Shown in pieces: positions 1 to 64,000 of a stretch of DNA of 64,000 nucleotides. The notes below the pieces were generated by a model that had not been told where the DNA came from, did not search any database, and saw nothing but the letters and a program-made list of their open reading frames with translations. Every line of letters begins with the position of its first letter. Within the stretch, counting starts at the first letter, position 1. The DNA is from Patescibacteria group bacterium (lineage in GTDB: Bacteria > Patescibacteriota > UBA1384 > GWA2-35-9 > JBASTP01), in NCBI GenBank assembly GCA_049274945.1, contig JBASTP010000006.1, positions 96,529 through 160,528 on the forward strand. The letters run 5' to 3'. A program made the position numbers and the translations under genes.

Positions 1-138
1 CAAAAGCGGGCGCCAGCGTGGCGCCAAAGAATGCGAGGTACCAGATTAACCTCCGTATCGGAGTCAACTGCCCGCCTCCATCACGCCTTTTATTATAGCA
101 TAGTTGCGCTTAAAAATCAATATTGGTAGGATATAAGT

Positions 139-534
139 ATGACGAGCGCGCAAACCAAACAGGAACTCGCCCAAGCCGACTGGATGGACGAAACCGACAC
201 CGAAGGCCAGCTCGCGATCGACGCCTACCAAACCGAGGATGCCGTGGTCATTAAGGCGCCCCTGGCTGGGGTGCGGCCCGAGGAGCTCGAAATCTCAATC
301 ACCGACGAGGTGATCACCATCAAGGGCCAGCGCAGCCACGAAGAAACCGTCGCCCAAGAACACTACTACGCCCAGGAGTGCTATTGGGGCGGCTTTACCC
401 GTTCCTGGCTCGTGCCCGTGCCGATCGAACCCGATAAAGGCCAGGCCTCGCTCAAGAACGGGATTCTCACGATTGTCGTGCCCAAGCAAGCTAAATCGCG
501 CACTCGCGTTATCAAGGTTAAATCGGAGGAATAG
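139..534 (+). CDS. Hsp20/alpha-crystallin family small heat-shock protein
   Basis: 131-aa ORF. Alpha-crystallin-like core ending in the G-I-L-T-I-V-V-P-K motif characteristic of Hsp20 proteins. ATG at 139. Confidence 0.8.
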   Translation: MTSAQTKQELAQADWMDETDTEGQLAIDAYQTEDAVVIKAPLAGVRPEELEISITDEVITIKGQRSHEETVAQEHYYAQECYWGGFTRSWLVPVPIEPDKGQASLKNGILTIVVPKQAKSRTRVIKVKSEE

Positions 535-595
535 TCATGACCCATTCGACTGTGCTCAGGGTCATAGTGAGCGAGTCCGAAGGACGAATCGAACT

Positions 596-1465
596 ATGAA
601 GGCAGTTATTCCGGTAGCAGGCTACGGAACGCGCTTCCTGCCATTTACCAAAGTGATCCCCAAAGAAATGCTGCCGGTGGTCGACAAACCGGTGATTCAA
701 TATCTCGTTGAAGAGGTCGCCCAAGCCGGGATTGAAGAAATTATTTTGATTACCGGCTCAAACAAACGGGCGATCGAAGATCACTTTGATTCTTACTTCG
801 AACTCGAGAGTAAGCTCGAAGCCGCCGGCAAAACCAAGGCACTCGAAACCATTCGCTCGATCACCAAACTCGCGAAGTTTATTTTCATTCGCCAAAGCGA
901 GCCCTTGGGCCTGGGCCACGCCGTGCTGCAAGCCAAGCCGGTAATTGGCAACGAACCGTTTGTGGTGCTCTACGGCGACGATATTATTGAGCCGGAAGGC
1001 ACCAAGGGAGTAACTGCCCAGCTCCTTGAGGTATTCAAAAAGCACCCAACTACCATTCTCGGGGTAACCGAAGTAGCCAAAGACCAGGTATCCCAGTACG
1101 GGGTGATTGATGGCGAGGCTACCGCAGAGTTTGGCAACCGGCTCTACCGGGTGAAAGATTTTGTTGAGAAACCCGATCCCGAGCAAGCGCCCTCGAACTT
1201 AGCCATTTCCGGCAGAATCATTTTGACGCCAGAGATCTTTAGCATCCTGGAACAACAACCCCCCGGGGTCGGCGGCGAGATCCAGCTGACCGATGCGGTC
1301 CGCACCTTGATCAAACGGACGAACGGTTTTGCCCTTCACTACCAGGGCGCCTGGTATGACTGTGGCTCCAAAGCAAGCTACATTAAAGCAGTAATCCACT
1401 ACGCGCTGGGGCATCCGGAAGTGGGGGACGAGGTGAGAAAATATCTTAAGCATCTGAAACTCTAA
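596..1465 (+). CDS. galU: UTP--glucose-1-phosphate uridylyltransferase
   Basis: The ORF track starts at 473, but the conserved N-terminus MKAVIPVAGYGTRFLPFTKVIPKEMLPVVDKPVIQY (GalU nucleotide-binding loop) begins at the ATG at 596. Residues upstream of it are non-conserved. Nucleotidyltransferase fold throughout. Confidence 0.75.
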   Translation: MKAVIPVAGYGTRFLPFTKVIPKEMLPVVDKPVIQYLVEEVAQAGIEEIILITGSNKRAIEDHFDSYFELESKLEAAGKTKALETIRSITKLAKFIFIRQSEPLGLGHAVLQAKPVIGNEPFVVLYGDDIIEPEGTKGVTAQLLEVFKKHPTTILGVTEVAKDQVSQYGVIDGEATAEFGNRLYRVKDFVEKPDPEQAPSNLAISGRIILTPEIFSILEQQPPGVGGEIQLTDAVRTLIKRTNGFALHYQGAWYDCGSKASYIKAVIHYALGHPEVGDEVRKYLKHLKL

Positions 1466-1481
1466 ACGAAATAAGGAGGCT

Positions 1482-2945
1482 ATGAACCGGATTCTCATTA
1501 TCGCAATTGTTGGCTTTATCATTATTGCCGCAGTCGTGGCGGCGGTCTCGCTGCGCGGCGGCCGGAACAACAAAACAAAGCAGACGACCCAAACTCGGGA
1601 CGTAAACGAGCTCACCATCTGGCGGGCGGCTGATTCAGCCGAGAGTTTTAAGGACGCGATTGCCGCGTACACCCAAGACAAACAAGGCATCAAAATCAAT
1701 GTAGTTACCAAAACCCCGGCAGACTTTGAGAACGAAAGCCTTTCTGCCCTCTCGGCCGGTAAGGGGCCTGACATCTGGTCGATTCCGGCAAGCTGGCTTC
1801 CCAAACATGCCGACAAGCTCAAACCGGCGCCTGACAATCTGCTCAATCCCAACCCCGATGTCAAAGTTTCCAATAGCGACCTCGTCAAGCAGCTCTACGC
1901 CCCGATCGTTGCCGAAGAGGTGGTGGGCCAAGACGGCAAGGTCTACGGCCTGCCGCTTGCCCTCGACACCTTGGTGGTGTTTGCGAATACCGATTTGGTG
2001 CGGCAGCGGTTCGGCGAACTTTCTAAAAACGGCGAGCTCAAAAATCCTGATCTCTACACCCTGGGCCCCCGAACGTGGGATGAGCTGATCGAACTTTCCC
2101 AGGCATTGACGGTAAAGGATGGGGGAACAATCCGGCGGCCGGGTATTGCGCTGGGAACTGCTACCAACAACCCCCGCGCCGCCCAAATCTTGGCGGCAAT
2201 GATGCTCCAGAACCAAACTCAGATGGTCTCAGCCGACCGCGCTTCGGCGACGTTCCACTTGCCCGCACGCAAATCAACCGGCGAGCAGTTTTACCCGGGC
2301 ACCAATGCGCTGGAATTTTTCACCTCGTTTGCCGACGAAAAATCAAACCGCTACAGCTGGAATGCCACTCTGCCGGACGCCCGAGAACTGTTTATTAAAG
2401 GCGAGCTTCCCCTCCTCATTGAGTTTTCCCACTTCGGCGCGGTAATCAAGCAACGCTCGCCGGAGTTTGCGACTCGGATGTGGGCACTGCCCCAGGTGCG
2501 CGGTTCGGTAAAGCCGGTTGACTACGGCGAATACTTTGTTGAAACTGTTACCAAGGATGCCGCCAATGAGCAGTTGGCGTGGGACTTTATCCGGTTTATG
2601 GCCTTTCAGGGCGCTCGGCTCTACCAGCTTTCAAGTGGCCGGCCCCCGGCGCTCAAGGTAGAGGTGGTGCCGCAAAACATCCTGGAGCGGGCGACGTTCG
2701 GCAGCCCTAACCAGTTCCAGCAGCAGAGCGCAAAACCCTGGTACCGCGGCAAATCTCCCGAAAAAGTGGAAGCGGCTTTTGGGGAAATGATTGATGATGT
2801 GGCGGCCGGGCGGCTCGCCCCGCAGCCGGCAATTGAACGGGCGGCGGCGCAAGTCTCCGGGCTCCTGCGCAAGGATACCGGCATCTCGCCGGCGCCGATC
2901 ATTCAACCGCAACTCGTTCCGGGAGGCGCCAGTGGCGACCGGTGA
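1482..2945 (+). CDS. membrane-anchored extracellular solute-binding protein (ABC-transporter SBP-like)
   Basis: AAGGAGG RBS 7 nt upstream of the ATG. N-terminal TM anchor (ILIIAIVGFIIIAAVVAAV) followed by a ~450-aa extracytoplasmic domain with family-1 SBP-like composition. Family-level call only. Confidence 0.45.
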   Translation: MNRILIIAIVGFIIIAAVVAAVSLRGGRNNKTKQTTQTRDVNELTIWRAADSAESFKDAIAAYTQDKQGIKINVVTKTPADFENESLSALSAGKGPDIWSIPASWLPKHADKLKPAPDNLLNPNPDVKVSNSDLVKQLYAPIVAEEVVGQDGKVYGLPLALDTLVVFANTDLVRQRFGELSKNGELKNPDLYTLGPRTWDELIELSQALTVKDGGTIRRPGIALGTATNNPRAAQILAAMMLQNQTQMVSADRASATFHLPARKSTGEQFYPGTNALEFFTSFADEKSNRYSWNATLPDARELFIKGELPLLIEFSHFGAVIKQRSPEFATRMWALPQVRGSVKPVDYGEYFVETVTKDAANEQLAWDFIRFMAFQGARLYQLSSGRPPALKVEVVPQNILERATFGSPNQFQQQSAKPWYRGKSPEKVEAAFGEMIDDVAAGRLAPQPAIERAAAQVSGLLRKDTGISPAPIIQPQLVPGGASGDR

Positions 2946-2962
2946 TTTCGGCATTCCCCAAA

Positions 2963-3315
2963 TGCTCAATGCCCTCAACGAAGCCATTGACGCCGAGCAC
3001 GCGGCAAATATTGGCATCCTGTTTCGGGAACGGATCGCGCTCATTATTAATTTCATGCTCGCGCTCGTCGGCGCGATCGCGGTGGTGATGGGCATGGTGG
3101 CCGGATTTATGTACATGACCGCCTATGGCAATGAAGAACGAGCCGCGGCGGCCAAGCGAACCATCTTCTATGCCGCGATCGGCTTGGCAATGGTGTTTTC
3201 GGTTTGGACTATCCTGCAGCTCGTTACCAGATTTTTGGGAACCGCGGGGGAAAACATCCCAGATGTGGAGCGCCCGGGAACCGAAGCCCAGCATGGGCTG
3301 GAGGGGCAGCTGTGA
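2963..3315 (+). CDS. T4SS pilin-like two-TM protein (paralogue 1)
   Basis: The track ORF from 2791 overlaps the upstream gene, so I start at the ATG at 2963 (MLNALNE...). Two hydrophobic helices flank the motif Y-G-N-E-E-R-A-A-A-A-K-R, which is shared with six other ORFs in the window. Confidence 0.6.
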
Positions 3316-3674
3316 TTTTGTTTCAAATTATTGTCGGGCAGCCGGAGACTTTCACCTTCGTCGACTTGATCGCCACCGGCAACCGGATTATTGATTTGAT
3401 CTTGATCTTCTCGGTCGGCACGGCGGTGATCGCCATGCTCTGGGCCGCCTACATTTACATTTCTTCATTCGGCTCCGAGGAGCGCGCCAAGCAGGCCAAA
3501 AACATTTGGTATTTTACGCTGATCGGTTTGGCGGTGATGCTCTTGGCAAAAGTGATTATTGCCACTGGCCTGCGGGTAATCGAGCCCGGCCCCGAGCTGC
3601 GTAAAAACATCGATAACGTACTTAAAAGTAACGGGGGCTCCGCAAACCCCCCGCAGCTTGAGTTCAAAAAATAA
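3312..3674 (+). CDS. T4SS pilin-like two-TM protein (paralogue 2)
   Basis: GTG start at 3312 overlaps the upstream TGA (GTGA), so the 3204 start is rejected. Motif F-G-S-E-E-R-A-K-Q-A-K-N lies between two TM helices. Confidence 0.55.
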   Translation: MILFQIIVGQPETFTFVDLIATGNRIIDLILIFSVGTAVIAMLWAAYIYISSFGSEERAKQAKNIWYFTLIGLAVMLLAKVIIATGLRVIEPGPELRKNIDNVLKSNGGSANPPQLEFKK

Positions 3675-3676
3675 CC

Positions 3677-4270
3677 ATGGCCCACACTTCGCAGGAAACC
3701 CAAGGTATCGTTGACTCGCTCACCCGCTTGAGCAAACTCTTTCAAATTCGGGAAGCTCGGCCGCTCACCGACCCTATCCAGGCAGACTTCCTGGCAATTC
3801 TTTTGGCAGTGATCCGGCTAATGCTCGATCTTTCGATTTACCTCTTTATGACCGGGATCCTGGTGATGGGCGTGATTTTCCTCTTTTCAATGGGCAACGA
3901 GGAAACGCTCACGCGCGCCAAACGCACCTTAAACCAATCGCTCATCGGCCTGGCCATGACCTTTTCGAGTTTTGCCGTGCTCGAGTTTTTTATTAGCCGG
4001 CTCTCTGGCCCGCTCGCGTTTGCCCAAGGTGCCAATATTGCGATCGTTTTTGGGAGGGCTTATAATCTAGTGCTTATTGCCGCGGGTTCGGGCCTCGTGA
4101 TCATCTTACTCTATGCCGGGACACGGTACCTGTTTGCCGGCGGCAATGAAGAATCGCAAGAAGGCGCCAAAAAAATGATCAACGCGGCGCTGTACGGTAT
4201 AATTTTGACACTGGGCTCGTTCGCCATTTCACGGCTTTTGATGACCCGGTTTGGAGCGTTACCACAATGA
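3677..4270 (+). CDS. tandem-duplicated pilin-like protein (two pilin modules in one ORF)
   Basis: Two complete TM1 / GNEE / AK[KR] / TM2 modules in one 197-aa ORF: MGNEETLTRAKRTLNQSLIGLAM and AGGNEESQEGAKKMINAALYGIIL. Confidence 0.6.
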   Translation: MAHTSQETQGIVDSLTRLSKLFQIREARPLTDPIQADFLAILLAVIRLMLDLSIYLFMTGILVMGVIFLFSMGNEETLTRAKRTLNQSLIGLAMTFSSFAVLEFFISRLSGPLAFAQGANIAIVFGRAYNLVLIAAGSGLVIILLYAGTRYLFAGGNEESQEGAKKMINAALYGIILTLGSFAISRLLMTRFGALPQ

Positions 4271-4968
4271 GACAAAAATCAAATATCAAAATTCAAATAT
4301 CAAAATTGGTGGCTGGCATCTCATTAGCTACTGTGCTACTGACAACTGCGCTACCGGCTTTTGCCCAGACGCCGGTTTCCGGCGGCAAGGCGGTCAACGT
4401 AAATTTACGCCAAGTCGCCAGCCAGATCCCATCCAACTTTGTTGAGCTGCCCGGAATCATTGGCCGGATTTTTACCGTCACGATCACCGCGGCAGGAGGG
4501 CTCTTTGTCATCATGCTGCTTTTTGGCGGCATCAACTACCTCACCGGCGCGGGCAACGAAGAATCAACCAAAAAAGCCAAAGGCCGAATCATCGACGCGT
4601 CAATCGGTATTGTGATTACCCTTTCGGCCTTCGCGATCGGCACCTTCATTTTGAACCAATTCTACAAAGGTTCGAGGCCGCCCAGCCAACCGGCAACTAC
4701 TCAACAAACTGGCGCCGGCACGAGCCAAGCAATTAGTTTTAGCGTGCGAGTCCAGGATCAAACGGGTAACCCAGTGAATGGCGCGACGGTGAGCGTGAAC
4801 GGTAACCTCAAGGGCAGAACAAACAGCGGCAAAGTCTCATTCCAGGTTACCCAAGGCCCGGGCAGCTACACGGTGGCGGTGTCGTCTGCGGGCTGCGATT
4901 CCCACTCCGAGCAAATCCTGATGACCGACCAAGGCTTTGTTGAGATAACCTTGAATTGCGTGGATTGA
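4267..4968 (+). CDS. pilin-like protein with C-terminal Ig-like/carboxypeptidase-regulatory-like beta domain
   Basis: ATGA overlap with the upstream stop. Signal peptide ending AFAQTP, pilin module (GAGNEESTKKAKGRIIDASIGIV), then a C-terminal beta-rich segment (FSVRVQDQTGNPVNGATVSVNGN...SYTVAVSSAGC). Confidence 0.6.
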   Translation: MRQKSNIKIQISKLVAGISLATVLLTTALPAFAQTPVSGGKAVNVNLRQVASQIPSNFVELPGIIGRIFTVTITAAGGLFVIMLLFGGINYLTGAGNEESTKKAKGRIIDASIGIVITLSAFAIGTFILNQFYKGSRPPSQPATTQQTGAGTSQAISFSVRVQDQTGNPVNGATVSVNGNLKGRTNSGKVSFQVTQGPGSYTVAVSSAGCDSHSEQILMTDQGFVEITLNCVD

Positions 4969-5074
4969 TGCTTCGACCTTGCTCAGCATCAACTCTGAGC
5001 TTGTCGAACGAGTTGACATTACATTGGTCGACCCGTAGCATAGAAGTAACAAACATAGTAGAGGAGGTGACCCT

Positions 5075-5464
5075 ATGAACAAAAATCTCAGGGCTCTGGC
5101 ACGGATTGGCGCCGGCGCTACGGCAGCCATGAGCGTTGCCAAAGTAGCATTCGCCCAGTTTTTCGAACCGGAAACGCTCACCACCCCTGGTGGGGTAACC
5201 CAGAGCCGGTTTGGCTCGGTTAACCAAGCGGTCAACACCATTTTCAACACGGTGATTGCCGCGGCCGCCGCAATTTTCGTGATTCTGCTTTTAGTCGGCG
5301 GCGTCCAGTACCTTGGCGCAGCCGGGAACGAAGAATCAACCGCCAAAGCCAAGAAGCTGCTGATTGACGCGGTGATCGGACTCATTATCGTGCTGGCAGC
5401 CTGGGCCGTCGGTCGGTTTGTCCTTTCACGATTCTTCCAGCCAGGCGCTGGTGTTATTTTCTAA
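5075..5464 (+). CDS. T4SS pilin-like two-TM protein (paralogue 5)
   Basis: GGAGGTG RBS 8 nt upstream of the ATG. Signal peptide plus motif AAGNEESTAKAKKLLIDAVIGLIIV. A possible sigma70-like promoter (TTGACA at ~5018, TAGCAT 17 nt later) lies in the 106-bp upstream gap. Confidence 0.65.
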   Translation: MNKNLRALARIGAGATAAMSVAKVAFAQFFEPETLTTPGGVTQSRFGSVNQAVNTIFNTVIAAAAAIFVILLLVGGVQYLGAAGNEESTAKAKKLLIDAVIGLIIVLAAWAVGRFVLSRFFQPGAGVIF

Positions 5465-5466
5465 AC

Positions 5467-6207
5467 GTGCACGGTTATCTTGTTAAGCTCAGGGCTTGGA
5501 TTATCGGTTTTTTGATAGGGCTCAGCCTGCTTGGTTTACCGGTGGCGGCTGGGGCCCAAGGCGGGCTTGACCCGCGGGGCAACCCGCCGGAACAATTCCG
5601 TGACGTACTCCCCTTTCAAAGCGGCCCTGGCGCAACTCGAATTGAGAACCTGCCCGATCGCTTCCAGTCGCTCGCCCAAATTGTTGCCACGATTTTTAAT
5701 ATTGTCATCGGCATCTCCGGATCAATCTTTATGGTGCTGCTCTTAATCGGCGGCATCCAGTACATGACCGCGGCCGGCAACGAAGAGAACACCACCAAGG
5801 CCAAGAAACTGCTCGTTGACGCGGTGATTGGTTTGGTGCTAACCCTCTCGGCCTGGGCAATCGGCACCTTTATTCTGCGGCAGTTCTACTTGCCGACGAG
5901 TGGAATCATTAGACCAGGCGGCGGAGCGAGCAGTGGCGGCATTGGCGGCGGCGGGGGGGCTGGACCGGTGGCGGGTGGTGGCGGCCCGGGCACAGGAAGC
6001 ACTAACACCAATCAAATCAATGCTGCTTTTAATGCCGGTTTTGACGCCGGCCAACGATCATTCGCGGCGGCCAACAACGATCCAAATGCCGCCTGTGATA
6101 AGACTGGAAATCCGAATTATCGCCCTACTGCAGTTGCGAGCCAGCTACAGGCCGAATATGACAGCGGTTTTGAGACCGGATGCAGTAACTCTGGCACTCG
6201 AAGATAA
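5467..6207 (+). CDS. pilin-like protein with Gly-rich C-terminal extension
   Basis: GTG start 2 nt after the upstream stop. Signal peptide, motif AAGNEENTTKAKKLLVDAVIGLVL, then a poly-Gly linker (GGGASSGGIGGGGGAGPVAGGGGPG) and a short C-terminal domain. Confidence 0.6.
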   Translation: MHGYLVKLRAWIIGFLIGLSLLGLPVAAGAQGGLDPRGNPPEQFRDVLPFQSGPGATRIENLPDRFQSLAQIVATIFNIVIGISGSIFMVLLLIGGIQYMTAAGNEENTTKAKKLLVDAVIGLVLTLSAWAIGTFILRQFYLPTSGIIRPGGGASSGGIGGGGGAGPVAGGGGPGTGSTNTNQINAAFNAGFDAGQRSFAAANNDPNAACDKTGNPNYRPTAVASQLQAEYDSGFETGCSNSGTRR

Positions 6208-6245
6208 AAAAATAGGGGCAAGATTGCTCTTGCCCCCGGGTCGTT
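6205..6245. terminator. bidirectional intrinsic terminator between convergent genes
   Basis: 9-bp perfect stem GGGGCAAGA / TCTTGCCCC (6215-6236) with a 4-nt loop. A/T-rich runs on both sides (AAAAAATA upstream, CGTTTTGG downstream). Confidence 0.4.
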
Positions 6246-6257
6246 TTGGCTCGAAAG

Positions 6258-7688
6258 TTAGAAATGTGGCCCCCGATTGAGGGCCGGATCCCATCGACTG
6301 ATCCTACGATTGTCGTTGGGGATTTCTCCCCAGAGCCTGGTGCAGTTGACGCCAATTTTTTGGCCATTCACCTGCACGGTACTCACGACTCGTAGGGTCC
6401 CCACGTGGACCCCGTTTTCCATGACCATCAACTTTTCTCCCGGTGCGGCCGATTGGCCACCGTCGAGGAAAAAATGACAATCGATCGACGCGGGCAGTTC
6501 AACCCCGGAGGTTGCCAACCTCGTAGGTTGGGGCTCGGCCACCGAGGGAGCCAACCCGGCCCCGTGAGTCGCCATCAAGTCCGCGGCCCAGGCCTCAATC
6601 CCCTTTTCAACGAGCTTCTGGAGTACCAGGAGCTCGGGGCTTGAGTATCCTTGGGTCTGAATAGCAATCGGCTGCCAGCGGCCGTAGCGCGCCGACAACC
6701 CGGAGATGCGCTTGGCCGACTCGTCGGAGGGTTTGGACGACGCGGCGTAAACCGTGCCGTCTTGCCCAACGAGCGAACCAGCAAACGAAGCCCGGCCGGC
6801 AAACTGCCCACCAACCACCTGGATGTCGAACTCGCGGGTAAAAACGCTCCGGGCGCCCTGTGAAGGGGCAATGGCAATGTTCCCCGAAAGGTCGAGGTGG
6901 TAGCGGGCGTTCTCCGGACGCTCGGTCACCGTAACGAATTTAGACAGCTCCGTAATAACCAACTGACGGGTATGTTCGTACGAGGTGTACGAACTCCCTT
7001 CCAGGTTGATTCTGCGGAGGGCCACGGTAATGGGAAGGGGCTTACTATTGCCAGATTGACTGGTCGTAGTAGAGCCAGCCACCTTCCTGATCGCCTCGAT
7101 GCGCGCGTCGAACGATGGGTGGGTACGAACATTCAAAAAACACAATGAATGCCCATCGTCGGACCTAACGGGAGCGACATCTTTAAGCCGCCCAAACAGG
7201 TTTGCCATCGCGTCGGGCTGGTAGCCAGACCGGGCAAGAAGTTGCACGCTCCCCTCGTCGGCACGATATTCGTCGCGGAGCGAAAAGCGCTGCCAGCGCA
7301 TTGTCCCTGCAGCTCTTGCAGCTCCGACGGCTAAATCGCCCGAGGCGCCTGCAACCTTGGCGATGCCGTAGGTCAAAAGCGCGGTCAGCAGGAACTCCTT
7401 GCCCTGCCGAGCCGAATGGCGCTGGTCAACATGGGTGCGCTCATGGGCCAATACGGCCGCAAGTTCGTCCTCCGAACGAACAAAATCAATCATACCGGAG
7501 GTTAGCATGATTCTGCCGTCCGGATACGCGCCGGCATTGGGCTGGCGGTTATTGACGAGCGCGACCGAGTATCGGCCGCCGTTCAGACCGGTCCGCCTGA
7601 TGGCGGACTCAACCGCGCCCTGATCGAGAGCCCACGACGGAGCACAACAAACCAACAAAACACCGATCACGAACAATTTGTGTCGCAT
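6258..7688 (-). CDS. M48-family zinc metallopeptidase, secreted/membrane-anchored, with C-terminal extension
   Basis: H-E-R-T-H (HExxH) zinc motif in a peptidase-M48-like context. Start moved to the ATG at 7688 (MRHKLFVIGVLLV signal/anchor) with a GGAGGTG RBS. The track start at 7739 lacks an RBS. Confidence 0.6.
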   Translation of the reverse strand: MRHKLFVIGVLLVCCAPSWALDQGAVESAIRRTGLNGGRYSVALVNNRQPNAGAYPDGRIMLTSGMIDFVRSEDELAAVLAHERTHVDQRHSARQGKEFLLTALLTYGIAKVAGASGDLAVGAARAAGTMRWQRFSLRDEYRADEGSVQLLARSGYQPDAMANLFGRLKDVAPVRSDDGHSLCFLNVRTHPSFDARIEAIRKVAGSTTTSQSGNSKPLPITVALRRINLEGSSYTSYEHTRQLVITELSKFVTVTERPENARYHLDLSGNIAIAPSQGARSVFTREFDIQVVGGQFAGRASFAGSLVGQDGTVYAASSKPSDESAKRISGLSARYGRWQPIAIQTQGYSSPELLVLQKLVEKGIEAWAADLMATHGAGLAPSVAEPQPTRLATSGVELPASIDCHFFLDGGQSAAPGEKLMVMENGVHVGTLRVVSTVQVNGQKIGVNCTRLWGEIPNDNRRISRWDPALNRGPHF

Positions 7689-7781
7689 ATACGCGACACC
7701 TCCTTTGTTAAGATTTCGAGCGCCTGTAATATACCACAAATAGCCTTAAAAGTCAACGGCTCAATACCTGAGCCGTTAAAC

Positions 7782-8807
7782 CTAGGCAGCGAGTTCGATG
7801 ATCTGGGCTTGTTTTTTAATATTTTCCGGGATTAGGGTAACTTCAGGTGTGGTATAGATCGATTGGCCAATATTGCGAAACTCAACCAACCCTCGGTTGC
7901 CCAAATCGAGCTCAGAGAATAAATCGTCTGCCAAGAGCACCGGCTGTTTACCCGACACGTGGAAAATATACTCTATTTCGGCCACTTTCAGGAGGGTTAC
8001 CGCCCGGCGCCACTGGCCCCGCGAGCCGTACTTCTGGAGCGATTTGTCGGTAAGCAGTAGCTCAAAATCATCGCGATGCGGCCCCACGGTCGTTGCCCCA
8101 AACTGGATGTCGCGCAGGCGCGACGAGTGCAAGGCTTCGGCAGTAAGCGGGACAAACTTCGCCTCAAACCGCAGTTCCTGAGGCAGAATCTGGTTAAAAA
8201 ACGCCGCGAGCTCCTGCCGTTTACCCAAAATATATTGCCCGTGCTCAAGGAGTGGCGGGTCCCACGTTGCAAGATCTTCAGCGCTCGCCTGGCGGAGCTT
8301 AATCCAATTAAGGAGCTCTCCCCGCTGCCGCAACACTTGCTTGTACTGCGAAAGGGCAAATAGGTATTTTCGGTCGAGCTGCGAGAGTAAAAAATCAAGG
8401 AAATGGCGCCGTTTTTGCGGCACGCCGGCAATCAAGTTAAGCTCGTCGGCAGTAAAGAGCACGGTCTTAATGAACCCGATTGCCTCAGTCAACCGCTTGG
8501 CCGACCCATCAAGCTTAACCTGCTTGGTGAGCTTGCCGGTTTCATCTTTCCCCAGGTAGAGCGCTACGGTATGGTTGGTATCGTCTACCAGGGCACCTTC
8601 CACTCTAAAAAAGGCTTGTTCGAATTGAATCGCCTCTTGGTCGCTCCGGGCGCGGAAGCTCTTCATGAGCGAGAGCAACCGAATCGATTCGATCAGATTG
8701 GTTTTGCCTACGCCGTTGCGCCCTACCACCACTACCGTGTCGGCAAACTCAAATATACGATTGGAGAAATTGCGGAACTGGGTGAGTTTAAGGGAGGTTA
8801 GTTTCAT
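7782..8807 (-). CDS. recF: DNA replication and repair protein RecF
   Basis: N-terminal Walker A GRNGVGKTNLIESI. SMC-like ABC ATPase features. Positioned immediately downstream of dnaN, as in the canonical dnaA-dnaN-recF arrangement. Confidence 0.85.
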   Translation of the reverse strand: MKLTSLKLTQFRNFSNRIFEFADTVVVVGRNGVGKTNLIESIRLLSLMKSFRARSDQEAIQFEQAFFRVEGALVDDTNHTVALYLGKDETGKLTKQVKLDGSAKRLTEAIGFIKTVLFTADELNLIAGVPQKRRHFLDFLLSQLDRKYLFALSQYKQVLRQRGELLNWIKLRQASAEDLATWDPPLLEHGQYILGKRQELAAFFNQILPQELRFEAKFVPLTAEALHSSRLRDIQFGATTVGPHRDDFELLLTDKSLQKYGSRGQWRRAVTLLKVAEIEYIFHVSGKQPVLLADDLFSELDLGNRGLVEFRNIGQSIYTTPEVTLIPENIKKQAQIIELAA

Positions 8808-8817
8808 GCCGCGAGCA

Positions 8818-9921
8818 TCAGGTATCGAGTTTAAGGGGCATCACCAGATAGCGGTAGTCGCCGGCGCCCACTGGGTTAACGAGCGCCGGAGAGGACTTAT
8901 CCACAAACAGGAGCTCCACCTGCTCGGCCCCCATGGCATTAAGGCCATCGATCAAAAACTTGATGTTAAAACTAATCTCGATTGGTTCGCCGGTGCGCTT
9001 GGTCTCGATCGTGGTAATGTTTGATCCTAGCTCTTGGGCGGTCGCCTCAACGGTGACGCTCGTTGGGTCTTTGAGCCGCATTACCACCGAACCGGCGCCG
9101 TCCCGGGCAAAGATATGGGCCGCGCGGAGCGCCTCGATTAATTTTGTTCGAGAAACTATCGCAGAGGTATTATGCTTGGTGGGGATAATCTGTTCGTAGT
9201 CGGGGAAGTTGCCTTCGAGCAGGCGGGAAACGAGCTCGGTATTGCCCAGGGTAATCTTGATTTGATTTTGGGCGATTGCCAACTCGACTTGGTCGATACT
9301 GGGTTCGATTAACCGCGCTACCTCCTGGAGCGGGCGCGCCGGCACAATCACCTGGAGCGAACCGCCTGGTTTGGCGAGCTTGATCACCTTTTCCGCGAGC
9401 CGAAAGCTGTCGGTTGCTACAAATCGCATTTCTTTAGCATCGGCTTTAATAAGGATGCCGGTGAGCACCGGGCGGGTTTCATCGGTTGCCGCGGCAAATA
9501 CCACTTCGTCAATTGCCTCTTTAAACTTGAGCGCCGGAATGGTTAAGGTTACCTCTTTTTTCACTTCGGGGATGAGCGGGAACTCGGAAGCATCGATGCC
9601 CTTAAGATGAGCGTCGAAGTGCTTACTCTTGATGGTTACCGTAGTATTTTCGAGCGCGAGATCAATGGTTTCGTCGGAGTTATTGCTCACGAGCTCATAA
9701 AACATTCGGGCGGGAACCGTGATTTTCCCCTCTTCCTCAATTTTGGCGCCAATCCAGGTGGTTACCCCGATTTCTAAATCGGTTGCCGAGAGTTTGAGGC
9801 GGCCCTTTTCCGTGCCGCAATATATATTTGCTAATACCGGTAGTGTGGGTCTTGGACTTGTAATCCGCGATACCGTTGCTACCCCCTTAAGTAAGTTTGC
9901 CTGAGTACATGAAAGCTTCAT
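8818..9921 (-). CDS. dnaN: DNA polymerase III beta sliding clamp
   Basis: 367-aa three-domain clamp-like protein located between dnaA and recF. Confidence 0.85.
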   Translation of the reverse strand: MKLSCTQANLLKGVATVSRITSPRPTLPVLANIYCGTEKGRLKLSATDLEIGVTTWIGAKIEEEGKITVPARMFYELVSNNSDETIDLALENTTVTIKSKHFDAHLKGIDASEFPLIPEVKKEVTLTIPALKFKEAIDEVVFAAATDETRPVLTGILIKADAKEMRFVATDSFRLAEKVIKLAKPGGSLQVIVPARPLQEVARLIEPSIDQVELAIAQNQIKITLGNTELVSRLLEGNFPDYEQIIPTKHNTSAIVSRTKLIEALRAAHIFARDGAGSVVMRLKDPTSVTVEATAQELGSNITTIETKRTGEPIEISFNIKFLIDGLNAMGAEQVELLFVDKSSPALVNPVGAGDYRYLVMPLKLDT

Positions 9922-10110
9922 TTGTTATATTCTCCTTTTTATCCCCAACTACTATTTCTATTTAATATATATATTTTAATAATTGCAATAGTAAGAGTTG
10001 TGGATAACGGGGATAAACAGGACTAATGTTCGATGGCTGTTCGGTGGAAAGATACCTGAAACTTATCCACAAGTTATCCCCAAGGCAGCAAGAATTGGGT
10101 ATAACAAGTT
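9922..10110. other. putative oriC (dnaA-dnaN intergenic DnaA-box cluster plus AT-rich unwinding element)
   Basis: Perfect DnaA boxes TGTGGATAA (9999-10007) and TTATCCACA (10063-10071). One-mismatch boxes TTATCCCCA at 9949-9957 and 10074-10082. AT-rich tract TTTAATATATATATTTTAATAATTGCAATAG at 9961-9990. Confidence 0.6.
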
Positions 10111-11451
10111 TTAAAAATTGGGGCTGGTGATAAGTTCTTTCAGGTGGGTGATCTCAGTCTGAAGGGTATCGGACTGAGAGATTCCCCGGTTAATCACCCC
10201 AAAGCCGTGCATGATGGTAGTGTGGTCTCTGTCCCCAAGCAGGTTACCGATCTGGGGATAACTCATATTAACCTCGTTGCGCAACAAGTACATGGCAATG
10301 TGCCTGGGGTAGACTAGTTCTTTTGAGCGTTTTTTCCCCATTAAATCTTCTCGGCTCACCCCAAAGAACCGGCAGATTGCCTCCACTACTCGTTCCGGTT
10401 CCACTTTCATCTGGTTTTGGTCGACAAATGACTCGAGCGCCTTCACCGCGTTGTCGAGCGTGGTCTCGAGCCGGTTGAGCTGGCAGTAGCCAATAATTCG
10501 GTTTAATGCCCCCTCGAGTTCTCGAATATTCGATTTCACGTGGTTTGCCACGTAGTCAACAATATCCCCGTCGAGTGTGATACCCCGTTCCGCGCACTTG
10601 GCCAGGATAATCGCTTGCCGCGTTTCGGTATTGGGAGTTTGGATATCGGTAACCATGCCCATACCAAAGCGCGACGAGAGCCGTTCCTCCAAATCAGAAA
10701 TCGCCTTGGGCATGCGGTCGGCGGTCATTACAATCTGGCGGTTGCTCTGGTGGAGGGCATTGAAGGTGTGGAAAAACTCTTCCTGGGTGCCTTCTTTGCG
10801 GGCAAGAAACTGGATATCATCAACCAAAAAAACATCGACGTTGCGGTACTTGTGCTTGAAGCTGTCCACGGTTTTCAGCTGGAGCGATTGGATGAACTCG
10901 TTGGTAAAGTCTTCGCAGGAAACGTAGCTGATTTTGAGTTTTGGGGCATTGCGGAGAATGTGGTTGCCAATCGCGCTAATCAGGTGGGTTTTCCCCAGCC
11001 CCACGCCGCCGTAGATATAGAGTGGATTATGGAGTTTGCCCGGGTTCTCAGCCACATTTTTACAAGCGGCAAAGGCGAACCGGTTGGATTGCCCAACCAC
11101 AAAGTTATCGAAGGTATAGTCTGATTTGAGCCGACCATTGGTGTTGCTGGTGTTGTTAATACTGACGACCGGGCCGCTTACAATGGGTTGGAGGGCCGGC
11201 GGGGCGATGGTTTGGACCACAAAATCAACGCCGGTAATGTGATCAGCGTGCTTGTGGAGCACCGAGGTGACGACCCGCCGGTACTCGTTTACCATTTTTT
11301 CTTTAATGAAGTCTGACGGCACGGCCACCCGCGCCGTATCACCGTTCACCTCTTTGAGTGTGGTGTGTTTGAACCAGGTGTGGAAGTTGGGCGGCGAGAT
11401 TTCTACTTCAATCTCCCCGAGGGTTGCCTGCCAGAGTTCTGAAAGCTCCAT
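10111..11451 (-). CDS. dnaA: chromosomal replication initiator protein DnaA
   Basis: AAA+ Walker A GGVGLGKTHL, a sensor region, and a C-terminal DnaA-box-binding HTH (…LMGKKRSKELVYPRHIAMYL…). Confidence 0.9.
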   Translation of the reverse strand: MELSELWQATLGEIEVEISPPNFHTWFKHTTLKEVNGDTARVAVPSDFIKEKMVNEYRRVVTSVLHKHADHITGVDFVVQTIAPPALQPIVSGPVVSINNTSNTNGRLKSDYTFDNFVVGQSNRFAFAACKNVAENPGKLHNPLYIYGGVGLGKTHLISAIGNHILRNAPKLKISYVSCEDFTNEFIQSLQLKTVDSFKHKYRNVDVFLVDDIQFLARKEGTQEEFFHTFNALHQSNRQIVMTADRMPKAISDLEERLSSRFGMGMVTDIQTPNTETRQAIILAKCAERGITLDGDIVDYVANHVKSNIRELEGALNRIIGYCQLNRLETTLDNAVKALESFVDQNQMKVEPERVVEAICRFFGVSREDLMGKKRSKELVYPRHIAMYLLRNEVNMSYPQIGNLLGDRDHTTIMHGFGVINRGISQSDTLQTEITHLKELITSPNF

Positions 11452-11484
11452 GTGGTTTTTTCCCTCCTACTTTGATTTACTTCA

Positions 11485-11540
11485 TCATAGTTATCCACAG
11501 CCATATAAGTCAATTGTGGATAGTGGGGATAAGTTAATGG
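11485..11540. promoter_or_regulatory. DnaA-box cluster upstream of dnaA (autoregulatory region / second origin half)
   Basis: TTATCCACA (11491-11499), TGTGGATAG (11515-11523) and GGGGATAAG (11525-11533), all within 90 bp of the dnaA start codon. Confidence 0.55.
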
Positions 11541-11550
11541 CAACAGGTAC

Positions 11551-11795
11551 CGGCTCCCGGGCCACCCTCGGCAGCGCTCTACAGCGGAGTCTGTCCTCGG
11601 CTCGCTTCTTGGTAGCTCCTGCCCACCTTCGGTGGGGCCCGTCGTCCAGGAAGCTCGCCGGGATTGGAGCACCTCGCCTTCGGCGGGTTTCCAATGGCGC
11701 TTGCTTACTGCCTCGGGTTGGCTCCGGTTCGCCGGGTGTCCAGTTTAAACCTTCACACCTCCGAGGTGTGAGTAAGGTCTATATAACAAAAGGCA
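11551..11795. ncRNA. candidate structured RNA element (unclassified), GC-rich
   Basis: ~65% GC stretch with two UUCG-tetraloop hairpins: GCCCACC-UUCG-GGUGGG (~11622-11637) and CGCC-UUCG-GCG (~11675-11685). A nested helix AUUGGA...UCCAAU encloses the second, and a terminal hairpin CACACC...GGUGUG sits at ~11753-11769. No CDS with coding features. The family could not be assigned. Confidence 0.2.
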
Positions 11796-11806
11796 GAATA
11801 TCTATG

Positions 11807-12484
11807 CTACTCTGCCCGAGACTCTTTTTGGAATGTAGCTTGCCACATTATTTTTGTATCATTTTCGAATCGTTGATCGGAACGCGGCGATTCGGTGGCA
11901 AGTTTAATAATCAGCGAATTTTCTTCTGCCAGTTGTTCGAGTTGATCTCTAGTGTAATGAAATAAGAGATCTTTATTCTCGGATTTTATGCGTGTTGCCG
12001 GCACTCTCATAAAAAACAATCCATTATCTTGTAGTACCCGGTTAATTTCAGAAAAGGCTTTCTTTGCCCCTTCCCAAGGGATACTGTGCAGGCTGGCATT
12101 GCTAATAATTGCTTTAAATGATTGATCTGCAAAGGGCAGCTTATAGAAACTTGCTTCGCTTAAATGAGCATCTAAGTTTTTATCTTTCAGTATTTGTTTT
12201 GCCTCCTTGAGCGCCGTTGCAGAAATATCTATACCAAAGGTATTAAGACCCTGCTCAGCCATGTAGGTAAGATTCCTTCCATTACCGCACCCTATTTCGA
12301 GGACTTTGTCTCCTGGTTTAATCTCATCATGATGTTCTTCAAAAAAACGACGTATAAGGCTGGCCACGTTTTTCATCTCGGCATGATAACCTTCTTGATA
12401 TTTTCTATCCCAACCCTCCCTTGATTGTTGTTCGGCTTTGGCCAGTTCTTCTTCGGGTATCGGCTCTCTTTCTAACATGATCAT
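11807..12484 (-). CDS. class I SAM-dependent methyltransferase
   Basis: Motif I VLEIGCGNGRNL in a Rossmann-fold methyltransferase. First gene of an AT-rich block. Confidence 0.7.
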   Translation of the reverse strand: MIMLEREPIPEEELAKAEQQSREGWDRKYQEGYHAEMKNVASLIRRFFEEHHDEIKPGDKVLEIGCGNGRNLTYMAEQGLNTFGIDISATALKEAKQILKDKNLDAHLSEASFYKLPFADQSFKAIISNASLHSIPWEGAKKAFSEINRVLQDNGLFFMRVPATRIKSENKDLLFHYTRDQLEQLAEENSLIIKLATESPRSDQRFENDTKIMWQATFQKESRAE

Positions 12485-13056
12485 TCCTTTGTAAAAGATC
12501 TCTGTTGAAGCAGACCAAATAAATCTATCTTATTTGATTTGAAATAGTCAAACGTATCCACATAAATCTTTTCTAAACCTCGTTGATAGGCTGGATTATT
12601 TTTTATGGGAGGAGAAGTCACGATAATCCCAAATTTATCCCGCATCATTTCAATTGCTGATTTTTGTAATAGTTTGGGATAGTAGGTGTATATTTCCGAG
12701 ACTCTAAAAATAGATGCAGCTGCTAAGTTCAGGGATAAACCGGCAGGGAGATTAGTTGTTTGCAATATTTCTAGTGCAGCCCCCATTTGTCGTTTATCAA
12801 TTTCCACCCGCTCTATATTTTGAACTGTGTGGAAAGAATCCATGAATCGATAGAAAATGTCTTGATCGTCTTTTTTGAGATTCCAGATAATATCATCAAC
12901 AAGGGAGTTCTCGTTGTAGGTAATAACCCCAATATTTTTCTCCTGCCCCTTAAGACTGATGAGAGCTTGCGATCCTTTAGCCGCAAGGCGCAGCTCTTCG
13001 TTTGCCAGAGAGAACTGACCAAGATGGATTGTTGCGTCAAACATTATTTTTTTCAT
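12481..13056 (-). CDS. hypothetical protein (low-GC island)
   Basis: 191-aa ORF with 4-nt overlaps to both neighbours. AT-rich codon usage like the adjacent genes. No recognisable motif. Confidence 0.4.
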   Translation of the reverse strand: MKKIMFDATIHLGQFSLANEELRLAAKGSQALISLKGQEKNIGVITYNENSLVDDIIWNLKKDDQDIFYRFMDSFHTVQNIERVEIDKRQMGAALEILQTTNLPAGLSLNLAAASIFRVSEIYTYYPKLLQKSAIEMMRDKFGIIVTSPPIKNNPAYQRGLEKIYVDTFDYFKSNKIDLFGLLQQRSFTKE

Positions 13057-13844
13057 CTTTTCGCCTCCTTAACCGGTTCAGCTGATCGCAAAATTCCTCT
13101 CCTTACCAGTTCTTTTTTAATATACAAATACCATTCATTATCTCCGAGATGAAATTTGTTAAATTTTTCTAGAATTTTTTGGTTGATAGTTTCACTTTGC
13201 GTTTCGAACATTTCGCGACAAAACTGCGGTTCCAAATTTGCTAAAGAGACCATGTAGCCATCGCACCCGTAAGAGTTTCCAAGTAAGTTGTCCATCCCCT
13301 GAAAAATCGCCATTTCTAATTTATTTACTTTGCGCATTTCAATCATTTTTTGCATAAGTTCAGGGTTTTGTGAACTATCTTTAATGCCAACAATTTTATC
13401 AAGTTTATTAAGTTGAACGATATCCTCAATATTTTCTAATGAATTATCTTGTGAGTTGTATGCGATGATCGGCAAAACACTCATTTTGTTGACAGCTTTG
13501 TAATACGACAAAATTTGTTTTGAAGATGTACCGTGGGAAGAAACGGCAACAGCGCTACATCCTAGAATTAATGCTTCGTTGGTTAATTCATGAATATTAG
13601 CCAATGATTGTTTAAGTATGCCAGCAATAACTGGTTTATTACTTTTTGAGCGGACTGCCCTCACCGCTTCTCGCCACATATCGCTAGAAAGCTTTTCTCC
13701 TTCGCCGGTACTAAGACATGGTACATAACCGTCTATAAATTGATCAACTGAATCGATTAATTTATGCATTGATTCTCGATCAAATTTTCCCTTGTATACT
13801 GGAGTTATCAAGGGAACATAGATACCTTTTAGATTAATTTTCAT
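13053..13844 (-). CDS. DapA/NAL-family class I aldolase (dihydrodipicolinate synthase / N-acetylneuraminate lyase-like)
   Basis: Motifs STGEGEKLS (GxTGE), a Schiff-base lysine context VGIKDSS, and a YN motif (IIAYNSQ). Confidence 0.6.
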   Translation of the reverse strand: MKINLKGIYVPLITPVYKGKFDRESMHKLIDSVDQFIDGYVPCLSTGEGEKLSSDMWREAVRAVRSKSNKPVIAGILKQSLANIHELTNEALILGCSAVAVSSHGTSSKQILSYYKAVNKMSVLPIIAYNSQDNSLENIEDIVQLNKLDKIVGIKDSSQNPELMQKMIEMRKVNKLEMAIFQGMDNLLGNSYGCDGYMVSLANLEPQFCREMFETQSETINQKILEKFNKFHLGDNEWYLYIKKELVRRGILRSAEPVKEAKR

Positions 13845-15043
13845 TGCGATTCGGTGACTTTATCTAGTGCCCGGCGGACCAATTGAATTGCAGGCTTAAA
13901 CATTTCGGTATTGCGAGCTAAAGCAATACGGATAAATTGTTCGCCCTGAGAACGATCATCCCAGAAAAAATATGTCCCTGGTAATACATAAACTCCTTCC
14001 TTTAAAATAGCTTGTTGCAAATAAGTTGCTTTAAATTTTGGATTGGTAATTTTAAACCAGGCAACGCTTACTTTTGATTTAGGTTCTTGATATTCAAGCA
14101 ACGAACCAGACAGTTCTTTTTTGGCTATTTTGCGGTTACGCTCCAAGAGATCATATACTGAGGCAAATTTATCTTTTTTCGAATCAACAATGTATTGAGT
14201 CAACAAGTTTAGGATAAAAGGCGAAACATTTAATAGGTAGCTTGTTTGGATATTGTAAACGTCTTGCCAAATATTCCTACTCGTTTTAATGAGCGCTGTT
14301 TTTGTATCTTGAACTGGCCATGTTTTACCAGTGTCCTCAATTGAAATATAAGTGACACCTGATTTTTCGAGCATCTCGTAGAGATCAAAAACATCTAAAT
14401 TGCGGTCCGGTAACATAAAAGAGGCAAAACAAAAGTCAAAAATCAATAATTTTTTCTTATCTTTCGCAAATCTTATTAACTCTCGATAGGCTGTTTTATC
14501 ATAGGCAAATAAGGTGAATCCAGTAGGATTATTGGGATCAACAATGAAGATAGCATCACTTTTGACATGCTTATTCAGGGTTTTGTAAATTTTTGAGGGA
14601 TCATATAACCATTCTTCCTTGAGGGGTTCTATCTTGATTTGCATATTGGCGAGCAGATCGTGAATATTATCAAAACAGGGCTCCATTAAACTTACTGACA
14701 TCTTCTTTTTCATAAGATAGTTGGCGACAATTGCCATCGCAATTGAGGCGGCATAAACTAGGAGTGCATTATTTGGTTTGAGTGCGTAATATTGCCCTTG
14801 AGCTCGGAAAAAAGTTTTAATAAACCTTTGTTCCATATCATACTGTTTGGTATTTTCGGCTTCGTACCACAGACTGGGAAGGCGATCGATAATTTTTCGT
14901 TGAGATGAAGATTGCGATTGATGGGTGTGGGCATCCGCCAAGTTATATTCTAACTTTAAGGCTTCAATTTCGTGTTGCGTGAGATCTTGGTATTCTTTTT
15001 TTGGCTTTATGCCAAAAATTTTCTCTTTAATGTATTTGAGCAT
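13841..15043 (-). CDS. PLP-dependent aminotransferase, class I/II-like
   Basis: IFIVDPNNPTG (the NPxNPTG motif of fold-type I aminotransferases). 400 aa. Overlaps the downstream aldolase gene by 4 nt. Confidence 0.5.
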   Translation of the reverse strand: MLKYIKEKIFGIKPKKEYQDLTQHEIEALKLEYNLADAHTHQSQSSSQRKIIDRLPSLWYEAENTKQYDMEQRFIKTFFRAQGQYYALKPNNALLVYAASIAMAIVANYLMKKKMSVSLMEPCFDNIHDLLANMQIKIEPLKEEWLYDPSKIYKTLNKHVKSDAIFIVDPNNPTGFTLFAYDKTAYRELIRFAKDKKKLLIFDFCFASFMLPDRNLDVFDLYEMLEKSGVTYISIEDTGKTWPVQDTKTALIKTSRNIWQDVYNIQTSYLLNVSPFILNLLTQYIVDSKKDKFASVYDLLERNRKIAKKELSGSLLEYQEPKSKVSVAWFKITNPKFKATYLQQAILKEGVYVLPGTYFFWDDRSQGEQFIRIALARNTEMFKPAIQLVRRALDKVTESQ

Positions 15044-15103
15044 TAATCAAATTATACTCCGAACGGATGGATTCGTTAATGAAAATATGATAAAATCTGA
15101 CTG

Positions 15104-15238
15104 ATGAAACGAACTTACCAGCCCAATAAGCGACGCCGGGCAAAAAAGCACGGATTCTTGAGTAGAATGCGCACTCGGGTAACCCAACGGGTGCTCAAGC
15201 GCCGCCGCGCTAGGGGGAGAAAACGATTAACCGTTTAA
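15104..15238 (+). CDS. rpmH: 50S ribosomal protein L34
   Basis: 44-aa [47 protein letters not shown]. It is below the ORF-track size cut-off and was translated by hand. Confidence 0.9.
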
Positions 15239-15288
15239 CCAGGTCGGAGCTCGACGGGCTCTTTAAGCGGGTCAAGCCGGTCAAAACC

Positions 15289-15525
15289 GTGCATTTCAGC
15301 TATCGCATGAAGCCGGCAGCTACCCTTGCCACGGCCGTGGTGGTACCCAAGAGTGTTTCGACCAAAGCCACGGTGCGCAATCGCCTGCGGCGCAAGGTAA
15401 AGGGGGTGCTCCAAGTGTTGGGACGGAGTGGCGCAACCGGAGAGTTGGTAGTTGTAGTCCATAAGCCTTTTGCGTTACCATTTACAGAGCTAAAGAGCGA
15501 GTTAGAGCAATGTTTCAAGGCTTAG
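15289..15525 (+). CDS. rnpA: ribonuclease P protein component (5' end uncertain)
   Basis: [24 protein letters not shown] matches the RnpA RNR motif region. RnpA-like residues ([21 protein letters not shown]) continue upstream in frame to 15214 with no ATG/GTG/TTG. The GTG at 15289 is the first canonical start. Confidence 0.6.
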
Positions 15526-15749
15526 CGTTATCGCTCATAAAGTGGTACCAGCGCACCCTTTCGCCAGATCATAGCCCGCTTAAGCAGTATTTCCCGGGTG
15601 GGTACTGCAAATATTCACCCTCCTGTTCCGAGTATAGCTACCAGGCGATTGCTCGCCATGGTGTGGTGAAGGGCGGCTGGCTCGCGGCGTGGCGAATTCT
15701 GCGGTGCAATCCGTGGTCATCGGGCGGAAGTGACCCGGTAGGGCCATGA
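15510..15749 (+). CDS. yidD: membrane protein insertion efficiency factor YidD
   Basis: Hallmark YQRTLSP...[10 protein letters not shown] motif. Overlaps rnpA by 16 nt. Confidence 0.85.
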
Positions 15750-15878
15750 ATAATGAAGTACCACAACCACAGATATTTGATCCACAGATAAACACAGATC
15801 AGGTATGCCCCAATCAGTGATTATCAGTGGATTAACATCAGTGGTTGTTTACCTACCTTTTTAAAATATAACCCGAAC

Positions 15879-16700
15879 ATGAACCCCATTAAAGCCTTCC
15901 TCAAAATTATCCTCCTCAAGCCACTGTACAACCTGCTCGTGTTTTTTGTGTGGCTCGCGCCCGGCGATTCGCTGGGCGTGGCGGTGATTGCCTTAACCAT
16001 TATCGTGCGCCTGGTGCTGCTGCCACCCTCGCTTAAAGCCGCCCGGCTTCAGAAAAAAATGCAGGATCTCGCGCCGGAACTCGTTAAAATCAAGGAGACC
16101 CACAAAGACGACAAGAAAGCGCAAGCCCAGGCGACCTTTGATCTCCATAAAGCCCACGGCATTAACCCGGCGAATTCCTGCCTCCTCTCACTGATTCAGA
16201 TTCCGGTGGTGATTATTCTCTACTACGTGTTTCAGATCGGGCTCGATACCGGCCGGTTCGATTTACTTTATGCTTTTGTACCTCGGCCAGAGCATATTAA
16301 CACCATATTTTTGGGGATTGATCTTGCCAAGCCAGATAAGTTGGTATTCCCGATTCTGATTGCTCTCTCGCAATTTGCTTTTTCCTGGATCATGCCCAAA
16401 ATCACCATGGGGGACGATGCGACCACGAGCAAGCTGTTCCAGTGGCAGTTCAAGTACATCTTTCCGCTGTTTTTTGCCTATATTTCGATCAAACTGCCGG
16501 CCGCCCTGCCGCTCTACTGGGTGGTTTCGAACATTTTTGGTATTGGCCAGCAGCTCTATGTGAATAAAACCACCGGACCAGTACTTGCCACCGCAAGCGT
16601 TGCAGCCTCCATGCCTCCTATGCTGCCCGCACCCGAGTCTTCCAAAGGTGAGAAAATCACCAAGAAAGGTGTTACCATAACCGTGCGGAAAAAGTCGTAA
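15879..16700 (+). CDS. yidC: YidC/Oxa1-family membrane insertase (short form)
   Basis: 273-aa polytopic protein following rnpA-yidD. Conserved hydrophilic helix with KKMQDLAPELVKIKETHKDDKKAQ, typical of the short YidC coiled-coil. Confidence 0.75.
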   Translation: MNPIKAFLKIILLKPLYNLLVFFVWLAPGDSLGVAVIALTIIVRLVLLPPSLKAARLQKKMQDLAPELVKIKETHKDDKKAQAQATFDLHKAHGINPANSCLLSLIQIPVVIILYYVFQIGLDTGRFDLLYAFVPRPEHINTIFLGIDLAKPDKLVFPILIALSQFAFSWIMPKITMGDDATTSKLFQWQFKYIFPLFFAYISIKLPAALPLYWVVSNIFGIGQQLYVNKTTGPVLATASVAASMPPMLPAPESSKGEKITKKGVTITVRKKS

Positions 16701-16719
16701 ATCGCGCTATAATAAAGAT

Positions 16720-17154
16720 ATGGATTCCAAAGATTTCAAAAAAAATATCTTCATCGAAAATACGGTCAAGAACATTTTTATTGTCTTACTTCTTGTGTTA
16801 AGTTTTGGTTTTTTTCGGACTTATCTTTTATCGGTGAATCCAATCGGGGGGGGGTATGATAGTATTCTTTTAGTTTCTTCAATATTTATCGTTTCATTTC
16901 TTTTCGCCGATTACGGTTTTACGTACAAAGATTCTCATATGACAAATGAGATTCAGAGATTGCTTAGTCATTCAATTACCACGTTGATTATGTATGGTAC
17001 CGGAGCACTTCTCGAAATCTCAAGTATTACCATTAATTTAAAAATTGGGAAGCCATTTTTGCCCTTCGAACTTCTTATGGTTTTGTTCTACATTTCTCTT
17101 GTCATGTATGATTATTGGGATCTCAATCGGGCATTCTTGAAAAAATCGCGATAA
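16720..17154 (+). CDS. hypothetical small membrane protein (AT-rich)
   Basis: 144 aa with three or four predicted TM helices. AT-rich relative to its neighbours. Lies immediately 5' of tRNA-Ser. Confidence 0.4.
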   Translation: MDSKDFKKNIFIENTVKNIFIVLLLVLSFGFFRTYLLSVNPIGGGYDSILLVSSIFIVSFLFADYGFTYKDSHMTNEIQRLLSHSITTLIMYGTGALLEISSITINLKIGKPFLPFELLMVLFYISLVMYDYWDLNRAFLKKSR

Positions 17155-17157
17155 CTT

Positions 17158-17242
17158 GGTGGGTTGGCAGAATGGCATCGCACACGCCTCGAAAGCGTGC
17201 GCCCGCAAGGGCTTGCAGGTTCGAATCCTGCACCCACCGCCA
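17158..17242 (+). tRNA. tRNA-Ser (anticodon CGA)
   Basis: Acceptor stem GGTGGGT/ACCCACC. Anticodon loop CUCGAAA gives anticodon CGA. Long variable arm CCCGCAAGGG. T-arm GCAGGTTCGAATCCTGC. Discriminator G plus an encoded CCA. Confidence 0.7.
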
Positions 17243-17283
17243 GTTGGGAAATGAATTCATTTAATTTAGCAGTATAACCATAT

Positions 17284-17557
17284 ATGAAACTGGTTAAGAA
17301 GATTACGCGAGTGGGAGTTGAACCGGAGCCCAGAGTGCCAACGGATCTTCGCAAAGCCCTCGCGGCTGCCCCCGAGGTTGTGGCAGTGTGGAAGGATCTC
17401 ACGCCAATCGCGCGCAGGGATTTTATCAGTTGGATCGAATCAGCCAAAACGTCGGGACTTTGTTGATTGGATAGATTTAGCGAAAGAACCGGAGATACGT
17501 ACACGCAGGATTGAGAAAGCCTGCGATATGCTTGCGGCCGGAAAGCGCCGCCCGTGA
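17284..17557 (+). pseudogene. YdeI/OmpD-associated (DUF1801-like) protein gene disrupted by a +1 frameshift
   Basis: Frame A (17284-17466) gives ...PTDLRKALAAAPEVVAVWKDLTPIARRDFISWIESAKTSGLC*. Frame B (17318-17557) continues RRDFVDWIDLAKEPEIRTRRIEKACDMLAAGKRRP. The family motif RRDF-x-WI-x-AK occurs twice in adjacent frames. Confidence 0.4.
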
Positions 17558-17653
17558 TGTTTTTCAAATAAAAACTTGCCTGTCCGCCATAGCTCGTAAG
17601 AGCGACGGCGGAAAATCGTCCTTCAGACACCGCATTTTTCAAAATACGCCATT

Positions 17654-17875
17654 ATGAGCAGTACGTTGTTTAAGAGATGGGGCTGGATATATAGGCCGAG
17701 TAGTATTCTTGGCTGGGTAGCCACGGTGGCTACTATTGCGCTCATCGGGTGGGTTTTTATGGCAGTCGATCGCAACTCCCACTCTGCGAGCGATACCTTG
17801 ATTGGCGTATTTCCCTGGGCGTGGATCTTTTTGGCAACGCTCAACTGGATTGCCTCAAAAACAAGTTCTCGGTAA
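17654..17875 (+). CDS. hypothetical small membrane protein
   Basis: 73 aa with two TM helices. Immediately upstream of pilB on the same strand. Confidence 0.3.
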   Translation: MSSTLFKRWGWIYRPSSILGWVATVATIALIGWVFMAVDRNSHSASDTLIGVFPWAWIFLATLNWIASKTSSR

Positions 17876-17920
17876 ACATACTGCAGAGCATTTAGCTGGT
17901 AGATCGAGTACAATTAATTT

Positions 17921-19441
17921 ATGCCCGACATTAGCAGGCAAATTGCGGCGATCCGCCACGAGCAGGAAGAAGGCAAAACCGGCGAGCTCGCCGCGGCCCA
18001 AGGTCTGCCCTACATCGACCTCATCAGCTATCCGCTTACTCCGGAAACGTTACGGATTGTCCCTAAAGCCGATGCTCTGTCCCATCGGGTAGTGAGTTTT
18101 TTGAAGGTGGGCAAAAAGGTTAACGTTGCCACCGATCAACTGGCCCAGAGTTCGATTAAGGATTACCTCAAGGGGCTCGCCGATTCCACCAAACTTTCCT
18201 TTGCCATCCACCTTGCATCCCCCACCTCGCTTGATCGCACGATTGGCCTCTACGATGTTTTTGAAGCCGAAGACGAAAAAAAGATCCTTACTAAAAGTAA
18301 AGCGACGACCGATTTTGCCCAGATTATTAAAACCATTGACGATGTAGCCAAGGAGTTGCCCAAGGTTTCAACCACCGATTTGCTGGAGCTCCTCCTCACC
18401 GCCGCCGTTAAACTTGAGGCATCTGATATCCACCTCGAGCCGGAGCAAGGCGCTTGCCGGTTGCGACTGCGCTTGGATGGGGTGATGGAGGATATTGGTC
18501 GGCTTACGCTCGAACAACACCGGGCGCTCAACTCGCGGATCAAAAATCTCAGCCAGCTCAAACTCGATGTCCGCGACAAACCCCAGGATGGCCGATTCTC
18601 AACCAGGGTGATGGCACTCGATGTCGACGTTCGGGTTGCCACCTTGCCCTCGAGCTACGGCGAGGATATTGTGATGCGGCTTTTGATTCCCGCTCGCCAA
18701 CTCACCACGCTGCAGGCACTCGGTTTCTCAAAAGAGGTTTTGGAATTGGTGACTGACGCGATCGCCAAACCGCACGGCATGATTTTGAACACCGGCCCCA
18801 CCGGTTCTGGGAAAACTACCACGCTCTACGCCATTATAAGCCAGCTCAACAAACCGGGCCGCAAGATTATTACGATCGAGGATCCGATCGAGTACCGGCT
18901 CGCCGGAATTGACCAAAGTCAAGTGGAAGTGGAAAAGGGTTTTACGTTTGCCTCGGCGCTCCGATCGGCGCTCCGGCAAGACCCCGATATTATTATGGTG
19001 GGGGAGATCCGCGACAGCGAAACCGCCAAGATTGCCCTCAATGCGGCGCTGACCGGCCACCTGGTGCTGACAACCTTGCACACTAACAATGCCGCTGGCG
19101 CGATCCCGCGGCTGCTTGAAATGGGGATCGAACCATTTCTGCTCGCTGGCTCGATCAACCTAATTATTGGCCAGCGGCTGGTGCGCCGGCTCTGCCCCCA
19201 CTGCAAAGGCGCCAAATGCCTGCGCTGCCGCAAGCTCGGCTACCACGGTAGAATTGCCGTGGCCGAGGCGCTCAAGCCTCAGGCGGCGTTTAACGAACTG
19301 ATCGGCCGCAAGGCCACGATCGCAGAGTTTGAAGCCAAGGCCAAGGAATTTGGCATGACCACCATGCTTGAAGATGGGCGTGCCAAGGCCGCCCAAGGCT
19401 TGACGACTAGAGAGGAAGTGGAGCGGGTGGCGCAAGAGTGA
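17921..19441 (+). CDS. pilB: GspE/PilB-family secretion ATPase (type IV pilus / T2SS assembly ATPase)
   Basis: N-terminal GspE_N-like domain. Walker A GPTGSGKTTTL, Asp box, Walker B IIMVGEIRD and His box LVLTTLHTNNA. C-terminal tetracysteine CPHCKG...CLRC. Confidence 0.8.
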   Translation: MPDISRQIAAIRHEQEEGKTGELAAAQGLPYIDLISYPLTPETLRIVPKADALSHRVVSFLKVGKKVNVATDQLAQSSIKDYLKGLADSTKLSFAIHLASPTSLDRTIGLYDVFEAEDEKKILTKSKATTDFAQIIKTIDDVAKELPKVSTTDLLELLLTAAVKLEASDIHLEPEQGACRLRLRLDGVMEDIGRLTLEQHRALNSRIKNLSQLKLDVRDKPQDGRFSTRVMALDVDVRVATLPSSYGEDIVMRLLIPARQLTTLQALGFSKEVLELVTDAIAKPHGMILNTGPTGSGKTTTLYAIISQLNKPGRKIITIEDPIEYRLAGIDQSQVEVEKGFTFASALRSALRQDPDIIMVGEIRDSETAKIALNAALTGHLVLTTLHTNNAAGAIPRLLEMGIEPFLLAGSINLIIGQRLVRRLCPHCKGAKCLRCRKLGYHGRIAVAEALKPQAAFNELIGRKATIAEFEAKAKEFGMTTMLEDGRAKAAQGLTTREEVERVAQE

Positions 19442-19704
19442 TGGCGTGGATCAAAGCTTCAAATCTACTAGGTAAATATGCCGGGAACCGTCAGTTTCAC
19501 GCTGCGTATATTTGTAGCGTGGCCCAACAGGTCCTGGGCAATGAAGCGGTTGTGGTGAGCTTTCGAGACGGCAAGCTAGTTCTTGCTATCGTCTCATCGG
19601 CCCAAGCAGCGAGTATCCAGATTCAGTCAGACCAAATTCGTAAGGCGATCAACGAAAAATTGGGGCAGGAATTTGTCACAAGGTTTCGGTTCCGTGCCAG
19701 CTAA
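19438..19704 (+). CDS. DUF721-like small protein (DciA-like)
   Basis: 88 aa. LGNEAVVVSFRDGKLVLAIVSSAQAASIQIQSDQIRKAINEKLG resembles the DUF721 core. ATGA overlap with pilB. Confidence 0.35.
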   Translation: MMAWIKASNLLGKYAGNRQFHAAYICSVAQQVLGNEAVVVSFRDGKLVLAIVSSAQAASIQIQSDQIRKAINEKLGQEFVTRFRFRAS

Positions 19705-20687
19705 GCACGGAGTATTGCGCACTGCTCTATAAAACCTTCGTTGAAACTATTAAACCGCGATTGCTGGGTAGCAGGGTCATAGCTGTTATTAGGTAGACCA
19801 AGCACTCTGACGATCTCCCGATCGCAGGTTTCCGGCCTTGGGCGTGCCCTAATCTCATGAACCGAACGGTTTGCTGCTTGGCATCCTTCTTTTTTGGCGA
19901 TTCCTTCAAGACCGCTCGTTACTGTTGGACAGCTCGGTGGTTGCGCTGGCGGGGCGAGCGCCTCGGGGCCGTAGAGCGAAACGAGAAAGGCCGACATCAT
20001 AAACACGGTGGCAATGCCAAAGATCGCCCCGGCGATCATTTCTTTGGCGTGTGCGGTCGCCTCCGGCGACCCGCCGGAGTTCAAGTAACCGAACCCGGCG
20101 TAGACCACCACGAGCGTGGCCGCCACCACCGAGAGCACCATCGCCACCTTGACGAGATCGGTGAGGTAGTCGCCGAGAGTTTGGTAGGTTTTCCCTCTGA
20201 AGATGGGGCTCAAGTCCGGGGAAGTGTAGCTGATGATGCCCGATCTGCTGGGGGTACTCGATTGAGGCGTGTAGTTGGTGTTGCCGGCGATATTGAGTTT
20301 GATAATCGGGACATTGTTTGCTCCCGTTTTTTGCGCGGTGAATGTGGCAGTGGCTGTGGCGGTTAAGGGATTAGGCGCCGTGACCGTTAGCAGAATACGG
20401 AGGGTGTTGTTACCGCCAAATTCTGTTTCCGGGATGTCAAAATGGAAACCACCCTGCTCACCAGTTGATGTTGATTTAGGGAAGAATCGGCTTGGTCCAG
20501 TATCAGCGCGGGTGACCGTAACTCCGGCTCTCTCGATTGCCTTTTGGTCAATGCTGCTCGCAACAGTGCCGGCAACGCGCGCATCGGCAGCTCGTACCGA
20601 GCTCATAAACGAGAGCGCTAAGAAGACGGCTAAAAATGCAGCGAGCGATATTTTTTTAATTTTGAAATTGCATTTTGACTTTTGCAT
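19701..20687 (-). CDS. pilin-like protein with N-terminal Ig-like beta domain and Cys-rich C-terminus (paralogue 7)
   Basis: Start moved to the ATG at 20687 (MQKSKCNFKIKKISLAAFLAVFLALSFMSSVRA signal peptide). The track start at 20924 would overlap the giant gene. C-terminal pilin module YAGFGYLNSGGSPEATAHAKEMIAGAIFGIATVF, then a 4-Cys tail. Confidence 0.55.
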   Translation of the reverse strand: MQKSKCNFKIKKISLAAFLAVFLALSFMSSVRAADARVAGTVASSIDQKAIERAGVTVTRADTGPSRFFPKSTSTGEQGGFHFDIPETEFGGNNTLRILLTVTAPNPLTATATATFTAQKTGANNVPIIKLNIAGNTNYTPQSSTPSRSGIISYTSPDLSPIFRGKTYQTLGDYLTDLVKVAMVLSVVAATLVVVYAGFGYLNSGGSPEATAHAKEMIAGAIFGIATVFMMSAFLVSLYGPEALAPPAQPPSCPTVTSGLEGIAKKEGCQAANRSVHEIRARPRPETCDREIVRVLGLPNNSYDPATQQSRFNSFNEGFIEQCAILRA

Positions 20688-20712
20688 TTTGAGGTTTGAG
20701 TTTGAGGTTTCG

Positions 20713-23700
20713 TTAAAACCCGATATGAACATGTTGGGTAACCAATGGGGAGATACTGATACCCTGGCGGTTTTCCTTGGATGGGGCATCTTCATTGAAG
20801 ACTTGTTTGTAGCGGTCAGAGCCAAAGAAGGCGAGCAGGTCTTGCTGTCGGGCGGTAATGATCTGAACCGGTTTTGTTGAAAAGTCAGGTTCCTTTTGCC
20901 GCACGCCCACGAAGTTTTTGTCAATAAAGTAATAGGGCATCTCCATCATATCAGAAATCAAACCGTTGACTCGGACCCGGGCAGCCTGTTTAAGCCCTGC
21001 GCGGTACTCGGTCGCCGCCATGCCGTTAAACTCGGGCAAGCCAATCGCGAGATTTGGGTTGAGAGGCTCAATTTGCGGGTAGTAGCCGTCGCCGGTGCAC
21101 AGCACAAAGATTTTTACCTTGTTGAAGCCAAAAAGGTTGAGGGCGATAAAAAGGCCAAGCGTAATCGGGTTTAAGGCCGCGCCCATCAGCGCCGCGATGC
21201 CCATGCCGATCAAGATTGCGCCGGTGCCTGGCACGAGGCCGAGCGCTTGCTCCATCTGCCCCACCTGTTTGGCAAACACGATCGTAACAACAATCGTAAT
21301 CATTAGGGTATAAGCATCACTAAGTTTCGACCCGGCATCCTGAATCGCCGGATTACCTAAGGTAAAGGTGCTTTGAGCTGCCGCAAATGCTGCTTTGGCG
21401 TGGAGGAAGTTTTGAGTGGCAAAGTAGATTTGGGCGGCATTGCCGACTTGCCAGCCCATTTTACTGTCAAGAAATTGGAAGGCTTGCGAGACTGCCCACT
21501 GGCCGTAGATGCCGACAATTGTTCCCGGAGTATTGAGGTTGCCCAGCGCTCCGGTGCGGCCGTACTGGAACAGCGCCTGGGTAGTGCCCGGCTTCCACAG
21601 GTCGCCAAAGAGTTTCTTTTGGATCACAAACTGATCGAGTGAGCCGAGCGCGCCGGTTTGCACCAGCCTGTCATAGTTTTGCCCCGAAGAATCACGAAGG
21701 TACGCTCGGGCGGCATCGAGCGACCCCTGCGCTAAATGAATGCCAAGAATGTTGTGGTTATTAATCAGGTTTTCCGCGTAATTTAGGAGCGAGGTGGTGC
21801 GCTCTTGGGTGGTGCCTTCGAACATCGCCCGAGCAAACCCAGCAGGAATGTTGATGTCGGCTTTGTAGAGTTGGTTGTCGATTAGGCGAAATTGGAATTC
21901 ACTCTTGCGTTGGGAGCGAACTCTACTCCGTTCGTTCTCGGTTTCGGCGGCAGCTTGGGCTTGGGCGAGGACTCGTTGTTGCGCTTCGTCAGTCACACCC
22001 GATTCCTCGGCGAATCTTAGCGCGCTATTGTAGGCATCTTCGCGGAACGCCTCGAGGCGGCTCTCATCGTCAGCCGGCGCGCGCAGCGAATTGACAATTA
22101 CCTCATAGGTAATCTGGCGGTCTGGCGGCAGAAGATTGCCGTTTTTATCTTTGTTGAGCGAGCCCGCCATGTCAGCGGCGGCGACAAAGCCCAAAAAGCG
22201 CATGTCGCCATGGATCAGTGATTGAATATCGCTATCTGGCATAACAATACCACCGCGGCCTTGCCGATCTTGGGTGCGCGTAAAAATTTCGCTGCGCGCC
22301 GCGAGCGTAAACTCATTTTCAGCGGCATCTCTGACGACTTGCGGCTGGCGAGTTGCATCAGCCTCAAAGGAAATATTAAAGACACGCGAGAGCGGCCCGT
22401 CGTGCACGCCATCGTTCAAGCCAAATTGGTTTTCGAGCTTGAAGACCCCCTCGGTTAGGAAGACTTTCCGCGCGTTTTCCGGTTCTGCGGCAATGAGCGA
22501 GAAGGTGCCGGTGCGCACCCCAAGCTTGCTGTCAAATCTGATGCTGAATACGGTATCGAGCGCGCTGTAAAATGATTGGCGATCTTGTGGCCGCCAAGCA
22601 GCAACGTCGGTCACTGAGTTGCGTCGCAGTAAATCAAAAACGATCGGAAACTGGGAATTGAAATTGTCCCTGGCCGTGCCCTCAAGTCCAAGCACATCCG
22701 CTAACCGATCAATCAGCGCTGTCGAACGGGCAAGCGTGTCTGCAATCGAGAAGTCCCCCACCTTCTTGGCATAATTCGCCGGACTAAGCTCACCCTTCAG
22801 CAATTTTTCGGTAGCGCCGATTTCAAGCCGCAGTTTTTCGTCAACCTCTTCAATGGTTAGTTCCTTTTGTTCGTTTGCGACCTCGCCGCGCCGGAACTGA
22901 TCAATAATTCTCCAAGCGCCGTCTCGGCTTATCGCGTTGCCGTTTACTCGGCTAAGGTATGCCAAGGCGGCGTTTTGGGGGCCTATGGTAGTGATCGACT
23001 GAGGCAACGAGAGAGTTTCAATCGCTCGCCCCAGCTCGCCAGGATCATAGCCCTCAAGAGACAGGCCGTTGGGGTGACCGGTCATCCGGAACGCGATCGC
23101 AAAATTAATCGGCTGGTTGCGCTCGATTACCTTATCGAGCGAATCGCGGAAGGTGCCGGGCTGCAGGCCAAGCGTTGCCTCAACCGCGTAGCGTCCTTGG
23201 ATTTCCTCCGGCACGCCAAAGATCGGCAGCGCCCCGATGCCTAAAAGATTGCCGAAGTAGTGCGATGCTACATCGGCCATGGCCAACCGCTTGTCGTCGG
23301 AGGAGGGGGCATGGAGCAGTTGGTAGAATACACTTTGGGGCAGATCGAGCACTTGCTCAAACTTCTGCGCGGCCACCCGTTCAAACACCGGCCTGCCACT
23401 ACCTGAGAGCATGTCGTAGATGTCGTAGGGGGTAAAACTAAGCCCGCCGAACTCTACGTTGATCCCCAGCAGGTTAACACCGCGCAGGAGCAGCACCTCT
23501 TTACCCACTCGTTCAAAGTACTGATCGGCTGTCAGTTCTTGGGTCGCCAGACGACTTGTGATTGATCGTCTGCCCGTTCCGATTCCCAGGATCGCATCGA
23601 TCTGTTCCGGTGTGTTTTGAGCGAGCGCTACGCGAATGGGTTGGCGGCCGAAATACTGCTCGTACTGGGCGCGCCCCACTGCCCTGAAGAACGTCTCGGG

Positions 23701-26382
23701 AGATTGCTCCCGCTCCTTGAGCGTGTAGAAGATTGCCCGCGGCGGCAGCTCGAGCGAATTTTCAACTTGTCGTGCGCCAATTGAGAGTGCCAAATCTTTG
23801 GTGGCGCGTCGGCCATTCAACCAATCAAATAAGTCTCGAGCGGCAATAAGGTTGTTTGAGCGGCCGCGCTTGCCCGTTTGACTGTAATCGGCAAGCCTTA
23901 CATCGCTGATTTGTCTTGCGGGCGTGCCACTCACAAGTTCCTCGATATCACGGTACATTGCGCTGAGCTCATTTTGGATTTGAGTGCGCAGAGCTTGTTC
24001 ATTGAGCGGCCCGACGGCGCTTGAAATAGCATCGAGCGATCGCGAGATTTGTCTCACTGCGTTCGCCGAGTTTTGGAAATTAAGCGGGCTGCGGAAAAAC
24101 TGATCAAGACTGGATTTGATTGTGTTAACTTCAGTTCTAATGGCTGGGTCGCTCGTTGCCGCTCTGGTGAGTTGGTCTAAATTATCATTACGATTTTTGA
24201 GATCATCAAAACGGCTGCGGCGAAAATCATATGAGGCTCTGGCCTCGGCAATTTCTGGGTGCTCGGCCAAGAGTTCCTGCTCCCTATTATTGATTGCTTG
24301 TTGCACTTCGGTAGTATTTTGGATTGCCTGCACAAGCCTATCGCGGCCGATGCGTTTAAAAATAGGGACAGCGCCTTGGCCGGAGAAGATGCGAGCAAAT
24401 TCCCCGGGCCGCAACTTCGTCAATGACATAATTGTTCGTTCAGGGATTTGCCAATCGTTTGACGGATTTTCAAAAAAATTATTAATCGCCGAACGATCAC
24501 CATCGTTCGGCGACAATTGATTAACGAGCGCCTGACGGCCAATTACGGCAAGCACGGTTTGGTCACCATTCAATAATCTTCTGATAGTGCCAGCCGGTGT
24601 TGCATAAAAACTATTTTCTTGTGACTGTTCACTGTTCACAAAGTTGCGGAATGAGCCAAAGTTGTCATTGAGCAGTTTACTGCCAATCGCTCGTTTGTAA
24701 TCCGCAACACGGCCATTCAAGAAATCGGAAGCAGTCTTGCCATACGGCAACCCGACGAGTTCATCAATTGCGCTGGGTGATGAGGCAAACATAATTTGAA
24801 TTTTACGTTCGCCAAGTTGTCGTTTAAGCGTTGTCAAATCATTCGCCGCGAAGCTCCCCGCGGGCAATTTCATTTTAGTTTCGATCATTGCCTCGCCGAT
24901 TTTTTCCTCAAGCGCTGGACGCGAGTTCCAGGTACCCTGAAGGGTGTTTTCTTTAAGCCCAAGTTCTGACTCAAGTTTGCGGCGGCCAACCGAGGTCAAG
25001 ATCTCGCTAGCGTTATTACCACGCAGTGAGCCAATCGGGAGACCTAAGCGTTGTTCGATCGTAAATCGGCCTACTGAGTATTGGATATCATCAATTGTGT
25101 TGCCCTCAATCGCCTGTCGAGGCAAACCGAGCCGGTCAGCTAATACGGCACGGCCAAAGAGCTCCACGGTATCGCCTAGGGATGACCCGTCAAGGCCACG
25201 GCCGCCAATTGCCGATTCAATGAGGTGGCGGCCAATAAAGTCTGCCATATCCTGGAGGTTGGCGTAGCGCAAGCTGCCGTCATCGCCTAAATCATTGACG
25301 TCAAATTCAGAGAGCGTATCAAGCAGGGCATTTTGAATAAGATTTTGAGTGAGGTCGTTGATCGAGAGCCCCGGTGGGTTTTCTTGCGCCACGCCTTGGT
25401 CGGTTTGATAGCTCACTTTGATAGGTTTGGGCGGGAGTTTTTGGCGGTTGACCTTGCGGAGGATGATGCCCTTTTTGACCACTACCTTACTGCACTTAAT
25501 CGTTTCGATTTCCGAGATATCGAACGCCTGGCCTTGAGCATGGAGCGAGATGTTATCGGCCCCCTCGGTTTCTTTTGAGAGTGTCTTCTCGCGCAACGGT
25601 TTGCCGCTTTTGGGGTCCCGGGCCGTGTAGTTTTTCCAGATTCTGGCCACCTTAATGCGTTCGTGGCCGCCGCCGTCTTGCGCGCGCGGCGTGATGAGCC
25701 AGGCAAGGGCATCAACCACTCGACGATCGAGCGGGAAGTTCTGTTTGGTTTTTTGAACCAACTGATCGCCCGGCAGGTCACTCGCAAATACGATGCCTTC
25801 CAGGAAATCGCTCACCTCAATGGCCTCGCGTTGTTGCTCGATCAGTCGTTCGAGTGAGCTAAGAGCAACGCGCGATCGGTCGGTGAATATCTTGGTTTGA
25901 GTCTCTCGAACAAGCTCCAGCACTTGGTTTCTGCGCACTTCGTCCTGGAGCACGGCCCCTACCCCTTGCTCACCCTCAAAGCCCAGCTCGATTAGCTTTT
26001 GTTTGAAGTCGTTGAAGGTTGCCTGATCTTCTGCCGATACGTTGCTCGTGTTCTTGGTGTACTGGTCAGGATCAAGGTGGGCGCGCAGGATCGCGGCGTC
26101 TCGCGGGTCTAGGATGAGTTTGCCTTCTCTGGTGATCGGGTTTTTGAGTGCATCGAGTGTATCAGTGAGGGTGGCAAGTAGCGGTTCGGCCGTTTCACCG
26201 GGCGCCTCATTTGGATCAAGCGGATCGCTGTCGCCCTCACTGCCTAGTTCTTGGGCATAAACTGGTTTGGCAAACAAGGTCAGCGGGCTCACTTTTGGAT
26301 CAACTAACCAACTTGCGAATACCAATTCCGTGAGAATGAATCCAAGGATGATGCCCCGAATTATTAGACTCGTACTTTTCAT
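20713..26382 (-). CDS. giant (~1890 aa) secreted/membrane-anchored protein of the T4SS-like operon
   Basis: The ATG at 26382 (MKSTSLIIRGIILGFILTELVFASWLV signal/anchor) overlaps the upstream stop as ATGA. The TTG at 26427 is less likely. Long, mostly hydrophilic body. Several C-terminal hydrophobic helices (…ITIVVTIVFAKQ…GTGAILIGMGIAALMGAALNPITLGLFIALNLFGF…). Confidence 0.5.
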   Translation of the reverse strand: MKSTSLIIRGIILGFILTELVFASWLVDPKVSPLTLFAKPVYAQELGSEGDSDPLDPNEAPGETAEPLLATLTDTLDALKNPITREGKLILDPRDAAILRAHLDPDQYTKNTSNVSAEDQATFNDFKQKLIELGFEGEQGVGAVLQDEVRRNQVLELVRETQTKIFTDRSRVALSSLERLIEQQREAIEVSDFLEGIVFASDLPGDQLVQKTKQNFPLDRRVVDALAWLITPRAQDGGGHERIKVARIWKNYTARDPKSGKPLREKTLSKETEGADNISLHAQGQAFDISEIETIKCSKVVVKKGIILRKVNRQKLPPKPIKVSYQTDQGVAQENPPGLSINDLTQNLIQNALLDTLSEFDVNDLGDDGSLRYANLQDMADFIGRHLIESAIGGRGLDGSSLGDTVELFGRAVLADRLGLPRQAIEGNTIDDIQYSVGRFTIEQRLGLPIGSLRGNNASEILTSVGRRKLESELGLKENTLQGTWNSRPALEEKIGEAMIETKMKLPAGSFAANDLTTLKRQLGERKIQIMFASSPSAIDELVGLPYGKTASDFLNGRVADYKRAIGSKLLNDNFGSFRNFVNSEQSQENSFYATPAGTIRRLLNGDQTVLAVIGRQALVNQLSPNDGDRSAINNFFENPSNDWQIPERTIMSLTKLRPGEFARIFSGQGAVPIFKRIGRDRLVQAIQNTTEVQQAINNREQELLAEHPEIAEARASYDFRRSRFDDLKNRNDNLDQLTRAATSDPAIRTEVNTIKSSLDQFFRSPLNFQNSANAVRQISRSLDAISSAVGPLNEQALRTQIQNELSAMYRDIEELVSGTPARQISDVRLADYSQTGKRGRSNNLIAARDLFDWLNGRRATKDLALSIGARQVENSLELPPRAIFYTLKEREQSPETFFRAVGRAQYEQYFGRQPIRVALAQNTPEQIDAILGIGTGRRSITSRLATQELTADQYFERVGKEVLLLRGVNLLGINVEFGGLSFTPYDIYDMLSGSGRPVFERVAAQKFEQVLDLPQSVFYQLLHAPSSDDKRLAMADVASHYFGNLLGIGALPIFGVPEEIQGRYAVEATLGLQPGTFRDSLDKVIERNQPINFAIAFRMTGHPNGLSLEGYDPGELGRAIETLSLPQSITTIGPQNAALAYLSRVNGNAISRDGAWRIIDQFRRGEVANEQKELTIEEVDEKLRLEIGATEKLLKGELSPANYAKKVGDFSIADTLARSTALIDRLADVLGLEGTARDNFNSQFPIVFDLLRRNSVTDVAAWRPQDRQSFYSALDTVFSIRFDSKLGVRTGTFSLIAAEPENARKVFLTEGVFKLENQFGLNDGVHDGPLSRVFNISFEADATRQPQVVRDAAENEFTLAARSEIFTRTQDRQGRGGIVMPDSDIQSLIHGDMRFLGFVAAADMAGSLNKDKNGNLLPPDRQITYEVIVNSLRAPADDESRLEAFREDAYNSALRFAEESGVTDEAQQRVLAQAQAAAETENERSRVRSQRKSEFQFRLIDNQLYKADINIPAGFARAMFEGTTQERTTSLLNYAENLINNHNILGIHLAQGSLDAARAYLRDSSGQNYDRLVQTGALGSLDQFVIQKKLFGDLWKPGTTQALFQYGRTGALGNLNTPGTIVGIYGQWAVSQAFQFLDSKMGWQVGNAAQIYFATQNFLHAKAAFAAAQSTFTLGNPAIQDAGSKLSDAYTLMITIVVTIVFAKQVGQMEQALGLVPGTGAILIGMGIAALMGAALNPITLGLFIALNLFGFNKVKIFVLCTGDGYYPQIEPLNPNLAIGLPEFNGMAATEYRAGLKQAARVRVNGLISDMMEMPYYFIDKNFVGVRQKEPDFSTKPVQIITARQQDLLAFFGSDRYKQVFNEDAPSKENRQGISISPLVTQHVHIGF

Positions 26383-27596
26383 GGGAATGTTAGGTAGTAT
26401 GCGTTGGGGTAGCGGCCGCCGAACCAACGTTCATCGTCAATCAAATGAACCGGTGAATTTTTTTCTCGATAGGCTTGGGGCAGTTTGATCCGTGCACGGC
26501 CGTCCTTTGAACCAGGGTCGTTGACATAGGCCTCGCGGCCGTCCTCGGAGAAACCAACAATCGTCAGGAAGTGACTGCCCTTATTGGAGAAGTTCGTGCC
26601 GATTACCACCGGCGTTTTGGTGCGATCTACGATATCCCGGATTGTACGCCAGTCTTGATCAGACGGCCCCATCTTGCCAGAGCGGCTGCCGCCCAGCACA
26701 ATTTTTTCCACTTTGGCGTTGGGCAGACCTGCCTGGCTGGCGGCAAAACGGAGATAGCCCCCGGTATCTTTCGGGCAACTCCTCGGTGGATCAGTTCGAC
26801 CTGCTATAATTTTTTCTTCAAGCTCGCGGGGGTAGCTTTTCTTCTCAGGTGGTCCAGAACTTTTGTCGTATGCATGGTAGAGCACTGCCATCATCGCTGC
26901 GTAGTAGTTGCAAGTAGTCGAGTTGACTGGTTGGAGCCGCCAGGGCACCTTGAGGCGCTTTGAACCGCCAGGCAAGAACAGTTCGGCAGTAAGAAACTCA
27001 AAGCGCAAACCGAGGGCGTGGAGTTGCTGGAGTAAATTGTCTTGGCTACCAAGGTCGCTTGTCCCGCGAATTTTTTTGGCGAGTACCTCCATCTCCCGTA
27101 ATAGGTTGATCGCTTCGGTCCGCTTATCCTCAGCAATGTTAGCTCTGCGTAGACCCTCAATTGCTGTGTAAACTCGCGCATCGAGTTGACGCGACTCGAT
27201 CAACTCTCGTTGAAGGGTCGGGATCAGTCCCGCCGCTGACTGGACTCGCAGCAGGTTTTCCCGATCAACGCTATTTTCGCCGTTGAACGGTTCCGGCTCG
27301 TGGGTGCCCTGGGCTCTTAATAACCTTGAAGGTTGCCGATAGTACACAAAAAACGCCGCTCCGGCGATGAGCACCACCACGATGATCATTATGACTGCGG
27401 CAATCGGTCCGAGCGCCAATAGAGCCGCAAACGCAAACTGGATCCCCGCCTGGACGACCGGGATGACCATCTTTAGTTTATTGAGCGTACCGGCTATCGT
27501 ACGGAGTTGGTTAAGCTTGTCCTCAAATTCTCGCCGGGTCTGGCGGTAGCGCGTCGGCTCCTCCGAATCATCACTGATTGTTGGTTCATCGGCCAT
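26379..27596 (-). CDS. membrane-anchored papain-fold Cys peptidase (CHAP/C39-like), putative cell-wall hydrolase
   Basis: AAGGGGGTG RBS. N-terminal TM segment, coiled-coil region, then a C-terminal domain with candidate catalytic Cys (NSTTCNYYAAMMAV) and His (KGSHFLTIVGFSEDG) followed by Asp/Asn (AYVNDPGS). Confidence 0.45.
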   Translation of the reverse strand: MADEPTISDDSEEPTRYRQTRREFEDKLNQLRTIAGTLNKLKMVIPVVQAGIQFAFAALLALGPIAAVIMIIVVVLIAGAAFFVYYRQPSRLLRAQGTHEPEPFNGENSVDRENLLRVQSAAGLIPTLQRELIESRQLDARVYTAIEGLRRANIAEDKRTEAINLLREMEVLAKKIRGTSDLGSQDNLLQQLHALGLRFEFLTAELFLPGGSKRLKVPWRLQPVNSTTCNYYAAMMAVLYHAYDKSSGPPEKKSYPRELEEKIIAGRTDPPRSCPKDTGGYLRFAASQAGLPNAKVEKIVLGGSRSGKMGPSDQDWRTIRDIVDRTKTPVVIGTNFSNKGSHFLTIVGFSEDGREAYVNDPGSKDGRARIKLPQAYREKNSPVHLIDDERWFGGRYPNAYYLTFP

Positions 27597-27605
27597 TGCA
27601 CCCCC

Positions 27606-28826
27606 TTAGAGTTCTAACCACCATAGTTTGTCTTGAGCAATAAAGACTACATTTTTACCAGTTGCATCCATTCTAAATTGGTGTGCTCCTTCCGGCAGTT
27701 CGTTCGCCAACTTCAGGGCGAGAAAATTGTTGGTGTTAAGCTCATAGCTGCCAAATTGTTTACCCTGAGCGGAGTCGAAGGGTTCGAAGATTCCCGTGAT
27801 GCGATCCCCTGCGATTGCCAGGTCGCTAGCTTGGCCCTTAAATCCAAGCTTCAGCGCCTCCCCGAGTTTGATTGTGCCAAGTTCCTTGCTTGTACCGGTC
27901 GTTACTATTTGAAATGGTACTACCGTAAGCTCGCCATCGCGGGTTATAAGGAGCCGTTCGTTAGCCAGGAAAACACTGCTTGAGACGCCATCGGCAACTT
28001 TGCTGATTGTCTTGGTAGTGATGACGGCAAGGTAGGCGGCTTTGCCATCATTGACAAGGACGGTGTTACCGTCGGGTGAAATATTGAGCCGGGCACGATC
28101 GATCTCGACATCTTTGAGATCGATCAGCCGTTCAATTCGCTCCCGAGATCGCTCCGATCGCACCAGTGACCGTTCGGATGAAGGACTGTAGAGGTGGTAG
28201 ATCAGTTTGCCTTCCGGGTCGAACGCAAATGCGCGAGAATCACTATCGTATAGTTTGAACTCTTGGTGGAGCAGGTCGTACCGGGCAAAGTTATAAAGTC
28301 CTGAGCTGCCGGTACGATCGGCGAGCGTTGCTACGGAATAGTCAGGCGCAAACGCTACTTCGGTCAGCTCGCCCAGCACCGAGGGGGTAATCGGAATATT
28401 CTCAACTTTGGCACCTTCAGGGCCTTCCACAAACCGCAGCCGAAAGAGCGCTCTAGCTTGCCGGTTAAAGTAAAAAAATTGATCTCCCTCGGGATTGCTT
28501 GAGAGCAAATCAACCTGCTCTGCTACCACGAGTTTTGCTGAAGCCAGCTTCTTGAGCGAAGTCCGAATCCGTTTAATTTGCAGCGCCCGGATTTTTATGG
28601 TCTCCCGGTGCGGAACAAATCCTGGAGCGGTAACGGTAAGCTGGTAGCTGCCCGGCGTGAGCCGGCTCGTAAAGCCCACTTCTTTGCCATCGATTAGTAC
28701 CGTAGCGTTTTTTGGTTCAGGCAGCACAATAATGCTGCCAAGCCGATACGACACGGCAAACGCGATGGCGAGCGCGAGGAGGGGAATGGCGATAATCGCT
28801 ATCCAGAACCATATACGTGCCGTCAT
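27606..28826 (-). CDS. PEGA-domain membrane protein with beta-rich periplasmic domain
   Basis: N-terminal TM anchor. PEGA-like segment PKNATVLIDGKEVGFTSRLTPGSYQLTVTAPGFVPH. The remaining ~300 aa is beta-rich. ATGA overlap with the virB4 stop. Confidence 0.45.
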   Translation of the reverse strand: MTARIWFWIAIIAIPLLALAIAFAVSYRLGSIIVLPEPKNATVLIDGKEVGFTSRLTPGSYQLTVTAPGFVPHRETIKIRALQIKRIRTSLKKLASAKLVVAEQVDLLSSNPEGDQFFYFNRQARALFRLRFVEGPEGAKVENIPITPSVLGELTEVAFAPDYSVATLADRTGSSGLYNFARYDLLHQEFKLYDSDSRAFAFDPEGKLIYHLYSPSSERSLVRSERSRERIERLIDLKDVEIDRARLNISPDGNTVLVNDGKAAYLAVITTKTISKVADGVSSSVFLANERLLITRDGELTVVPFQIVTTGTSKELGTIKLGEALKLGFKGQASDLAIAGDRITGIFEPFDSAQGKQFGSYELNTNNFLALKLANELPEGAHQFRMDATGKNVVFIAQDKLWWLEL

Positions 28827-30613
28827 GGTTGGTTAGGTTCAGATTTCGGTTGCTTGGTTGCCTGCTCGATCGCTAACAGTTGCCGGGGGTCGGTGGTAAT
28901 GAGTTGGTCCTCGATGTACGAAGCAACCACTTTAATTGCGACATGGTTTTTGCCCGCAAAGAATAAGCCTTCACCGACATCGGCTTCAAGGAGCAGAAAC
29001 TTTTCACCCTCAGTGAGATTAAACACCTCGGCAATTTTGTCGATCGCCGCGGTTGATTGCTTAAGCAGCACCTGCATCGCCGCGTTATTCAAGACCGCGC
29101 GGCCGTACTTGGAATCGAGGAAATCCTCGGCATCTTGGGTGATTACGGTCATACCGAGGTAGTACTTGCGGGCGCGTTTAACCAGGGCGTGAACGAATTT
29201 GGCCGAGTCTTCGTGGGCCATCATTACCCAGGCCTCGTCCATAATCACGAGGCGCCGCCGCAGCTCGCGGCGGATCTTGCCCCAAATATAGGAGAGGATC
29301 AAATACATGCCGATCGGCCGAAGTTGCTCTTCCAAGTCGCGAATCGAAAACACCACCAAGCCGGCAGTCAATTCAAAGTTAGTTGGTTTGGTAAACAGGC
29401 CCGCGAACGTGCCCTCGGTGTATTTTTGCAACCGTTTTACCAGGCTCTCGGCGCCGGTCATATTGGCAAGCACCGAGATGAGGTCGGGTAAAAGCGGCGG
29501 CGGATTTTTGTGGCTGGCCGGATCGGCGGTAATGTCTTTGAGGGCATACACTTCGTAGAGCGCCTTATCGAGGATTCCCGATTCGTCGGGGGTTAAGCCG
29601 CCGACCATCAAACTTATCAAACCTTCAACCATGGCAATGGTTGAACGGAGTACGTTCTCACCGGTCTCACCTTCGGTGAGCGGCGGCAGGTCGAACGGAT
29701 TGATCCTTTGGGTCGAGTTGAGCGAAAGGTTCATAAACGAGCCGCCGACTGCCTCGGCAAGCGCCCGGTACTCGTTTTCCGGGTCAATGATAATCACGTC
29801 CGTGCCCAGCATCAGGTAGCGGAGCGCCTCGAGCTTGACCATGTAACTTTTGCCGGCGCCCGAGCGAGCAAACACAATCGAGTTAGCGTTTTCTAAATCG
29901 AACCGGTCAAAGAGAATCAAGCTGTTATTATGCCGGTTGATGCCGTACAGGATGCCTCGGTTCGAAGAGAGGGTTGCCGAGGTAAAGGGGAACGTGGTAG
30001 ACAGTGATGCCGTGTCGAGGTTGCGCAGGACCTGGAGCTCATCGGCGCCGAGCGGCAGCGAGGAATTGAAGCCCTGTTCCATTTGCAAGAACGCCTGCTT
30101 GGTGTAAATCAGCATGCCGCCAAACGCACTCTCAAGTTGTTTGTTCAGTGAATCGAGCTCGCCCATGCTCGTGGCATACACCGTGATGTAGAGTGAGAAG
30201 TGGAAGATCCGCGTCTCACCTTTTTGGAGCACCTCGCGCAGGGCATCAATGTCGCCGACCGCGGTTTCAAGCTCCGGGTCGCGCACCAAACCTTTTTCGT
30301 GCTGGATCGCTACTGAACTTTCAAGTTGGGTCTGGCGTCGGCGGAGCTGGCCCATCACCTCGCGAGTTTCAACCGGGTAGATAAACATCGAAATGTCCAT
30401 GGGGATGTCGAAGTTAATCACCGGCGAGAGCCAGTTGGTGTTGAGATAGCGCGGGTAGGTGAACACGAAAAATGTCTTCACGTAGAGGTTGTTAAGTTCA
30501 AGGTAGTTAGGCGTGATCGCAAAGGCCGCCGGCGAAATAATATCAAGGAGGGTGGTTTCGCCCGCGTGGAGCTCTTTTTCTAATGTAGTCTCGTGGGTGG
30601 TTTGTTTGGCCAT
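28823..30613 (-). CDS. virB4: VirB4/TrbE/PrgJ-family T4SS ATPase
   Basis: Walker A FARSGAGKSYMV, DPENEY motif, Walker B RRLVIMDEAWVMM, and TVITQDAEDF (sensor/arginine-finger region). 596 aa, consistent with the Gram-positive-type VirB4. Confidence 0.7.
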   Translation of the reverse strand: MAKQTTHETTLEKELHAGETTLLDIISPAAFAITPNYLELNNLYVKTFFVFTYPRYLNTNWLSPVINFDIPMDISMFIYPVETREVMGQLRRRQTQLESSVAIQHEKGLVRDPELETAVGDIDALREVLQKGETRIFHFSLYITVYATSMGELDSLNKQLESAFGGMLIYTKQAFLQMEQGFNSSLPLGADELQVLRNLDTASLSTTFPFTSATLSSNRGILYGINRHNNSLILFDRFDLENANSIVFARSGAGKSYMVKLEALRYLMLGTDVIIIDPENEYRALAEAVGGSFMNLSLNSTQRINPFDLPPLTEGETGENVLRSTIAMVEGLISLMVGGLTPDESGILDKALYEVYALKDITADPASHKNPPPLLPDLISVLANMTGAESLVKRLQKYTEGTFAGLFTKPTNFELTAGLVVFSIRDLEEQLRPIGMYLILSYIWGKIRRELRRRLVIMDEAWVMMAHEDSAKFVHALVKRARKYYLGMTVITQDAEDFLDSKYGRAVLNNAAMQVLLKQSTAAIDKIAEVFNLTEGEKFLLLEADVGEGLFFAGKNHVAIKVVASYIEDQLITTDPRQLLAIEQATKQPKSEPNQP

Positions 30614-30617
30614 GGCG

Positions 30618-31346
30618 TTACTCCGGGTTAATCACGTTTAACTGGCTTGCTTTGTTTTCCACTTTCTTTTCTTCTTCGATTGGCTGTTTCTCAATGATCG
30701 GCGCCTCGATTACGCCCAGTTCGGTAAGCTGTTCCTCTTGTGACTCCTCGTGGTTGTACAGGCGATAAAACAGTTCAACAACTCCCTGGGTGTCCAAAAT
30801 GGTGGTAGTCATGCCCAAGGGGGCAAGCCCGCCAATCACCACCTGCGTGCGTTCATCGAGCGTTTTCTGGAACTTGCCGTAGTCGGCCGGTGAAAACTTA
30901 ATCTGCGATTTTCTGGTGCCAAAAAGGGAGCTGAAAAATCCCTGCTTGGTGGGACCCGGCTCAATTCCTACCACAACGTAGAATCGCTTCTCCATAATGT
31001 TCGCCAGCTGGGTAAGCCGTTTAATAAACTCGATATACTCGTTGGCATGGAGCCGTAGCAGCTCCGACTCAATTTTGTTGACGAACTTGGTGAGCGATTC
31101 CATGTAGGGGTGCAAGTCGAGCCGCCGGGAGTGCACGACAATTTGGATGGGGAAGTTGAGCGAGTTCAAAAAGCTCTGGAACTGGCCAACCATCGCCTGC
31201 TGCTCTTGCTCGGATTTGAGCGAGAAGTTCACTGGTGTTACCTCTACCACTTTGCGCAGTAAACCAGTCTTCGTGACTACAATACCATCGGCAACATTGG
31301 CAATGTTGACGTATCCCTGGGTTGATTGGACGACTTTTTTGGCCAT
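30618..31346 (-). CDS. hypothetical T4SS-associated protein (resembles the N-terminal domain of Gram-positive VirB4/PrgJ-like proteins)
   Basis: The ATG at 31346 (MAKKVVQ) is preferred over the track TTG at 31367. The pattern DGIVVTKTGLLRKVVEVTPVNFSLKSEQEQQAMVGQFQSFLNSLNFPIQIVV recalls the membrane-proximal N-domain of PrgJ/TraE-type ATPases. No NTP-binding motifs. Confidence 0.3.
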   Translation of the reverse strand: MAKKVVQSTQGYVNIANVADGIVVTKTGLLRKVVEVTPVNFSLKSEQEQQAMVGQFQSFLNSLNFPIQIVVHSRRLDLHPYMESLTKFVNKIESELLRLHANEYIEFIKRLTQLANIMEKRFYVVVGIEPGPTKQGFFSSLFGTRKSQIKFSPADYGKFQKTLDERTQVVIGGLAPLGMTTTILDTQGVVELFYRLYNHEESQEEQLTELGVIEAPIIEKQPIEEEKKVENKASQLNVINPE

Positions 31347-31353
31347 GGTTATT

Positions 31354-31719
31354 TCAATGGATATCAAGCCGCTGGGCTACCCCGCGGATTATTCCTAAGT
31401 CAAACTTTTTCGGCACTGGCCGTACTACCGGTTGTTTGGTACCCGGTGCATCGGCAATGGTTACTACCGCGGTTGGCCCTTTGTGCCACACCCAGGTTTT
31501 CGGCGTCAGGTTGTAGTGGATGAGCGAGCCGAGAAACTTGGAAAATGGCTGGTCTTGGACTTTCACGAACGCGAATGCCAGCGCTAGTACCACCACCGGT
31601 ATGCCAAACGCGATAAAGAGGTACAGCGAGATTTTGAGCAGGGCATAGGCAAACATGCCGCCCGTAAGCAGGTACAAAAATTGGAACAGGGTGAGCGGCC
31701 CAAAGATTTTATCCTGCAT
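31354..31719 (-). CDS. VirB3/PrgI-like small two-TM protein (short form; 5' end uncertain)
   Basis: The track ORF extends to 31920. That would overlap the metK start codon and promoter head-on, so the ATG at 31719 (MQDKIFGPLTLFQFLYLLTGGMFAYALL...) is preferred. Two adjacent TM helices plus a short hydrophilic tail, immediately upstream of virB4. Confidence 0.35.
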   Translation of the reverse strand: MQDKIFGPLTLFQFLYLLTGGMFAYALLKISLYLFIAFGIPVVVLALAFAFVKVQDQPFSKFLGSLIHYNLTPKTWVWHKGPTAVVTIADAPGTKQPVVRPVPKKFDLGIIRGVAQRLDIH

Positions 31720-31833
31720 ATCGATATTTTGCGGAACCTTATACTGCGCCACGGCGAAAAAACCTCCTTCTCCCTCCTTGGGGAGAACTACCTGCCCCGC
31801 GTAGCCCAGAGCTTGGCGAAGGGCGTAGCGGGG

Positions 31834-31863
31834 TTGACTATTGAACCTAATTGTTTGTATTAT
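31834..31863 (+). promoter_or_regulatory. putative sigma70-type promoter of metK (possibly leaderless)
   Basis: TTGACT (31834-31839), an 18-nt spacer, then TATTAT (31858-31863). The metK ATG at 31871 lies only 7 nt downstream of the -10 element, and there is no SD. Confidence 0.3.
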
Positions 31864-31870
31864 ATCACCT

Positions 31871-33025
31871 ATGCATCGACTTTTCACTTCAGAGTCAGTC
31901 ACCGAAGGCCATCCGGACAAGATTTGCGACCAGATCAGTGATGCCGTTTACGACGAAATGCTTCGTCAGGACAAAAAAACTCATGCCGGCATTGAATGTT
32001 TTGTCACTACCGGGTTGGTAGTGGTTGGCGGGGAAGCCCGCACCAAGGGTTATGTGGACATTCATGAAATCGTGCGCCGCACCCTGAAGAGAATCGGCTA
32101 CGATAAACCCGAGTATGGTTTTTGCTACACCGACGTCGGGGTGATTTCCACGCTCCACGAGCAGTCGCCGGATATCGCCCAAGGGGTGGACAAAAACCGC
32201 GGAGAATTCAAAGAACAGGGGGCGGGTGATCAAGGCTTGATGTTTGGTTTTGCCTGTGATGAGACAAAAGAACTCATGCCGCTACCCATTACCCTGGCAC
32301 ACGGTTTGACTCGCCGATTGGCCCAAGTCCGTAAAAATGGCAAGTTGCCGTATCTGCGACCAGATGGCAAATCACAAGTGAGCGTTGAATATTTGGATAA
32401 CAAACCGAATCGGGTTACTGCAGTAGTGATCGCGGCCCATCATTCAGAAGGCGTGACGACCGAGAAATTGCGCGGTGATATTAAAAAATTTGTCATCAAA
32501 CCGGTATTAGGAAAATGGCTTTCGCCTCAAACCAAGATATTTATTAACGCTACTGGCAGATTTGTGCTCGGCGGCCCGCCGGCGGATGCTGGCTTGACTG
32601 GCCGGAAAATTATTGTTGACACCTACGGCGGCTATGCGCCGCACGGCGGCGGTTGTTTTTCAGGGAAATGCGTAACCAAGGTGGACCGAAGCGCGGCGTA
32701 CGCGGCCAGATACATTGCCAAAAATATCGTGGCAGCCGGGTTGGCAAAAAAATGCCTGGTGCAATTAGCCTACGCCATTGGCGTGGCTAAGCCAGTATCC
32801 GTGATGATTGATACCTACGGGACCGGTGCAGCGGCCGATGGGGATTTGGAAAAATCCGTGGAAAAGATTTTTCCGCTGAAGCCCGCTGATATTATCCGCG
32901 TGCTCGATCTGGAGCGACCTATATATGAACAAACCGCGGCGTACGGCCACTTCGGCCGCCCCGATTTAGATCTCCCGTGGGAAAAAACGAATAAGGTTAA
33001 TGAGCTCAGGCGAGCGATTCGTTAA
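31871..33025 (+). CDS. metK: S-adenosylmethionine synthetase
   Basis: [26 protein letters not shown]. Glycine-rich [17 protein letters not shown]-terminal GGGCFSGK. Confidence 0.9.
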
Positions 33026-33220
33026 AGCGTCGTAATCGGCCGGGCTGGGTTCCCAATGGTACAATTGTGTATCGATCCCCACCATCAACAATATGCAACG
33101 GCCGTGTTAGTATGTTGAGGTAGTCGAAGGAGAGGCCGAAACCGAGTGCCAGGGAGGCCCCGCCCGCCGGAGGTGGGGAACTCCCGGCGCTCGTGGCAAT
33201 GGGGCGAGCTAAGTTGCTTA

Positions 33221-35887
33221 TCAAACCATCGTCCCGGTCACGGTGAACGACATGCCCGGTTTGAGTTCTTGGCGCAAAATCTTTTCGGCAACGAGGTTTT
33301 CCACTTTGTCGGTAAGCGCGCGTTCCAGCGCCCGCGCGCCGTACACCGGGTCAAAACCCAGCTGCACCAACTTTTGCTTGGCCGCTTGGTCAAGCGTAAT
33401 TGTGATTTGTTCTTTAGCGAGTCCTTCGTTCAATCGGGAAACCATAATATCCAGCACTTTTGCCATTTCGGCATGACTCAGCGGCCGGTAAACCACCGCC
33501 GCATCAAAGCGGTTCAAGAACTCCGGGCGGAACGTGCCTTGCCGCTGGATGTCATCAATCAGCTGTTTGGCAAATGTTTCCACTTGCTCACCGGCGTTGA
33601 TCCGCTCGCGGATTTGCTCTGAGCCGGCGTTAGAGGTGGCAATAATAATCGTATTGGTAAAATCAACGGTTTTGCCGGAGTCATCGGTCAGCCGGCCTTC
33701 GTCGAGCAGCTGCAAAAATAGGTTAAGGATATTCTCGTTGGCCTTGTCGATTTCATCAAAAAGAATCAGCGAAAAGGGTTTTTCGGCCACCGCGCGGGTG
33801 AGCAGCCCGCCACCCGGGTGCGACGGCCCGCCGATCAGCCGCTCGGCGCCAAAGGGCGTGTCATATTCCGACATGTCAAACCGAACGATTTCCTTTTCGC
33901 CGCCAAAGTAGGCGTTGGCCAGGGCTTTGGCGGTAGCGGTTTTACCCACGCCGGTTGGCCCCAAAAATAGGAAGGCGCCGATTGGTCGCGGCCGGGTTTT
34001 CACGCCGGTTCTGGCGCGGCGCAGCGCATCGGCAATTTGGCTAACCGCATAGTCTTGGTTGATCAAACTTTTGTGTAGCACGGTCTCAAGATTTAGCAGC
34101 AGTTCCCGTTCATCTCCGCCTACCGGCCCCACTGCCACATGGGTTTTACTCTCAACGATTTTGTCGAGATCTGCCGGCCGGAGGATCTTCTCGGCTGATC
34201 GTTCAGCGGTGTAAACCGCTGCTTCATCAAGCAGATCAATCGCCTTTTCCGGTAGTTTTTTCTCCGGCAGGAAGCGGTGGGAAAGCGCGAGCACTTCTTT
34301 CAAACTGGCGTAGCTTATTACAATCCGATAGCGGGCTTCGAACGCAGCGGCCACTTCCTCAAGAATATTCATCATCTCGTCGTCGCTCGGCTGTGTAACC
34401 TCGATTTTTTCAAAACTCGCCGCAATATCCGGGTGGCGGCTCAACACTTTGTGCCAGCCGTTTGGCGTGGTGGTGGCAATCAGCTTGAGGGCAGGGGAGT
34501 CGAGGTAGGGCTGAAGAATCGAGCCGGCATCAACTCGACCAATGGAAAGCTCCTCGCCAAAGAGCAGCCGATCAAATTCATCAATGAACAAAATTACATT
34601 TCCCGCCCGCACCGTTTCGTTGAAGATTTTTACCATTACCTGCTCAAGGGCGCCTACTGAACTAGCCCGCCCGAGCAGCCGGTTAGTATCGAGTTCAATA
34701 ATTCGTTTGTAAACGAGGGTCGAGAACGAGCTGCTTGCGAAGATTTTTTCCGTGATCCCCTCCACCACGGTGCGCTTGCCGGTGCCCGGCTCGCCCACCA
34801 GTACGGCGTTGTGGTGGCTGCGGCGCGCGAGGATGCGCTCAAGCCTCTCAATTGAGTTGCGATGAGCCACAAAGTGGTGGCTCGGGGCGCGGCCTTCGAG
34901 CCGGCTCGTCCAATCAATCGAAAACGCATCGAGCGTGGGGGTCCAGCCCGCTGCCCAATCGCGGCCCACCCCACCGGTTGCCCTCAATTTTTTAGGGTCA
35001 AAGAGCGCCGAAGGTTCATTCATTCGCCCCCATAACTCCGCCTGCCAGCGGCAGACTGCCTCGACATCTTGGAGCGTGAGCTTTTTTTCGGGCAGTTTAT
35101 TAGTTAGATCTTTTGTGTTCGCAATAAGTGTAAAGACCAAATCAGCTACCTCGACTCGCTCTCGGTGGTGGTTCAGAGCGGTTTGAGCTGATTTGATAAT
35201 AAAGGCGCGTTCGTCAAGTGCATTGGGATCCGCAGCGGTTACCTCATTTACCCCAAAATCCAAATGCTGAAATATGAATCGCGCTTGCTCATTTTTCAAA
35301 AGATTACCTACCAACTCGTTAAGATCTTTTGACTCCTTAACGATCCGCCGCGCAGCCAAGGTAAAATAAGGTCCGAATTTGAAGTCAGTTTGTTTGATAG
35401 CGCGGTCGAGCGGTTCGGGCTTCGGCGGGTTCGCCAGTAAGTCGTGGCGGTACCACCACAGCAGACCGCCTATGGTAGCTGCCACGGCCGCTACCAAACC
35501 CACCCCCCAGGTGCTTGCCCCAATAGTCATAAAGAAAAATCCAGCCACAAAAGCCACCGGTGCGAGTACCGGGAGTATCCAACTTGCGAGCACTATAAGC
35601 CCAAGGGCTAGCGCCACCGCAACCGTTACGATTAATCCCACTATCACGGTGGCTGCCCTCACCACAAAGCCGAAGCCGCGCGAGGCTAAATTGAGCGCAA
35701 CGGCTTGCAGCAGGAGCGAGATTTCTTGGCGCACCGGCGCCACCACATCGCGTTTCCAGGGTGCAAACAAGGTTTTTAGAAGCAGCTCAATCGAAAACAG
35801 GTCGTAGGTAATGAATAACAAACTCGCCGCCACATTTCTGAGTGTCTTAAATGCAACGCGGTAGTACCAGTGGAAAATGTTTTTCAT
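33221..35887 (-). CDS. membrane-anchored double-AAA+ Clp/Hsp100-like ATPase
   Basis: ~150-aa N-terminal region with 3-4 TM helices, then D1 Walker A LVGEPGTGKRTVV and D2 Walker A FLFLGPTGVGKTATAKALA, a sensor-2 region and a ClpB_D2-small-like C-terminus. No clear ClpP-docking IGF/LGF loop. Confidence 0.6.
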   Translation of the reverse strand: MKNIFHWYYRVAFKTLRNVAASLLFITYDLFSIELLLKTLFAPWKRDVVAPVRQEISLLLQAVALNLASRGFGFVVRAATVIVGLIVTVAVALALGLIVLASWILPVLAPVAFVAGFFFMTIGASTWGVGLVAAVAATIGGLLWWYRHDLLANPPKPEPLDRAIKQTDFKFGPYFTLAARRIVKESKDLNELVGNLLKNEQARFIFQHLDFGVNEVTAADPNALDERAFIIKSAQTALNHHRERVEVADLVFTLIANTKDLTNKLPEKKLTLQDVEAVCRWQAELWGRMNEPSALFDPKKLRATGGVGRDWAAGWTPTLDAFSIDWTSRLEGRAPSHHFVAHRNSIERLERILARRSHHNAVLVGEPGTGKRTVVEGITEKIFASSSFSTLVYKRIIELDTNRLLGRASSVGALEQVMVKIFNETVRAGNVILFIDEFDRLLFGEELSIGRVDAGSILQPYLDSPALKLIATTTPNGWHKVLSRHPDIAASFEKIEVTQPSDDEMMNILEEVAAAFEARYRIVISYASLKEVLALSHRFLPEKKLPEKAIDLLDEAAVYTAERSAEKILRPADLDKIVESKTHVAVGPVGGDERELLLNLETVLHKSLINQDYAVSQIADALRRARTGVKTRPRPIGAFLFLGPTGVGKTATAKALANAYFGGEKEIVRFDMSEYDTPFGAERLIGGPSHPGGGLLTRAVAEKPFSLILFDEIDKANENILNLFLQLLDEGRLTDDSGKTVDFTNTIIIATSNAGSEQIRERINAGEQVETFAKQLIDDIQRQGTFRPEFLNRFDAAVVYRPLSHAEMAKVLDIMVSRLNEGLAKEQITITLDQAAKQKLVQLGFDPVYGARALERALTDKVENLVAEKILRQELKPGMSFTVTGTMV

Positions 35888-35903
35888 ACCCTCCTTCTTT
35901 CGG

Positions 35904-36614
35904 CTAAATCTCCTGGGTTTCTCCAGGACTAAAAATAAACACTTTTGTTTTCGTAGCTGCTTCTACTTTTTGTTTGAACTCGTTGGGATTTGCGGCGACC
36001 TCGATCGCCGGCGTGTTGTAGTGCATCGGAATCACTACTTTTGGCGCCATGGTTTTAACCGCCGCCACTGCTTCATCGAGCGTCATGGTATAGGTGCCGC
36101 CGATTGGCACCATGGCAATATCCAGGTCGTTGAGCTCGGCCATTTCGGGAATGTGGTCGCTGTCGCCGGTGTGATAGATTTTTTTACCCTCTGCCTCAAG
36201 CACAAACCCCACGCCAAAATCTTTGGGGTGGTAGGGGGTATTGGGCGCCCGGAATTTGTTGGTATTGTATGCCGGTACCGCCCGAATCGTTACGCTCCCA
36301 ATTTTTTGCGATCCGCCAACTGCGAGTCCTATACCGCCCTGAACTTTCAGAGCATTCTCCTGTGAGGTAATAATGTTAGTAGTACCTTTCCGCAGCTGAC
36401 CAATTTTACCGCTGTCGGAGTGATCGAGGTGCGAATGGCTGATGCAGATAATATCAGCCTGCACGTTGCTAATATCTCCAGCATAGGGATCAAGGGCGAT
36501 AATCGTACCGTTGCCTAATGTAATCAGCCAGCTGGCATGCCCCAGCCACGTGAGTTGCATATGTTCATTATAGTTGAAAATTTGATGGGTGGCACGTGAG
36601 CCAGACCCCGTCAA
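35904..36614 (-). CDS. metallo-beta-lactamase-fold hydrolase
   Basis: HSHLDHSD (HxHxDH) zinc-binding motif. 236 aa. Confidence 0.7.
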   Translation of the reverse strand: MTGSGSRATHQIFNYNEHMQLTWLGHASWLITLGNGTIIALDPYAGDISNVQADIICISHSHLDHSDSGKIGQLRKGTTNIITSQENALKVQGGIGLAVGGSQKIGSVTIRAVPAYNTNKFRAPNTPYHPKDFGVGFVLEAEGKKIYHTGDSDHIPEMAELNDLDIAMVPIGGTYTMTLDEAVAAVKTMAPKVVIPMHYNTPAIEVAANPNEFKQKVEAATKTKVFIFSPGETQEI

Positions 36615-37372
36615 ATAATCGCTTTTCCGAGATTTTTCGGACTCTTACTCAGCAGTTCGTAGCCACTTTTCGTCACGAGCACCAAATCCTCAATCCGTAC
36701 CCCACCCCAACCCCGCAGGTAGATGCCGGGTTCGATGGTGATTACCTCTCCGGCGACGAGTTTTTCGCGGACACCTTTTTTAAGATTCGGCCGTTCGTGG
36801 ATTTGCAGCCCTACGCCGTGGCCAGTGCCGTGAGCAAAGGCGGCGCGGTAGCCAGCATTCACAATAATTTGCCGCGCCGCGCGATCAACCTGCCCGCCGG
36901 TTACCCCTTCGCGCACCATAGCAAGGGCCGCCTGCTGCGCTGCGAGCACCAGGTTATAGATTTTGGTTTGCTTGGCATCTGGTTTTCCTAAAAACACCGT
37001 GCGCGTCATATCGGAGTTGTAACCATCCACCACCGCCCCGAAGTCAAGCACCACCATTTCGCCGCGCCTCAGCCGCTTTTGGCACGGCACTTCGATCATG
37101 GTGCGATCAGCTCGCAGCGTCCGCACGCCGTGGTGGATTGCTGCCGCATGCGTGCCCGATGCCACTAAAGGCGGAAAGGCGAGCGCTTTGGCCCCCTCGC
37201 GTTCCAGTAGTTTTTTAATTAACTCGACAACATCACATTCGCGCATTCCCATTCTAATGTTCTTAAGAACATTAGAATGGACTCGGTCATTAATATCCGC
37301 TGCCGCGCGGATTTTGGCAAGCTCACGGGGTGACTTCACCAGCCGCAGGTCTTCAAGGATTTCTAAGGCCAT
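36611..37372 (-). CDS. M24-family metallopeptidase (Xaa-Pro aminopeptidase-like catalytic domain only)
   Basis: Pita-bread-fold motifs DFGAVVDGYNSDMTRT, HGTGHGVGLQIHERP, and EPGIYL...GVRIED. It lacks the usual N-terminal domain (253 aa). 4-nt overlap with the MBL-fold gene. Confidence 0.7.
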   Translation of the reverse strand: MALEILEDLRLVKSPRELAKIRAAADINDRVHSNVLKNIRMGMRECDVVELIKKLLEREGAKALAFPPLVASGTHAAAIHHGVRTLRADRTMIEVPCQKRLRRGEMVVLDFGAVVDGYNSDMTRTVFLGKPDAKQTKIYNLVLAAQQAALAMVREGVTGGQVDRAARQIIVNAGYRAAFAHGTGHGVGLQIHERPNLKKGVREKLVAGEVITIEPGIYLRGWGGVRIEDLVLVTKSGYELLSKSPKNLGKAII

Positions 37373-37375
37373 AAA

Positions 37376-37519
37376 TTATTTTAGGAGATCTACGGTTGCT
37401 CTCCCATCGCTGTGTTTAAAGAAAATATGGGATCCCCGCTGCCGAATTTTCTGAAAGCCTAACCTTTCTAATATTCTAATAATTTGGCGTGCTTTAAGAG
37501 AACCAAGGCGCTTAGCCAT
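37376..37519 (-). CDS. hicA: HicA-family toxin, short form (47 aa), not in the ORF track
   Basis: Hand translation gives MAKRLGSLKARQIIRILERLGFQKIRQRGSHIFFKHSDGRATVDLLK*. It carries the HicA dsRBD-like core with the GSH motif. The start lies 2 nt after the hicB stop. It is shorter than typical HicA (~60 aa) and may be truncated. Confidence 0.45.
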   Translation of the reverse strand: MAKRLGSLKARQIIRILERLGFQKIRQRGSHIFFKHSDGRATVDLLK

Positions 37520-37772
37520 TGTTCAGTGAAACAACTTCCATACCAACAAACGAGGGTTCGTAGGAAAACTGTGAAATTTTCTCTTGGTACTCGGGGTCAT
37601 CGCTCTCAACATCAAGACATAGTTTGATTGCTTCTTTGATTCGTTTATTAAGTTCAGCCAAAGTTTTTGCTTGAGTGTAACAACCCGGTAACGATGGAAC
37701 CGTTGCAACAAAAAATCCGTCTTCGTCTCGTTCAATCAAGACTTTAAATTGGCGTGGTTGTAGTCTCGGCAT
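37512..37772 (-). CDS. hicB: HicB-family antitoxin
   Basis: 86 aa. FKVLIERDEDGFFVATVPSLPGCYTQAKTLAELNKRIKEAIKLCLD matches the HicB/UPF0150 RNase-H-like fold pattern. Confidence 0.5.
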   Translation of the reverse strand: MPRLQPRQFKVLIERDEDGFFVATVPSLPGCYTQAKTLAELNKRIKEAIKLCLDVESDDPEYQEKISQFSYEPSFVGMEVVSLNNG

Positions 37773-37831
37773 AGTGCGATGATTATATCATTGTTTCCAA
37801 TTTCCGCAATAATCAAGTTACCCACCGATAC

Positions 37832-38221
37832 TTATTCGATTCTTTTACTGTGCTTTTTGAGCCACTGGGCGATTTTGTCTTCGGGGAGCGAGTTATTTTC
37901 AATTTCTAGGGCGAGTCCATATAAGTGATTTTTTGATTGGATTAATTGGTAGCCGTTTTCTTCTAGAAACATACCTATTGATGCGATTGCAGTGCGTTTA
38001 TTGCCATCAACAAACGGGTGATTTTTAAGGAGCGAATGTCCTAACACGGCTGCCTTCATAAAAAGATCGGGGTAGGCTTCGAAGTCTCCAAAACCAGCTC
38101 GCGGTCGCGCAACAGCAGAATCCACGAGTCCGTAATCTCGGACACCCTGCGAACCGCCATACCTAATAACGAGCTCCTCGTGGATCTCGAGTACCGTTTC
38201 CGTGGCGAGATAACGGGTCAT
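37832..38221 (-). CDS. doc: Doc (death-on-curing) toxin, Fic-fold
   Basis: The Doc-specific motif HPFVDGNKRTA is present. 129 aa. Confidence 0.8.
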   Translation of the reverse strand: MTRYLATETVLEIHEELVIRYGGSQGVRDYGLVDSAVARPRAGFGDFEAYPDLFMKAAVLGHSLLKNHPFVDGNKRTAIASIGMFLEENGYQLIQSKNHLYGLALEIENNSLPEDKIAQWLKKHSKRIE

Positions 38222-38442
38222 TAGTTCTTGGCTAATTTTTTGAGGTCAGCGTCATTCCGATCCATGAATTTTTTCAAACGCCGTTTGAAGGCGGGAGTTG
38301 GCAACACGGTATTTGATACAGAGATTACAACTGATGGCTTACCGTGTTTTAACACTTGGTATTGTTCGCCCGAATAGGTAACCTTGTCGCTGATCTCGCT
38401 CCAACGTTTGCGGACCTCTGTTGAAGAAATTGTTTTAGTCAT
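38221..38442 (-). CDS. phd: Phd/YefM-type antitoxin partner of Doc
   Basis: 73-aa ORF overlapping the doc start by 1 nt. N-terminal pattern ISSTEVRKRWSEISDKV...VLKHGKPSVVISV is typical of Phd/YefM. Confidence 0.55.
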   Translation of the reverse strand: MTKTISSTEVRKRWSEISDKVTYSGEQYQVLKHGKPSVVISVSNTVLPTPAFKRRLKKFMDRNDADLKKLAKN

Positions 38443-38584
38443 TATGTATTAATTATACAATATGTACAAAACTATGTCAAGGGCCACTTGTGGTCAGGGG
38501 ATTTCCTTGACTTATTGGCTTTTGTTTGGTTTAATAACTGGTTCGCACTATGTTCCTGCACAACCTAGTCCAAGGAGGACGTCC

Positions 38585-39238
38585 ATGACCGAGGCTCTGC
38601 TTAACTCAATCGTCAATGTTGGTATCGCATTGGTCGCTGTTACGATTATGTCTGCGTTCATAATTTGTTTCGTATTGGTGACATCTGCCAGGACAATCGC
38701 CAAGTCAATTGTCCAGGGCCGCAACCTCCGTGTTGCGTTTGCGCTGGACGATGTTACGCGCGCCGCCACACTCGAAGCGCTCAAGCAAGATCCCCTATTC
38801 CTCGAAGCGATCGCGAACTACTTGGGTGATCATATCAAAGGCGAAAAAGGCGATCCCGGCAACGCAGTTGATCCGTGCGAGGAAGTGATGAGGATCTTCG
38901 ATAACCCGGAGGCAACTGCAACACTGATCAATGGTTTGGCAACCCGCGCCGGCTACCAGGTGGCTCAAGAGAGCCGTCAATTACTCGCTGAATTAAATAA
39001 CAACGTTACTCAACAATTGGCGGTGCCCGTCGGAGAGCTTGCTCATCTGCGTGATGAGTTACGGAGTTATGTCGCCGATCTGGAGACAATAAATCAACTA
39101 CTCGCAGCTGCCCAGAATATTGTGGAAGGCGCCCAGCATGACACTGCGGATCTCAGAGCCACCGCCGCTCAGCTCGAGCAACTGATTGCAACGTCCAATT
39201 TACTCAAACGTCTCCTCGTTGATCCACAACCCGCTTAA
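38585..39238 (+). CDS. hypothetical membrane protein with coiled-coil C-terminus
   Basis: The ATG at 38585 is preceded by a perfect AAGGAGG. The track start at 38462 has no RBS. One TM helix, then a helical region with a heptad-like Leu/Ala/Glu pattern. Confidence 0.45.
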   Translation: MTEALLNSIVNVGIALVAVTIMSAFIICFVLVTSARTIAKSIVQGRNLRVAFALDDVTRAATLEALKQDPLFLEAIANYLGDHIKGEKGDPGNAVDPCEEVMRIFDNPEATATLINGLATRAGYQVAQESRQLLAELNNNVTQQLAVPVGELAHLRDELRSYVADLETINQLLAAAQNIVEGAQHDTADLRATAAQLEQLIATSNLLKRLLVDPQPA

Positions 39239-39366
39239 CCAATCACGCCCACAACCCCCTAACCACAGGGGGTTTATTGTTGCCCAAAAATGCCCAAAAA
39301 AAGAACGGATCGAGGAGGTCTCGTTCCGTTCTGGTGCCACTTTTGCAGTGGCGGGTAGGGTCGTAG

Positions 39367-40554
39367 TTATGTTCTGCCCTGCGAGCGGCAGCGCGGGAGG
39401 TTGGCAAGATAGATGCCGCATTCCGCGCCGATGCAACCATGCTGTCCAGAAAATCCCGGGCAGCACTGAGGGAATCGCTTGGGCTCCAGGGCCAAGGTAA
39501 CCGCTACCCGCATAATTTTGAGGTAGTAGTCCTTGTCCCAGTCGGGTTTGGCCCCGATATTGCGGTCGTTGCCGCCGACCGTAATTTCAGCCCCCCGGGC
39601 GTGGAAGTACACTTCCTCGCATCCCGCAATCGTACCGGGCGCGAGGAGCTCGTCGTCGGAATAACGGTAGCCTCTCGGCCGGGCAATGTCACTGCGCAGA
39701 ATCCGCAGCACATCGTCCAGCATGCCGAGGGTATTCACGCCCTCAAGCCGCCGGTTGGGCCGTACCGCGATTTCGCCGTGGCTCGTGATCTGGCAAATAA
39801 TCGCGAGGCCCAACTTTTGTGCCAGGTCGCGCGCCCAGAGGCTATCGTGTTCAATGATGCAGCCGCGCTCGCCAGACTTGGCCACAATCGTTCCCGCCTC
39901 GATCGCTGCCTTGAGGCCCGGCTCCTGCATCTGCTGCGCCCAATAGAGCCAGTCATCGAAGAGCGGCCTGGCAAGGACGAGCGCTTCCTGCACTGCCTGT
40001 AGCCGGTATTCCGGGTTGCTCCGCCACAAGGGATTGTCGCGCAGCCGTTTGAACCGGCGGTTGATGGTGGCAAAAATATCGCCACCGCCGCGGGTGTCCC
40101 AGTGGGCAGCTTGATCAGCCACGGCTCGGACCACCGGATCGCTCTCGTATTTTCGGGTTACGATAGCGACGTTTTTGATCGCGCACTCGTCCGGGTAATC
40201 CTCGGGTGGGTGGTGGTCAAACGGCCGTTGGTCGGTGCGACCGGCGCAATCAAAGGCCACTGCCTGGCGGCTGTCGAGCAGCTTGCCGTATTTTTGCTCA
40301 AGCAACGCCCGATCCGGCTCGACGATGATCGGCGCCTCGGCCAGGCCGGGAAATACTTTGCCATCCGGGTCGCAGTGGAGTGCCATCAGGATGGCAAAGA
40401 TGCCATCGGCATCCGCGTCGATGATCACCGCTTGAAGTTTCTTCCATTGTTGGCCCTTCCAGTCAGAGACGCATAAACTTTCTGTTGTCAACGTTCTCAC
40501 CTCCTTGGGGTGTTGTTGTGTGGAACCGTGCCGGTTTAGCCGGTTTGGTGCCAA
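39367..40554 (-). CDS. hypothetical protein with DHH-phosphoesterase-like motifs
   Basis: VIIDADADGIFAILMAL (DxDxDG, RecJ/NrnA motif I-like), FDHHPPED (DHH), and TRGGGD (a GGGH-like motif). An alternative reading is a nucleoside-hydrolase-like DxDxxxDD motif. Family unresolved. Confidence 0.3.
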   Translation of the reverse strand: MAPNRLNRHGSTQQHPKEVRTLTTESLCVSDWKGQQWKKLQAVIIDADADGIFAILMALHCDPDGKVFPGLAEAPIIVEPDRALLEQKYGKLLDSRQAVAFDCAGRTDQRPFDHHPPEDYPDECAIKNVAIVTRKYESDPVVRAVADQAAHWDTRGGGDIFATINRRFKRLRDNPLWRSNPEYRLQAVQEALVLARPLFDDWLYWAQQMQEPGLKAAIEAGTIVAKSGERGCIIEHDSLWARDLAQKLGLAIICQITSHGEIAVRPNRRLEGVNTLGMLDDVLRILRSDIARPRGYRYSDDELLAPGTIAGCEEVYFHARGAEITVGGNDRNIGAKPDWDKDYYLKIMRVAVTLALEPKRFPQCCPGFSGQHGCIGAECGIYLANLPRCRSQGRT

Positions 40555-40663
40555 GAAAAGGCGGCCCCGACCTTCCTCCGAAAAGCTCGGATTGGGTCGG
40601 GACCGCGTCTCGCTAATTCAGTTGATCTTAATAAACTGTTCTAGCGAGGGTATGACTGGGTCT

Positions 40664-41881
40664 TTACAGCTCTACGTTGCCCGCCGCGGGGGCTGTACTC
40701 ACCTCGGCGGTTTTTGCCTTGATCAGCTCCTTTGCTGCATCAATCGTTGCTTGCGCTCGTGCTTGGTTCTTGAGAACCTTCACGAGCTCGTTGACGTTGG
40801 CCGCAGCCAGGTAGGCTGCGTTGAGGTAACCGGCCTTGTTGAGCCGGTCGGCAAATTCGCCGCGCCGCTGGCCATCCCGTTCGGGGAAGTGCTTTTTGGC
40901 GACTGCCGCGAGCACCTCCATAACCGAAATGTCGCTGCCGGGCTTGCTGGGTGTTGTCTTTCCGGAGCCCTTTCCTTTTCCGCCTCGCGTTGTGCGTTTG
41001 GCCTTGCGAGCCGCTTGCTCAACGATCTCGGCGAAAATGGTAGGCGTGAAAAATACCACCCGGTCGTCGCGTTTCTCCGGGCCGTATTTGGAAACCGAAT
41101 AGGCGTATGCCTTTCGGTAGGCCTGGATCAGGGAGTAGCGGCGCTCACTGGCATCGGTACTCATCAGCGATGCCTCGGCAGTGTTGATATCACCGCGAGC
41201 AATGAGCGCCCTGAGGACTTCAGCACTGCCTTCTTTGGTGGCGTTAAGCATCATGCTGTAAGCCCGTCTCACCTCCTGTGGTCTGGGCGGTTGGTTAGGA
41301 TCCGATTCGATGAATCCCAGGACCACAAACACGCCTCGTTCCTCGCCGTTGATCAGGATTGTCAAGGGATTGTCTTCGTCGGTCTCACCCTCGAGCAATG
41401 TGATCTGGCCTTCGTCAATCTGATTCGCGGAAACGAACCAAACGAGGTGGGCCGACGGCCGGTACCAGTACTTACCGTTAGTCGGTTCCATCTTACGGTT
41501 GACGTGGAGTAGCGGGCCGCCGTTGAAGTGGCACTTCTGGGCAAACCCAATAGTCTCATCACGCTCGGACGGTTTGATGTTGCCCTTCTCCACGAGTTCC
41601 TCGTGGAAGTAGCGCCCTGCGAGCGATCCGCCGTCGGTCAGAAACTCGGAGTCGATGTGGCAGCACCACACCGTTCCCCTCCGGTTTTTGTGCGCCCGGT
41701 AGCGTATGGGAGTGCCAATCGGCGGCACATCGCACGCTCTCGGAATGAGGGGTAAGCCATCCACCTTCTCAGTGGAGAAGCGACGGTAGGGGAATTCGAT
41801 GATTCCCGACCGCTGGCGCCTCGAACCGTCCTTGAAGACGGCGGTCCCTTCTAACTCAAATGTAATCTTCGGGCCGGCCAT
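40664..41881 (-). CDS. hypothetical protein (last gene of the Hsp70-like operon)
   Basis: 405 aa, basic, with a KGKGSGKTTPSKPGS linker. No recognisable catalytic motif. 1-nt gap to the upstream gene. Confidence 0.4.
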   Translation of the reverse strand: MAGPKITFELEGTAVFKDGSRRQRSGIIEFPYRRFSTEKVDGLPLIPRACDVPPIGTPIRYRAHKNRRGTVWCCHIDSEFLTDGGSLAGRYFHEELVEKGNIKPSERDETIGFAQKCHFNGGPLLHVNRKMEPTNGKYWYRPSAHLVWFVSANQIDEGQITLLEGETDEDNPLTILINGEERGVFVVLGFIESDPNQPPRPQEVRRAYSMMLNATKEGSAEVLRALIARGDINTAEASLMSTDASERRYSLIQAYRKAYAYSVSKYGPEKRDDRVVFFTPTIFAEIVEQAARKAKRTTRGGKGKGSGKTTPSKPGSDISVMEVLAAVAKKHFPERDGQRRGEFADRLNKAGYLNAAYLAAANVNELVKVLKNQARAQATIDAAKELIKAKTAEVSTAPAAGNVEL

Positions 41882-41882
41882 G

Positions 41883-42473
41883 TTAGGCTCCTTTCTTTGG
41901 TTTCAGGCGGCCTTGGTTGATCTCGCCCTGCGTGTTATTGACAACCTGGCGCTGCGCCAAGCCCTGCCACGTGTGGGCGAGTTCGGCGATCTTCGTCCGT
42001 TGCGGTTTACTCTTCACCTCGGTGAGCGAGCCATACCCCAGCGTTTCGAGGATCCAGGTAATTTCTTGCGCAGATTGTGTCGATGATGTGGAGTTGCCGC
42101 GCATAACTTCCTCCACATCAGTGATCCGTCGCTCAAGGTTATGTACCGTTGCCTGGAGCTGAGCGACTGTTGCCGAGGTGCCTCCGTCGAGATTGTTTTG
42201 GGTACCCAATCTTTCAGGAACACTACGCACAAACAATCTGATCATGGTTTCCGGGTTGCTCGTCAGGCCATCAGCGATGTCCTTACCGAGTTCTCCGTCA
42301 CGATCCAGCTCGCTGGCAAGCCACTCTGCCGCGGTCCGGTACTGCTCCCCGAGTCCAGTCACAAACCCTTGGACAAACCAGTCGTGGTTGCCAGGCGTAT
42401 GTTGCCAAGCTGCCAGTCGCTTGTTGCCGTTGGGGCCGATCTTGGTCAGGATCTCCCGGACCATGTGTTTCAT
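41883..42473 (-). CDS. hypothetical protein (third gene of the Hsp70-like operon)
   Basis: 196 aa. ATGA overlap with the stop of the Hsp70-like gene. Confidence 0.4.
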   Translation of the reverse strand: MKHMVREILTKIGPNGNKRLAAWQHTPGNHDWFVQGFVTGLGEQYRTAAEWLASELDRDGELGKDIADGLTSNPETMIRLFVRSVPERLGTQNNLDGGTSATVAQLQATVHNLERRITDVEEVMRGNSTSSTQSAQEITWILETLGYGSLTEVKSKPQRTKIAELAHTWQGLAQRQVVNNTQGEINQGRLKPKKGA

Positions 42474-44218
42474 TCGTCATCTCCTCTCGGTTGTCGCTTT
42501 TTCTCGCCGTACCTGCGTGCCTTATTCTTGGGCGGGCGCTCTCGTCTTGCCGGTCGCTCACTGGCTTGCTTGGGTCGCAAACTTGCTTCAAGCGTGGTGA
42601 GCTGCGTACTCACTTCCCCCATCTTGAAGGTACTCCCGGCTATAGCGGGCTCGTGTCTCCTGTTGGGACGGTTGGAATATTCGAACACATACTCGTCAAC
42701 CGCCTGAGCCACATGCGCCAGGTCAATGTCCGAAGGGGTCTCCACTCGTTTGCAGTGGTCGGTATCGCGCTGGCCATCAGCCATCGCGACATACAGGTTG
42801 ACTTCGCCGTTTCCCGTGACTTCGGCGCGCAGTTTGCCCCGTCTGACCCCGACGCTCTTGAAGCTGACCGTAGCGATCCGCTTCTCGACGCTTCGGGTGT
42901 CCGAGGCCGACTGCACCAGGCGAACCGTGGCTTTGTCTTCCTTGGTTGCGAAGGGCAGCTCGATCGATCCTCCCAACGGATCATTGCGATCGAACAGCGT
43001 TCTCCGGAGCTCGTTTCCCTGGCTATCGTGATGCACCAGAGAAATTCTTGCCCCGACCACGTCCTGCACAACCTGGGTGTCTTTGCCTTCGGCCAGATCG
43101 GCGGCGTAGCGAGCTGCTCCGAGCGCCACGCACTCGTCCGGGTTGATCTTGTCGTACACCACCGGACTACCGAAGAGCTTTCGCACCATCGCGCGCAGCG
43201 CAGGCATCCTGGTTGGACCGCCTACGAGCACGACATGGTGGATACTCTCCGGGACAAACTGGTGGTCAGAGTCGTTCAGCGCGGCGAGCGTTTGTTCCTT
43301 CACTCGCTCGAGCAGGTGGTTCGTCAGGTCCTCGAATTGCGCCCGAGTCACCTGGGGATCAATCGCACTGGTGAGATCGACGAAATCGTTGCCAATCACA
43401 ACCTGGGCGTCTAACACCGCGGTGTTTTTGGCTGAAAGTTGGATCTTCGTCCATTCAGCGGCCGCCTTGAGGCTTGCCACTGCCTGGGGGTTGATCCAAT
43501 TTCCTTGCTCATCGGTTGCAAAGCAGTCCTGTTCGAACTGCTCGCTGTACTCCGCCGCTTTGGCGCGCGCCAACACGAGGTCCCAATCGTCGCCACCGAG
43601 TTTTTCGACCCCGCGCGTTGTGATCACGCGAAAGCCAAATGCCCGGCTGTATTCAACGATCGAAACATCGAAGGTGCCGCCGCCAATGTCCAGAACCAGG
43701 AAGATTTCCCCGTCTTTGACATCCTTGTTGCGATGGATGCCGTACGCCACCGCGGCTGCGGTGGGCTCTTTGAGCCAGCCGAGTACGTCGATCCGCGCTG
43801 CCTCGGCTGCCAAACGCATTCGCTGCAATTGCAGTTCCGGCGCGTTGGCAGGCACGGTCATTACCGCGCGCAGCTTGTCGCCGCCACTCAAGGGTGCAAC
43901 GAGCTTGCCCAGAAAGATCGCGGTCAGGTCCACCAAGTTCATGGTTTTCCCGAACACGTCTACTATCTGGAGCTCTTCTTCGCCCAGCCGGCGCTTCCAA
44001 CTCGTGAAACTCACGGCCCGCGAGTCGCGGCTCAGTTCCTCAGCTCGCCCGCCGATAATTGCTTCCTCGGTGCCGTTCTGAGACAGGAAAGTCAGGACGC
44101 TGCGCATAAGCGGTCCGTCCGGTGCTTTGTACAACCAGGGGCGCACTACCCCCTTCGGGTCAACTGCGCCTACCACCGAATTGGTGGTGCCGAAGTCGAT
44201 CCCTGCGACGTTTTCCAT
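42470..44218 (-). CDS. non-canonical Hsp70/DnaK-like ATPase
   Basis: The ATG at 44218 (MENVAGIDFGTTNS) has a GAGGTGA RBS. The track GTG at 44230 lies inside that SD. Phosphate-1 DFGTTNS, phosphate-2 LDIGGGTFDVSIV, adenosine motif VVLVGGPTRMPAL. Truncated, divergent substrate-binding region and a basic C-terminal tail (RPARRERPPKNKARRYGEKKRQPR). Confidence 0.7.
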   Translation of the reverse strand: MENVAGIDFGTTNSVVGAVDPKGVVRPWLYKAPDGPLMRSVLTFLSQNGTEEAIIGGRAEELSRDSRAVSFTSWKRRLGEEELQIVDVFGKTMNLVDLTAIFLGKLVAPLSGGDKLRAVMTVPANAPELQLQRMRLAAEAARIDVLGWLKEPTAAAVAYGIHRNKDVKDGEIFLVLDIGGGTFDVSIVEYSRAFGFRVITTRGVEKLGGDDWDLVLARAKAAEYSEQFEQDCFATDEQGNWINPQAVASLKAAAEWTKIQLSAKNTAVLDAQVVIGNDFVDLTSAIDPQVTRAQFEDLTNHLLERVKEQTLAALNDSDHQFVPESIHHVVLVGGPTRMPALRAMVRKLFGSPVVYDKINPDECVALGAARYAADLAEGKDTQVVQDVVGARISLVHHDSQGNELRRTLFDRNDPLGGSIELPFATKEDKATVRLVQSASDTRSVEKRIATVSFKSVGVRRGKLRAEVTGNGEVNLYVAMADGQRDTDHCKRVETPSDIDLAHVAQAVDEYVFEYSNRPNRRHEPAIAGSTFKMGEVSTQLTTLEASLRPKQASERPARRERPPKNKARRYGEKKRQPRGDDE

Positions 44219-44237
44219 CACTGTGATCACCTCTTTT

Positions 44238-44795
44238 TCAGTCCATTGGACCTTGATTCCTTGCCGCCGAAGAGCTTGCGCCCGCCGGTGCAGGGGTAGG
44301 ACGTACGGCTACGGCTTTCCCTTGCGCGATTTCCTGGAGGAGTTGATTTTTCAACCGCTTCCGAAACTCGGGGCGGCTGAAGTCTCCTCGCAGGTGCGCG
44401 CTCAGCATGCCGCCAGCTCGGTGTCGAAGTAATCTATCCGCTTCGGCATCAAGCGCGGCAACGGTCTGTTTGGGGAGCCGCTCTATCTCTGCGGTGACGA
44501 TGTCCCAAAACGGAAGATGTTCATCTTCGCCTTCCTGGGATTCACCACGACCACTCAGCTGCCCCTCGAGCTCGGTAATGCGCGCGCGGGCCTGGGCCAA
44601 CTCATCGGCCAAGTTCCCGTTTGCGCCGCCTGCCTCGAGCTCCTTCCGCAGGGCGTTCACTTGGTCTCGTAATTTAAACAACTCTTCAAGCACGAGTTTG
44701 CCAATGACGCCTTGCTGAAACTCCCGTCGGTACTCAGGGTCTGTTTCCAAACGTCTGAGTGCCGCTTCTACAATTGTCTCTGGTGTTTCTGCCAA
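44238..44795 (-). CDS. hypothetical coiled-coil protein (first gene of the Hsp70-like operon)
   Basis: 185 aa with long predicted coiled-coil segments (…LRDQVNALRKELEAGG…LAQARARITELEGQL…). 19-nt gap to the Hsp70-like start. Confidence 0.4.
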   Translation of the reverse strand: MAETPETIVEAALRRLETDPEYRREFQQGVIGKLVLEELFKLRDQVNALRKELEAGGANGNLADELAQARARITELEGQLSGRGESQEGEDEHLPFWDIVTAEIERLPKQTVAALDAEADRLLRHRAGGMLSAHLRGDFSRPEFRKRLKNQLLQEIAQGKAVAVRPTPAPAGASSSAARNQGPMD

Positions 44796-45051
44796 TTATT
44801 CCACCTCCTTCCTTTTCAGTTTTTATCGCCATTTTTGGTTCCCCGCTGGCGACCCACGGTGTATTTTTTCAAGAACATTGCAGAGTTGCTGCAACCTGGA
44901 ATTATACCAGAAAAACCTTGATTTGTCAAGGAGTGCACGCTGCGGTGCACTCCGCAGACCCCGCGAAGCACGCACTGTGCGGAGAGGGGTCAAGGTTACG
45001 TTGACTTTCTTGACTAGCTGCCCTAACGTAGAATCAAAGCAAGGAGGCACA

Positions 45052-45396
45052 ATGGCACAAACCGCAACTATCGACTGGTCTACCGCAACTGACGATCAAA
45101 TCACCGACGCGGATTTGATCGTGGCGCTCAACCTGGAGCGGCTCTCGGATGAAGAAAAAGCCGGATTTTTGGCGAAAATGGCGGAAACCGTGCAAAAAGC
45201 GGTAATCGCCCGGGCAATCGCCACCATGGACGAGGCCAAGCGCAAGGAGCTGGACGAGGTGATGGCCAAAAACGATCCCGAGGCCCTAGCCACGTTTATC
45301 ACCGATGCGGTCCCGACCTTCGACGATCTGACGCGCCAGGAAACGCTCACGTTCAAGCGCGCCATGCTCACCGGCAAAATGCCAGCCTCCGCATAA
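45052..45396 (+). CDS. hypothetical protein
   Basis: The ATG at 45052 has AAGGAGG 5 nt upstream (MAQTATIDWSTATDD...). The track start at 44878 has no RBS. Confidence 0.45.
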   Translation: MAQTATIDWSTATDDQITDADLIVALNLERLSDEEKAGFLAKMAETVQKAVIARAIATMDEAKRKELDEVMAKNDPEALATFITDAVPTFDDLTRQETLTFKRAMLTGKMPASA

Positions 45397-45557
45397 AGCT
45401 ACGGCCGGCAAGCCGGCATAAGTTCTCAATTTGACCCCGCTTCGTCCCACTTCGCTAAAGCTACGCGGGATTTTGCGGGGCAGGAGTCGGACAACAGACA
45501 ACCCGAAGCCTGTGGTATATGGTTGACAAATCATAAAATCTGACATATAATATAAAT

Positions 45558-45824
45558 ATGTCAAAATCAACGGCCATGACAACTCGGTTGGGAGCCAATG
45601 GCAGGGTGGTGTTACCGGCAGGTATACGCCGGAAACTCAACCTAAAACCAGGTTCCTCCTTTAAGGTAGTTATTAAAGATCGAGATATTGTGTTAAAAGA
45701 TCCCCTCAAGGCTTGGCGAGATATTCAGGAATTTTTTAAGCCGTATCGCCCTAAACCTGGTGAAAAACTTGTTTCCGAGCAGCTTATTGAAGAACGACGG
45801 CAAGCCGCGCTCCGTGGAGACTGA
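45558..45824 (+). CDS. vapB: VapB antitoxin, AbrB/MazE/SpoVT swapped-hairpin fold
   Basis: TRLGANGRVVLPAGIRRKLNLKPGSSFKVVIK is an AbrB-like DNA-binding pattern. The stop overlaps the vapC start (ATGA). Confidence 0.65.
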   Translation: MSKSTAMTTRLGANGRVVLPAGIRRKLNLKPGSSFKVVIKDRDIVLKDPLKAWRDIQEFFKPYRPKPGEKLVSEQLIEERRQAALRGD

Positions 45825-46198
45825 TGATTATTGATTCCTCCGCGCTTTTAGCGTATATCCTTGGCGAGCCAGGATCAGATCGCGTTGAATCCTTGCTCGA
45901 GACAAGTCTTTTTATATCAACCGTCAACTACGTTGAATCGATTTTACGATTGAAACGCCAGGGGGCATCGTTTACGAGCGCTGTTAAAAAAATTGAAACA
46001 TCAAATTTGAGAGTTATTGATTTCACACAATTATTTGCTCGGCAAGCCGCGGCCATTGATGTTTCGGGCAATATGGTTTTATCGTTGGGCGATAGAGCAT
46101 GTTTGGGAACGGCAATAGGTTTAGGGTTGCCCGTCGTGACTGCCGATCGGGCGTGGGCAAAGCTTAATTTGCCAATAAAAGTGATGGCTATTCGTTAG
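45824..46198 (+). CDS. vapC: VapC PIN-domain toxin
   Basis: MIIDSSALLAYILGE places the first conserved PIN Asp at position 4. Acidic residues D/E occur at PIN spacing. 124 aa. Confidence 0.65.
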   Translation: MIIDSSALLAYILGEPGSDRVESLLETSLFISTVNYVESILRLKRQGASFTSAVKKIETSNLRVIDFTQLFARQAAAIDVSGNMVLSLGDRACLGTAIGLGLPVVTADRAWAKLNLPIKVMAIR

Positions 46199-46270
46199 AA
46201 AAAAAATCCCCGACGGCGCGGGTAACGGTTGGCCGTGGGGATTTGCGATGAATGGGGGTTGAGTCGTGAA

Positions 46271-46645
46271 CTATTTGTCGGGGATGGCTTGAACCATCAC
46301 TTCGCCTGCACGAGCGTCTGTGGGGGTCTCTCCGCCAGCTTCACTCTTTCGTTTTTCGAATTCGACTGTCGCTTGTGCGGCCTTGGTTTTTTCGTCGGGT
46401 TGTGGCCTGGGACGTGGTTTCAGGGCATTGAAAATGCCCAAGAGCGTTGACCGGCCGTAGCCGTAACGGATAACTAGGTCAACGAACAGGCCAAGGGCGA
46501 ACAGCGCGCCGGCCTCGGACTTGCCCCATTTCAGGAAGTGGCCGAGCAGGAAGAACGCCGTGGCGCTCGGCGCCACGAGAATTGCCAGCATCAGCCCAAC
46601 CGGCACGAGAAAACCTTCGAACGTCATCGCATTCAACGTGTCCAT
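46271..46645 (-). CDS. hypothetical small membrane protein
   Basis: Start moved to the ATG at 46645 (MDTLNAMTFEGFLVPVGLMLAILVA...). Two or three TM helices and a charged C-terminal tail. Confidence 0.4.
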   Translation of the reverse strand: MDTLNAMTFEGFLVPVGLMLAILVAPSATAFFLLGHFLKWGKSEAGALFALGLFVDLVIRYGYGRSTLLGIFNALKPRPRPQPDEKTKAAQATVEFEKRKSEAGGETPTDARAGEVMVQAIPDK

Positions 46646-46738
46646 GAGAATCTCCAATCGCGTGTTGTAGTGGTACAGCCGAAAAAATATACCACACCGG
46701 CGTTGTTTTGTCAACAGGACTACTGGTAGAATAAAACT

Positions 46739-48136
46739 ATGTTAACGGAGGATGGGGCGCCGGGACCGTTCGATGTAGATCCCGCCGAAGCGGAAAACAA
46801 AGAGCAGCTCTTAGGCGAGTTAAAAACTCGGCTTTCGGAATTACGCAAGTATTCCGATAATCCCAATCTACTAATGCCAAGTCAGCCCATGCCAAGCGAA
46901 TTGGAGGAGTATACGGTTAACTTCGAGGTACCAGAGGACGATCGTTTTCCGGGTCAGTATACGCTTAAAAGATTGAGCCCAAGTGGCTATAGCACAGGTT
47001 CCATTGGGGTGCCAAAAGAATTGCTTGGCCGCCATGATGATTCGATTGAGGGTGATATTAGTCTCCAGTTCGGAAACGATGGCACTTTCGAAAGAGTTTT
47101 CTATATGGTTAGGTATAAGAATCAGCACGGAAAAGACCAAAGGGGCCTACAGACCGTTTTACCCGGTGAGCGCGAGGGAGATTACAAAAAAATTAAACAA
47201 GCCGATCTTCCGGCGCTCCGAGAGCGGTTCGAACACCTTGTTCAACGGGGGATTAAACCCGAGGAAGTCTCTAGGATAGGACTTAAAGAAGAGACGGGAA
47301 GTATATCCAAGTTTTTATCGTTTCCTAATGGTAACGAGTTTGACGATATTGTTGGTGGCCAACAATATCGAGTTCATCTAGAGAATACTAGGCACCCTGG
47401 TACGGTAATGAAGCATATAGGTGGCAATCGTTGGGAGGAAGTCGGTAAGATTGAACTGCCCGCACCCGCTGAATCAATCCAGCATGAACCCGATCGAATG
47501 CTTACTACCGAAGAACTCAATGCGCTCCTCGCAATGATAGGGACTGAACTTGGGGCACCGCCGATCGATGCAGAAGTCATTGCTCAAACCGCTGTTCCTG
47601 ACCCCACTGCCGAGCCAGAAAAACCAACCCCCGAGACCCCTACCCCCGAGCGCCTGAGCGAGGAAAAACTCGCTCAACTCAAAGAAGCGCTGCCACTGCT
47701 GCTTGAGCTTGGGTTACGGCACGACTGGGATGAGGGCTACGAAGGGTTAGCGAAAGACGAACGGCTGGCAAAACTGCTCGATGCCGAAACACTGGCAGAT
47801 ATTCGCACTGATTGGGCAAGTGCAAAGCTTTCCACCGAAAAAATCGAGGTCAGGAGCACTTCATGGCCATCTGGAGCGGTGGAGGGTCGAGTTGGTGAGG
47901 TTCTTTTTTACCTCGATCGACTCGGTTTCCGAACGGCTAGTGATTATGATAAATTACGATCTGCCCCTCCAGAACCACTGGGCGGGAGTCCCGAGGATTT
48001 TGACGAAATGTACGAGGAAATTAAGCAGCGAGTTGGTGACGAGTTGGAGGAACGGGTGCAAGCACGACAGCAACGGATCGAGGTGCTAAAGCAAAAACTG
48101 GGCAACCCTGAACACACGGGAGGTGGCAATGGCTGA
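46739..48136 (+). CDS. hypothetical acidic protein
   Basis: 465 aa. No motifs recognised. Pro/Glu/Thr-rich linker (PDPTAEPEKPTPETPTPE). Overlaps the next gene by 14 nt. Confidence 0.45.
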   Translation: MLTEDGAPGPFDVDPAEAENKEQLLGELKTRLSELRKYSDNPNLLMPSQPMPSELEEYTVNFEVPEDDRFPGQYTLKRLSPSGYSTGSIGVPKELLGRHDDSIEGDISLQFGNDGTFERVFYMVRYKNQHGKDQRGLQTVLPGEREGDYKKIKQADLPALRERFEHLVQRGIKPEEVSRIGLKEETGSISKFLSFPNGNEFDDIVGGQQYRVHLENTRHPGTVMKHIGGNRWEEVGKIELPAPAESIQHEPDRMLTTEELNALLAMIGTELGAPPIDAEVIAQTAVPDPTAEPEKPTPETPTPERLSEEKLAQLKEALPLLLELGLRHDWDEGYEGLAKDERLAKLLDAETLADIRTDWASAKLSTEKIEVRSTSWPSGAVEGRVGEVLFYLDRLGFRTASDYDKLRSAPPEPLGGSPEDFDEMYEEIKQRVGDELEERVQARQQRIEVLKQKLGNPEHTGGGNG

Positions 48137-51125
48137 TATAGAATTTGGTGGTCTTGATCAGGCAGTTACCGAACGAGAAAGACGAGAACAGGATGAAATG
48201 GAACTCCAGCGACTGCAGTACCAACAAGAACACGATCTCGCTATTGCCCGCCGCCGATTCAGCCGTGAGATTGATTTGAGTGAGGCTAAGGCACCAACGC
48301 CGGAAACCTCAGAAATTCCAGTAACTCCCCCGGCGCCCGAGGCCCCTGCTCGTCCCGAGCCCGCCAAAAAAACCGCCGAAAAGCTCCGACAAACCTTCGA
48401 AAGAGCATCAGCTAAACTGCTGCCCAGAACCGGCCAACGCCGCGTAGAACAGGTTAATGCCCTGCTCGCGCTCGCCAAGCGGCTTGGGATACGGCTCGGC
48501 CTCGCCGACATTTCGGAAAGGATTGCTTTTTTACGCGGTAAAGGGGAGATGCCCGCCCGCACCAAAGAACGATTGACCAAAGCACAAGAAGCCAAGCAAG
48601 CGGAGCGCGAAGAGGAGGCTCACGCAGAGGAACCGGAGCCTCTCACCACCGAAGAAGCCCGCGACGAATCATTCGGCCGGCTCGATTCCATGCGTGCTTA
48701 TGTTGAAAATCTCGCCGAGCGCAAACCGGAAAACCTGCAACGAGCGGATAGACTCTACGATTTGCTGCTCAAAACCAGGAACACCAAGTTCGACAAGTGG
48801 AAGGAAATTGCCGGTGTCGGCTTGTCGCTTGCCACACTCGCTACGCTGCCGGTTGGTGGTTCGGCCTCTTCGTTGGTAAAAGTAGGCCGCATGGCATTCG
48901 GTTCGCTCAACTACTCTACCATCGGGTTCCGCATGGGTTCTGAGTTGGGCTTGCGCGATGAAATAAACTGGAGACAAGAACGCTACGAGCAAATGATGAA
49001 AATGTCTCCAGATGATGAACATTATCTTGATTCTCTGCGAGCCGTTATTAATGATCAGGTCGCGCTGTACCGCGCCGGGGTGCGGTTTGACCGCTATGAA
49101 TCAGGCCAGAAAGGGCTAGCGATGTTCGGCAAAGCCGGTGAAGTGTTCCAAAAACTCAAACAAGGCAAAATTTTTGAATCCGGCAAAACGCTTTGGAATG
49201 CCGTAATCGAGGATAGGAAGGAACTCCTAAAACTTGGTGGGAAGATGGCGTTCTACAGCACGCCGCTTATTGCCGCGGCGCTCGCGCCAGGTTTGGCGCT
49301 ACCACTCTATGCTGGTACCACAGGCGCAAACATGGTGGAGCGCATTATGCGTTACCGTCAGTCAAGCGCCAAAGAGCAGTTTGAGAAAAATCGCAAAGAA
49401 CCCGATCCGCTCCTCAAACGAATTTTGGATCTCGCCGATCGGTATGACCAGGGATTCACGGCTAAGACTGCGACACTAGAGGGTATCGGTCCTGAGGAGC
49501 TCAGAGAAGCAATGCTCAATGCCCAGTCGCTCCTCAGTGAACGTAACGACGAACGCTACCTTGAACTCCAGCGATATCGTGGCGCTCAAGGTCTCAAGGC
49601 GGGCGCCATTCTTGGCCTCATTTCCGCCAGTTTCTATGGCATCATGAGCCTGCGCGGCCCAGCCGAGGCCGCTCGCCCGGGAGGAGCCGCTGGCGCTGGC
49701 GCAGCGGCAGGTGCTGCTGGTGGGGCAACCGAGCACGCCCACGGTGCCGGAAAATCAACTACACACCTCGAGCCTTCAAAATCTGGCGGCGCAGCCGCAC
49801 CGCTCCAAGAACGCTCTGGTACGCCACCAGATGCTCCTTCCGCGGGCGACGCTACACCTCCGCCCGATGCAGAATCTCAAGATGGAGGCACTGGAGAAAA
49901 AGCCGCTGATGCAGCCATACCAGGACAGTCTGAAACCAAGGCCCCCTCCACTGAAACCCCAGGTGGCAAAGCCACCATTGATATTCAAGAAAAACCCTGG
50001 CCAACCGATAAAGTGGAACAAGCCCGCCGGATCACCCAAATACTCGGCACCCGCCTGCGCGAAGCCGTGCCCGAAGACTTCAAGGGATTGGAAGACCTTA
50101 AATCTAATGAATCGCTTACCCGTTCCATTACCTGGGAGCACAATGGTGAGAAGTTTCTGGTCGGCGGCATTACCGACAAAAATGAGTTTTTTATAGACGG
50201 CCAGCGGTTCAAAATTTTTGATGACCACTACATTGAAGTACCGGTTGATCTTGATCCCAACGGCAAGATCGACGGCAACGATTTGATAAACGGCAAAGTG
50301 GCAACGATGAAGATTGATCTCAACACCGGCCGCTCGGTCGATGGCAAGTTCGCTGCGTGGGATAAGGATGTGTTCTTTCGGCGTGAGGGTGCAACTGGCA
50401 GCCACGAGGACATCCGCTTGGTCGCCTCGGATCGCGCGCGGCTGGATCAATATGGCGTTTCGATTGGCCGCGATAGGAGTGGCCAATTCCACATCACCCA
50501 CGAATCACTTGCCGGCCAGCCGGGGCTTAACGTTGAAAGTTTTAAGGCCTACCTGGGCACCGAGGCGGTGCCACTCAATAAGATAAATCAACCGCTCATT
50601 GATTACCGTTGGGAACTCGACCATTTTGTGTACCATAAGGATTCCGCCAACGGTTGGCTCGATCTTGCCCACCAACGGTCGGTGCTCGATTACAGCAATT
50701 TTGAAGGCAACGAGTATCAGGGCAAGGAACTTGAGCAGCGCCTGGCCGCCGAATTGGAAAAATCTGCCGGCAGTTCGGCCGATACTAGGGCGGCGCTCGA
50801 GCGAGGGGATAAAACGGTTATCGAGCAAGCCTACGATCGGGTAAAAACCACGGTGCAAACCAATTTGCCCGAGGCGCTCAAGACCAGCCACCGCAGCGAC
50901 TTTCTGGGTTGGCTTAAAGAGGGCGCTGGCAAGCTTAGCTCTGAGGCGCAGCGGTCAACGCGCGAAGCGCTTGAACGAGTTGCCAGTCAAAAGGTGGCAT
51001 TCCGGATTGATAAAAATTTCGATAGCACATATTGGCTTAAGATCGAGGGTGGCCAAAAGCCAATCCAGCTCGATCCCATTCCAGGATTCAAAGCATTCTT
51101 AGAACGGTTCAAAATAGGCGGATAA
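48123..51125 (+). CDS. hypothetical large protein (1000 aa) with a central Gly/Ala/Pro-rich linker
   Basis: Charged coiled-coil N-terminus. Two hydrophobic segments (~aa 370-400 and 490-510). Low-complexity linker (GGAAGAGAAAGAAGGATEH...PPDAPSAGDATPPPD). A ~380-aa C-terminal domain. Confidence 0.45.
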   Translation: MAMADIEFGGLDQAVTERERREQDEMELQRLQYQQEHDLAIARRRFSREIDLSEAKAPTPETSEIPVTPPAPEAPARPEPAKKTAEKLRQTFERASAKLLPRTGQRRVEQVNALLALAKRLGIRLGLADISERIAFLRGKGEMPARTKERLTKAQEAKQAEREEEAHAEEPEPLTTEEARDESFGRLDSMRAYVENLAERKPENLQRADRLYDLLLKTRNTKFDKWKEIAGVGLSLATLATLPVGGSASSLVKVGRMAFGSLNYSTIGFRMGSELGLRDEINWRQERYEQMMKMSPDDEHYLDSLRAVINDQVALYRAGVRFDRYESGQKGLAMFGKAGEVFQKLKQGKIFESGKTLWNAVIEDRKELLKLGGKMAFYSTPLIAAALAPGLALPLYAGTTGANMVERIMRYRQSSAKEQFEKNRKEPDPLLKRILDLADRYDQGFTAKTATLEGIGPEELREAMLNAQSLLSERNDERYLELQRYRGAQGLKAGAILGLISASFYGIMSLRGPAEAARPGGAAGAGAAAGAAGGATEHAHGAGKSTTHLEPSKSGGAAAPLQERSGTPPDAPSAGDATPPPDAESQDGGTGEKAADAAIPGQSETKAPSTETPGGKATIDIQEKPWPTDKVEQARRITQILGTRLREAVPEDFKGLEDLKSNESLTRSITWEHNGEKFLVGGITDKNEFFIDGQRFKIFDDHYIEVPVDLDPNGKIDGNDLINGKVATMKIDLNTGRSVDGKFAAWDKDVFFRREGATGSHEDIRLVASDRARLDQYGVSIGRDRSGQFHITHESLAGQPGLNVESFKAYLGTEAVPLNKINQPLIDYRWELDHFVYHKDSANGWLDLAHQRSVLDYSNFEGNEYQGKELEQRLAAELEKSAGSSADTRAALERGDKTVIEQAYDRVKTTVQTNLPEALKTSHRSDFLGWLKEGAGKLSSEAQRSTREALERVASQKVAFRIDKNFDSTYWLKIEGGQKPIQLDPIPGFKAFLERFKIGG

Positions 51126-51133
51126 TTTTGGCA

Positions 51134-51167
51134 CAAAAAAAGAGACAGGGTGGTAAGCACCTGTCTC
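51134..51167 (-). terminator. intrinsic terminator for the minus-strand operon 53463->51283
   Basis: Stem GAGACAGG (51142-49) / CCTGTCTC (51160-67) with a 10-nt loop. On the minus strand it is followed by TTTTTTT(GTG) (51134-51141). Confidence 0.5.
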
Positions 51168-51282
51168 GGTTCCCGCCGATTCCACGGCGCGGTATTCAGT
51201 TGATTTGTTCGGGACGCGCTTACCCGCGTCCATGGTTCACATTATGGTAGCACCTCCTGTGCTTTGATCGCGTTCGGGTTGG

Positions 51283-51636
51283 CTACAGTTTAAGGCCGAA
51301 CCCGAGATTGATCCCCTTTCTCTCTTTTTTTGCCTCTGCCGGCTCCTTCGCCGGTTCAGCCTTGTCGTCCTTCTTGGGGGTGGCCTTCGTGGCCCCCTCC
51401 TTAAAGGTGTTGACCAAGGTGAGAAGATTTTCCTTGGTCAACCCGGCGGCGCGGACTTCATCCATGGTCCGCATGTCCGCGACCGCCTGGTCGCGGCAGC
51501 TTGTGCAGTACGTCAGGTGTTGCGCCCATTTCTGGGCGTCACCCTTCGCGTCTGCACACCCGACGAAATCGACTCTTGGGGGGCGGCTTTCGCCGCCCCC
51601 ACCACCGCCTTCGCGGGGGTTTGCCATGTTATTCAC
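51283..51636 (-). CDS. hypothetical small Cys-containing protein
   Basis: 117 aa. Gly run, then CxxC-like pairs (VGCADAKGD...YCTSCRD) and a Lys-rich tail. Confidence 0.35.
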   Translation of the reverse strand: MNNMANPREGGGGGGESRPPRVDFVGCADAKGDAQKWAQHLTYCTSCRDQAVADMRTMDEVRAAGLTKENLLTLVNTFKEGATKATPKKDDKAEPAKEPAEAKKERKGINLGFGLKL

Positions 51637-52264
51637 CCCCTTGTTTGGCGGGTTCCTGCACCGCGCGGAACGCGTTCGTCCGCACGTGCAGGTTCCTGAC
51701 TAGTACGCCGCCGTAGTACGGGATCCGCTCCGTAGCTACGGGCACCCCGCCGTAGTTTACGCGGAACTCATAGATAAGCCCGGTCAGGGGCTTTTCTACG
51801 GTCGCGCCAACCCGGTGGGTGGGCAACTCTTCGTCAAGCACCGGTTTGTCCGGTGCGTCCGGGTGATAAGCCCGGACATGGACGCCGCCGCCGACCGCTT
51901 GTCCGGAACGCGCGGCGTCGAAAATCCGGACCACGATGCGGTCCGTGATCTCCGGGTCGCCGTCGGTCTCCCCGTTCTTGCGTTCGGTCGCGGGGTGGTC
52001 GGGTGCCGGCGCTTTGGGTGCCTCGGCTTGAATGCCAGGTACCGAGCCGAAACCCGATCCGAGCGACGCGGCGAGCGTGCTCTTCGCCGCTCCCCACATC
52101 CAGCCGAACCCGTGGCTCATGAGCCACGGCGTCACCATGAAGGTGGCGATGGCGCCCAAAACGGCGCCGATCAGTCTAGCCTTCGTCCTGTAGACGAGGA
52201 TGCCGACGATACCGGCCGCCACAATGGCGACCAGGAACGACAACGAAATTGCAACGGTGTACAT
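51629..52264 (-). CDS. hypothetical membrane-anchored protein
   Basis: 211 aa. Two N-terminal TM helices. 8-nt overlap with the downstream gene. Confidence 0.4.
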   Translation of the reverse strand: MYTVAISLSFLVAIVAAGIVGILVYRTKARLIGAVLGAIATFMVTPWLMSHGFGWMWGAAKSTLAASLGSGFGSVPGIQAEAPKAPAPDHPATERKNGETDGDPEITDRIVVRIFDAARSGQAVGGGVHVRAYHPDAPDKPVLDEELPTHRVGATVEKPLTGLIYEFRVNYGGVPVATERIPYYGGVLVRNLHVRTNAFRAVQEPAKQGGE

Positions 52265-52428
52265 CTTTTTATCCTCCTGTGAAACTGAATACCAGATCCG
52301 GGGAACAGATGTACAAAAAGGGGCGCCCCCGGACCTGGATTTAATGCTCTCAGTCAGTCACTCAGTGTTGCCTTGCAGCAATCTGTGGTTCCAACCTCGA
52401 GCCTCGATGTACGACTTGAACAGCTCGA

Positions 52429-53463
52429 CTACCGGAGGCTCATGTTATTAAAGAACACATACCTCCTGGTCGTCTTTTTTCCGTCTTCCTGCGTCTTGCC
52501 CTTGTCTTCAGCCTTGGGGGCCTTGGACTCGGGTGGAGCAGGCTTGCCGCCCTTCCCCTCCGCGCCGTTCTTTGGCGCTTCGGGCTTGGGGTTGTCGGCC
52601 TTCGGCTGATCTTTCTTCGGATCGGCCTTGGGTTTTTCATCGCTGCCGGCTTTCTCGGACGGCGGGGGGGGCACGGTGGTCTCGCCCGGTTGGGCGCTAC
52701 CACTGCCTCCCTTTGCCTTCGCTGAACCTCCGGTCGCGGAAATCGTGGCGCCCTTCAGGACATTCACGTATACTCCGCGATCGACGCTCGCCGCACCTTC
52801 CTGCCGTCCTTCGAGACGGGCGAGTTGGATGCGGAGCGCTTGGATAGCTTCCCGTGCTTGAGGATCGTGCTTTTCAGTGACTCGCACGATTCGCGCTTCG
52901 GGAGCTTTCGACGGGGCCAGCTTTCGAGCAACCCGATGATGGGCTGCTTTGGCCGGTGCCGGTCTGCGCGCAGTGGACGTCGTTGTGGCGGGAGGCGTTG
53001 CGGCGGGCTTTTCCGCGGCTTCTTTGACTTTCTTTTCTGCCGCTGCCCTCGCTTCCTCTGCCGTCTTCCTGGCCGTTTCTGCTGCCTCGAGCTTCTTCTC
53101 AAGCTCTTCGGCATGCTTCTTCGCGGCTTCGGCCTCTGCTTTCGCTTTGGCCGCCTCGTCCTCTGCCTTCGCCGGCGGACCCATCGGGTCGCCGACCTTG
53201 ACGTCGGGGGCCTTCGCGGGCTCGGGCGCCTTCGCAGGCGCCGTTTTGCCCTTGGCGTTGCCCCCCACGACGACGGCCGTGCCGTCGTCGGCCTCATGGC
53301 AGTGGACTGGGGTTAGGCTCAAAAGAGCCGCAACCACCACCACCACCATGGCCACCATCAGTCCAAAAAAAATTCTGTCTTCACTGTCTCGAAACAATTT
53401 ACTCACATCCTTTCCCCCTCTCGGGGATATTTTTGTGGTATTCCAGAGTAGTTCTCGCAACAA
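52429..53463 (-). CDS. hypothetical membrane-anchored low-complexity (Lys/Ala/Glu/Pro-rich) protein
   Basis: N-terminal TM anchor, then repetitive AKAKAEAEAAKK / PKADPKKDQPKADNPKPEAPK tracts. Confidence 0.4.
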   Translation of the reverse strand: MLRELLWNTTKISPRGGKDVSKLFRDSEDRIFFGLMVAMVVVVVAALLSLTPVHCHEADDGTAVVVGGNAKGKTAPAKAPEPAKAPDVKVGDPMGPPAKAEDEAAKAKAEAEAAKKHAEELEKKLEAAETARKTAEEARAAAEKKVKEAAEKPAATPPATTTSTARRPAPAKAAHHRVARKLAPSKAPEARIVRVTEKHDPQAREAIQALRIQLARLEGRQEGAASVDRGVYVNVLKGATISATGGSAKAKGGSGSAQPGETTVPPPPSEKAGSDEKPKADPKKDQPKADNPKPEAPKNGAEGKGGKPAPPESKAPKAEDKGKTQEDGKKTTRRYVFFNNMSLR

Positions 53464-53964
53464 GCGCTACCCTGGAACACCATCAAGGAACAGACACGCT
53501 AATAACGCCAGTATTCTGGCGCATACCTGCTACTCTGCAGGTCTTAACCTGTACGCTCCTTGATAGTGTCCAAGGTATCTACTCTGTACTACTCCTGTAA
53601 AAAATACACACCAGGTGTGGTAACAGGTACCACATCTGGTATTTGAGTAGTTTTTGTTGTCAATCTACACCCTCTCGTTTATTGAGGGGAGATTCTCCTA
53701 ATAGAGATCCCCCTCCCTAAACTTCAGGCTGTGCTAGCGCCTCGCTAGGTACCGAAGCCAAGGAGCGAACTCCTGGTGGCCCCAGTACTCAGCGGGCTAA
53801 CAAACCTTTCTTATTTTGTTAACAATGTATTATAGCATATTCTAGGCTAAAAGTCAATACCTCTAGCTGTCTGGCCCTGGCTACTGACTACTAATACCTG
53901 ACTACTATGTTTTGTCAACCGCAATACTGTACCACAAAATTGACAAAAAGTCAAGGGCTGAGAT

Positions 53965-54246
53965 ATGATATATGTAATGGCAGTGCGTATTCCTCTCAAA
54001 AAAGCCCAACAGGATTTTGACGCCGTGCTGGCGCTCGCTGAGCACGAGTATGTTGTGGTGGTAAACAAAAAGCAGCACTATCTCCTTACCAAAATTGGTG
54101 ATCGGGGACTAACCGACGAGCGCGCCGCCGAGCTTGGCCGCGCCGCCGAAGCAGAATATCGGGCCGGAAAAACTCGTTCATTTGCCTCGTTTATTCGTGC
54201 CCACTATCCAAAATATGCCAAACTCCTGGCAGCTAACGAGGGTTGA
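53965..54246 (+). CDS. Phd/YefM-like antitoxin
   Basis: VRIPLKKAQQDFDAVLALAEHEYVVVVNKKQHYLLTKI is a Phd/YefM N-terminal pattern. The palindromic operator-like TTTGTCAA-N21-TTGACAAA (~53926-53962) ends immediately 5' of the start. Confidence 0.5.
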   Translation: MIYVMAVRIPLKKAQQDFDAVLALAEHEYVVVVNKKQHYLLTKIGDRGLTDERAAELGRAAEAEYRAGKTRSFASFIRAHYPKYAKLLAANEG

Positions 54247-54457
54247 GTCCTCGCTGCAGAAAAAAACCGTCGAGCGCGTTGCTATGTTCCGCGACAATCC
54301 ATTTGATATTCGACTCAAAACGCATAAATTGACAGGTAAATTGAAGGGTGATTGGGCGTTCTCGGTGGATTATCACAATCGCGTGCGTTTCCGCATTCTT
54401 GATCAAACAATTGCACTGCTCATTGATGTGGGTTCGCACGATATTTACAAACATTAA
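54215..54457 (+). CDS. RelE/ParE-superfamily toxin (start uncertain)
   Basis: C-terminal KLKGDWAFSVDYHNRVRFRILDQTIALLIDVGSHDIYK matches the RelE/ParE core. The ATG at 54215 is chosen because it gives 80 aa and a 32-nt overlap with the antitoxin. The track ATG at 54134 would overlap 113 nt. Confidence 0.55.
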   Translation: MPNSWQLTRVESSLQKKTVERVAMFRDNPFDIRLKTHKLTGKLKGDWAFSVDYHNRVRFRILDQTIALLIDVGSHDIYKH

Positions 54458-54459
54458 CA

Positions 54460-55458
54460 ATGGCAGATATGGTAGTTTTGGGTTCAATAGGGATCGATAC
54501 GATCGAGACGCCATATGGCAAAGTGGTCGGTGGGTTGGGCGGTTCGGCGGTATATGCGGCATTAGCGGCCCTGAGCGTTAGTCGAAGGGCGGCGAAGGTG
54601 GCGCTTACTTCGGTGGTGGGCGATGATTTCCCGGATAAGCACCGCAAGTTCCTGCAGTCACAGGGCATTGCGCTCGACGGCCTGGTTACCGTGGACACTC
54701 CCACCTTCCGCTGGCACGGCCGCTACCAGTTCGATATGGGCGTGGCGGAGACTGTGAAAACAGATTTAGGTTCGCTCGCGTATGGAAAAGAGGTTATTAC
54801 GGGTTACCAGATGTTACTCGATTCGCCAACACCGGGAGTTGATAAAGGTGTAACGTCTGGATATAAACCTTCATTTCTCCTCCTCGCCAACTTTGACCCC
54901 GAAGTGCAACTCCAGATTATCCAAGCCAGCCCCCAGCCTCTCGCCCCTTTTGTTATTCTCGATACCATGAACTTTTGGATTAAAAACAAAAACGAAGCGC
55001 TGCGCGCCGCGATCCAGCACGTTGATGCGCTGGTGTTGAACGAGAACGAGGCGCGGGAGTTCTTTGGCACGCCAAATCTGGTGAAGGCGGGCCACGGCGC
55101 GCTCGAGTTAGGGCCGGAGTACGTGATTATCAAAAAAGGCGAGCACGGCAGCATGCTCTTTTCCGAACACGGGTTCTTTGCCGTGCCCGGCTATCCGTTA
55201 CTTTCACCGGTTGATCCCACCGGCGCCGGCGACAGCTTCGCCGGCAGTCTCGCGGGCGTGCTCGCCCGCGAGGGGTTTCATGGAACAGGTTTAAAGTTTA
55301 AGGGGGTTACATTCAACCACATGCGGAAAGCGGTCGTATATGCCACAGCGGTTTCAAGCTTCACCGTGGAGGGCATGGGGGTGTCGCGGCTGGCAGCACT
55401 CAAACCAGTGGAGATCAAGGAACGAGTCGAGGTATTCCAAAAGATGCGACAGTTCTGA
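54460..55458 (+). CDS. PfkB-family carbohydrate/nucleoside kinase (candidate adenosine kinase)
   Basis: PfkB signature DPTGAGDSFAGSLAGVLA and N-terminal GG motif (VGGLGGSAVYAA). The gene sits immediately upstream of ahcY, 12-nt gap. Confidence 0.7.
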   Translation: MADMVVLGSIGIDTIETPYGKVVGGLGGSAVYAALAALSVSRRAAKVALTSVVGDDFPDKHRKFLQSQGIALDGLVTVDTPTFRWHGRYQFDMGVAETVKTDLGSLAYGKEVITGYQMLLDSPTPGVDKGVTSGYKPSFLLLANFDPEVQLQIIQASPQPLAPFVILDTMNFWIKNKNEALRAAIQHVDALVLNENEAREFFGTPNLVKAGHGALELGPEYVIIKKGEHGSMLFSEHGFFAVPGYPLLSPVDPTGAGDSFAGSLAGVLAREGFHGTGLKFKGVTFNHMRKAVVYATAVSSFTVEGMGVSRLAALKPVEIKERVEVFQKMRQF

Positions 55459-55472
55459 TATACTCAACCTCT

Positions 55473-56786
55473 ATGTATAAGATCAAAGACATCAAACTTG
55501 CCCCGCAAGGTGAGAAAAATATCGCTTGGGCCGGGGAGCAGATGGGCGCGCTAGAGCGCCTTAAGGAAGAACTTGCCAAGACCAAGCCATTTAAGAATCT
55601 GGTGATCGGCTGCGTGCTCCACGCCACCAAGGAAACCGCCAACCTGGTACGCACCCTCGAGGCGGCGGGCGCCTACGTGGTGCTCGGGCCCTCAAATCCG
55701 CTGTCGACTCAAGACGACGTGGTGGCGGCGCTGGCAAAATCAGGCACACCGGTGTTTGGTTGGAAAGGCATGAACCGTAAGGAGTATTACGATGCCCTGC
55801 TCTCGGTTGTAAACCACTTAAAAACTCAAAGCCTTAACGCCTCAAAGCCTTCGATTGTCACGATCGATGACGGGCTCGATTTGGTTTCGCTCATCCATTC
55901 CAAATATACTGAACTTATCCCCCACATTATCGGCGGCGCCGAGGAAACCACCACCGGCGTGAACCGGCTGCAGGCCATGGAGGCCGATGGCGCGCTCCGG
56001 TACCCCATGGTGGCGGTCAACGAGAGCCGCACCAAGCACCTGATGGATAACTACATCGGCACCGGCCAATCGACGATCGACGGCATTCTGCGGGCCACCG
56101 GCGGCGTGCTCCTGGCTGGCAAGGTGTTTGTGGTGGCTGGCTTTGGCGAGTGCGGCAAAGGCGTGGCGGCGCGAGCCGATGGCATGGGAGCCCGCGTCGT
56201 GGTGGTTGAGGTTGATCCCTTCCGGGCGCTCCAGGCTACTATGGAGGGCTACGAGGTACTGAAGATGAGCGAGGCTGCCAAAGTTGGTGACATTTTTGTA
56301 ACGGTAACCGGCGGCAAGCACATTATTTCAGCCGAACATTTAGCGAACATGCCAGACGGTGCGATTGTCGCGAATTCTGGCCACTTTGATATTGAGATCG
56401 ACGTGGCCGGCTTGAAAAAGATGGCAAAGAAAATTGTCGAGATCCGTTCGCAACTCACCGAATATACCCTCAAAGCCTCAAAGACTCAAAGCCTCAAAGA
56501 CTCAAAGACTCAAAGACTCTATCTCCTCGGCGAAGGCCGGCTCGTTAACCTGGCGGCGGCCGAGGGCCACCCTTCAACCATTATGGCCATGAGTTTTGCC
56601 AATCAGACGCTGGCCGTTGATTTTCTCAACAGGAACCAGGGCAAGCTAGAACCAAAAGTATATGTTCTACCGAAAGAGGTTGACGATCGAATCGCCAAAC
56701 TTCAGCTTCAGGCCATGGGCATAATGATTGACGCGCAGAGTGATGAGCAAAAAAAGTACTCCGAGTCCTGGCAGGAAGGGACCTAG
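55473..56786 (+). CDS. ahcY: adenosylhomocysteinase (S-adenosyl-L-homocysteine hydrolase)
   Basis: Conserved N-terminus (IKDIKLAPQGEKNIAWAGEQM), NAD-binding GFGECGKGVAARADGMGARVVVVEVDP, and HFDIEIDV. Carries an in-frame repeat-encoded insertion (see repeat feature). Confidence 0.85.
   Translation: MYKIKDIKLAPQGEKNIAWAGEQMGALERLKEELAKTKPFKNLVIGCVLHATKETANLVRTLEAAGAYVVLGPSNPLSTQDDVVAALAKSGTPVFGWKGMNRKEYYDALLSVVNHLKTQSLNASKPSIVTIDDGLDLVSLIHSKYTELIPHIIGGAEETTTGVNRLQAMEADGALRYPMVAVNESRTKHLMDNYIGTGQSTIDGILRATGGVLLAGKVFVVAGFGECGKGVAARADGMGARVVVVEVDPFRALQATMEGYEVLKMSEAAKVGDIFVTVTGGKHIISAEHLANMPDGAIVANSGHFDIEIDVAGLKKMAKKIVEIRSQLTEYTLKASKTQSLKDSKTQRLYLLGEGRLVNLAAAEGHPSTIMAMSFANQTLAVDFLNRNQGKLEPKVYVLPKEVDDRIAKLQLQAMGIMIDAQSDEQKKYSESWQEGT
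56472..56519 (+). repeat. tandem 8-nt repeat (CAAAG[C/A]CT x6) inside ahcY
   Basis: tcAAAGCCTCAAAGACTCAAAGCCTCAAAGACTCAAAGACTCAAAGACTct encodes LKASKTQSLKDSKTQR. A related pair CTCAAAGCCT...CTCAAAGCCT sits at ~55828-55858 in the same gene. Confidence 0.7.
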
Positions 56787-59700
56787 GGCGCCGGCGCAGG
56801 AGGAGGAGTGGCAGGTGCAGGAGTTGGGGGTGCCGGTTTTTCTGTTAGTTCGTTAATCAGGGCGGCTTGGAAGAGCCGCAGCTGGTAGTATAGCCATTTT
56901 GGGCGGTCTTCCTGCCCCATTTCATACTCGGGCGGGTGGCCGACAATCATTGGCATGGTTTGGGTTGGGCTCACGCGCACATTGAGTACTCGGCGCTCTC
57001 GTTTGGTTGCACACTGGCGCCATAGGTCGGTTTCCTCCCACTGCGATTCAGGCACCTCGTCCAGATACTTGAACTTTTTCTTGATGTCCAGATATTCCTG
57101 GTCAGTCAACTCTCGTTTGGTCTGGCCGGTTTCATCCTTATAGTGATAGTCGAACCGCGGCATGGGCTTGTCTTCCTTTTGGATTGGGGTGAACTTTTTG
57201 AGCGCTTGTTCTACCTCGCCGCGGACGTTTTTAAGATGCTCGATCCTAATAGCCTCTGCGTCAGCATTATTTTCTGGCTCGGGCAGCTTAGTCTTGATTG
57301 GTTTAATATCAGCTAACCAATCCTCAAGATCCCACATCACATTCAGTAATACGCGTTTTTGTTCATAAAAGGTGCGGATTTTTGCAAAATCCTGAAAAAG
57401 CTTCTGGTAGTGGCGATTGTGGGCATTAGTGTAGGCAGGTTCGTCTTGCGGGTTTGCCACGGTCGGCCGCTGAAGTTTAAAAATAGTATCGGTTAGGGTG
57501 TGAAGATCGTCCGGGTCGTCCAATAATAATCGCTTGATTTCCTGCGGGTTTTTCTTGATTATGCGTTTGAGTTCGGCGTTAATTGCCAGCTGCTCAATGC
57601 CGTCTTTTTTATCATTCCCACCCTCAACCAATTTTTCCCTGAGGTTTGCCTCGCCGTGTTCAACCGTGGCAAGCTTTTTAGCGGTTTCTTCCGGGTCATC
57701 CTCGGCGCTCACGATTGGATTCTTGGCAACAATCTCATTCGCTGCCTCGGCATCCGCGTCGTACTTAGCCGCTTCTTGCCTTTGCTTCACGGCCGCGAGT
57801 TCTTTTTCTTTGAAAAAATGGATGTGGTGGAGGAATCGGTCATAGGCCGGGATCGGGGTACCGCCTTTGGCCTTGTGCGCTTCATATTCTTCAGCCTGTT
57901 TAGAATAGTGATCAACCGCGCGTTTTTGAGCAAGTTTAAAGTGCTCTGAAGAAAAGGGGTCGCGAATGTCACCAGAAGTTCCTACTTTGTATTTGATGCC
58001 ATGATATTCTAGTTTTGGATTGTTGATTAACTGACTCATCGCCACGAGCCGGGCGATCATGAGTACCTGGTCGGGGTCGAGTTTGAACCACCCTTGGCTT
58101 TTGTCCTCTTTGGATCGGTGAAAGTTGGCGGTTTGGCTGACCTGCTCGACAAAGTCTTTGTCCATTAAGTTGAGAAAATTGTTGGTTTCCTCTTGGTATT
58201 GGTCGCGGTGGCCCTGCCACCCTTTGAGCTTAAATGGTTCGTCATCAGGATTGCCAAAGGTTTCATCTATCTCAAACTGGCCCCGCGTGCCGTCAGCCCG
58301 CTCACATTCCATCCACTCGTAGGCCTCCTGGGCAACGGCCAGCAGATCACGCATTGATCGCTTATCAATTTCATCAAGCGCGGCCTCTTCCCAAACTTCC
58401 CGAGAAACCCGTTTGATCCGTCTCCGGCCGCCGGCAATGCGCGCTTGGATCGGCGCGTACTCGCCTGGCTTGGTGCCGTGGCGCTTGCCGACGTGCGAGA
58501 TCCGGAGACACTGCACGATGAAGCTGTATTTTTCGAGGGTGATCTCTTCACCGTTGGTTTTGCGGTAGAGCGGATCGAACTGGTAGAGGAACATGTGGTA
58601 AACCCACCAGCGCGAGTCGCCGGTGTGGGCCATCGATTTAATCAGGGTGCGTGCGCCGAACTCGTCGTGGTTTTCAAAGAAGGTTTTGAGCCGTTTGTGC
58701 CGGTCGGTAACGTGCTCGTCGCGGGCCAGCACTTTGCTGACTTCTTTGTCTTCGAACTCCACCAAGGTTCGTTCATACCAGTCGGTTTGTTTGTAGGGCA
58801 CCAGTTCTCGAAGCGCCATCAACATGCGCTCCGAGGCTTCTTCTCTGAAGGCGCTGATTTTTTGCATAAATTTGATCGATCGGCCCCACAACCCAATATA
58901 GTTATTGCCGGCGAACTCAAATTTGGTGTCGAGTTTTTCGGTCCTGGTGTCGGTGTTGAGTCGCTTACGGAGGTCATCGGACCCGGTCGCGGTTTTCAGA
59001 TTCTCGAACACTTTTTTGACTGCATTATAGCCTTCCGGTGCCAGGCGTTGACACTCGGTTGGGTCGGTTAAATAGAGCGCAACAAAATCTTTCCACTCCG
59101 GCGCCCGCTGCTCAAGCACCCGGACAGACCTGGTGTATTCTTTCCATGCGGTTGGTTCATGGAGCAGGGCGCCGACCATGCGTCCGAGCTGGAACATTAC
59201 CTTATCAACGCGGGGCACCTGCTTGCCGCCTTGTTTTTCTGTCATCAGCAGGCCCGGCCCGAATCGGAACACAATCTTACCTGTATCGGCTACTTTCAGC
59301 TCGTCGTCTTTGAGATCCGGGTCGTATTCGATCTTGCAGTGCTCCTCAAAGAAAGCGCGCAGGTGGGCCGGGATTACCCGTTTGATGAGGAGCCTGATTT
59401 CATCGTCGTCTAAAAATGGATCTTCGGCCCCCAGGCGCGCTTCGGCTGAGGTTTGAAACATTTCCCGAGTGAGTTTATCAAGCTCCTTTTGTTGGTCTTC
59501 TATGTCTTCGTCTGAAGCGTTGATTTGGCGGAGTCTCTCGAGCTTCGAAACTTCTTTGTCGTAGGCCTCCGTCTTTTCTTTGAGGATACGGTATTTCTCC
59601 ATTCGGTTTGGAGGGGTGAAGCCCTTGATTTCAACCTTAGGGGCGGTTTTCAGTTCTTCCTTAAACTCGTTGGAATGGCGATGGTATTTGATTTCTGCCA

Positions 59701-59917
59701 GTTTCTGCTTCCGGTCTGCTTCGTTGAGTGTTTGTCCTTTTTCTTGTTCAATCTTGCGAATCGCATCGCGTTGCGCGTGGATTTCTTTCATAAACCTACC
59801 AAACGCATTCATCGCGGTTTCACGCGAAGACTTACCCGCCACTCGCAGCGGTGATCGTTCTACCCAGGCGGGTTGATTTTCAGATTCTTCCTTGTGGGCT
59901 AACGCTCCTTGACTCAT
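56783..59917 (-). CDS. hypothetical large hydrophilic protein (1044 aa) with Pro-rich C-terminus
   Basis: No TM segments or catalytic motifs recognised. Lys/Glu-rich. C-terminal KPAPPTPAPATPPPAPAP. Last gene of the VirB6-like operon. Confidence 0.45.
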   Translation of the reverse strand: MSQGALAHKEESENQPAWVERSPLRVAGKSSRETAMNAFGRFMKEIHAQRDAIRKIEQEKGQTLNEADRKQKLAEIKYHRHSNEFKEELKTAPKVEIKGFTPPNRMEKYRILKEKTEAYDKEVSKLERLRQINASDEDIEDQQKELDKLTREMFQTSAEARLGAEDPFLDDDEIRLLIKRVIPAHLRAFFEEHCKIEYDPDLKDDELKVADTGKIVFRFGPGLLMTEKQGGKQVPRVDKVMFQLGRMVGALLHEPTAWKEYTRSVRVLEQRAPEWKDFVALYLTDPTECQRLAPEGYNAVKKVFENLKTATGSDDLRKRLNTDTRTEKLDTKFEFAGNNYIGLWGRSIKFMQKISAFREEASERMLMALRELVPYKQTDWYERTLVEFEDKEVSKVLARDEHVTDRHKRLKTFFENHDEFGARTLIKSMAHTGDSRWWVYHMFLYQFDPLYRKTNGEEITLEKYSFIVQCLRISHVGKRHGTKPGEYAPIQARIAGGRRRIKRVSREVWEEAALDEIDKRSMRDLLAVAQEAYEWMECERADGTRGQFEIDETFGNPDDEPFKLKGWQGHRDQYQEETNNFLNLMDKDFVEQVSQTANFHRSKEDKSQGWFKLDPDQVLMIARLVAMSQLINNPKLEYHGIKYKVGTSGDIRDPFSSEHFKLAQKRAVDHYSKQAEEYEAHKAKGGTPIPAYDRFLHHIHFFKEKELAAVKQRQEAAKYDADAEAANEIVAKNPIVSAEDDPEETAKKLATVEHGEANLREKLVEGGNDKKDGIEQLAINAELKRIIKKNPQEIKRLLLDDPDDLHTLTDTIFKLQRPTVANPQDEPAYTNAHNRHYQKLFQDFAKIRTFYEQKRVLLNVMWDLEDWLADIKPIKTKLPEPENNADAEAIRIEHLKNVRGEVEQALKKFTPIQKEDKPMPRFDYHYKDETGQTKRELTDQEYLDIKKKFKYLDEVPESQWEETDLWRQCATKRERRVLNVRVSPTQTMPMIVGHPPEYEMGQEDRPKWLYYQLRLFQAALINELTEKPAPPTPAPATPPPAPAP

Positions 59918-59953
59918 GATCGAGATCTACTCCTAGTATTAAAATATACCATA

Positions 59954-60226
59954 TTATTTCCTTTTTGTCAATTGACGGCTGTTTTTTGCGATATCGCCAG
60001 TTTCGAGAAATTCCTTAGCGACGTAGCGCGTGTATAGGATCCAATCGACTATGGGATTGATCGGTTCGAGTCCCGAGCTCGTCAGTTTTGGGGCAAGGCG
60101 TATACTGCGCAGCTGTTTCAGAACTTCTGGGGCCAAATCGGCAACCCGCTGCCCGAGGCTTTGTTCGAGGATTGGGGCAATCCGGTCAATCTTCTCAACT
60201 TCAGCGGTGATTGGGTGGAGTGCCAT
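59954..60226 (-). CDS. hypothetical small protein
   Basis: 90 aa. Its start abuts the stop of the VirB6-like gene with a 0-nt gap. Confidence 0.35.
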   Translation of the reverse strand: MALHPITAEVEKIDRIAPILEQSLGQRVADLAPEVLKQLRSIRLAPKLTSSGLEPINPIVDWILYTRYVAKEFLETGDIAKNSRQLTKRK

Positions 60227-63175
60227 TTACGATTGCCTCCTGAAACGGTTCAAGAAGGAGCGCGCCTGCTTATCTGGTTCCCGGAACCGGTTACTGAGAG
60301 TCGTTCCCCGAGACAACTTGGTTTTAGCATCGAGTAAGCGGTGCAGTTCTTGGTCGATGTTCTGTGAGACGTTCGATTGTTGGAGCCGAACTTTAATTTT
60401 TGGCATCAGGTCAATATTGATGTTCTCCCCGGCTTTTTTGATTTCATCTTCGATGATGCTTCCGAAGTGTGTGGTACCGATGGCTTGCCGGATTGCTGCT
60501 TCGGCGCGGCTTGTTTCAAACCGGAAGTGGTCCATAATAAAGGGTTGCGTGTTGATAGTGTGCGCTACTGCGCGATCAGCGTCATTCCCGGGAACCCCCG
60601 TGCCGTATGATCCGGTGGCAAGGTGCTCGATCACACGGTTGACGGTTGGCGCGTTTTTGTGAATGTCAAGTTGGCCTCGAAATTTATTGACCATTTCCGT
60701 CGCGTACTGTTTCATTCCTTGATCGCGGTGTTGCAAGCCACTCACCTCAAAGGCCCGGAGCGCGCCAAGCTGCCTTGGATTTAAGGCGGCTTGTGCAGGT
60801 GTCCCACGCAAATTAATTTGAGATTCAACTCCATCGATATTAATCGATCCAACACCAAGATCTGCAATCTGAGCACTGAATTCGTCCTTCGCTTGTTCTG
60901 AAACCTCCACTCCTTGAACCTGTGCGGTGACCGCAAACTGGTCGAGCGCTTGTTTGATTGCGGGATTTTTATCGACTACCGCTTGGCTCACCATATCGCG
61001 GAGCGCGCGAGCTCTGAGTTCATTGTGTGCGTTGGTGGCAATATCACCATTGCTGTCGCGCTCGAATTGATTGAGTAGCTGGTTCGCCGCAGTTTCGAGT
61101 TGACCAGTAGTTTTATTGCCCTGGAGCCGTTTCCAGAGTGCACCGGCGTTCCGTTCTGCGTCACCGCCGTGAGCTGGATTGACGACGAAGTTACTGTTCT
61201 TCATCGCCTCTTTTTGGGCACTCGACAACGCTTGTTGGACCGTGGCATCTTGTAATAATTTCTTATTGCCCGCGATTTCTTCGAAATCTTTCGTGACATC
61301 TTGTCCTTGCATGGCCTTGGCAATGAGGTACGGGGCAGCCTTGCTGTGGTCTTTGTCCTGGATGGCTTCTGCCAAGCCGCTGGTTACGGCGTCGTCCGAG
61401 AGTGCGGCGATCTGCTGGGCTTCGGACGCAATTTGTTTGTTAACCGCCTGCTTGTGGCGCTCGCCGGTGAGCATGATGTTGATCCCTCGCTTGACTCGGC
61501 CGCCGAATTCCCTGGGCCGGAGTATTCCCATGGCGCCGGAAGCAACCATTTCACGAACATCCTCGCCGGCGCCCGAAGATTCGGCGACGTGGCGCTGGTA
61601 GTACCGGTCGGCATTGGCACCCCATCCTCGGTAGAGTCCGCCAAGCGTGATTGGCCTGCCGCTAATCCCTTTCGAAATCTTGCCAGAGACTACATCCGAG
61701 GTCCTGCCGTACCAGCGCGCGCCAAAGCCGCCGGCTTGGCGGAGCGGCTTGCCCAGGTACTTGGCAACATTTCCGGTGATTACCCCGCCCATCTTAAACG
61801 GCAGTGAGATGGCCAGGTAGAGCATGGTGAGCGAAATTAAGTAGATGCCAAATTCGAATCCGCCGCCAAAGGCCTCGGTAAACTGAATCCCCAGCCAGAT
61901 CATAAAAAAGGCGATCGGGCCCATAAACGCCCAGCGGGCCAGCTGGGTCCACCACTGGCGAAACAGCACCTGGCCGGCCGGCAGGGCAAAGGCAATAAAG
62001 GCGAGCGGCGATACCGCCGCGAGCGCCAAAATCACATAGGTGCGGACGTAAAAGAGCACTGCGAGGATTAAAATGAAAATGCTCGGCACGATAATCGCCA
62101 GGGCCGCAAGCAGTACTGCTCCGAGGACGAGGTAGCCACCGGCGACGTAGATCGCGCTAACGAATACCACTGATTTGATTGCACTCTCGTATACCCCGCC
62201 GCCTTGATTAGTGGAAAATATTCCAATCAACTCGCCGAGCTTGTCTCTGCCGCCGTGGATGAAGGTCTTGAGCAAATTGTTGACCAGCACCTCTGAGCCA
62301 CCTTGGTTATTGACGATCGCGACGACCCCGATGTTAGCGACGTCCACCACCATGCGGGTAATGAAGAGCGAAAAGTTGGCGAGAATGATGGCGATGATTA
62401 CGTTCGGCAACGCTTTTTTAACGCCGTAGGTATCTATCTGGACACTGAAGATGGTGGCAAACCCCATCACCAAGAAGACAAGAATCACGATGCCGTTGGT
62501 GATATTGAGCATGGTGCGCCAAATGCGGCCGATCGCTTCGCCCTCTGGTTTGCGGGGGTTGAGCCGGTCGGCGAGCGTGGTAATTTCTGACGGCGGCGTT
62601 ATCTGCCCGATGGTTTTACCGCCACTGCTCGCGCTCGGATTCACCGCAGGCTGGTTAGGTGATTGGACAGGGCCAACTCCGCCGGTACCTGCGGCGGCAC
62701 CACCTACCGGTCGCCTGGGCTGCGTTGGGGCTGGCGCGCAATTACCGGTAGTGGTTGGCTGGCCAGTATCGGGGTGGTTAATGCCCGGTAGCCGAGGAAA
62801 GCGGAGTGTTACGGCGTTTGAACCGTTGATGTTGAAGCGTCGCGGCGGGATCGAAACTGGATCAGTGGCAAAGCCGTGTGATCTGGCAGATAAGCGCACA
62901 AGCTCTAGGTTATCGGGATCCAACCGCTCCTCATTCACCGAAAATCTGAATCCACCCCTTGGACCAGTCGAGGTGGTTTGGTCCAGGTGCCCGGCCGGTT
63001 TGCCAGAAACGCTGCCGTTCCACTCGATCCGGAGCGTCACCTCTGCTTGCGCCACGGCGCAGCTATTATTGCCCAGCGCCGTTCCGGCAATCGTCGCGGC
63101 AGCGTAAGCCGGCGCGGCCATTAAAAATTGCGAAGCAGCGAGTGCCAGAGCCAGTTGTGCAAATCGTCGGTTCAT
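60227..63175 (-). CDS. VirB6/TrbL-like polytopic membrane protein with Pro/Gly-rich extracellular N-domain and long cytoplasmic C-domain
   Basis: The ATG at 63175 (MNRRFAQLALALAASQFLMAAPAYAA signal) overlaps the upstream stop (ATGA). ~330-aa extracytoplasmic region with a PTQPRRPVGGAAAGTGGVGPVQSPNQPAVNP linker. At least six TM helices (…GIVILVFLVMGFATIF… to …MGPIAFFMIWLGIQF…). ~480-aa hydrophilic C-terminus. Confidence 0.45.
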   Translation of the reverse strand: MNRRFAQLALALAASQFLMAAPAYAAATIAGTALGNNSCAVAQAEVTLRIEWNGSVSGKPAGHLDQTTSTGPRGGFRFSVNEERLDPDNLELVRLSARSHGFATDPVSIPPRRFNINGSNAVTLRFPRLPGINHPDTGQPTTTGNCAPAPTQPRRPVGGAAAGTGGVGPVQSPNQPAVNPSASSGGKTIGQITPPSEITTLADRLNPRKPEGEAIGRIWRTMLNITNGIVILVFLVMGFATIFSVQIDTYGVKKALPNVIIAIILANFSLFITRMVVDVANIGVVAIVNNQGGSEVLVNNLLKTFIHGGRDKLGELIGIFSTNQGGGVYESAIKSVVFVSAIYVAGGYLVLGAVLLAALAIIVPSIFILILAVLFYVRTYVILALAAVSPLAFIAFALPAGQVLFRQWWTQLARWAFMGPIAFFMIWLGIQFTEAFGGGFEFGIYLISLTMLYLAISLPFKMGGVITGNVAKYLGKPLRQAGGFGARWYGRTSDVVSGKISKGISGRPITLGGLYRGWGANADRYYQRHVAESSGAGEDVREMVASGAMGILRPREFGGRVKRGINIMLTGERHKQAVNKQIASEAQQIAALSDDAVTSGLAEAIQDKDHSKAAPYLIAKAMQGQDVTKDFEEIAGNKKLLQDATVQQALSSAQKEAMKNSNFVVNPAHGGDAERNAGALWKRLQGNKTTGQLETAANQLLNQFERDSNGDIATNAHNELRARALRDMVSQAVVDKNPAIKQALDQFAVTAQVQGVEVSEQAKDEFSAQIADLGVGSINIDGVESQINLRGTPAQAALNPRQLGALRAFEVSGLQHRDQGMKQYATEMVNKFRGQLDIHKNAPTVNRVIEHLATGSYGTGVPGNDADRAVAHTINTQPFIMDHFRFETSRAEAAIRQAIGTTHFGSIIEDEIKKAGENINIDLMPKIKVRLQQSNVSQNIDQELHRLLDAKTKLSRGTTLSNRFREPDKQARSFLNRFRRQS

Positions 63176-63933
63176 TGGAGTGTGGCGGCTTTGAGCAACA
63201 AACTGAACGAGAGATTGGCAAAACTCACTGCCACTCCCATGACTAAATCGGCCACACCGCAAAGGGCGCCACCCAGTCCGTAGGGTAGCTTGTTCAATTC
63301 TGGCGGACAGGTGCTACCACCCCCGGTGCTCGCATCAAGGTTCTGGTTGCTTAAAATCCGTATTGCTCCCAGTTCATCGGGGTCTTGGCGGGTGGCGGCA
63401 GTATTTTGTGTCCTCTTATCGTTGCTTGTAAACGAACTATCATAGGGGCTTTTACCGCCGTACAATTTTTTTATGAATTCAATAAAGGAGTCGCGTTGAA
63501 AAACGACAGAGCCAAATTGATCTTGTTCGGAGTCGGAGATTGCAATCTTATTGCCTTGAACACGATTAACGCTCACAGTTAGGACCGCTGCTTGACCACC
63601 GATATCCCCTAGTACTGAGCCAACAATAGGAATGGTATTGATAGTGCTATCGCTCAAGCGAAGCGCGAGATTACAGTGGTTGCCTGGTGGGTCAGGGAAA
63701 AAATAGAAGTAATTTGCGGTCGCTACCGGGCTCAAGATTTGTCCTGCCCGAGTTGTTTCTGTGTAAATCATGTAGTACTTGTAACGAAAGCGAAGAGCAG
63801 GTCTTCTTAGGTTGGTTGAAGCGGGAGCTGGCGGGATGTCTATATATGCGCCGCGTGTGTCAAGCTGAATTGGACGAGTGCCCAGAAATGTGCTATTCCC
63901 TGAATCGAAATACTTCAACGAGTCAATGTACAC
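63172..63933 (-). CDS. hypothetical protein (5' end may extend beyond the window)
   Basis: The track start is a GTG at 63933. The frame stays open to the window edge. Gly/Ser-rich region and a hydrophobic C-terminus (GVADLVMGVAVSFANLSFSLLL). Confidence 0.3.
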   Translation of the reverse strand: MYIDSLKYFDSGNSTFLGTRPIQLDTRGAYIDIPPAPASTNLRRPALRFRYKYYMIYTETTRAGQILSPVATANYFYFFPDPPGNHCNLALRLSDSTINTIPIVGSVLGDIGGQAAVLTVSVNRVQGNKIAISDSEQDQFGSVVFQRDSFIEFIKKLYGGKSPYDSSFTSNDKRTQNTAATRQDPDELGAIRILSNQNLDASTGGGSTCPPELNKLPYGLGGALCGVADLVMGVAVSFANLSFSLLLKAATLQ

Positions 63934-64000
63934 TTGATGTCTATGCGCGCAACCGGCTGGTCCTAACTCGCTCCCTGCTTCAGGATTCGTTAAGGCCCAG

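Follow-up and report, generated by a model that had tools for sequence, protein, structure and literature searches.

A predicted membrane-embedded branch of class-I Clp/Hsp100 double-AAA+ proteins in Patescibacteria and its associated membrane module

Known Clp/Hsp100 proteins and membrane-anchored ATPases

Textbooks present the Clp/Hsp100 proteins as soluble machines that thread their substrates. The 888-aa protein considered here, encoded near the middle of the 64,000-nucleotide stretch of patescibacterial DNA that was analysed (the window), resembles ClpC and ClpA in its tandem D1 (AAA plus AAA_lid_9) and D2 (AAA_2 plus D2-small), in an N-domain that is probably related to Clp_N and in ~30-37% identity over the AAA core; like ClpA, it has no long M-domain. 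It differs from both in possessing an N-terminal membrane module and hydrophobic helices, and in lacking the IGL/VGF ClpP loop, the pore tyrosines, the D1 Arg fingers and the D1 Walker A Ser/Thr. ClpB/Hsp104, which is ClpP-independent, is the best overall match in sequence and among PDB entries, and its D2 and D2-small regions are highly similar, whereas the window protein is predicted to be membrane-embedded, has a degenerate D1 and lacks both the ~125-residue coiled-coil M-domain and a pore tyrosine in either ring. ClpV/TssH, a further ClpP-independent Hsp100, serves a secretion apparatus, but it is soluble and has functional pore loops, and no T6SS genes were found among the annotated neighbours in the window. 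The NCBIfam models for all three groups score below their cut-offs: 428 versus 993 for ClpA (TIGR02639), 461.7 versus 1232.1 for ClpB (TIGR03346) and 367 versus 885 for TssH (TIGR03345).

Several other ATPase systems invite comparison, some by analogy only. The Torsin ATPases are Clp-D2-like, operate at a membrane, have no aromatic residues in their pore loops and require the membrane partners LAP1 and LULL1. Their sequence kinship to the window protein is limited to the AAA+ fold, and they are single-ring, lumenal, eukaryotic proteins without an Arg finger of their own, whereas D2 here keeps its Arg finger. Pex1/Pex6 forms a double ring with an inactive D1 and an active D2, and is recruited by a small membrane protein, Pex15 or Pex26. 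This likeness is also one of analogy only, as Pex1/Pex6 belongs to the eukaryotic NSF/Cdc48 clade and not to Clp/Hsp100, keeps its D2 pore aromatics and threads substrates. Finally, FtsH, Msp1 and VirD4-type proteins carry N-terminal TM helices by which their hexameric ATPase ring is positioned on the cytoplasmic side of the membrane. FtsH combines one AAA ring with an M41 protease, whereas the window protein has a two-ring architecture and no Pfam match to Peptidase_M41; Msp1 has just one ring, whose pore loops are aromatic, and VirD4 is not an AAA+ protein of the Clp type. None of the three has a Clp_N-like domain, a D1 plus D2 arrangement or the conserved module described below.

Domain architecture and motif states

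The ORF starts with ATG, contains no internal stop and is preceded immediately by AGGAGG; its N-terminus lines up with those of its homologues, and the translated protein is identical to an NCBI protein from a Patescibacteria MAG. The strings quoted in the original prediction were all recovered: the hydrophobic run spans residues 81-145, GEPGTGKRT occupies 365-373 and GPTGVGKTATAKALA lies at 643-657. Upstream lies a gene for an MBL-fold hydrolase, which is probably co-transcribed with the ATPase ORF. M18 is probably the true start of the MBL protein, whose Pfam match starts at residue 20. The MBL-fold and M24 neighbours are not conserved at related loci. The features of the region are collected in Table 1.

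Table 1. Coordinates in the window of the ATPase ORF, its domains and motifs, and the adjacent upstream features
Feature	Coordinates	Strand	Details
Whole ORF, 888 aa	33221..35887	-	module + extra hydrophobic helix + Clp_N-like + D1 + D2 + D2-small
Module N-domain, residues 1-77, helical, net-positive	35657..35887	-	W7-Y, F31-S32, T39-LFAPWKRD-47, N66, R70, G73, R77
Module hydrophobic hairpin, residues 78-124	35516..35656	-	helix 78-102, conserved W103/P106 turn, helix 105-121
Third hydrophobic helix, Gly/Ala-rich, residues 125-146	35450..35515	-	window's subclade only
Divergent Clp_N-like helical domain and TPTLD-type linker to D1, residues ~175-335	34883..35365	-	hhalign
D1 AAA+ with AAA_lid_9, residues ~340-570	34178..34870	-	degenerate motifs
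D1 Walker A GEPGTGKRT, residues 365-373	34769-34795	-	GKRT in place of GK[ST]
D1 pore loop	34640-34669	-	KYR replaced by SSV (RASSVG)
D2 AAA_2, residues ~595-800	33488..34105	-	Walker B FDE and Arg finger NRFD intact
D2 Walker A GPTGVGKT	33935-33961	-	intact
D2 pore-loop site GGPSHPGGG	33806-33832	-	GYVG deleted
ClpB_D2-small, residues 803-882	33242..33481	-	sensor-2 GAR
Shine-Dalgarno-like GAAGGAGG	35890..35897	-	ends 2 nt 5' of ATG
MBL-fold hydrolase gene	35904..36614	-	ends 16 nt upstream of the ATPase ORF
Promoter-like site, 10/12 matches	36567..36595	-	just upstream of the MBL gene's probable true start, M18

The original prediction of a Clp/Hsp100-type double-AAA+ protein is borne out. 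Pfam detects D1 as AAA (E = 1e-18), AAA_lid_9 (residues 501-568, E = 9e-14), AAA_2 (634-796, E = 6e-45) and ClpB_D2-small (803-882, E = 9e-21), and ClpB and ClpC structures in the PDB are matched at E <= 1e-110, the best being Thermus thermophilus ClpB (E = 2e-118). A full-length AF2 model has a mean pLDDT of 87.6, and its top Foldseek matches are ClpC and ClpB. By its D1/AAA_lid_9 and D2/ClpB_D2-small composition, and as modelled, the protein is a class-I Clp/Hsp100 double-AAA+ protein. A PADLOC search with it returned only generic matches in the AAA_2 region (DolB, PDC-M37B and TRIP13), and there is therefore no case for a defence system.

Between the hydrophobic region and D1, the relationship to Clp proteins is more remote. 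Residues 161-339 have no match to Pfam Clp_N (PF02861) at E <= 1 and none to a significant NCBIfam family, and the NCBIfam ClpA alignment begins only at residue 230. A profile comparison with the canonical Clp N-region gives a probability of 98.1% and an E-value of 1e-13 in hhalign, with part of that score contributed by the conserved TPTLD linker. PF02861 is present in some TM-bearing relatives (P0014, P0016, P0017 and P0059).

Both AAA+ modules are complete as folds, as had been proposed, but their motifs are not. D1 keeps its Walker B (IDE), whereas its Walker A reads GKRT, its pore tyrosine is gone and the Arg fingers (ERRF) are replaced by AASF; in D2, the GYVG of the pore loop is missing. 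By its sequence motifs, D1 is structurally complete and catalytically degenerate; it may nevertheless have retained ATP binding or a slow hydrolysis, because the Walker A lysine and the Walker B DE are kept in this protein. The same division is seen among 64 family members, all of which preserve the D2 Walker A, the D2 Walker B DE and the D2 Arg finger, with sensor-2 kept in 61. The corresponding D1 counts are 20/64 for GK[ST], 9/64 for DE and 1/64 for RR. An aromatic pore-loop residue, of the kind by which canonical Hsp100s thread substrates, occurs in 8/64 members in D1 and in 11/64 in D2. The pore loops, which vary in both sequence and length, are among the most variable segments of the family, with a mean column entropy of 2.9 and 2.7 bits; in the catalytic motifs of D2 the value is 0.14-0.62 bits.

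Two further elements of canonical Clp proteins are missing. The absence of a ClpP-docking tripeptide after D2, noted from the sequence at the outset, holds in the alignment, where the insertion that carries VGF/LGF in the ClpC references is absent from the window protein; in the family, such a tripeptide occurs in 1/64 members. The M-domain is also lacking: residues 393-520 of ClpB and 407-472 of ClpC are unmatched in the window protein, and ClpA aligns as one stretch.

The N-terminus is strongly hydrophobic. Residues 78-146 form a run of 69 residues without any charge, with 19-residue Kyte-Doolittle means of up to 3.0, and a dG scan on a Hessa-type scale gives -3.3 for residues 78-100, +1.4 for 104-122 and +1.6 for 127-145. 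Of the three to four TM helices proposed originally, three hydrophobic helices remain; the fourth candidate, residues 19-37, is not membrane-like, with a dG of +3.8 and D29 and E34 inside it. Hydrophobic N-terminal segments are present in all ~28 closest relatives, and a dG below 1.0 is found in 26 of 27 of these versus 0 of 92 canonical ClpB/ClpC controls. On the Kyte-Doolittle scale, none of ~90 canonical ClpB/ClpC matches has such a segment at its N-terminus, and a single marginal one lies within D2. The sequence and the models thus lead us to infer that the protein is embedded in the membrane, with a topology that is harder to assign: simple scans give from one to three TM helices, two AF2 models disagree at the helix break or turn at residues 103-105, and a cytoplasmic N-domain together with a cytoplasmic ATPase would conflict with three hydrophobic helices unless one of them does not span.

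The membrane module and its genomic neighborhood

Residues 1-124 constitute an unannotated membrane module with the pattern FS...TLFAPWKRD...SRxxGxxxR followed by a W-x-x-P hairpin. Its motifs (W-Y, FS, TLFAPWK, N..SR..G...R and the W..P hairpin) all fall within residues 7-106. When only the N-terminal 339 residues were used as the query, a word-index homology search gave no match, but an exhaustive HMMER search with the same region found 593 representatives at E <= 1e-3, many of which are proteins of 120-135 aa that match residues 3-120. Neither the module nor its free-standing forms have a significant family in Pfam or NCBIfam. The earlier reading of the sequence had missed that the N-terminus is a conserved module, encoded in most species by a small gene of its own beside that of the ATPase.

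A locus scan with a 7-sequence alignment of the module identified 77 loci with both parts, and in all 77 the module and the ATPase are adjacent and on the same strand. In 55 loci, the module is a separate gene of ~125 aa directly upstream of the ATPase gene, which it abuts or overlaps, and in the other 22 the two are fused. ATPases of the split type have an N-terminal hydrophobic pair, or TM hairpin, of their own. The pairing is also recovered when the search is started from the ATPase side, and adjacency and fusion together suggest that module and ATPase interact physically. When neighboring genes at 76 loci were clustered, no gene other than the module recurred in more than 10. Read from their sequences by eye, the recurrent neighbors have the look of housekeeping genes, among them those for thymidylate kinase, FtsE, an FtsQ-like protein, a release factor and seryl-tRNA synthetase.

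A probable orthologous pair is present in Southlakia epibionticum, judging by size, gene order and matching Pfam coordinates: SEML1_0701 (127 aa) overlaps SEML1_0700, an 860-aa AAA ATPase without Clp_N (Tn-seq tables of PMC10633639). The two genes received the same Tn-seq calls (NE, NE, GD), and the putative pair has only a late, mild and shared growth defect (PMC10633639). The genome also encodes canonical ClpC, ClpP, FtsH and DnaK (PMC10633639).

The window gene thus belongs to a large and widespread ATPase branch, centered on Patescibacteria, that is previously undescribed as far as we have searched. The module-ATPase cassette is also found in MAGs that bear the labels Gammaproteobacteria, Chlamydiae and Limnocylindria. 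A limited literature search found no account of a membrane-anchored Clp/Hsp100 protein or of a Clp-like protein of Patescibacteria, and term searches found no such protein in a survey of Patescibacteria T4SSs (PMC12102498), in the ClpI paper or in the main text on Southlakia (PMC10633639).

Proposed function and alternatives

The degenerate D1, the intact D2 and the loss of the pore tyrosines, the M-domain and the ClpP loop argue for a probably ClpP-independent, D2-driven membrane remodeller. With no ClpP loop, the ATPase would not feed ClpP; with no M-domain, it would not be a DnaK-coupled disaggregase; and the missing pore-loop aromatics and the variability of the loops make canonical polypeptide threading improbable, though translocation may proceed via other residues. 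It is moderately probable, in our judgement, that the window protein is a member of a membrane-embedded branch of class-I Clp/Hsp100 proteins acting as a D2-driven, non-threading remodeller that works with the module. The predicted hexameric ring would lie on the cytoplasmic side of the membrane and be kept in place by the module together with the TM helices. ATP would be hydrolysed by the D2 ring only, with D1 as a structural ring, and hydrolysis would drive the remodelling of membrane-embedded or membrane-proximal partners. The module itself could be an obligate anchor, an adaptor or the direct target.

The original prediction envisaged a membrane-tethered disaggregase or unfoldase, of which the membrane-type N-terminus stands while the mechanism is put in question by the missing pore-loop aromatics, the degenerate D1 and the lack of an M-domain. 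In its full form, this would be a canonical Hsp100 tethered to the membrane and threading membrane or secretion substrates, much as FtsH or Msp1 does but without a protease. A membrane anchor, a Clp_N-like domain for substrates or adaptors, an intact D2 motor and hexamer-type folds are all consistent with it, and, as FtsH does, the ring may turn its D1 entry face to the membrane. We nevertheless regard it as doubtful, given that pore-loop aromatics are lacking in both rings here and rare in the family, that the loops differ greatly between members in both length and sequence, that D1 has no Arg fingers and that there is no M-domain for coupling to DnaK; in S. epibionticum, moreover, an essential FtsH coexists with the putative pair, which is dispensable. 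The loss of the pore loops and the degenerate D1 would also suit a non-enzymatic scaffold or pseudo-ATPase of the SMAX1/D53 type, and SMAX1 is, weakly, among the PDB matches; the ORF might otherwise be an artefact, either a mis-assembled fusion or a protein whose N-domain is hydrophobic but soluble. These readings are very improbable. The D2 Walker A, Walker B and Arg finger are kept throughout the family, and the segment at residues 78-100, with its strongly negative dG inside a long charge-free run, is unlike any canonical Clp control. A fusion artefact is ruled out by the recurrence of the fused form in 22/77 related loci, including independently assembled relatives of 40-88% identity, and the split form keeps both parts adjacent.

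The position beside a T4SS operon, to which the original prediction drew attention, is conserved in the window's subclade (4/5 loci) but not in the family (0/76 loci elsewhere). It is possible to imagine from this a T4SS-dedicated ATPase in the window's lineage, a membrane-anchored hexamer that energises or feeds the T4SS in place of a missing coupling protein. In three relatives of ~40% identity (L001, L082 and L083), as in the window, the gene is directly upstream of PrgI and a TraC-like gene on the same strand, VirB4 follows wherever the contig reaches that far, and the genes on the other side of the ATPase differ between these loci; the Southlakia T4SS has no recognisable coupling protein (PMC10633639). 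Such a dedicated role is nonetheless distinctly unlikely. PrgI, TraC-like and VirB4 genes occur within 10 kb in none of the 76 genome-scan loci, the closest relative (L081, 88% identity) has no T4SS genes following it, and metK, which is encoded on the other strand, stands between the ATPase gene and the T4SS in the window. The Southlakia T4SS genes are essential, whereas the putative pair, with its NE/NE/GD calls, is ~650 kb distant (PMC10633639). The linkage may be positional, because dnaA is in the window and the T4SS of Patescibacteria is often origin-proximal (PMC12102498). A more elaborate model, rather unlikely in our estimation, would have six modules and six ATPases form a machine whose 12-24 membrane helices make a conduit or a site of extraction, with the D2 ring as its gate or power source. 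Driven by ATP and without the use of aromatic pore loops, such a translocase or extractase would have been recruited in the window's lineage to the T4SS as a replacement for the missing coupling protein.

The D2-driven remodeller remains the reading that we favor. Patescibacteria account for a large part of the diversity of bacteria, have tiny genomes and are thought to retain few dispensable genes. The family departs at once in several respects from the soluble Hsp100 pattern, being membrane-embedded by prediction, paired or fused with a module, apparently driven by D2 only, and without pore tyrosines, M-domain or ClpP loop. If these inferences hold, the design range of the Hsp100 proteins would be widened, and the family would offer a prokaryotic parallel to Torsin/LAP1 or to Pex1/6-Pex15, as well as a means of tying a conserved hypothetical membrane protein to a function. 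As Southlakia epibionticum is genetically tractable and carries the probable pair SEML1_0700/0701, the idea is directly testable.

Domain anatomy and hydrophobic N-terminus of the Clp-like ATPase

The 888-aa Clp-like ATPase derives from the Clp/Hsp100 proteins and has a hydrophobic N-terminus of membrane type. It is permanently linked, either fused or as the next gene, to a small conserved membrane module (residues 1-124 here, and a free-standing gene of ~125 aa in most species). The ORF has the coordinates and length originally given; it is on the minus strand, begins with ATG and contains no internal stop. Every peptide string quoted from it is present, and the Pfam domains named for checking (AAA, AAA_2 and ClpB_D2-small) were all found (see table). 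The best PDB sequence matches are Thermus thermophilus ClpB (2e-118), ClpC and ClpA. The M-domains of ClpB (residues 393-520) and ClpC (407-472) have no counterpart in the protein, whereas the alignment to ClpA is unbroken, in a single stretch. No NCBIfam equivalog cut-off is reached, the scores being 462 for ClpB (cut-off 1232), 428 for ClpA (993) and 367 for TssH (885). A confident full-length AF2 model (mean pLDDT 87.6) contains helices at residues 2-30, 33-38, 56-103, 105-121 and 125-152, followed by a helical domain (177-330) and the two AAA+ ring modules, D1 and D2; in Foldseek it matched ClpC and ClpB. The Pfam Clp_N model has no match at residues ~175-333; in a profile-profile comparison these residues align with the Clp_N region of canonical Clp proteins together with its linker (probability 98.1%, E 1e-13).

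Residues 78-146 are 69 residues without a single charge, with Kyte-Doolittle 19-residue means of up to 3.0. A Hessa-type insertion scan gave -3.3, +1.4 and +1.6 kcal/mol for segments 78-100, 104-122 and 127-145, respectively. Canonical ClpB/ClpC homologues put through the same scans as a control contain no N-terminal Kyte-Doolittle segment in ~90 sequences (one has a marginal segment within D2), and none of 92 gave a dG below 1.0. N-terminal hydrophobic segments occur in all ~28 closest relatives, 26 of 27 of which have a dG below 1.0, and a third hydrophobic helix is also present in the subclade that shows the T4SS linkage (it includes the window and loci L001, L082 and L083 in other genomes). 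The hydrophobicity of residues 78-146, which the canonical controls lack at their N-terminus, agrees with the predicted N-terminal TM helices. Segment 19-37 does not resemble a membrane helix (dG of +3.8, with D29 and E34 inside it).

The stop codon of an MBL-fold gene lies 16 nt upstream of the ORF. The TTG start listed for that gene is probably too far upstream, because the Pfam match of its product starts at residue 20 and a promoter-like site (36595-36567, 10/12 matches) falls just before an ATG codon, M18.

Features of the Clp-like ATPase (residues) and of the window (nucleotides)
Feature	Position	Strand	Remark
AAA (D1)			Pfam
AAA_lid_9	residues 501-568		Pfam
AAA_2	residues 634-796		Pfam
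ClpB_D2-small	residues 803-882		Pfam
dnaA	10111-11451	-	
YidC	15879-16700		after low-GC stretch
PilB/T2SSE ATPase	17921-19441		after low-GC stretch and YidC
T4SS-like operon	20713-31920	-	
1904-aa ORF	20713-26427	-	no Pfam match
PEGA-domain and Peptidase_C39-like proteins	within T4SS-like operon	-	
VirB4-like ATPase	28823-30613	-	
249-aa ORF	30618-31367	-	TraC-like gene of L001 by tblastn, 1e-72; no Pfam match
PrgI (PrgI/VirB3-like)	31354-31920	-	
Clp-like ATPase ORF	33221-35887	-	888 codons, ATG start, no internal stop
Shine-Dalgarno-like GAAGGAGG	2 nt gap to ATG of Clp-like ORF	-	
MBL-fold gene	35904-36614	-	listed start TTG
HicB-like	37512-37772	-	inspection of translation
Fic/Doc-like	37832-38221	-	inspection of translation
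Phd-like	38221-38442	-	inspection of translation

The membrane module and its pairing with the ATPase

The N-terminus constitutes an evolutionary module distinct from the ATPase. In an exhaustive HMMER search (E<=1e-3), residues 1-339 matched 593 representative proteins, and many of the top matches are free-standing proteins of 120-135 aa aligned to residues 3-120; neither Pfam nor NCBIfam has a family covering the module. Its conserved positions include W7 plus a Y, TLFAPWKRD, an invariant F31-S32, N66, R70, G73 and R77, together with a ~45-residue uncharged stretch containing a conserved W103...P106 turn. In free-standing modules (n=78), the N-domain averages 9.7 K+R against 5.0 D+E and the tail beyond the hairpin averages four residues. 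The positive-inside rule predicts a cytoplasmic N-domain and a hairpin lying in the membrane.

Scanning one genome per species for the pattern [KQ]TLFAPWK yielded 76 loci. When these are combined with loci fetched before, and only those with both parts located are counted, a Clp-like ATPase directly follows the module on the same strand in 77 of 77. The two are separate ORFs, mostly abutting or overlapping, in 55 loci, and the split ATPase carries a pair of hydrophobic helices at its own N-terminus. In the other 22 they are joined in a single ORF, like that of the window. The pairing is also seen when the search begins at the ATPase side: a 124-aa ORF with module motifs precedes the homologous ATPase P0010 with a 4-nt overlap, a divergent 113-aa ORF precedes P0015, and P0023 has the two fused in a short form. 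The strongest evidence that the module and the ATPase work together comes from this Rosetta-stone pattern. Among the Berkelbacteria, L002 has the fused form and L014, L026 and L030 the split one, which implies that fusion or fission has happened repeatedly. That the ORF might be an artefact of two joined genes, a possibility the original prediction had raised, is ruled out by the recurrence of the fused form beside the split one. In two split-type loci, L008 (10357-10839) and L021 (2993-3452), ~460-480 nt separate the genes, and this gap may contain another small ORF.

The literature searched contains no account of a membrane-anchored Clp/Hsp100 or of the module, and term searches found no mention in the Patescibacteria T4SS survey (PMC12102498), the ClpI paper (PMC10149685) or the body of the Southlakia paper (PMC10633639). 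The supplementary tables of the last list SEML1_0701, a 127-aa hypothetical protein of Southlakia epibionticum structurally annotated as a helical hairpin, overlapping SEML1_0700, an 'AAA family ATPase' of 860 aa that contains AAA (276-381), AAA_lid_9 (415-471), AAA_2 (544-706) and D2-small (713-792) but no Clp_N. Judged by their size, gene order and domain coordinates, the two are a probable orthologous pair. In Tn-seq, each is called NE, NE, GD, with insertion reads falling over passages; a canonical ClpC (SEML1_0512, with Clp_N and UVR) and ClpP of the same genome are NE, FtsH is GD, GD, ES and DnaK is GD, ES, ES (PMC10633639).

Distribution and genomic context

The window itself is from a Patescibacteria (CPR) genome. 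By record title, 56 of the 76 scan loci belong to named CPR lineages: Saccharibacteria (25 loci) and Berkel-, Paceibacterota/Parcubacteria, Peri-/Peregrini-, Nealson-, Zambryski-, Gottesman-, Woese- and Roizmanbacteria. Eight more are titled unclassified 'bacterium', ten, each with the fused form, are labelled Gammaproteobacteria/Pseudomonadales TPA MAGs, and one each is labelled Limnocylindria and Chlamydiae. Either the taxonomy of the non-CPR-labelled records (L005, L035, L045, L050, L053, L060, L069-L071 and L078-L080), several of which are co-assembly TPA MAGs, is wrong, or the family also exists outside the Patescibacteria.

Besides the module, no neighbor family occurs in more than 10 of the 76 loci, and the recurrent neighbors, judged by eye, look housekeeping. 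In the window, the T4SS-like operon lies downstream on the same strand, with metK between on the opposite strand. The order Clp-like, PrgI, TraC-like recurs in L001, L082 and L083 (~40% identity), with VirB4 next in L001; the contigs of L082 and L083 stop before that point. This order is absent from L081, the closest relative (88% identity), and from all 76 scan loci. The position beside a T4SS-like operon, originally noted for the window, is shared by these three loci, and the linkage is therefore specific to their subclade; a T4SS-specific role for the ATPase, limited to that subclade, is a minority reading. In L081 (2902-7799), three PEP-utilizers-domain genes and His_Phos_1 follow the Clp-like gene in the place of the T4SS genes, which points to a recent rearrangement where the two gene groups meet.

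About 10 kb separates the operon from dnaA, in agreement with the often origin-proximal placement reported for Patescibacteria T4SSs (PMC12102498). A low-GC stretch after dnaA (within 10111-16000; 0.38-0.43 vs ~0.54 elsewhere), encoding a methyltransferase, DUF6190, a DHDPS-like protein and an aminotransferase, could be an island beside the origin. A toxin-antitoxin cluster (37512-38480, minus strand), named from translations by eye, is accompanied by a perfect 12/12 sigma-70 consensus, TTGACA-17-TATAAT, at 38480-38452. A divergent Hsp70-like protein (586 aa, 194 bits to PF00012) and three ORFs after it, two without a Pfam match, occupy 39367-44230 (minus strand). Because a similar run lies upstream of the Clp-like gene in L001 (236-4852: HSP70 of 515 aa, then ORFs of 186, 473 and 314 aa), this suggests a conserved block in the subclade.

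Motif states and possible function

Motifs were aligned across the study protein, named ClpC/ClpB references and 64 family ATPases from species-representative genomes. D2 is intact in its catalytic motifs: Walker A (GPTGVGKT), Walker B (DE) and the Arg finger (NR) are present in 64/64, and sensor-2 (G[AG]R) in 61/64. D1 is degenerate, with Walker A GK[ST] in 20/64 (GKRT in the study protein), Walker B DE in nine (kept in the study protein) and RR fingers in one (AASF in the study protein). A conserved catalytic apparatus is thus kept by D2 only, and the two AAA+ modules originally described as complete are so in fold only. The pore-loop aromatics are gone from both: SSV replaces KYR in D1, and GYVG is deleted in D2, leaving GGPSHPGGG. 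Any aromatic at these positions is found in 8/64 (D1) and 11/64 (D2) family ATPases, and few segments of the family vary as much as the pore loops (mean column entropy 2.9 and 2.7 bits vs 0.14-0.62 for the D2 catalytic motifs). The predicted lack of a ClpP-docking tripeptide is borne out by the alignment, in which the insertion carrying VGF/LGF in the ClpC references is missing; [ILV]G[FL] occurs in this region in just 1/64.

The defining features of ClpB (the M-domain), of ClpA/C (the ClpP loop) and of threading (the pore-loop aromatics) are therefore all missing. The membrane-tethered unfoldase originally proposed is possible, and the hydrophobic N-terminus agrees with the tethering; however, the pore loops fit an unfoldase less well. 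The preferred reading is a predicted hexamer at the cytoplasmic face of the membrane, with D2 as the sole motor and D1 as a structural ring, which would remodel membrane-embedded or membrane-proximal partners rather than thread proteins processively. The module may be an anchor, an adaptor or a target. Torsin with LAP1/LULL1 and Pex1/Pex6 with Pex15 are functional parallels, not homologues in this sense. The module and ATPase constitute a large family of the Patescibacteria that is apparently undescribed, and of which the study protein is a representative.

Follow-up and report, generated by a model that had tools for sequence, protein, structure and literature searches.

A variable gene cassette encoding a lidless Hsp70 paralogue and three orphan partners is exchanged among related strains of a Patescibacteria lineage

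Results

Gene layout and expression signals

In the window, by which we mean the whole 64,000-nucleotide stretch of DNA that was analysed, from a tiny Patescibacteria bacterium that is uncultivated, four minus-strand genes lie in close succession, namely g1 (44238-44795, 185 aa, TTG start), g2 (42470-44218, 582 aa counted from the ATG), g3 (41883-42473, 196 aa), and g4 (40664-41881, 405 aa). A sequence-only reading had described them as an operon with overlaps or gaps of 19 nt or less, and the layout confirmed this: g1 and g2 are separated by 19 nt, g2 and g3 overlap by 4 nt (ATGA), and g3 and g4 are 1 nt apart, with g3 translationally coupled to both of its neighbors. Upstream of g1, a sigma-70 promoter on the minus strand (44901..44929; TTGACA, 17 nt, TATAAT, with an extended TG, 12/12 matches) is followed by a 5'UTR and RBS (GGAAGGAGGTG) that are conserved in relatives, and the region 44802-45384 is 82-88% identical at the nucleotide level in L007 and L002. 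An intrinsic-terminator-like hairpin is present 3' of g4 (40553..40606, minus strand) and consists of a 12-bp GC-rich stem and then CUUUUCUU; a U-run occupies this position in 5/5 loci covering it, and the 201-nt spacer after g4 has a folding z of -6.5. Since g1-g4 have orthologues in relatives with dN/dS values of 0.15-0.47 and are flanked by a promoter and a conserved terminator, we regard the four genes as real and tightly coupled, and the ratios indicate that they are under purifying selection. The arrangement shows an Hsp70 paralogue and three orphan partners that, as judged from the sequence, share a transcript and are coupled in translation.

The Hsp70-family protein and its partners

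The g2 product matches the Pfam HSP70 family at E = 5.2e-57, contains the motifs DFGTTNS, DIGGGTFD, and LVGGPTRMP, and retains the catalytic residues of the nucleotide-binding domain (NBD; D8, K75, E151, D177, and T182 in its own numbering). The beta part of the substrate-binding domain (SBD) is divergent, the SBD-alpha lid is absent, and the tail is basic (pI 11.2 for residues 545-582) and then acidic, in agreement with the intact NBD motifs, degenerate SBD, and basic tail initially described. The protein reached 196 bits with the DnaK model (cut-off 648) and 195 with the HscA model (cut-off 708), its nearest relatives beyond two orthologues are DnaKs with approximately 32% identity, and its NCBI name is merely "Hsp70 family protein". 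In the alignment, g2 has G and K at the positions of R167 and N170 in E. coli DnaK, which we take to be J-domain contacts. Based on the sub-cut-off DnaK and HscA scores, the low identity to DnaKs, and the missing lid, g2 is not a housekeeping protein; the comparison shows a lineage-restricted, lidless Hsp70 paralogue that is predicted to be ATPase-competent, and the proposal of a non-housekeeping Hsp70 with private partners is supported.

Regarding the partners, g1 is acidic and helical/coiled-coil, with a variable body (31% identity between type A and type B cassettes) and an invariant C-terminal tail, (S)PTPAPAG(A/V)SSS. This tail is encoded by a conserved nucleotide island at the 3' end of the gene (44253..44321, minus strand), in which a 25-nt run is identical in four loci, including synonymous sites. 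No match to g1 was found in Pfam, NCBIfam, PADLOC, or PHROG, and hhalign against GrpE gave a probability of 0.1%. The g3 product is a helical orphan with a heptad segment in its center, the type A and type B versions of which align by hhalign across 63 N-terminal aa (E 5.5e-4). The g4 product is basic (pI 9.2), as had been noted, and comprises a variable portion of a beta-rich N-domain and a helical middle (aa 1 to ~310), a basic linker of pI 12, and a constant helical C-terminal domain (aa ~317-405, pI 9.1), the SAM/HhH-like resemblance of which is weak and non-significant; a search for DNA-binding domains gave no significant match. Given their basic tails, both the Hsp70 and g4 may contact nucleic acids. 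The claims that the partners carry no recognizable motifs and are neither GrpE nor J-domain proteins held: g1, g3, and g4 have no detectable family, Pfam detected no GrpE or J-domain in them, their profiles reached a probability of 0.3% or less in hhalign against real GrpE and DnaJ, the HPD motif is absent, and sequence inspection revealed no signal peptides or TM segments.

A constant phosphoesterase gene downstream

A fifth conserved gene, g5 (39367-40491, minus strand, 374 aa), follows g4 in every locus that reaches that far and encodes a DHH-superfamily phosphoesterase with the motifs IIDADADG, AFD, DHH, and WDTRGGG and a C-terminal Cys4 motif (CPGxSGxxGCxxxC...PRC). Its predicted structure (pLDDT 80.3) has a DHH fold, the structural matches of which share 15% sequence identity or lower, and no Pfam DHH or DHHA1 match was obtained. 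The gene is preceded by a leader hairpin (40522..40552, minus strand) of two helices with an invariant CUAAA loop, followed by ACACA; 98% of cells in its alignment are paired, four pairs show compensatory changes, and the covariation score was reached by 0/500 shuffles. The hairpin has no Rfam match and was found once in the 64-kb window. While g5 is a constant neighbor of the cassette described below, a terminator stands between g4 and g5 and g5 alleles do not co-vary with the cassette type, and, thus, adjacency is the only ground for a functional coupling to g5.

Exchange of the cassette between relatives

A comparison with L007 delimited a variable, swappable cassette (40950..44802, minus strand) that covers the g1 CDS, g2, g3, and codons 1 to ~310 of g4. 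Its DNA is unalignable with that of L007 despite flanks that are approximately 82% identical, and the breakpoints, at 44802 and 40950, are sharp. The proteins of the constant genes are 94% (DUF5663), 84% (g5), and 81% (M24) identical between the two loci, whereas the Hsp70 is 29-31% identical over approximately 230 aa and 21% over the full alignment, g1 is 31% identical, and g3 yielded no BLAST match. The g3C-g4N segment of L007 is 90% identical at the nucleotide level to that of L005, the g5 protein of which is only 40% identical. These comparisons show at least two deeply divergent cassette types, which lineages exchange through recombination within constant junction sequences. The constant elements are the promoter/5'UTR/RBS, the tail of g1 (PTPAPAGASSS), the C-terminal domain of g4, the terminator with the structured leader, and g5. 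The operon is swapped wholesale among related strains at one fixed chromosomal site. The known loci number approximately eight and come from a single rare lineage, and, therefore, all statistics are thin.

Chromosomal neighborhood

The locus is located approximately 30 kb from dnaA/dnaN/recF, near oriC, in synteny that is common to relatives. A divergent DUF5663 gene (45052..45396, plus strand) forms the constant left flank, with 94-96% aa identity in relatives. The toxin-antitoxin (TA) modules reported on both sides were found: vapB (AbrB/MazE-type) and vapC (PIN) at 45558..46198 on the plus strand, and hicA (47 aa), hicB, and phd-doc at 37376..38442 on the minus strand. However, vapBC is absent from L002, L003, and L007, and hicA/hicB from L007 and L008, in both of which phd-doc is conserved. 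Since vapBC and hicAB are recent, strain-specific insertions, they carry little guilt-by-association weight, and the defence island that had been deduced from the TA modules did not stand in view of the conserved synteny.

A convergent gene (38462..39238, plus strand, probable start near 38585) that is syntenic in L005, L007, and L008 encodes a protein with one membrane-spanning segment, a KGxxGDPG motif, and a coiled coil. The similarity of its product tracks the cassette type, not the g5 type, with values of 58% (A-A), 61% (B-B), and 36-41% (A-B) among four loci. The GC content of the cassette region is 0.57-0.60 versus 0.46-0.52 in the immediate flanks. No integrase, repeats, or tRNA were found at the cassette borders, no silent cassettes or canonical dnaK were seen in the window, and phage and viral collections yielded no relatives beyond generic DnaK similarity.

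Discussion

Wholesale exchange at a fixed site is the usual behavior of immune or other conflict genes, and, thus, the exchange of g1 to g4N provides independent support for a conflict-type role, but is not proof of defence. Our best, still tentative, reading, to which we assign a probability of approximately 0.35, is that the locus belongs to a conflict system in which an Hsp70 drives a variable recognition module while the output stays constant. The Hsp70 may be an ATP-driven clamp or switch acting on its private partners rather than a general foldase, and the recognition module would consist of the variable parts, namely the g1 body, the SBD of the Hsp70, g3, and the g4 N-domain. Its target would most plausibly be a component of a phage or another mobile element, and we propose that the module stays diverse because this target varies. 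The constant g1 tail and g4 C-domain may link the module to constant machinery. Output or reset would most likely fall to the adjacent DHH enzyme g5, either as a nuclease or as a phosphodiesterase for nucleotide signals, and transcripts that read through the terminator and leader may control its expression. The region matched no PADLOC model, which, together with the lack of phage or viral relatives and a stable chromosomal synteny rather than a mobile island, speaks against a conflict role. Of the initially suggested undescribed defence or stress system, the conflict-type role is supported by cassette exchange, while defence itself is unproven.

The co-variation of the membrane protein with the cassette type fits an envelope role equally well, and the main rival, which we consider a possible but doubtful explanation, is a private system that chaperones or assembles the rapidly evolving envelope or host-attachment proteins of this episymbiont lineage. 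The Hsp70 and its partners would fold, insert, or assemble neighboring membrane proteins, with which the cassette would co-diversify; membrane proteins of 465 aa and 1000 aa are candidate clients, as is the convergent TM coiled-coil protein. In support, the surroundings of the cassette encode rapidly diverging membrane proteins with synteny in relatives, the co-variation persists despite the constant g5 in between, and DnaK paralogues specialized for membrane-protein clients exist (PMC11019930); however, the co-variation comes from four loci, the partners lack signal peptides and TM segments, and the 21-30% identity between Hsp70 alleles and the basic tails are left unexplained. These tails, the g4 linker and C-domain, and the weak SAM/HhH-like resemblance are in keeping with a module for nucleic-acid uptake, salvage, or repair, in which g4 and the tail of the Hsp70 are the DNA- or RNA-binding parts, the Hsp70 provides remodeling with ATP, and the DHH protein is a RecJ- or NrnA-like exonuclease. 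Deeply divergent, exchanged alleles are unexpected for a housekeeping pathway and no DNA-binding domain match was significant, which makes this explanation unlikely.

The mosaic block structure, the elevated GC content, and the existence of a PHROG Hsp70 family (match at 3e-55) may instead be attributed to a mobile-element remnant, such as a plasmid or phage replication or partition unit with its own Hsp70, with mosaicism reflecting ordinary mobile-element recombination. The PHROG match is no better than that to DnaK, the borders are devoid of integrase, repeats, and tRNA, conserved chromosomal sequence flanks the cassette in all relatives, and no phage, plasmid-like, or viral relatives beyond generic DnaK similarity were found; we consider this origin quite improbable. 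A housekeeping grpE-dnaK-(x)-dnaJ operon that has diverged strongly is suggested by gene sizes of 185, 582, 196, and 405 aa, which, along with their order, resemble those of a real hrcA-grpE-dnaK-dnaJ operon (L012), and by a window without a canonical dnaK. It is very improbable given the score far below the DnaK cut-off, the absent lid, and partner profiles that match neither GrpE nor DnaJ, and an Hsp70 that is 21-30% identical where flanks are 84-94% identical is incompatible with an essential conserved chaperone. Predicted defence systems do recruit Hsp70-like NBD/SBD units (PMC11090510, PMC7159879); membership in one of the described Hsp70 conflict systems, CoCoNuT CnuD/McrB-Hsp70 or DO-GTPase-tubulin-HSP70 and GAP1-N2, is nevertheless the least credible explanation because the locus has no McrB GTPase, DUF2357, HEAT, TRAFAC GTPase, tubulin, GrpE, or DnaJ-FNIII partner, and the ATPase motifs of g2 are intact, whereas those of CnuD are described as degenerate (PMC11090510).

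Comparison with known systems

Similar to DnaK-GrpE-DnaJ, the locus encodes an NBD with the catalytic D/K/E/D and a recognizable SBD-beta in an operon with small partner genes, the order and sizes of which recall grpE-dnaK-dnaJ. It differs in the approximately 32% identity of g2 to DnaK, in scores far below the equivalog cut-offs, in the basic-then-acidic tail that replaces the SBD-alpha lid, in the G and K at the R167/N170 positions, and in partners that are not GrpE or J-domain proteins and alleles that are only 21-30% identical in close relatives. With HscA-HscB/IscU, HscC-DjlC, and MxDnaK2, it shares the principle of an Hsp70 paralogue for a narrow client set with private partner genes; however, the partners g1, g3, and g4 lack J-domains, g2 falls well short of the HscA cut-off, and no Fe-S genes are nearby. 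We know of no other Hsp70 paralogue system that is exchanged as allelic cassettes.

The CoCoNuT CnuD/McrB-Hsp70 and DO-GTPase-tubulin-HSP70 systems also employ Hsp70-like NBD/SBD units for purposes other than general proteostasis, in multi-gene loci that diversify rapidly, and these units have been proposed to bind RNA or nucleic acids. In contrast to these systems, g1-g4 include no GTPase, McrC, HEAT, tubulin, HEPN, or other defining partner, the g2 ATPase motifs are intact, and the partner families are entirely different. The two-domain fold and DHH motifs I-IV of g5 are shared with the DHH/DHHA1 phosphoesterases (NrnA, GdpP/Pde2, TM1595 PDE, RecJ, and CRISPR-associated NrN), from which g5 is set apart by the missing Pfam DHH/DHHA1 match, an identity of 15% or less, and the extra C-terminal Cys4 motif. 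Unlike other variable-cassette loci, the module here is an Hsp70 with three orphans, recombinase and repeats are absent, and no silent cassettes were seen in the window; nevertheless, as in defence hotspots, Type I R-M hsdS shuffling, and polymorphic toxin loci, divergent modules are swapped at conserved flanking or intragenic sequences while constant domains are kept.

Operon organization

The four open reading frames placed on the minus strand by the sequence-only reading were all recovered: g1 (44238-44795, 185 aa, with a TTG start downstream of GGAAGGAGGTG), g2, encoding the Hsp70-family protein (42470-44218, 582 aa), g3 (41883-42473, 196 aa), and g4 (40664-41881, 405 aa). A spacer of 19 nt separates g1 from g2, g2 shares 4 nt (ATGA) with g3, and a single nucleotide lies between g3 and g4. 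A sigma-70 promoter on the same strand at 44929-44901 (TTGACA-17-TATAAT with an extended TG) matches the consensus at 12 of 12 positions. Folding of the spacer after g4 is far stronger than that of shuffled sequences (z = -6.5), and a terminator-like element on the minus strand at 40606-40553 comprises a GC-rich 12-bp stem followed by CUUUUCUU. All four are real, selected genes because dN/dS was 0.15-0.47 against orthologues in two relatives. In the NCBI annotation (WAP74_02725-02745; Patescibacteria MAG, 214-kb contig), they appear as "Hsp70 family protein" and "hypothetical protein", and g1, g3, and g4 are three orphan partners translationally coupled to a private Hsp70.

The Hsp70-type ATPase

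Regarding g2, which matched the Pfam HSP70 profile with an E-value of 5.2e-57, a comparison with seven DnaKs bore out the intact nucleotide-binding motifs read from the sequence: the glycine loops and all four catalytic residues (Asp, Lys, Glu, and Asp) are conserved, SBD-beta is alignable, and D8, K75, E151, D177, G179-T182, G208-D211, and G333-G334 are the same in all DnaKs compared. The Hsp70s of a second, divergent type of the locus (type B, the window being type A) keep these residues, save T182 and details of GGPTRMP. The alignment with the seven DnaKs stops after SBD-beta, leaving g2 without a helical lid (SBD-alpha), and the lid is replaced by approximately 60 aa ending in a basic-then-acidic tail; the basic tail noted previously was confirmed by a pI of 11.2 over residues 545-582. 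The positions aligned to R167 and N170 of Escherichia coli DnaK, which we take to be J-domain contact residues, are G and K in g2.

The scores of g2 against PRK00290 (DnaK, 196.5 bits, cut-off 648), TIGR02350 (DnaK, 188.8 bits, cut-off 822.55), and TIGR01991 (HscA, 195.5 bits, cut-off 708.55) were all below the cut-offs, which for DnaK equivalogs in NCBIfam range between 648 and 1019. Among 5.8 billion proteins, two close relatives were found (92% and 67% identity), and the next best matches were ordinary DnaKs at approximately 32%. Neither IscU nor HscB was present among the scanned neighbor genes. By these comparisons, g2 is an ATPase-competent member of the Hsp70 superfamily that falls below or outside each tested defining feature of canonical DnaK and of HscA.

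Partner proteins

The g1, g3, and g4 proteins had no matches in Pfam, NCBIfam, PHROGs, or PADLOC, and PDB-sequence profile searches with these and with g5, the DHH-type phosphoesterase gene downstream, returned nothing beyond chance or compositional matches, a class to which Lassa nucleoprotein and keratin (g1 coiled coil), CENP-S, and histone H2B were assigned. An exhaustive HMMER search of 1.84 billion representatives yielded just five homologues of g4, with two further proteins (P0126 and P0127) being rejected as repeat-protein false positives. The g4 protein has a pI of 9.2, and its AF2 model, built from a two-sequence input, was unusable (pLDDT 33).

We compared the partners with the GrpE and DnaJ of a genuine hrcA-grpE-dnaK-dnaJ-clpB operon (L012). 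The GrpE domain PF01025 was absent from the partners even at E-values of up to 10, the g1 and g3 profiles reached an hhalign probability of 0.1% against real GrpE, the J-domain PF00226 had no match in the partners, and no HPD tripeptide occurs in g1, g3, or g4. The earlier statement that no J-domain or GrpE motifs are visible in the partners is thus upheld, and the reading of the locus as a divergent housekeeping operon is very unlikely because the probabilities of g1, g3, and g4 against GrpE and DnaJ did not exceed 0.3%. The best hhalign alignment of g4 with DnaJ, at a non-significant 0.3%, matches VLGF...PP.PQEVRRAY to the beginning of the J-domain with no HPD after it; the corresponding residues 182-210 (RGVFVVLGFIESDPNQPPRPQEVRRAYSM), in which LGF and PP are invariant in all six g4 homologues, could conceivably represent a degenerate J-like element. 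A GKGSGKT stretch in the g4 linker was rejected as a Walker A motif since it departs from the GxxxxGK[ST] pattern and its conservation does not extend to P0002, a protein from the homologue searches.

Exchange of the cassette between strains

The related locus L007, on a 13-kb contig, has the same gene order as the window (large membrane proteins, a TM protein, the DUF5663 gene, g1-g5, a convergent TM coiled-coil gene, phd-doc, and M24). At the amino acid level, the two are 94% identical in DUF5663, 84% in g5, 81% in the M24 peptidase, and 67% in Doc, versus 31% in g1; for g3, there was no BLAST hit (hhalign E 5.5e-4), and likeness in g4 is confined to the last ~95 residues. The Hsp70s share 29-31% identity by BLAST over ~230 aa and 21% in the full alignment versus 81-94% in the flanks, and do not show the conservation between close relatives that is expected of DnaK. 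The ~82% DNA identity breaks off precisely where g1 starts (44802), to return at 40950 within g4 (codon ~310). Inside these limits, the sole alignable island of DNA is 44321-44253, which codes for the invariant C-terminal tail of g1 (PTPAPAGASSS), and the remainder of g1 is unalignable across the cassette types. Within the island, a 25-nt run at the 3' end of g1 on the minus strand (CCCCTGCACCGGCGGGCG..AGCTCTTC) does not differ among four loci even at synonymous sites and could reflect nucleotide-level constraint or a recombination junction.

From the C-terminal part of g3 to the N-terminal part of g4, L007 is 90% identical at the nucleotide level to another related locus, L005, and the similarity stops at the same point of g4 as that between L007 and the window. 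On these alignments, L007 is a recombinant whose background is window-like and whose cassette came from an L005-like donor because its cassette segment matches L005 while its flanks match the window and the g5 proteins of L007 and L005 are 40% identical. The two cassette types are alike in gene order, in a lidless Hsp70 with a basic/acidic tail, and in weak homology between the partners; their Hsp70s score 62-81 bits to one another versus 100-190 bits to DnaK. The Hsp70 and its partners are an exchangeable cassette between constant junctions, beside a DHH phosphoesterase that stays constant and has a structured leader. On the question of whether the cassette is mobile and flanked by the same toxin-antitoxin (TA) genes elsewhere, it was exchanged between strains at one site; of the TA genes, phd-doc is kept in L007 and vapBC and hicAB are missing there. 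The known loci number approximately eight, each of them metagenomic, and belong to a single rare lineage.

The downstream phosphoesterase and its leader

The g5 gene (39367-40491, minus strand, 374 aa, TTG start, RBS AAGGAGGTG) lies downstream of g4, and all relatives with contigs that extend far enough carry a homologue 3' of their g4 counterpart; the L004 and L005 proteins are 40-43% identical to that of the window. An AF2 model from a five-sequence alignment (pLDDT 80.3) has a two-domain fold, DHH plus DHHA1-like, and its top Foldseek matches were an uncharacterised Helicobacter pylori protein (6mtz) and yeast exopolyphosphatase. The g5 product, a predicted phosphoesterase, is probably an active enzyme because D25/D27/D29, D81, D92-H93-H94, and D132, allocated by inspection to motifs I-IV (DxD, D, DHH, and D), are invariant in six homologues. 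A C-terminal Cys4 motif (39367-39480, minus strand; CPG(F/Y)SGxxGCxxxxC...LPRC), over which AF2 confidence is low, ends the protein in most family members, is absent in L004, and possibly forms a zinc knuckle or redox site.

Between the U-run of the terminator and the g5 RBS, a 31-nt hairpin (40522-40552, minus strand) follows the pattern GGAACC-AA-NCNNN-CUAAA-NNNGN-A-NGGUUCC, then ACACA, with an invariant CUAAA loop. It occurs once in the window and was found in five of five loci (the others being L007 9619-9649, L005 1518-1548, L004 1438-1468, and L008 54-84), with compensatory changes in four of ten pairs and 98% of cells paired; its covariation score was attained by none of the shuffles. 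The hairpin, which had no match in Rfam, possibly acts as a cis-regulatory or protein-binding RNA. Adjacency is the one basis on which the cassette may be coupled to g5.

Genomic context

The window is chromosomal, carrying dnaA, dnaN, recF, yidC, metK, a ClpB-like gene, and secretion/pilus genes. The TA pairs recognized around the operon by the sequence-only reading were corroborated by Pfam domains: HicB_lk (E 1e-9) with a 47-aa HicA-like ORF, Phd (E 1.9e-7) with Fic/Doc (E 1.3e-18), and, as vapBC, MazE/AbrB (E 7e-10) with PIN (E 2e-14). The view that they mark a defence island is weak because the strain-specific vapBC (45558-46198, plus strand) is missing from L007, L002, and L003 (91% nt identical) and hicAB (37376-37772, minus strand; its hicA may be truncated) from L007 and L008; these pairs are scattered recent TA insertions into intergenic spacers of a stable locus. 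The proposed PADLOC check matched no system model in the region, and the sole PADLOC-DB v2 match (PDC-M61B, E 0.0079, 12.9 bits, 39 residues of the Hsp70) was not significant.

Neither g4 nor g5 had a match in scans of viral contigs, contigs of GTDB-representative genomes, and JGI metagenomes, a scan with DUF5663 found two short fragments of an L002-like strain and nothing else, and the only exact match of the DUF5663 protein was its own contig. In tblastn searches against phages, g5 had no match and g2 had generic DnaK matches only; a mobile-element remnant, for which the exchange between strains might be cited, is a quite improbable account of this locus.

Several neighboring features are recorded here in their own right. 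Two large orphan proteins (465 aa and 1000 aa; 46739-51125, plus strand), the latter with membrane segments and a Gly/Ala/Pro-rich region, are syntenic in relatives at only 34-48% identity and are candidates for fast-evolving envelope proteins. An 888-aa ClpB-like double-AAA+ protein (33221-35887, minus strand), ~3.5 kb from the Hsp70 locus, has ~150 N-terminal residues that resemble several TM helices, not Clp_N, and looks like a membrane-anchored disaggregase-like ATPase in an unusual placement. A low-GC island by dnaA (12000-15000; GC 0.36-0.40 versus ~0.53 for the window), with DUF6190, a DHDPS-family gene, an aminotransferase, and a SAM methyltransferase, was probably acquired horizontally. 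Type IV secretion-like genes (20713-31920, minus strand, and 3677-6207, plus strand) encode a 1904-aa protein and membrane proteins alongside a VirB4/TraG-type ATPase. Three paralogues of T4SS-pilin are also present, of which one carries fused Ig-like/CarboxypepD_reg domains, and a PilB/T2SSE ATPase is encoded at 17921-19441. The cluster at 26-32 kb was considered as a paralogous cassette on account of like gene sizes and rejected, being a VirB4/TraG-type secretion cluster.

Possible functions of the locus

Patescibacteria genomes are very small and streamlined. Extra DnaK paralogues are rare and correlated with large proteomes (PMC11019930). That a private Hsp70 and three orphans are retained, in alleles that are interchangeable yet deeply divergent, implies selection that is both strong and unusual. 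A conflict or immune role for the locus is a possibility that we favor tentatively, at less than even odds. In a more specific form, to which we assign a probability of approximately 0.25, the locus would be an undescribed immune or conflict module, in which a lidless Hsp70 and three co-evolving orphans form an exchangeable recognition unit that plugs into the g1 tail, the g4 C-domain, the RNA leader, and the DHH phosphoesterase, with whole cassettes being swapped at fixed junctions. On the favored reading, the variable part would serve for recognition, with diversifying or frequency-dependent selection acting on it, and would be linked to constant machinery through the g1 tail and the g4 C-domain, which are themselves constant.

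A private chaperone for variable envelope proteins is the main rival reading, albeit an unlikely one. A convergent gene for a single-pass membrane protein with collagen-like KGEKGDPG and a long coiled coil (38462-39238, plus strand) keeps its position in relatives and varies greatly in sequence, and its similarity tracks the Hsp70 cassette type, not the type of the intervening g5, in a comparison of four loci only. That the locus is a nucleic-acid handling module, with the basic tail of g2 and the basic g4 in its favor, appears doubtful.

If the immune or host-interaction reading is correct, an Hsp70-type ATPase would join the small set of NTPase switches known from prokaryotic conflict systems. 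The locus is a compact system for studying Hsp70 action without a lid, a J-domain, or GrpE, and its sharp constant/variable boundaries amount to domain swaps made by nature. New and testable in their own right are also the covarying leader hairpin and the g5 family with its Cys4 tail.

Comparison with known systems

An already described Hsp70 conflict system is the least likely explanation. The CoCoNuT CnuD/McrB-Hsp70 family (PMC11090510) shares the Hsp70, whereas its McrB-like NxD GTPase, McrC DUF2357, HEAT, and HEPN features are absent from g1-g5 and their neighbors in Pfam/NCBIfam, and the TRAFAC GTPase, tubulin, GrpE, and DnaJ-FNIII of the DO-GTPase-tubulin-HSP70/GAP1-N2 system (PMC7159879) were likewise not detected here. 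On the features tested, the locus falls outside CoCoNuT, DO-GTPase-tubulin-HSP70, and PADLOC systems. It is alike in principle to specialised Hsp70 paralogue systems, and its population behavior is like that of variable-cassette conflict loci.

Follow-up and report, generated by a model that had tools for sequence, protein, structure and literature searches.

An extended VirB6/TrbL-like protein and its accessory genes, encoded apart from the virB4 operon of a Patescibacterial chromosome

The stretch of DNA analysed here, referred to as the window, comes from an ultrasmall Patescibacterium (candidate phyla radiation, CPR). It is 64,000 nucleotides of a 214-kb contig and contains a run of four co-oriented open reading frames on the minus strand (Table 1). 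In order, they encode a secreted or surface-anchored protein of 470 aa, whose gene continues past the window end (63172..>64000), an extended VirB6/TrbL-like protein of 982 aa, a soluble protein of 90 aa, and a hydrophilic protein of 1044 aa. An ATGA overlap joins the stop of the 470-aa gene to the ATG of the 982-aa gene. The 982-aa and 90-aa genes are separated by a 0-nt gap and the 90-aa and 1044-aa genes by a 36-nt gap. This gene order and tight spacing recur in other metagenomes, at loci L025 (77%), L001 (52%) and L026/L027 (~49% identity), and the four open reading frames are therefore real genes and not chance occurrences. The original reading, a polytopic-protein gene tightly linked with three genes that could not be annotated, is borne out in its linkage, and neither Pfam nor NCBIfam gave a significant match for any of the four proteins. 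The module of a VirB6-like gene, a gene of the 90-aa (s90) family and a gene for a protein of ~1000 aa is present at L025, L001, L027, L013 and L031, where neighbouring genes overlap or lie 0–36 nt apart. At L028, VirB6-like and s90-like genes are followed by a different protein.

Table 1. Features of the VirB6-like operon and of the main T4SS operon in the window
Feature	Coordinates	Strand	Basis or remark
3' 275 codons of 470-aa secreted/surface-anchored protein P0008 (WAP74_02830)	63172..64000	-	100% identity to full-length protein
Extended VirB6/TrbL-like protein, 982 aa	60227..63175	-	
Signal-peptide-like N-terminus, aa 1-25, MNRRFAQLALALAASQFLMAAPAYA/A	63101..63175	-	read from sequence
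Putative extracytoplasmic globular domain, aa 26-129	62789..63100	-	weak match in homologue P0009
Pro/Gly/Thr-rich linker, aa 130-215	62531..62788	-	composition: 17% P, 15% G, 12% T
VirB6/TrbL membrane core, aa 216-465	61781..62530	-	5-7 hydrophobic helices
Most conserved motif of the family, LAAVSPLAFIAFALPAGQVLFRQWW, aa 385-409	61949..62023	-	invariant columns; HMMER alignment to 7o3v_F
Hydrophilic C-terminal tail, aa 466-982	60230..61780	-	basic at start
90-aa soluble protein, motif P.(I/L)T.SGLEP(V/I)N	59954..60226	-	small family, no Pfam/NCBIfam match
1044-aa hydrophilic protein	56783..59917	-	hydropathy; homologues in same operon position
~100-aa domain of 1044-aa protein, aa ~405-519, …GARTLIKSMAHTGDSRWWVYHMFLYQFDPLYRKTNGEEIT…	58361..58705	-	shared with VirB6 C-terminal tails
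PrgI/VirB3-like gene, first of main T4SS operon	31354..31920	-	Pfam PrgI 5.8e-10
VirB4-like ATPase of main operon	28823..30613	-	Pfam TraG P-loop 3.6e-26 and AAA_10

The proposed start of the 982-aa protein at the ATG at 63175 is the one used by NCBI record P0001 (982 aa, 100% identity), and the 77%-identical homologue P0002 agrees with it. From this start, the domain order is a signal peptide, a beta-sandwich-like ectodomain, a Pro/Gly/Thr linker, a VirB6 membrane core and a hydrophilic tail of ~510 aa. The signal peptide, Pro/Gly linker, hydrophobic helices and hydrophilic tail had all been predicted, but not with these sizes. Instead of an extracytoplasmic domain of ~330 aa, the ectodomain and linker together comprise ~190 aa (aa 26–215, counted from the ATG). 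The signal-peptide-like segment ends APAYA/AAT. In local jackhmmer searches the ectodomain was present in the closest relatives only. It is probably a beta-sandwich of the CarboxypepD_reg/PEGA-like type, as suggested by a weak CarboxypepD_reg match, below the cut-off (E 3e-4), at the equivalent position of homologue P0009. The hydrophobic helices cluster at aa ~218–462, with an ambiguous count of 5 to 7 spans, and a variable low-charge loop (aa ~285–345) lies between core helices 2 and 3. The tail has a pI of 9.55, rising to 10.5 in its first 90 aa. Its proximal ~250 aa are common to the tails of other family members and its distal half is restricted to close relatives (local jackhmmer). We infer that the tail is cytoplasmic, since it is strongly basic after the last helix, in keeping with the positive-inside rule, and since a tail domain is shared with a protein that has no signal peptide.

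Is this polytopic protein a VirB6/TrbL/PrgH-type channel component, as originally predicted? Or, is it a transporter, a permease or a Wzy-like oligosaccharide polymerase with no part in a type IV secretion system (T4SS)? The window protein itself has no Pfam or NCBIfam match, even at E<=1, and one relative, P0004, is named 'oligosaccharide repeat unit polymerase' in NCBI. However, that name has no NCBIfam support, and no transporter, permease or Wzy family was matched by the window protein, by eight relatives searched against NCBIfam or by 56 relatives searched against Pfam. A match of this kind had been named beforehand as refuting the VirB6 call. All sequence and fold matches are instead of the VirB6 class. 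A profile of the membrane core, built from 30 sequences with the window protein as the first, has a sole match in the PDB, TrwI, the VirB6 of R388 (E 1.6e-5). The alignment spans the most conserved motif of the family, LAAVSPLAFIAFALPAGQVLFRQWW aligning with LAGLGPLFILALIWQPTHRFFDQWA of TrwI. Pfam TrbL (PF04610) is matched by 16 of the 56 relatives (best 8.7e-09) and TrbL_4 by one, a Berkelbacteria orthologue has a weak precomputed TrbL_3 match, and relative P0005 matches NCBIfam NF046089, the CD3337/EF1877 mobilome membrane protein (1.9e-05). The AlphaFold2 model of the core (pLDDT 77, pTM 0.67) has the VirB6/DotA type of fold. In Foldseek its best four PDB matches are TrwI chains (probability 1.00, TM 0.46–0.51), although the E-values of these matches are weak, 0.04–0.09, at a TM of ~0.5. 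Homologues are also syntenic with prgI-virB4. The transporter or polymerase identity is thus effectively refuted, with hardly any probability left to it, and the VirB6 call stands. The 982-aa protein is supported as a divergent extended VirB6/TrbL, its homology being profile-level and transitive. Its family is very large, with 17,490 representatives at E<=1e-3.

The upstream gene had been read as 253 aa from a GTG at 63933. This length is artificial, since the window edge cuts the gene: no stop codon interrupts the frame as far as the window end, the start and signal peptide lie ~585 nt beyond it, and the true protein, P0008, has 470 aa. By hydropathy, a hydrophobic helix lies near its C-terminus, at aa 436–464. 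Its single detectable homologue is a 607-aa protein in the same position at L026 (E 7e-08).

The two downstream proteins belong to two small families, encoded only directly after VirB6-like genes. All seven members of the s90 family are encoded immediately downstream of such genes, and homologues of the ~1000-aa family occur solely in the same operon position, at L001, L025, L027, L013 and L031; neither family was found outside the VirB6-downstream position. The 1044-aa protein starts with a coiled-coil-like segment, followed by a conserved core (aa ~170–700) and a Pro/Ala-rich C-terminal end. No signal peptide, transmembrane or hydrophobic segment, Walker A motif or HExxH motif is present, and there were no PDB or plasmid matches. 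Its AlphaFold2 model (pLDDT 38.7) was unusable. An HMM of the ~1000-aa family matches the tails of VirB6-like proteins P0013 (3.7e-08), P0018 and P0026, with E-values from 3.7e-08 to 1.2e-03 and a best E of 0.18 for the shuffled control. The reciprocal iterative search recovers the whole ~1000-aa family. Profile-profile comparison of the tail and ~1000-aa families was not significant (E 0.24), and in the alignment the middle of the shared domain is missing from the window's own VirB6 tail. We know of no description of the s90 family, of the ~1000-aa partner family or of the link to the tail domain.

These two proteins may instead be a chaperone and effector pair, with the 1044-aa protein a T4SS substrate, the 90-aa protein its cytoplasmic escort, and both encoded beside the channel gene for co-regulation. 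Chaperone-effector gene pairs are established for T3SS and T4SS systems, and a small ORF translationally coupled upstream of the 1044-aa gene resembles them. In addition, the 1044-aa protein is highly charged, fast-evolving (20–65% identity among homologues) and narrowly distributed and has neither signal peptide nor transmembrane segment, as is typical of effectors. However, the 90-aa protein is basic (pI 9.45), unlike classical acidic chaperones, and its gene is coupled to the VirB6 gene and not, given the wider gap, to the 1044-aa gene. The homology of the 1044-aa core domain to a domain of membrane-anchored VirB6 tails elsewhere is also more in keeping with a machine part than with cargo. 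We consider the chaperone and effector pair unlikely. Because the ~100-aa domain is shared with other Patescibacterial VirB6 tails, the sequence comparisons favour a cytoplasmic VirB6 partner or scaffold over an effector.

The VirB6-like protein presumably works with the VirB4-like ATPase of the main operon (prgI, a trsD-like gene and virB4), an operon on the same strand at a distance of ~28 kb. The T4SS set of the window consists of PrgI/VirB3, a gene in the TrsD position, VirB4 and a T4SS_pilin-domain protein, and is dnaA-proximal. In 11–12 of 18–19 informative related loci a VirB6-like gene is directly upstream of prgI-virB4, in the co-oriented order VirB6-like gene, prgI, p249 homologue, virB4 and homologue of the window's 1904-aa protein. 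The window VirB4 is 59–64% identical to the VirB4s encoded beside VirB6-like genes elsewhere. Here, the operon starts at prgI and metK occupies the place expected for virB6. As predicted, this operon lacks a VirB6: the A5 HMM found no second VirB6-like ORF in the 64-kb window. The search covered these 64 kb of the 214-kb contig, and another VirB6 paralogue may lie elsewhere in the genome.

Such a split had been thought unusual. It is not: at 7 of the 18–19 informative loci the 5–8 kb downstream contain neither prgI nor virB4, and in a survey of Patescibacterial VirB6 homologues 304 of 480 were near virB4 (PMC12102498). About one third of Patescibacterial virB6 genes are detached from virB4. 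Does the module then belong to the T4SS at all? It might be a stand-alone VirB6-derived channel or surface-display device, independent of the VirB4 operon, its presence in the same genome being coincidence or paralogy. Besides the seven loci without virB4, the VirB6-like genes of the module type form two neighbouring clusters in a rough NJ tree, and the linkage of the locus to leuS is kept even where virB4 is absent from it. Against this, VirB6 belongs to the core subunits of a T4SS (PMC12857230) and the window VirB4 operon has no other polytopic candidate for it. Also, in most genomes virB6 and virB4 both occupy the leuS-linked position, so that a rearrangement splitting one system is the simplest history. 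The related loci brought to light no genome known to carry the module without virB4. An independent device is accordingly improbable, and more so than the chaperone and effector pair.

Among known systems, the window protein resembles TrwI in its helical membrane core. In VirB6 topology models a variable extracytoplasmic loop follows the second helix, and the loop in the same place in the window protein may be its equivalent. The exported protein encoded just upstream recalls virB5/trwJ before virB6/trwI, a positional analogy only, as the 470-aa protein has no similarity to VirB5. The window protein is, however, three times longer than TrwI (982 aa versus 342 aa), adding a cleavable signal peptide, the beta-sandwich ectodomain on its Pro/Gly stalk and the ~510-aa tail, and it comes from a monoderm without an outer membrane. 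Extended VirB6 proteins include DotA of the Legionella Dot/Icm system, the Rickettsiales RvhB6 paralogues and TraG of the F plasmid. In contrast with the window family, we know of no extended VirB6 system for which a domain of the extension is described as recurring in a soluble protein encoded by its own gene, and the extensions have no sequence similarity. The window protein nevertheless fits the definition of this class (Alvarez-Martinez & Christie 2009, as quoted in PMC12857230): at least five hydrophobic helices and a large C-proximal hydrophilic domain.

PrgH of pCF10 and the VirB6 analogues of the CD3337/EF1877/Tn916 Orf15 type share the monoderm context, and P0005 matches the CD3337/EF1877 type. 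The prgH-prgI-prgJ order (virB6, virB3, virB4; PMC12857230) is that of canonical Patescibacterial loci, although in the window the VirB6-like gene is detached from prgI. Unlike Gram-positive conjugative elements, the locus has no relaxase or coupling protein nearby, and it is chromosomal, housekeeping-linked and not on a mobile element, with no plasmid matches. Quinonero-Coronel et al. 2025 (PMC12102498) describe a chromosomal T4SS of Patescibacteria (CPR), the phylum of the window, and it has the same component set and dnaA-proximal location. Ca. Southlakia epibionticum cannot grow as an epibiont without this T4SS (Wang et al. 2023, cited in PMC12102498). Among VirB4-bearing genomes the survey recovered VirB6 from only a minority, a shortfall that it put down to extreme divergence. 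The present family is very large, yet the window protein matches no Pfam or NCBIfam model. The leuS anchor was not found in the text of the survey ('leucyl' has 0 occurrences).

The operon is best explained, and in our judgement probably so, as the detached VirB6 subunit of a chromosomal monoderm-type (MPF-FATA-like) T4SS together with accessory partners. The Sec signal peptide would export the small beta-sandwich domain on its Pro/Gly/Thr stalk, the helical core would insert in the cytoplasmic membrane and the long basic tail would remain in the cytoplasm. By analogy with TrwI and DotA, the core may oligomerise into a central protochannel at which the VirB3/VirB4 motor docks. The exported 470-aa protein, with its C-terminal helix and translational coupling to the VirB6-like gene, is probably an extracellular channel partner. 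Downstream, the 90-aa and 1044-aa proteins would be cytoplasmic accessories that work with the tail of VirB6; the larger of them would supply in trans a domain that is fused to the tail in other lineages. The analysis shows VirB6 homology and fold, conservation of the operon, the shared domain and the lack of another VirB6 in the window, whereas oligomeric state, tail topology, physical interactions and transported cargo are what we infer. The operon represents a divergent form of a known machine, the T4SS, and not a new system.

The four open reading frames at the end of the window (56783-64000, minus strand) lie on one strand and are tightly spaced, as the original prediction had it. The convergent ahcY shares 4 nt with the end of the last of them, the 1044-aa gene. 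The DNA comes from a Patescibacteria (CPR) metagenome-assembled genome. Pfam and NCBIfam scans assigned none of the four proteins to a recognised family, and a motif search found neither Walker A nor HExxH in any of them. The operon order and spacing are repeated in the related loci L025 (77% identity), L001 (Candidatus Berkelbacteria, 52%) and L026/L027 (~49%), which argues that all four are real genes despite lacking models. Searches of plasmids by tblastn, with the VirB6-like and 1044-aa proteins as queries, gave no match.

Coordinates of the features discussed, in the window (nucleotides), in the 982-aa protein (residues) or in related loci (locus name before the colon)
Feature	Position	Strand	Remark
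Upstream exported-protein gene	beyond window end to 63172	-	no stop in frame up to base 63999
982-aa gene (VirB6-like)	60227-63175	-	ATG overlaps upstream stop as ATGA
90-aa gene	59954-60226	-	gap of 0 nt after 982-aa gene
1044-aa gene	56783-59917	-	36 nt after 90-aa gene
Signal-peptide-like segment	residues 1-25		…APAYA, then A
Small globular domain	residues 26-129		close homologue gives weak CarboxypepD_reg match here
Pro/Gly/Thr-rich linker	residues 130-215		composition
Hydrophobic helical core	residues ~216-465		hydropathy, AlphaFold2, family profile
Hydrophilic tail	residues 466-982		~510 aa; very basic start, pI 10.5 over first 90 aa
ahcY	55473-56786	+	overlaps 1044-aa gene end
Adjacent 465-aa and 1000-aa ORFs	46739-51125	+	between the T4SS operons
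Hsp70/actin-fold protein, 586 aa	42470-44230	-	between the T4SS halves
metK	31841-33025	+	abuts prgI
prgI	31354-31920	-	Pfam; first gene of the T4SS operon
virB4	28823-30613	-	Pfam
T4SS_pilin-domain ORF	19701-20924	-	PF18895, 4.7e-6
T2SSE/PilB-type ATPase	17921-19441	+	flanks main T4SS operon
YidC-type insertase	15879-16700	+	flanks main T4SS operon
Low-GC stretch	12000-16000		GC 0.38-0.43 vs ~0.54 elsewhere
dnaA	10111-11451	-	flanks main T4SS operon
leuS, examples	L002:5224-7497; L013:1198-3330		several kb upstream of VirB6-like gene
Hsp70/actin-fold homologue	L006:19047-20747		~7 kb downstream of VirB6-like gene
23S rRNA-intervening sequence protein family gene	L031:10698-11123		PF05635, 1.4e-19
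~300-aa HExxH family	L014:10601-11497; L017:6548-7498; L018:5039-5956; L019:12583-13467; L020:12621-13535; L021:7941-8849; L028:13713-14972

The second gene of the operon encodes the polytopic protein. Hydropathy and the family-wide profile place five to seven hydrophobic segments between aa 218 and 462, a span over which AlphaFold2 predicts long helices; the protein has the at least five hydrophobic helices by which TrbL/VirB6 proteins are judged. Its ectodomain, put at ~330 aa in the original prediction, is shorter, the N-terminal ectodomain and linker together coming to ~190 aa. With the core and the ~510-aa tail, this is the architecture of an extended VirB6, described as a VirB6 core with at least one large central or C-proximal hydrophilic domain (PMC12857230).

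Is this protein a VirB6? It had been proposed to be of the VirB6/TrbL type, and four independent lines, namely sequence profile, fold, synteny and complementarity to the VirB4 operon, identify it as a VirB6 homologue. A direct search with the Pfam TrbL/VirB6 model PF04610, the check first suggested, fails for the window protein and succeeds for its relatives: the protein itself matches no Pfam and no NCBIfam family at E<=1, and thus none at curated thresholds, while 16 of 56 sampled family members match PF04610 (best E 8.7e-09) and one of the 56 matches TrbL_4. The closest homologues, P0002-P0005, gave no TrbL match when rescanned, a weak precomputed TrbL_3 match to P0003 being all that was found. 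Since a direct match to a curated model is missing and homology is seen at the profile level, the window protein is a divergent member of the family.

The size of that family is considerable. A core profile built from five close homologues retrieved 17,490 proteins at E<=1e-3 (5,917 at E<=1e-10) from 1.84 billion cluster representatives, and in all family members the core is set between variable N- and C-terminal regions. One relative matches the NCBIfam CD3337/EF1877 mobilome membrane protein family. Against PDB sequences, a profile of five sequences returned noise alone (S100-P at E 0.8), so a deeper one was required. The deeper profile, of 30 cores with the window protein first, had a single match, TrwI (7o3v_F), the VirB6 of R388 (E 1.6e-5 over 150 positions). 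The alignment spans the conserved SPLAF…FKQWW motif, and the invariant family motif LAAVSPLAF…LP.GQ.LF.QWW is aligned to TrwI LAGLGPLFILALIWQPTHRFFDQWA. The AlphaFold2 model of the core (pLDDT 77, pTM 0.67) has the VirB6 fold, its best four PDB matches by Foldseek being TrwI chains. The current T4SS nomenclature review puts TrwI and DotA in the VirB6 class (PMC12857230).

One homologue, P0004, bears the name of an oligosaccharide repeat-unit polymerase. No Wzy, O-antigen polymerase or transporter family match in the window protein, in P0004 or in other relatives supports a Wzy-type polymerase/transporter reading. More generally, a match to a transporter or permease family, named beforehand as evidence against a VirB6, was looked for in Pfam and NCBIfam with the window protein and sampled relatives, and none was found.

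The VirB6 homologue complements the VirB4 operon of the same window. That operon runs prgI, a 249-aa gene, virB4, a PEGA protein, a C39-like peptidase, a 1904-aa protein and the T4SS_pilin-domain ORF, with metK in the place, ahead of prgI, where virB6 would be expected. It was correctly described as lacking a VirB6: none of its proteins has five or more hydrophobic helices, and the core HMM, run over a six-frame translation of the 64 kb, found no second match besides the 982-aa gene. The extended VirB6 homologue is therefore the sole one in the window. In a Patescibacteria MAG, the presence of PrgI, VirB4 and a 249-aa gene in the TrsD position corresponds to a Patescibacterial MPF-FATA-like locus. 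The 249-aa gene lies between PrgI and VirB4 as in TrsC-D-E of pGO1, a likeness to TrsD by position alone. Among the scanned ORFs of the window there was no relaxase or T4CP domain.

A VirB4 locus near dnaA has been described for Patescibacteria (PMC12102498), and the VirB4 half of the window is likewise near dnaA. With dnaA and the T4SS_pilin ORF beside it, the main T4SS operon is origin-proximal and has a VirB2-like pilin, as in that survey. Beside dnaA there is also a stretch of low GC, covering a methyltransferase, a DUF6190 protein, a DHDPS-family protein and an aminotransferase, which may be a horizontally acquired island.

The VirB6-like gene is on the same strand as virB4 and prgI, separated from them by ~28 kb that includes housekeeping genes. 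Such a split had been thought unusual, and comparison with other loci shows that it is not. The comparison took in 23 genome-collection loci and 9 metagenome loci, 18-19 of them with enough downstream sequence to be informative. In 11-12 of these the VirB6-like gene is followed, co-oriented, by one variable gene, prgI, the homologue of the 249-aa gene, virB4 and the PEGA and 1904-aa homologues. Neither prgI nor virB4 is present within 5-8 kb downstream in the other seven. Likewise, in a survey of Patescibacterial T4SS, 304 of the 480 VirB6 homologues had virB4 no more than 20 genes away on either side (PMC12102498). Association with virB3/virB4 is therefore found overall, and direct adjacency is not found in the window.

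A second landmark is shared by loci with and without virB4 downstream. In more than 15 of them leuS lies a few genes upstream of the VirB6-like gene. It is found at several kb in the range L002-L033, and the window ends short of this position. The leuS anchor spans Berkelbacteria, Saccharibacteria and other Patescibacteria. After leuS comes a small TPR gene in L002 and a small gene of similar size with one TM segment in other loci. We did not find this home of the VirB6-like gene in PMC12102498, where 'leucyl' has 0 occurrences. This is most simply explained by repeated breakage of a single ancestral locus in which leuS was followed by tpr, the exported-protein gene, virB6, a variable gene, prgI, a trsD-like gene and virB4 onward. 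In the window, metK at prgI and ahcY at the 1044-aa gene are methyl-cycle genes that bracket the ~23 kb between the T4SS halves, and this bracket may be a trace of the rearrangement by which the locus was split. Also between the halves are an Hsp70/actin-fold protein, in an operon of unannotated genes, with a homologue near the VirB6-like gene of a complete Berkelbacteria chromosome, and two adjacent ORFs that have no Pfam match and no hydrophobic segment.

What are the two genes that follow the detached virB6? The 90-aa family has seven detected members with the motif P.(I/L)T.SGLEP(V/I)N, all seven directly downstream of a VirB6-like gene. Homologues of the 1044-aa protein are confined to L001, L025, L027, L013 and L031; in each of these loci the large gene follows the small one, with one gene inserted between the two in L031. 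This insert belongs to the '23S rRNA-intervening sequence protein' family, in a Saccharibacteria-type locus. As L013 and L031 are both Saccharibacteria-type loci, with the leuS linkage retained, the module spans distant Patescibacterial lineages. The 114-aa and 947-aa genes in the same positions of L002 have no detectable similarity to the two families.

The 1044-aa protein lacks a signal peptide and a TM segment as well as Walker A and HExxH. Comparison with PDB sequences gave coiled-coil noise alone, and the AlphaFold model (pLDDT 38.7) was unusable because its alignment contained only two sequences. A metagenome scan with the family yielded 383 pattern matches, 0 of them confirmed. Kinship with the ~210-300-aa proteins that follow VirB6 in canonical loci was considered and was not found by hhalign. 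Among these proteins is a family of ~300 aa that has a conserved HExxH and no relation to the 1044-aa protein. In several loci, mostly Saccharibacteria with two labelled Berkelbacteria, its gene is the next one after the VirB6-like gene, ahead of prgI in those that have prgI. The L028 member of this family has a weak SprT-like match, and the family may be a T4SS-associated metalloprotease.

The ~1000-aa family does share a domain with the VirB6 tails. In a database of ~680 local sequences its HMM matched the C-terminal tails of three other VirB6-like proteins: P0013 at aa 507-599 (3.7e-08), P0018 (4.3e-05) and P0026 (1.2e-03). A shuffled control, a five-fold copy of that database, gave a best E of 0.18. 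The reverse search, from the P0013 tail, recovered every member of the ~1000-aa family (aa 415-519 in the window protein) and further VirB6 tails; its first, non-iterated round already found the L031 protein (2.7e-05) and the window's 1044-aa protein (6.6e-03). The shared pattern is …A..L[IL]…A..G……[LY]L.K.D..Y.KT.G..I[ST]…, and the tail of the 982-aa protein can be aligned with the domain's flanks and lacks its central segment. An hhalign comparison of the tail family with the ~1000-aa family had the same register and was not significant (E 0.24). Our reading is that some lineages have this domain as part of VirB6 and others encode it in a gene of its own next to VirB6, the classical mark of cooperating proteins. 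On the strength of the shared tail domain, the 1044-aa protein is more likely a partner or scaffold in the cytoplasm than a secreted effector, and a cytoplasmic location of the VirB6 tail gains support as well.

The first gene of the operon, P0008, could be completed from a protein collection (470 aa, 100% identity). Its signal-peptide-like N-terminal segment is encoded outside the window, and a hydrophobic helix at the C-terminus is also present in the upstream exported protein of several lineages. In the 23 genome-collection loci, L002-L024, none of the upstream genes encodes a homologue of P0008, and the sole one detected is a 607-aa protein in the metagenome locus L026.

How might these parts work together? 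VirB6 proteins are characterised by forming the central, pentameric platform or protochannel of a T4SS in the inner membrane. By analogy to TrwI and DotA (PMC12857230), the VirB6-like protein would oligomerise in the cytoplasmic membrane as a central platform or protochannel, with VirB3/VirB4 docked beneath it. From the architecture, the ectodomain on its Pro/Gly stalk would reach into or through the wall, and the translationally coupled upstream exported protein would associate with it outside. Operon conservation and the shared domain suggest that the 90-aa and 1044-aa proteins may bind the tail inside. We propose, tentatively and as a reading with odds against it, that the 90-aa and ~1000-aa families are undescribed, lineage-restricted cytoplasmic parts of the T4SS, the large one giving the tail domain in trans and forming, with the small one, a docking or substrate-recruitment platform at the cytoplasmic face of the channel, in place of a coupling protein, which most of these systems do not have. 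By the same reasoning P0008, at the outer face of the VirB6 channel, would fill the role of VirB5/IcmX.

The Patescibacterial T4SS has been described before, and the 982-aa protein is a divergent extended VirB6 belonging to it. This system is needed for the epibiotic life of Patescibacteria according to the single genetic study so far, as cited in PMC12102498, and its substrates would be recruited with no coupling protein or relaxase. The survey detected VirB6 in a minority of VirB4-bearing Patescibacterial genomes (PMC12102498). The new elements are modest and leave the general picture of the T4SS unchanged. They are a very large, strongly divergent and poorly annotated VirB6 family, whose window member goes unrecognised by Pfam and NCBIfam; a conserved leuS-linked home locus, which makes the VirB6-like gene easy to locate; and two unannotated families that accompany the detached VirB6, one of them carrying a domain common to VirB6 tails. 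These partner families offer specific candidates for what lies on the machine's cytoplasmic side.
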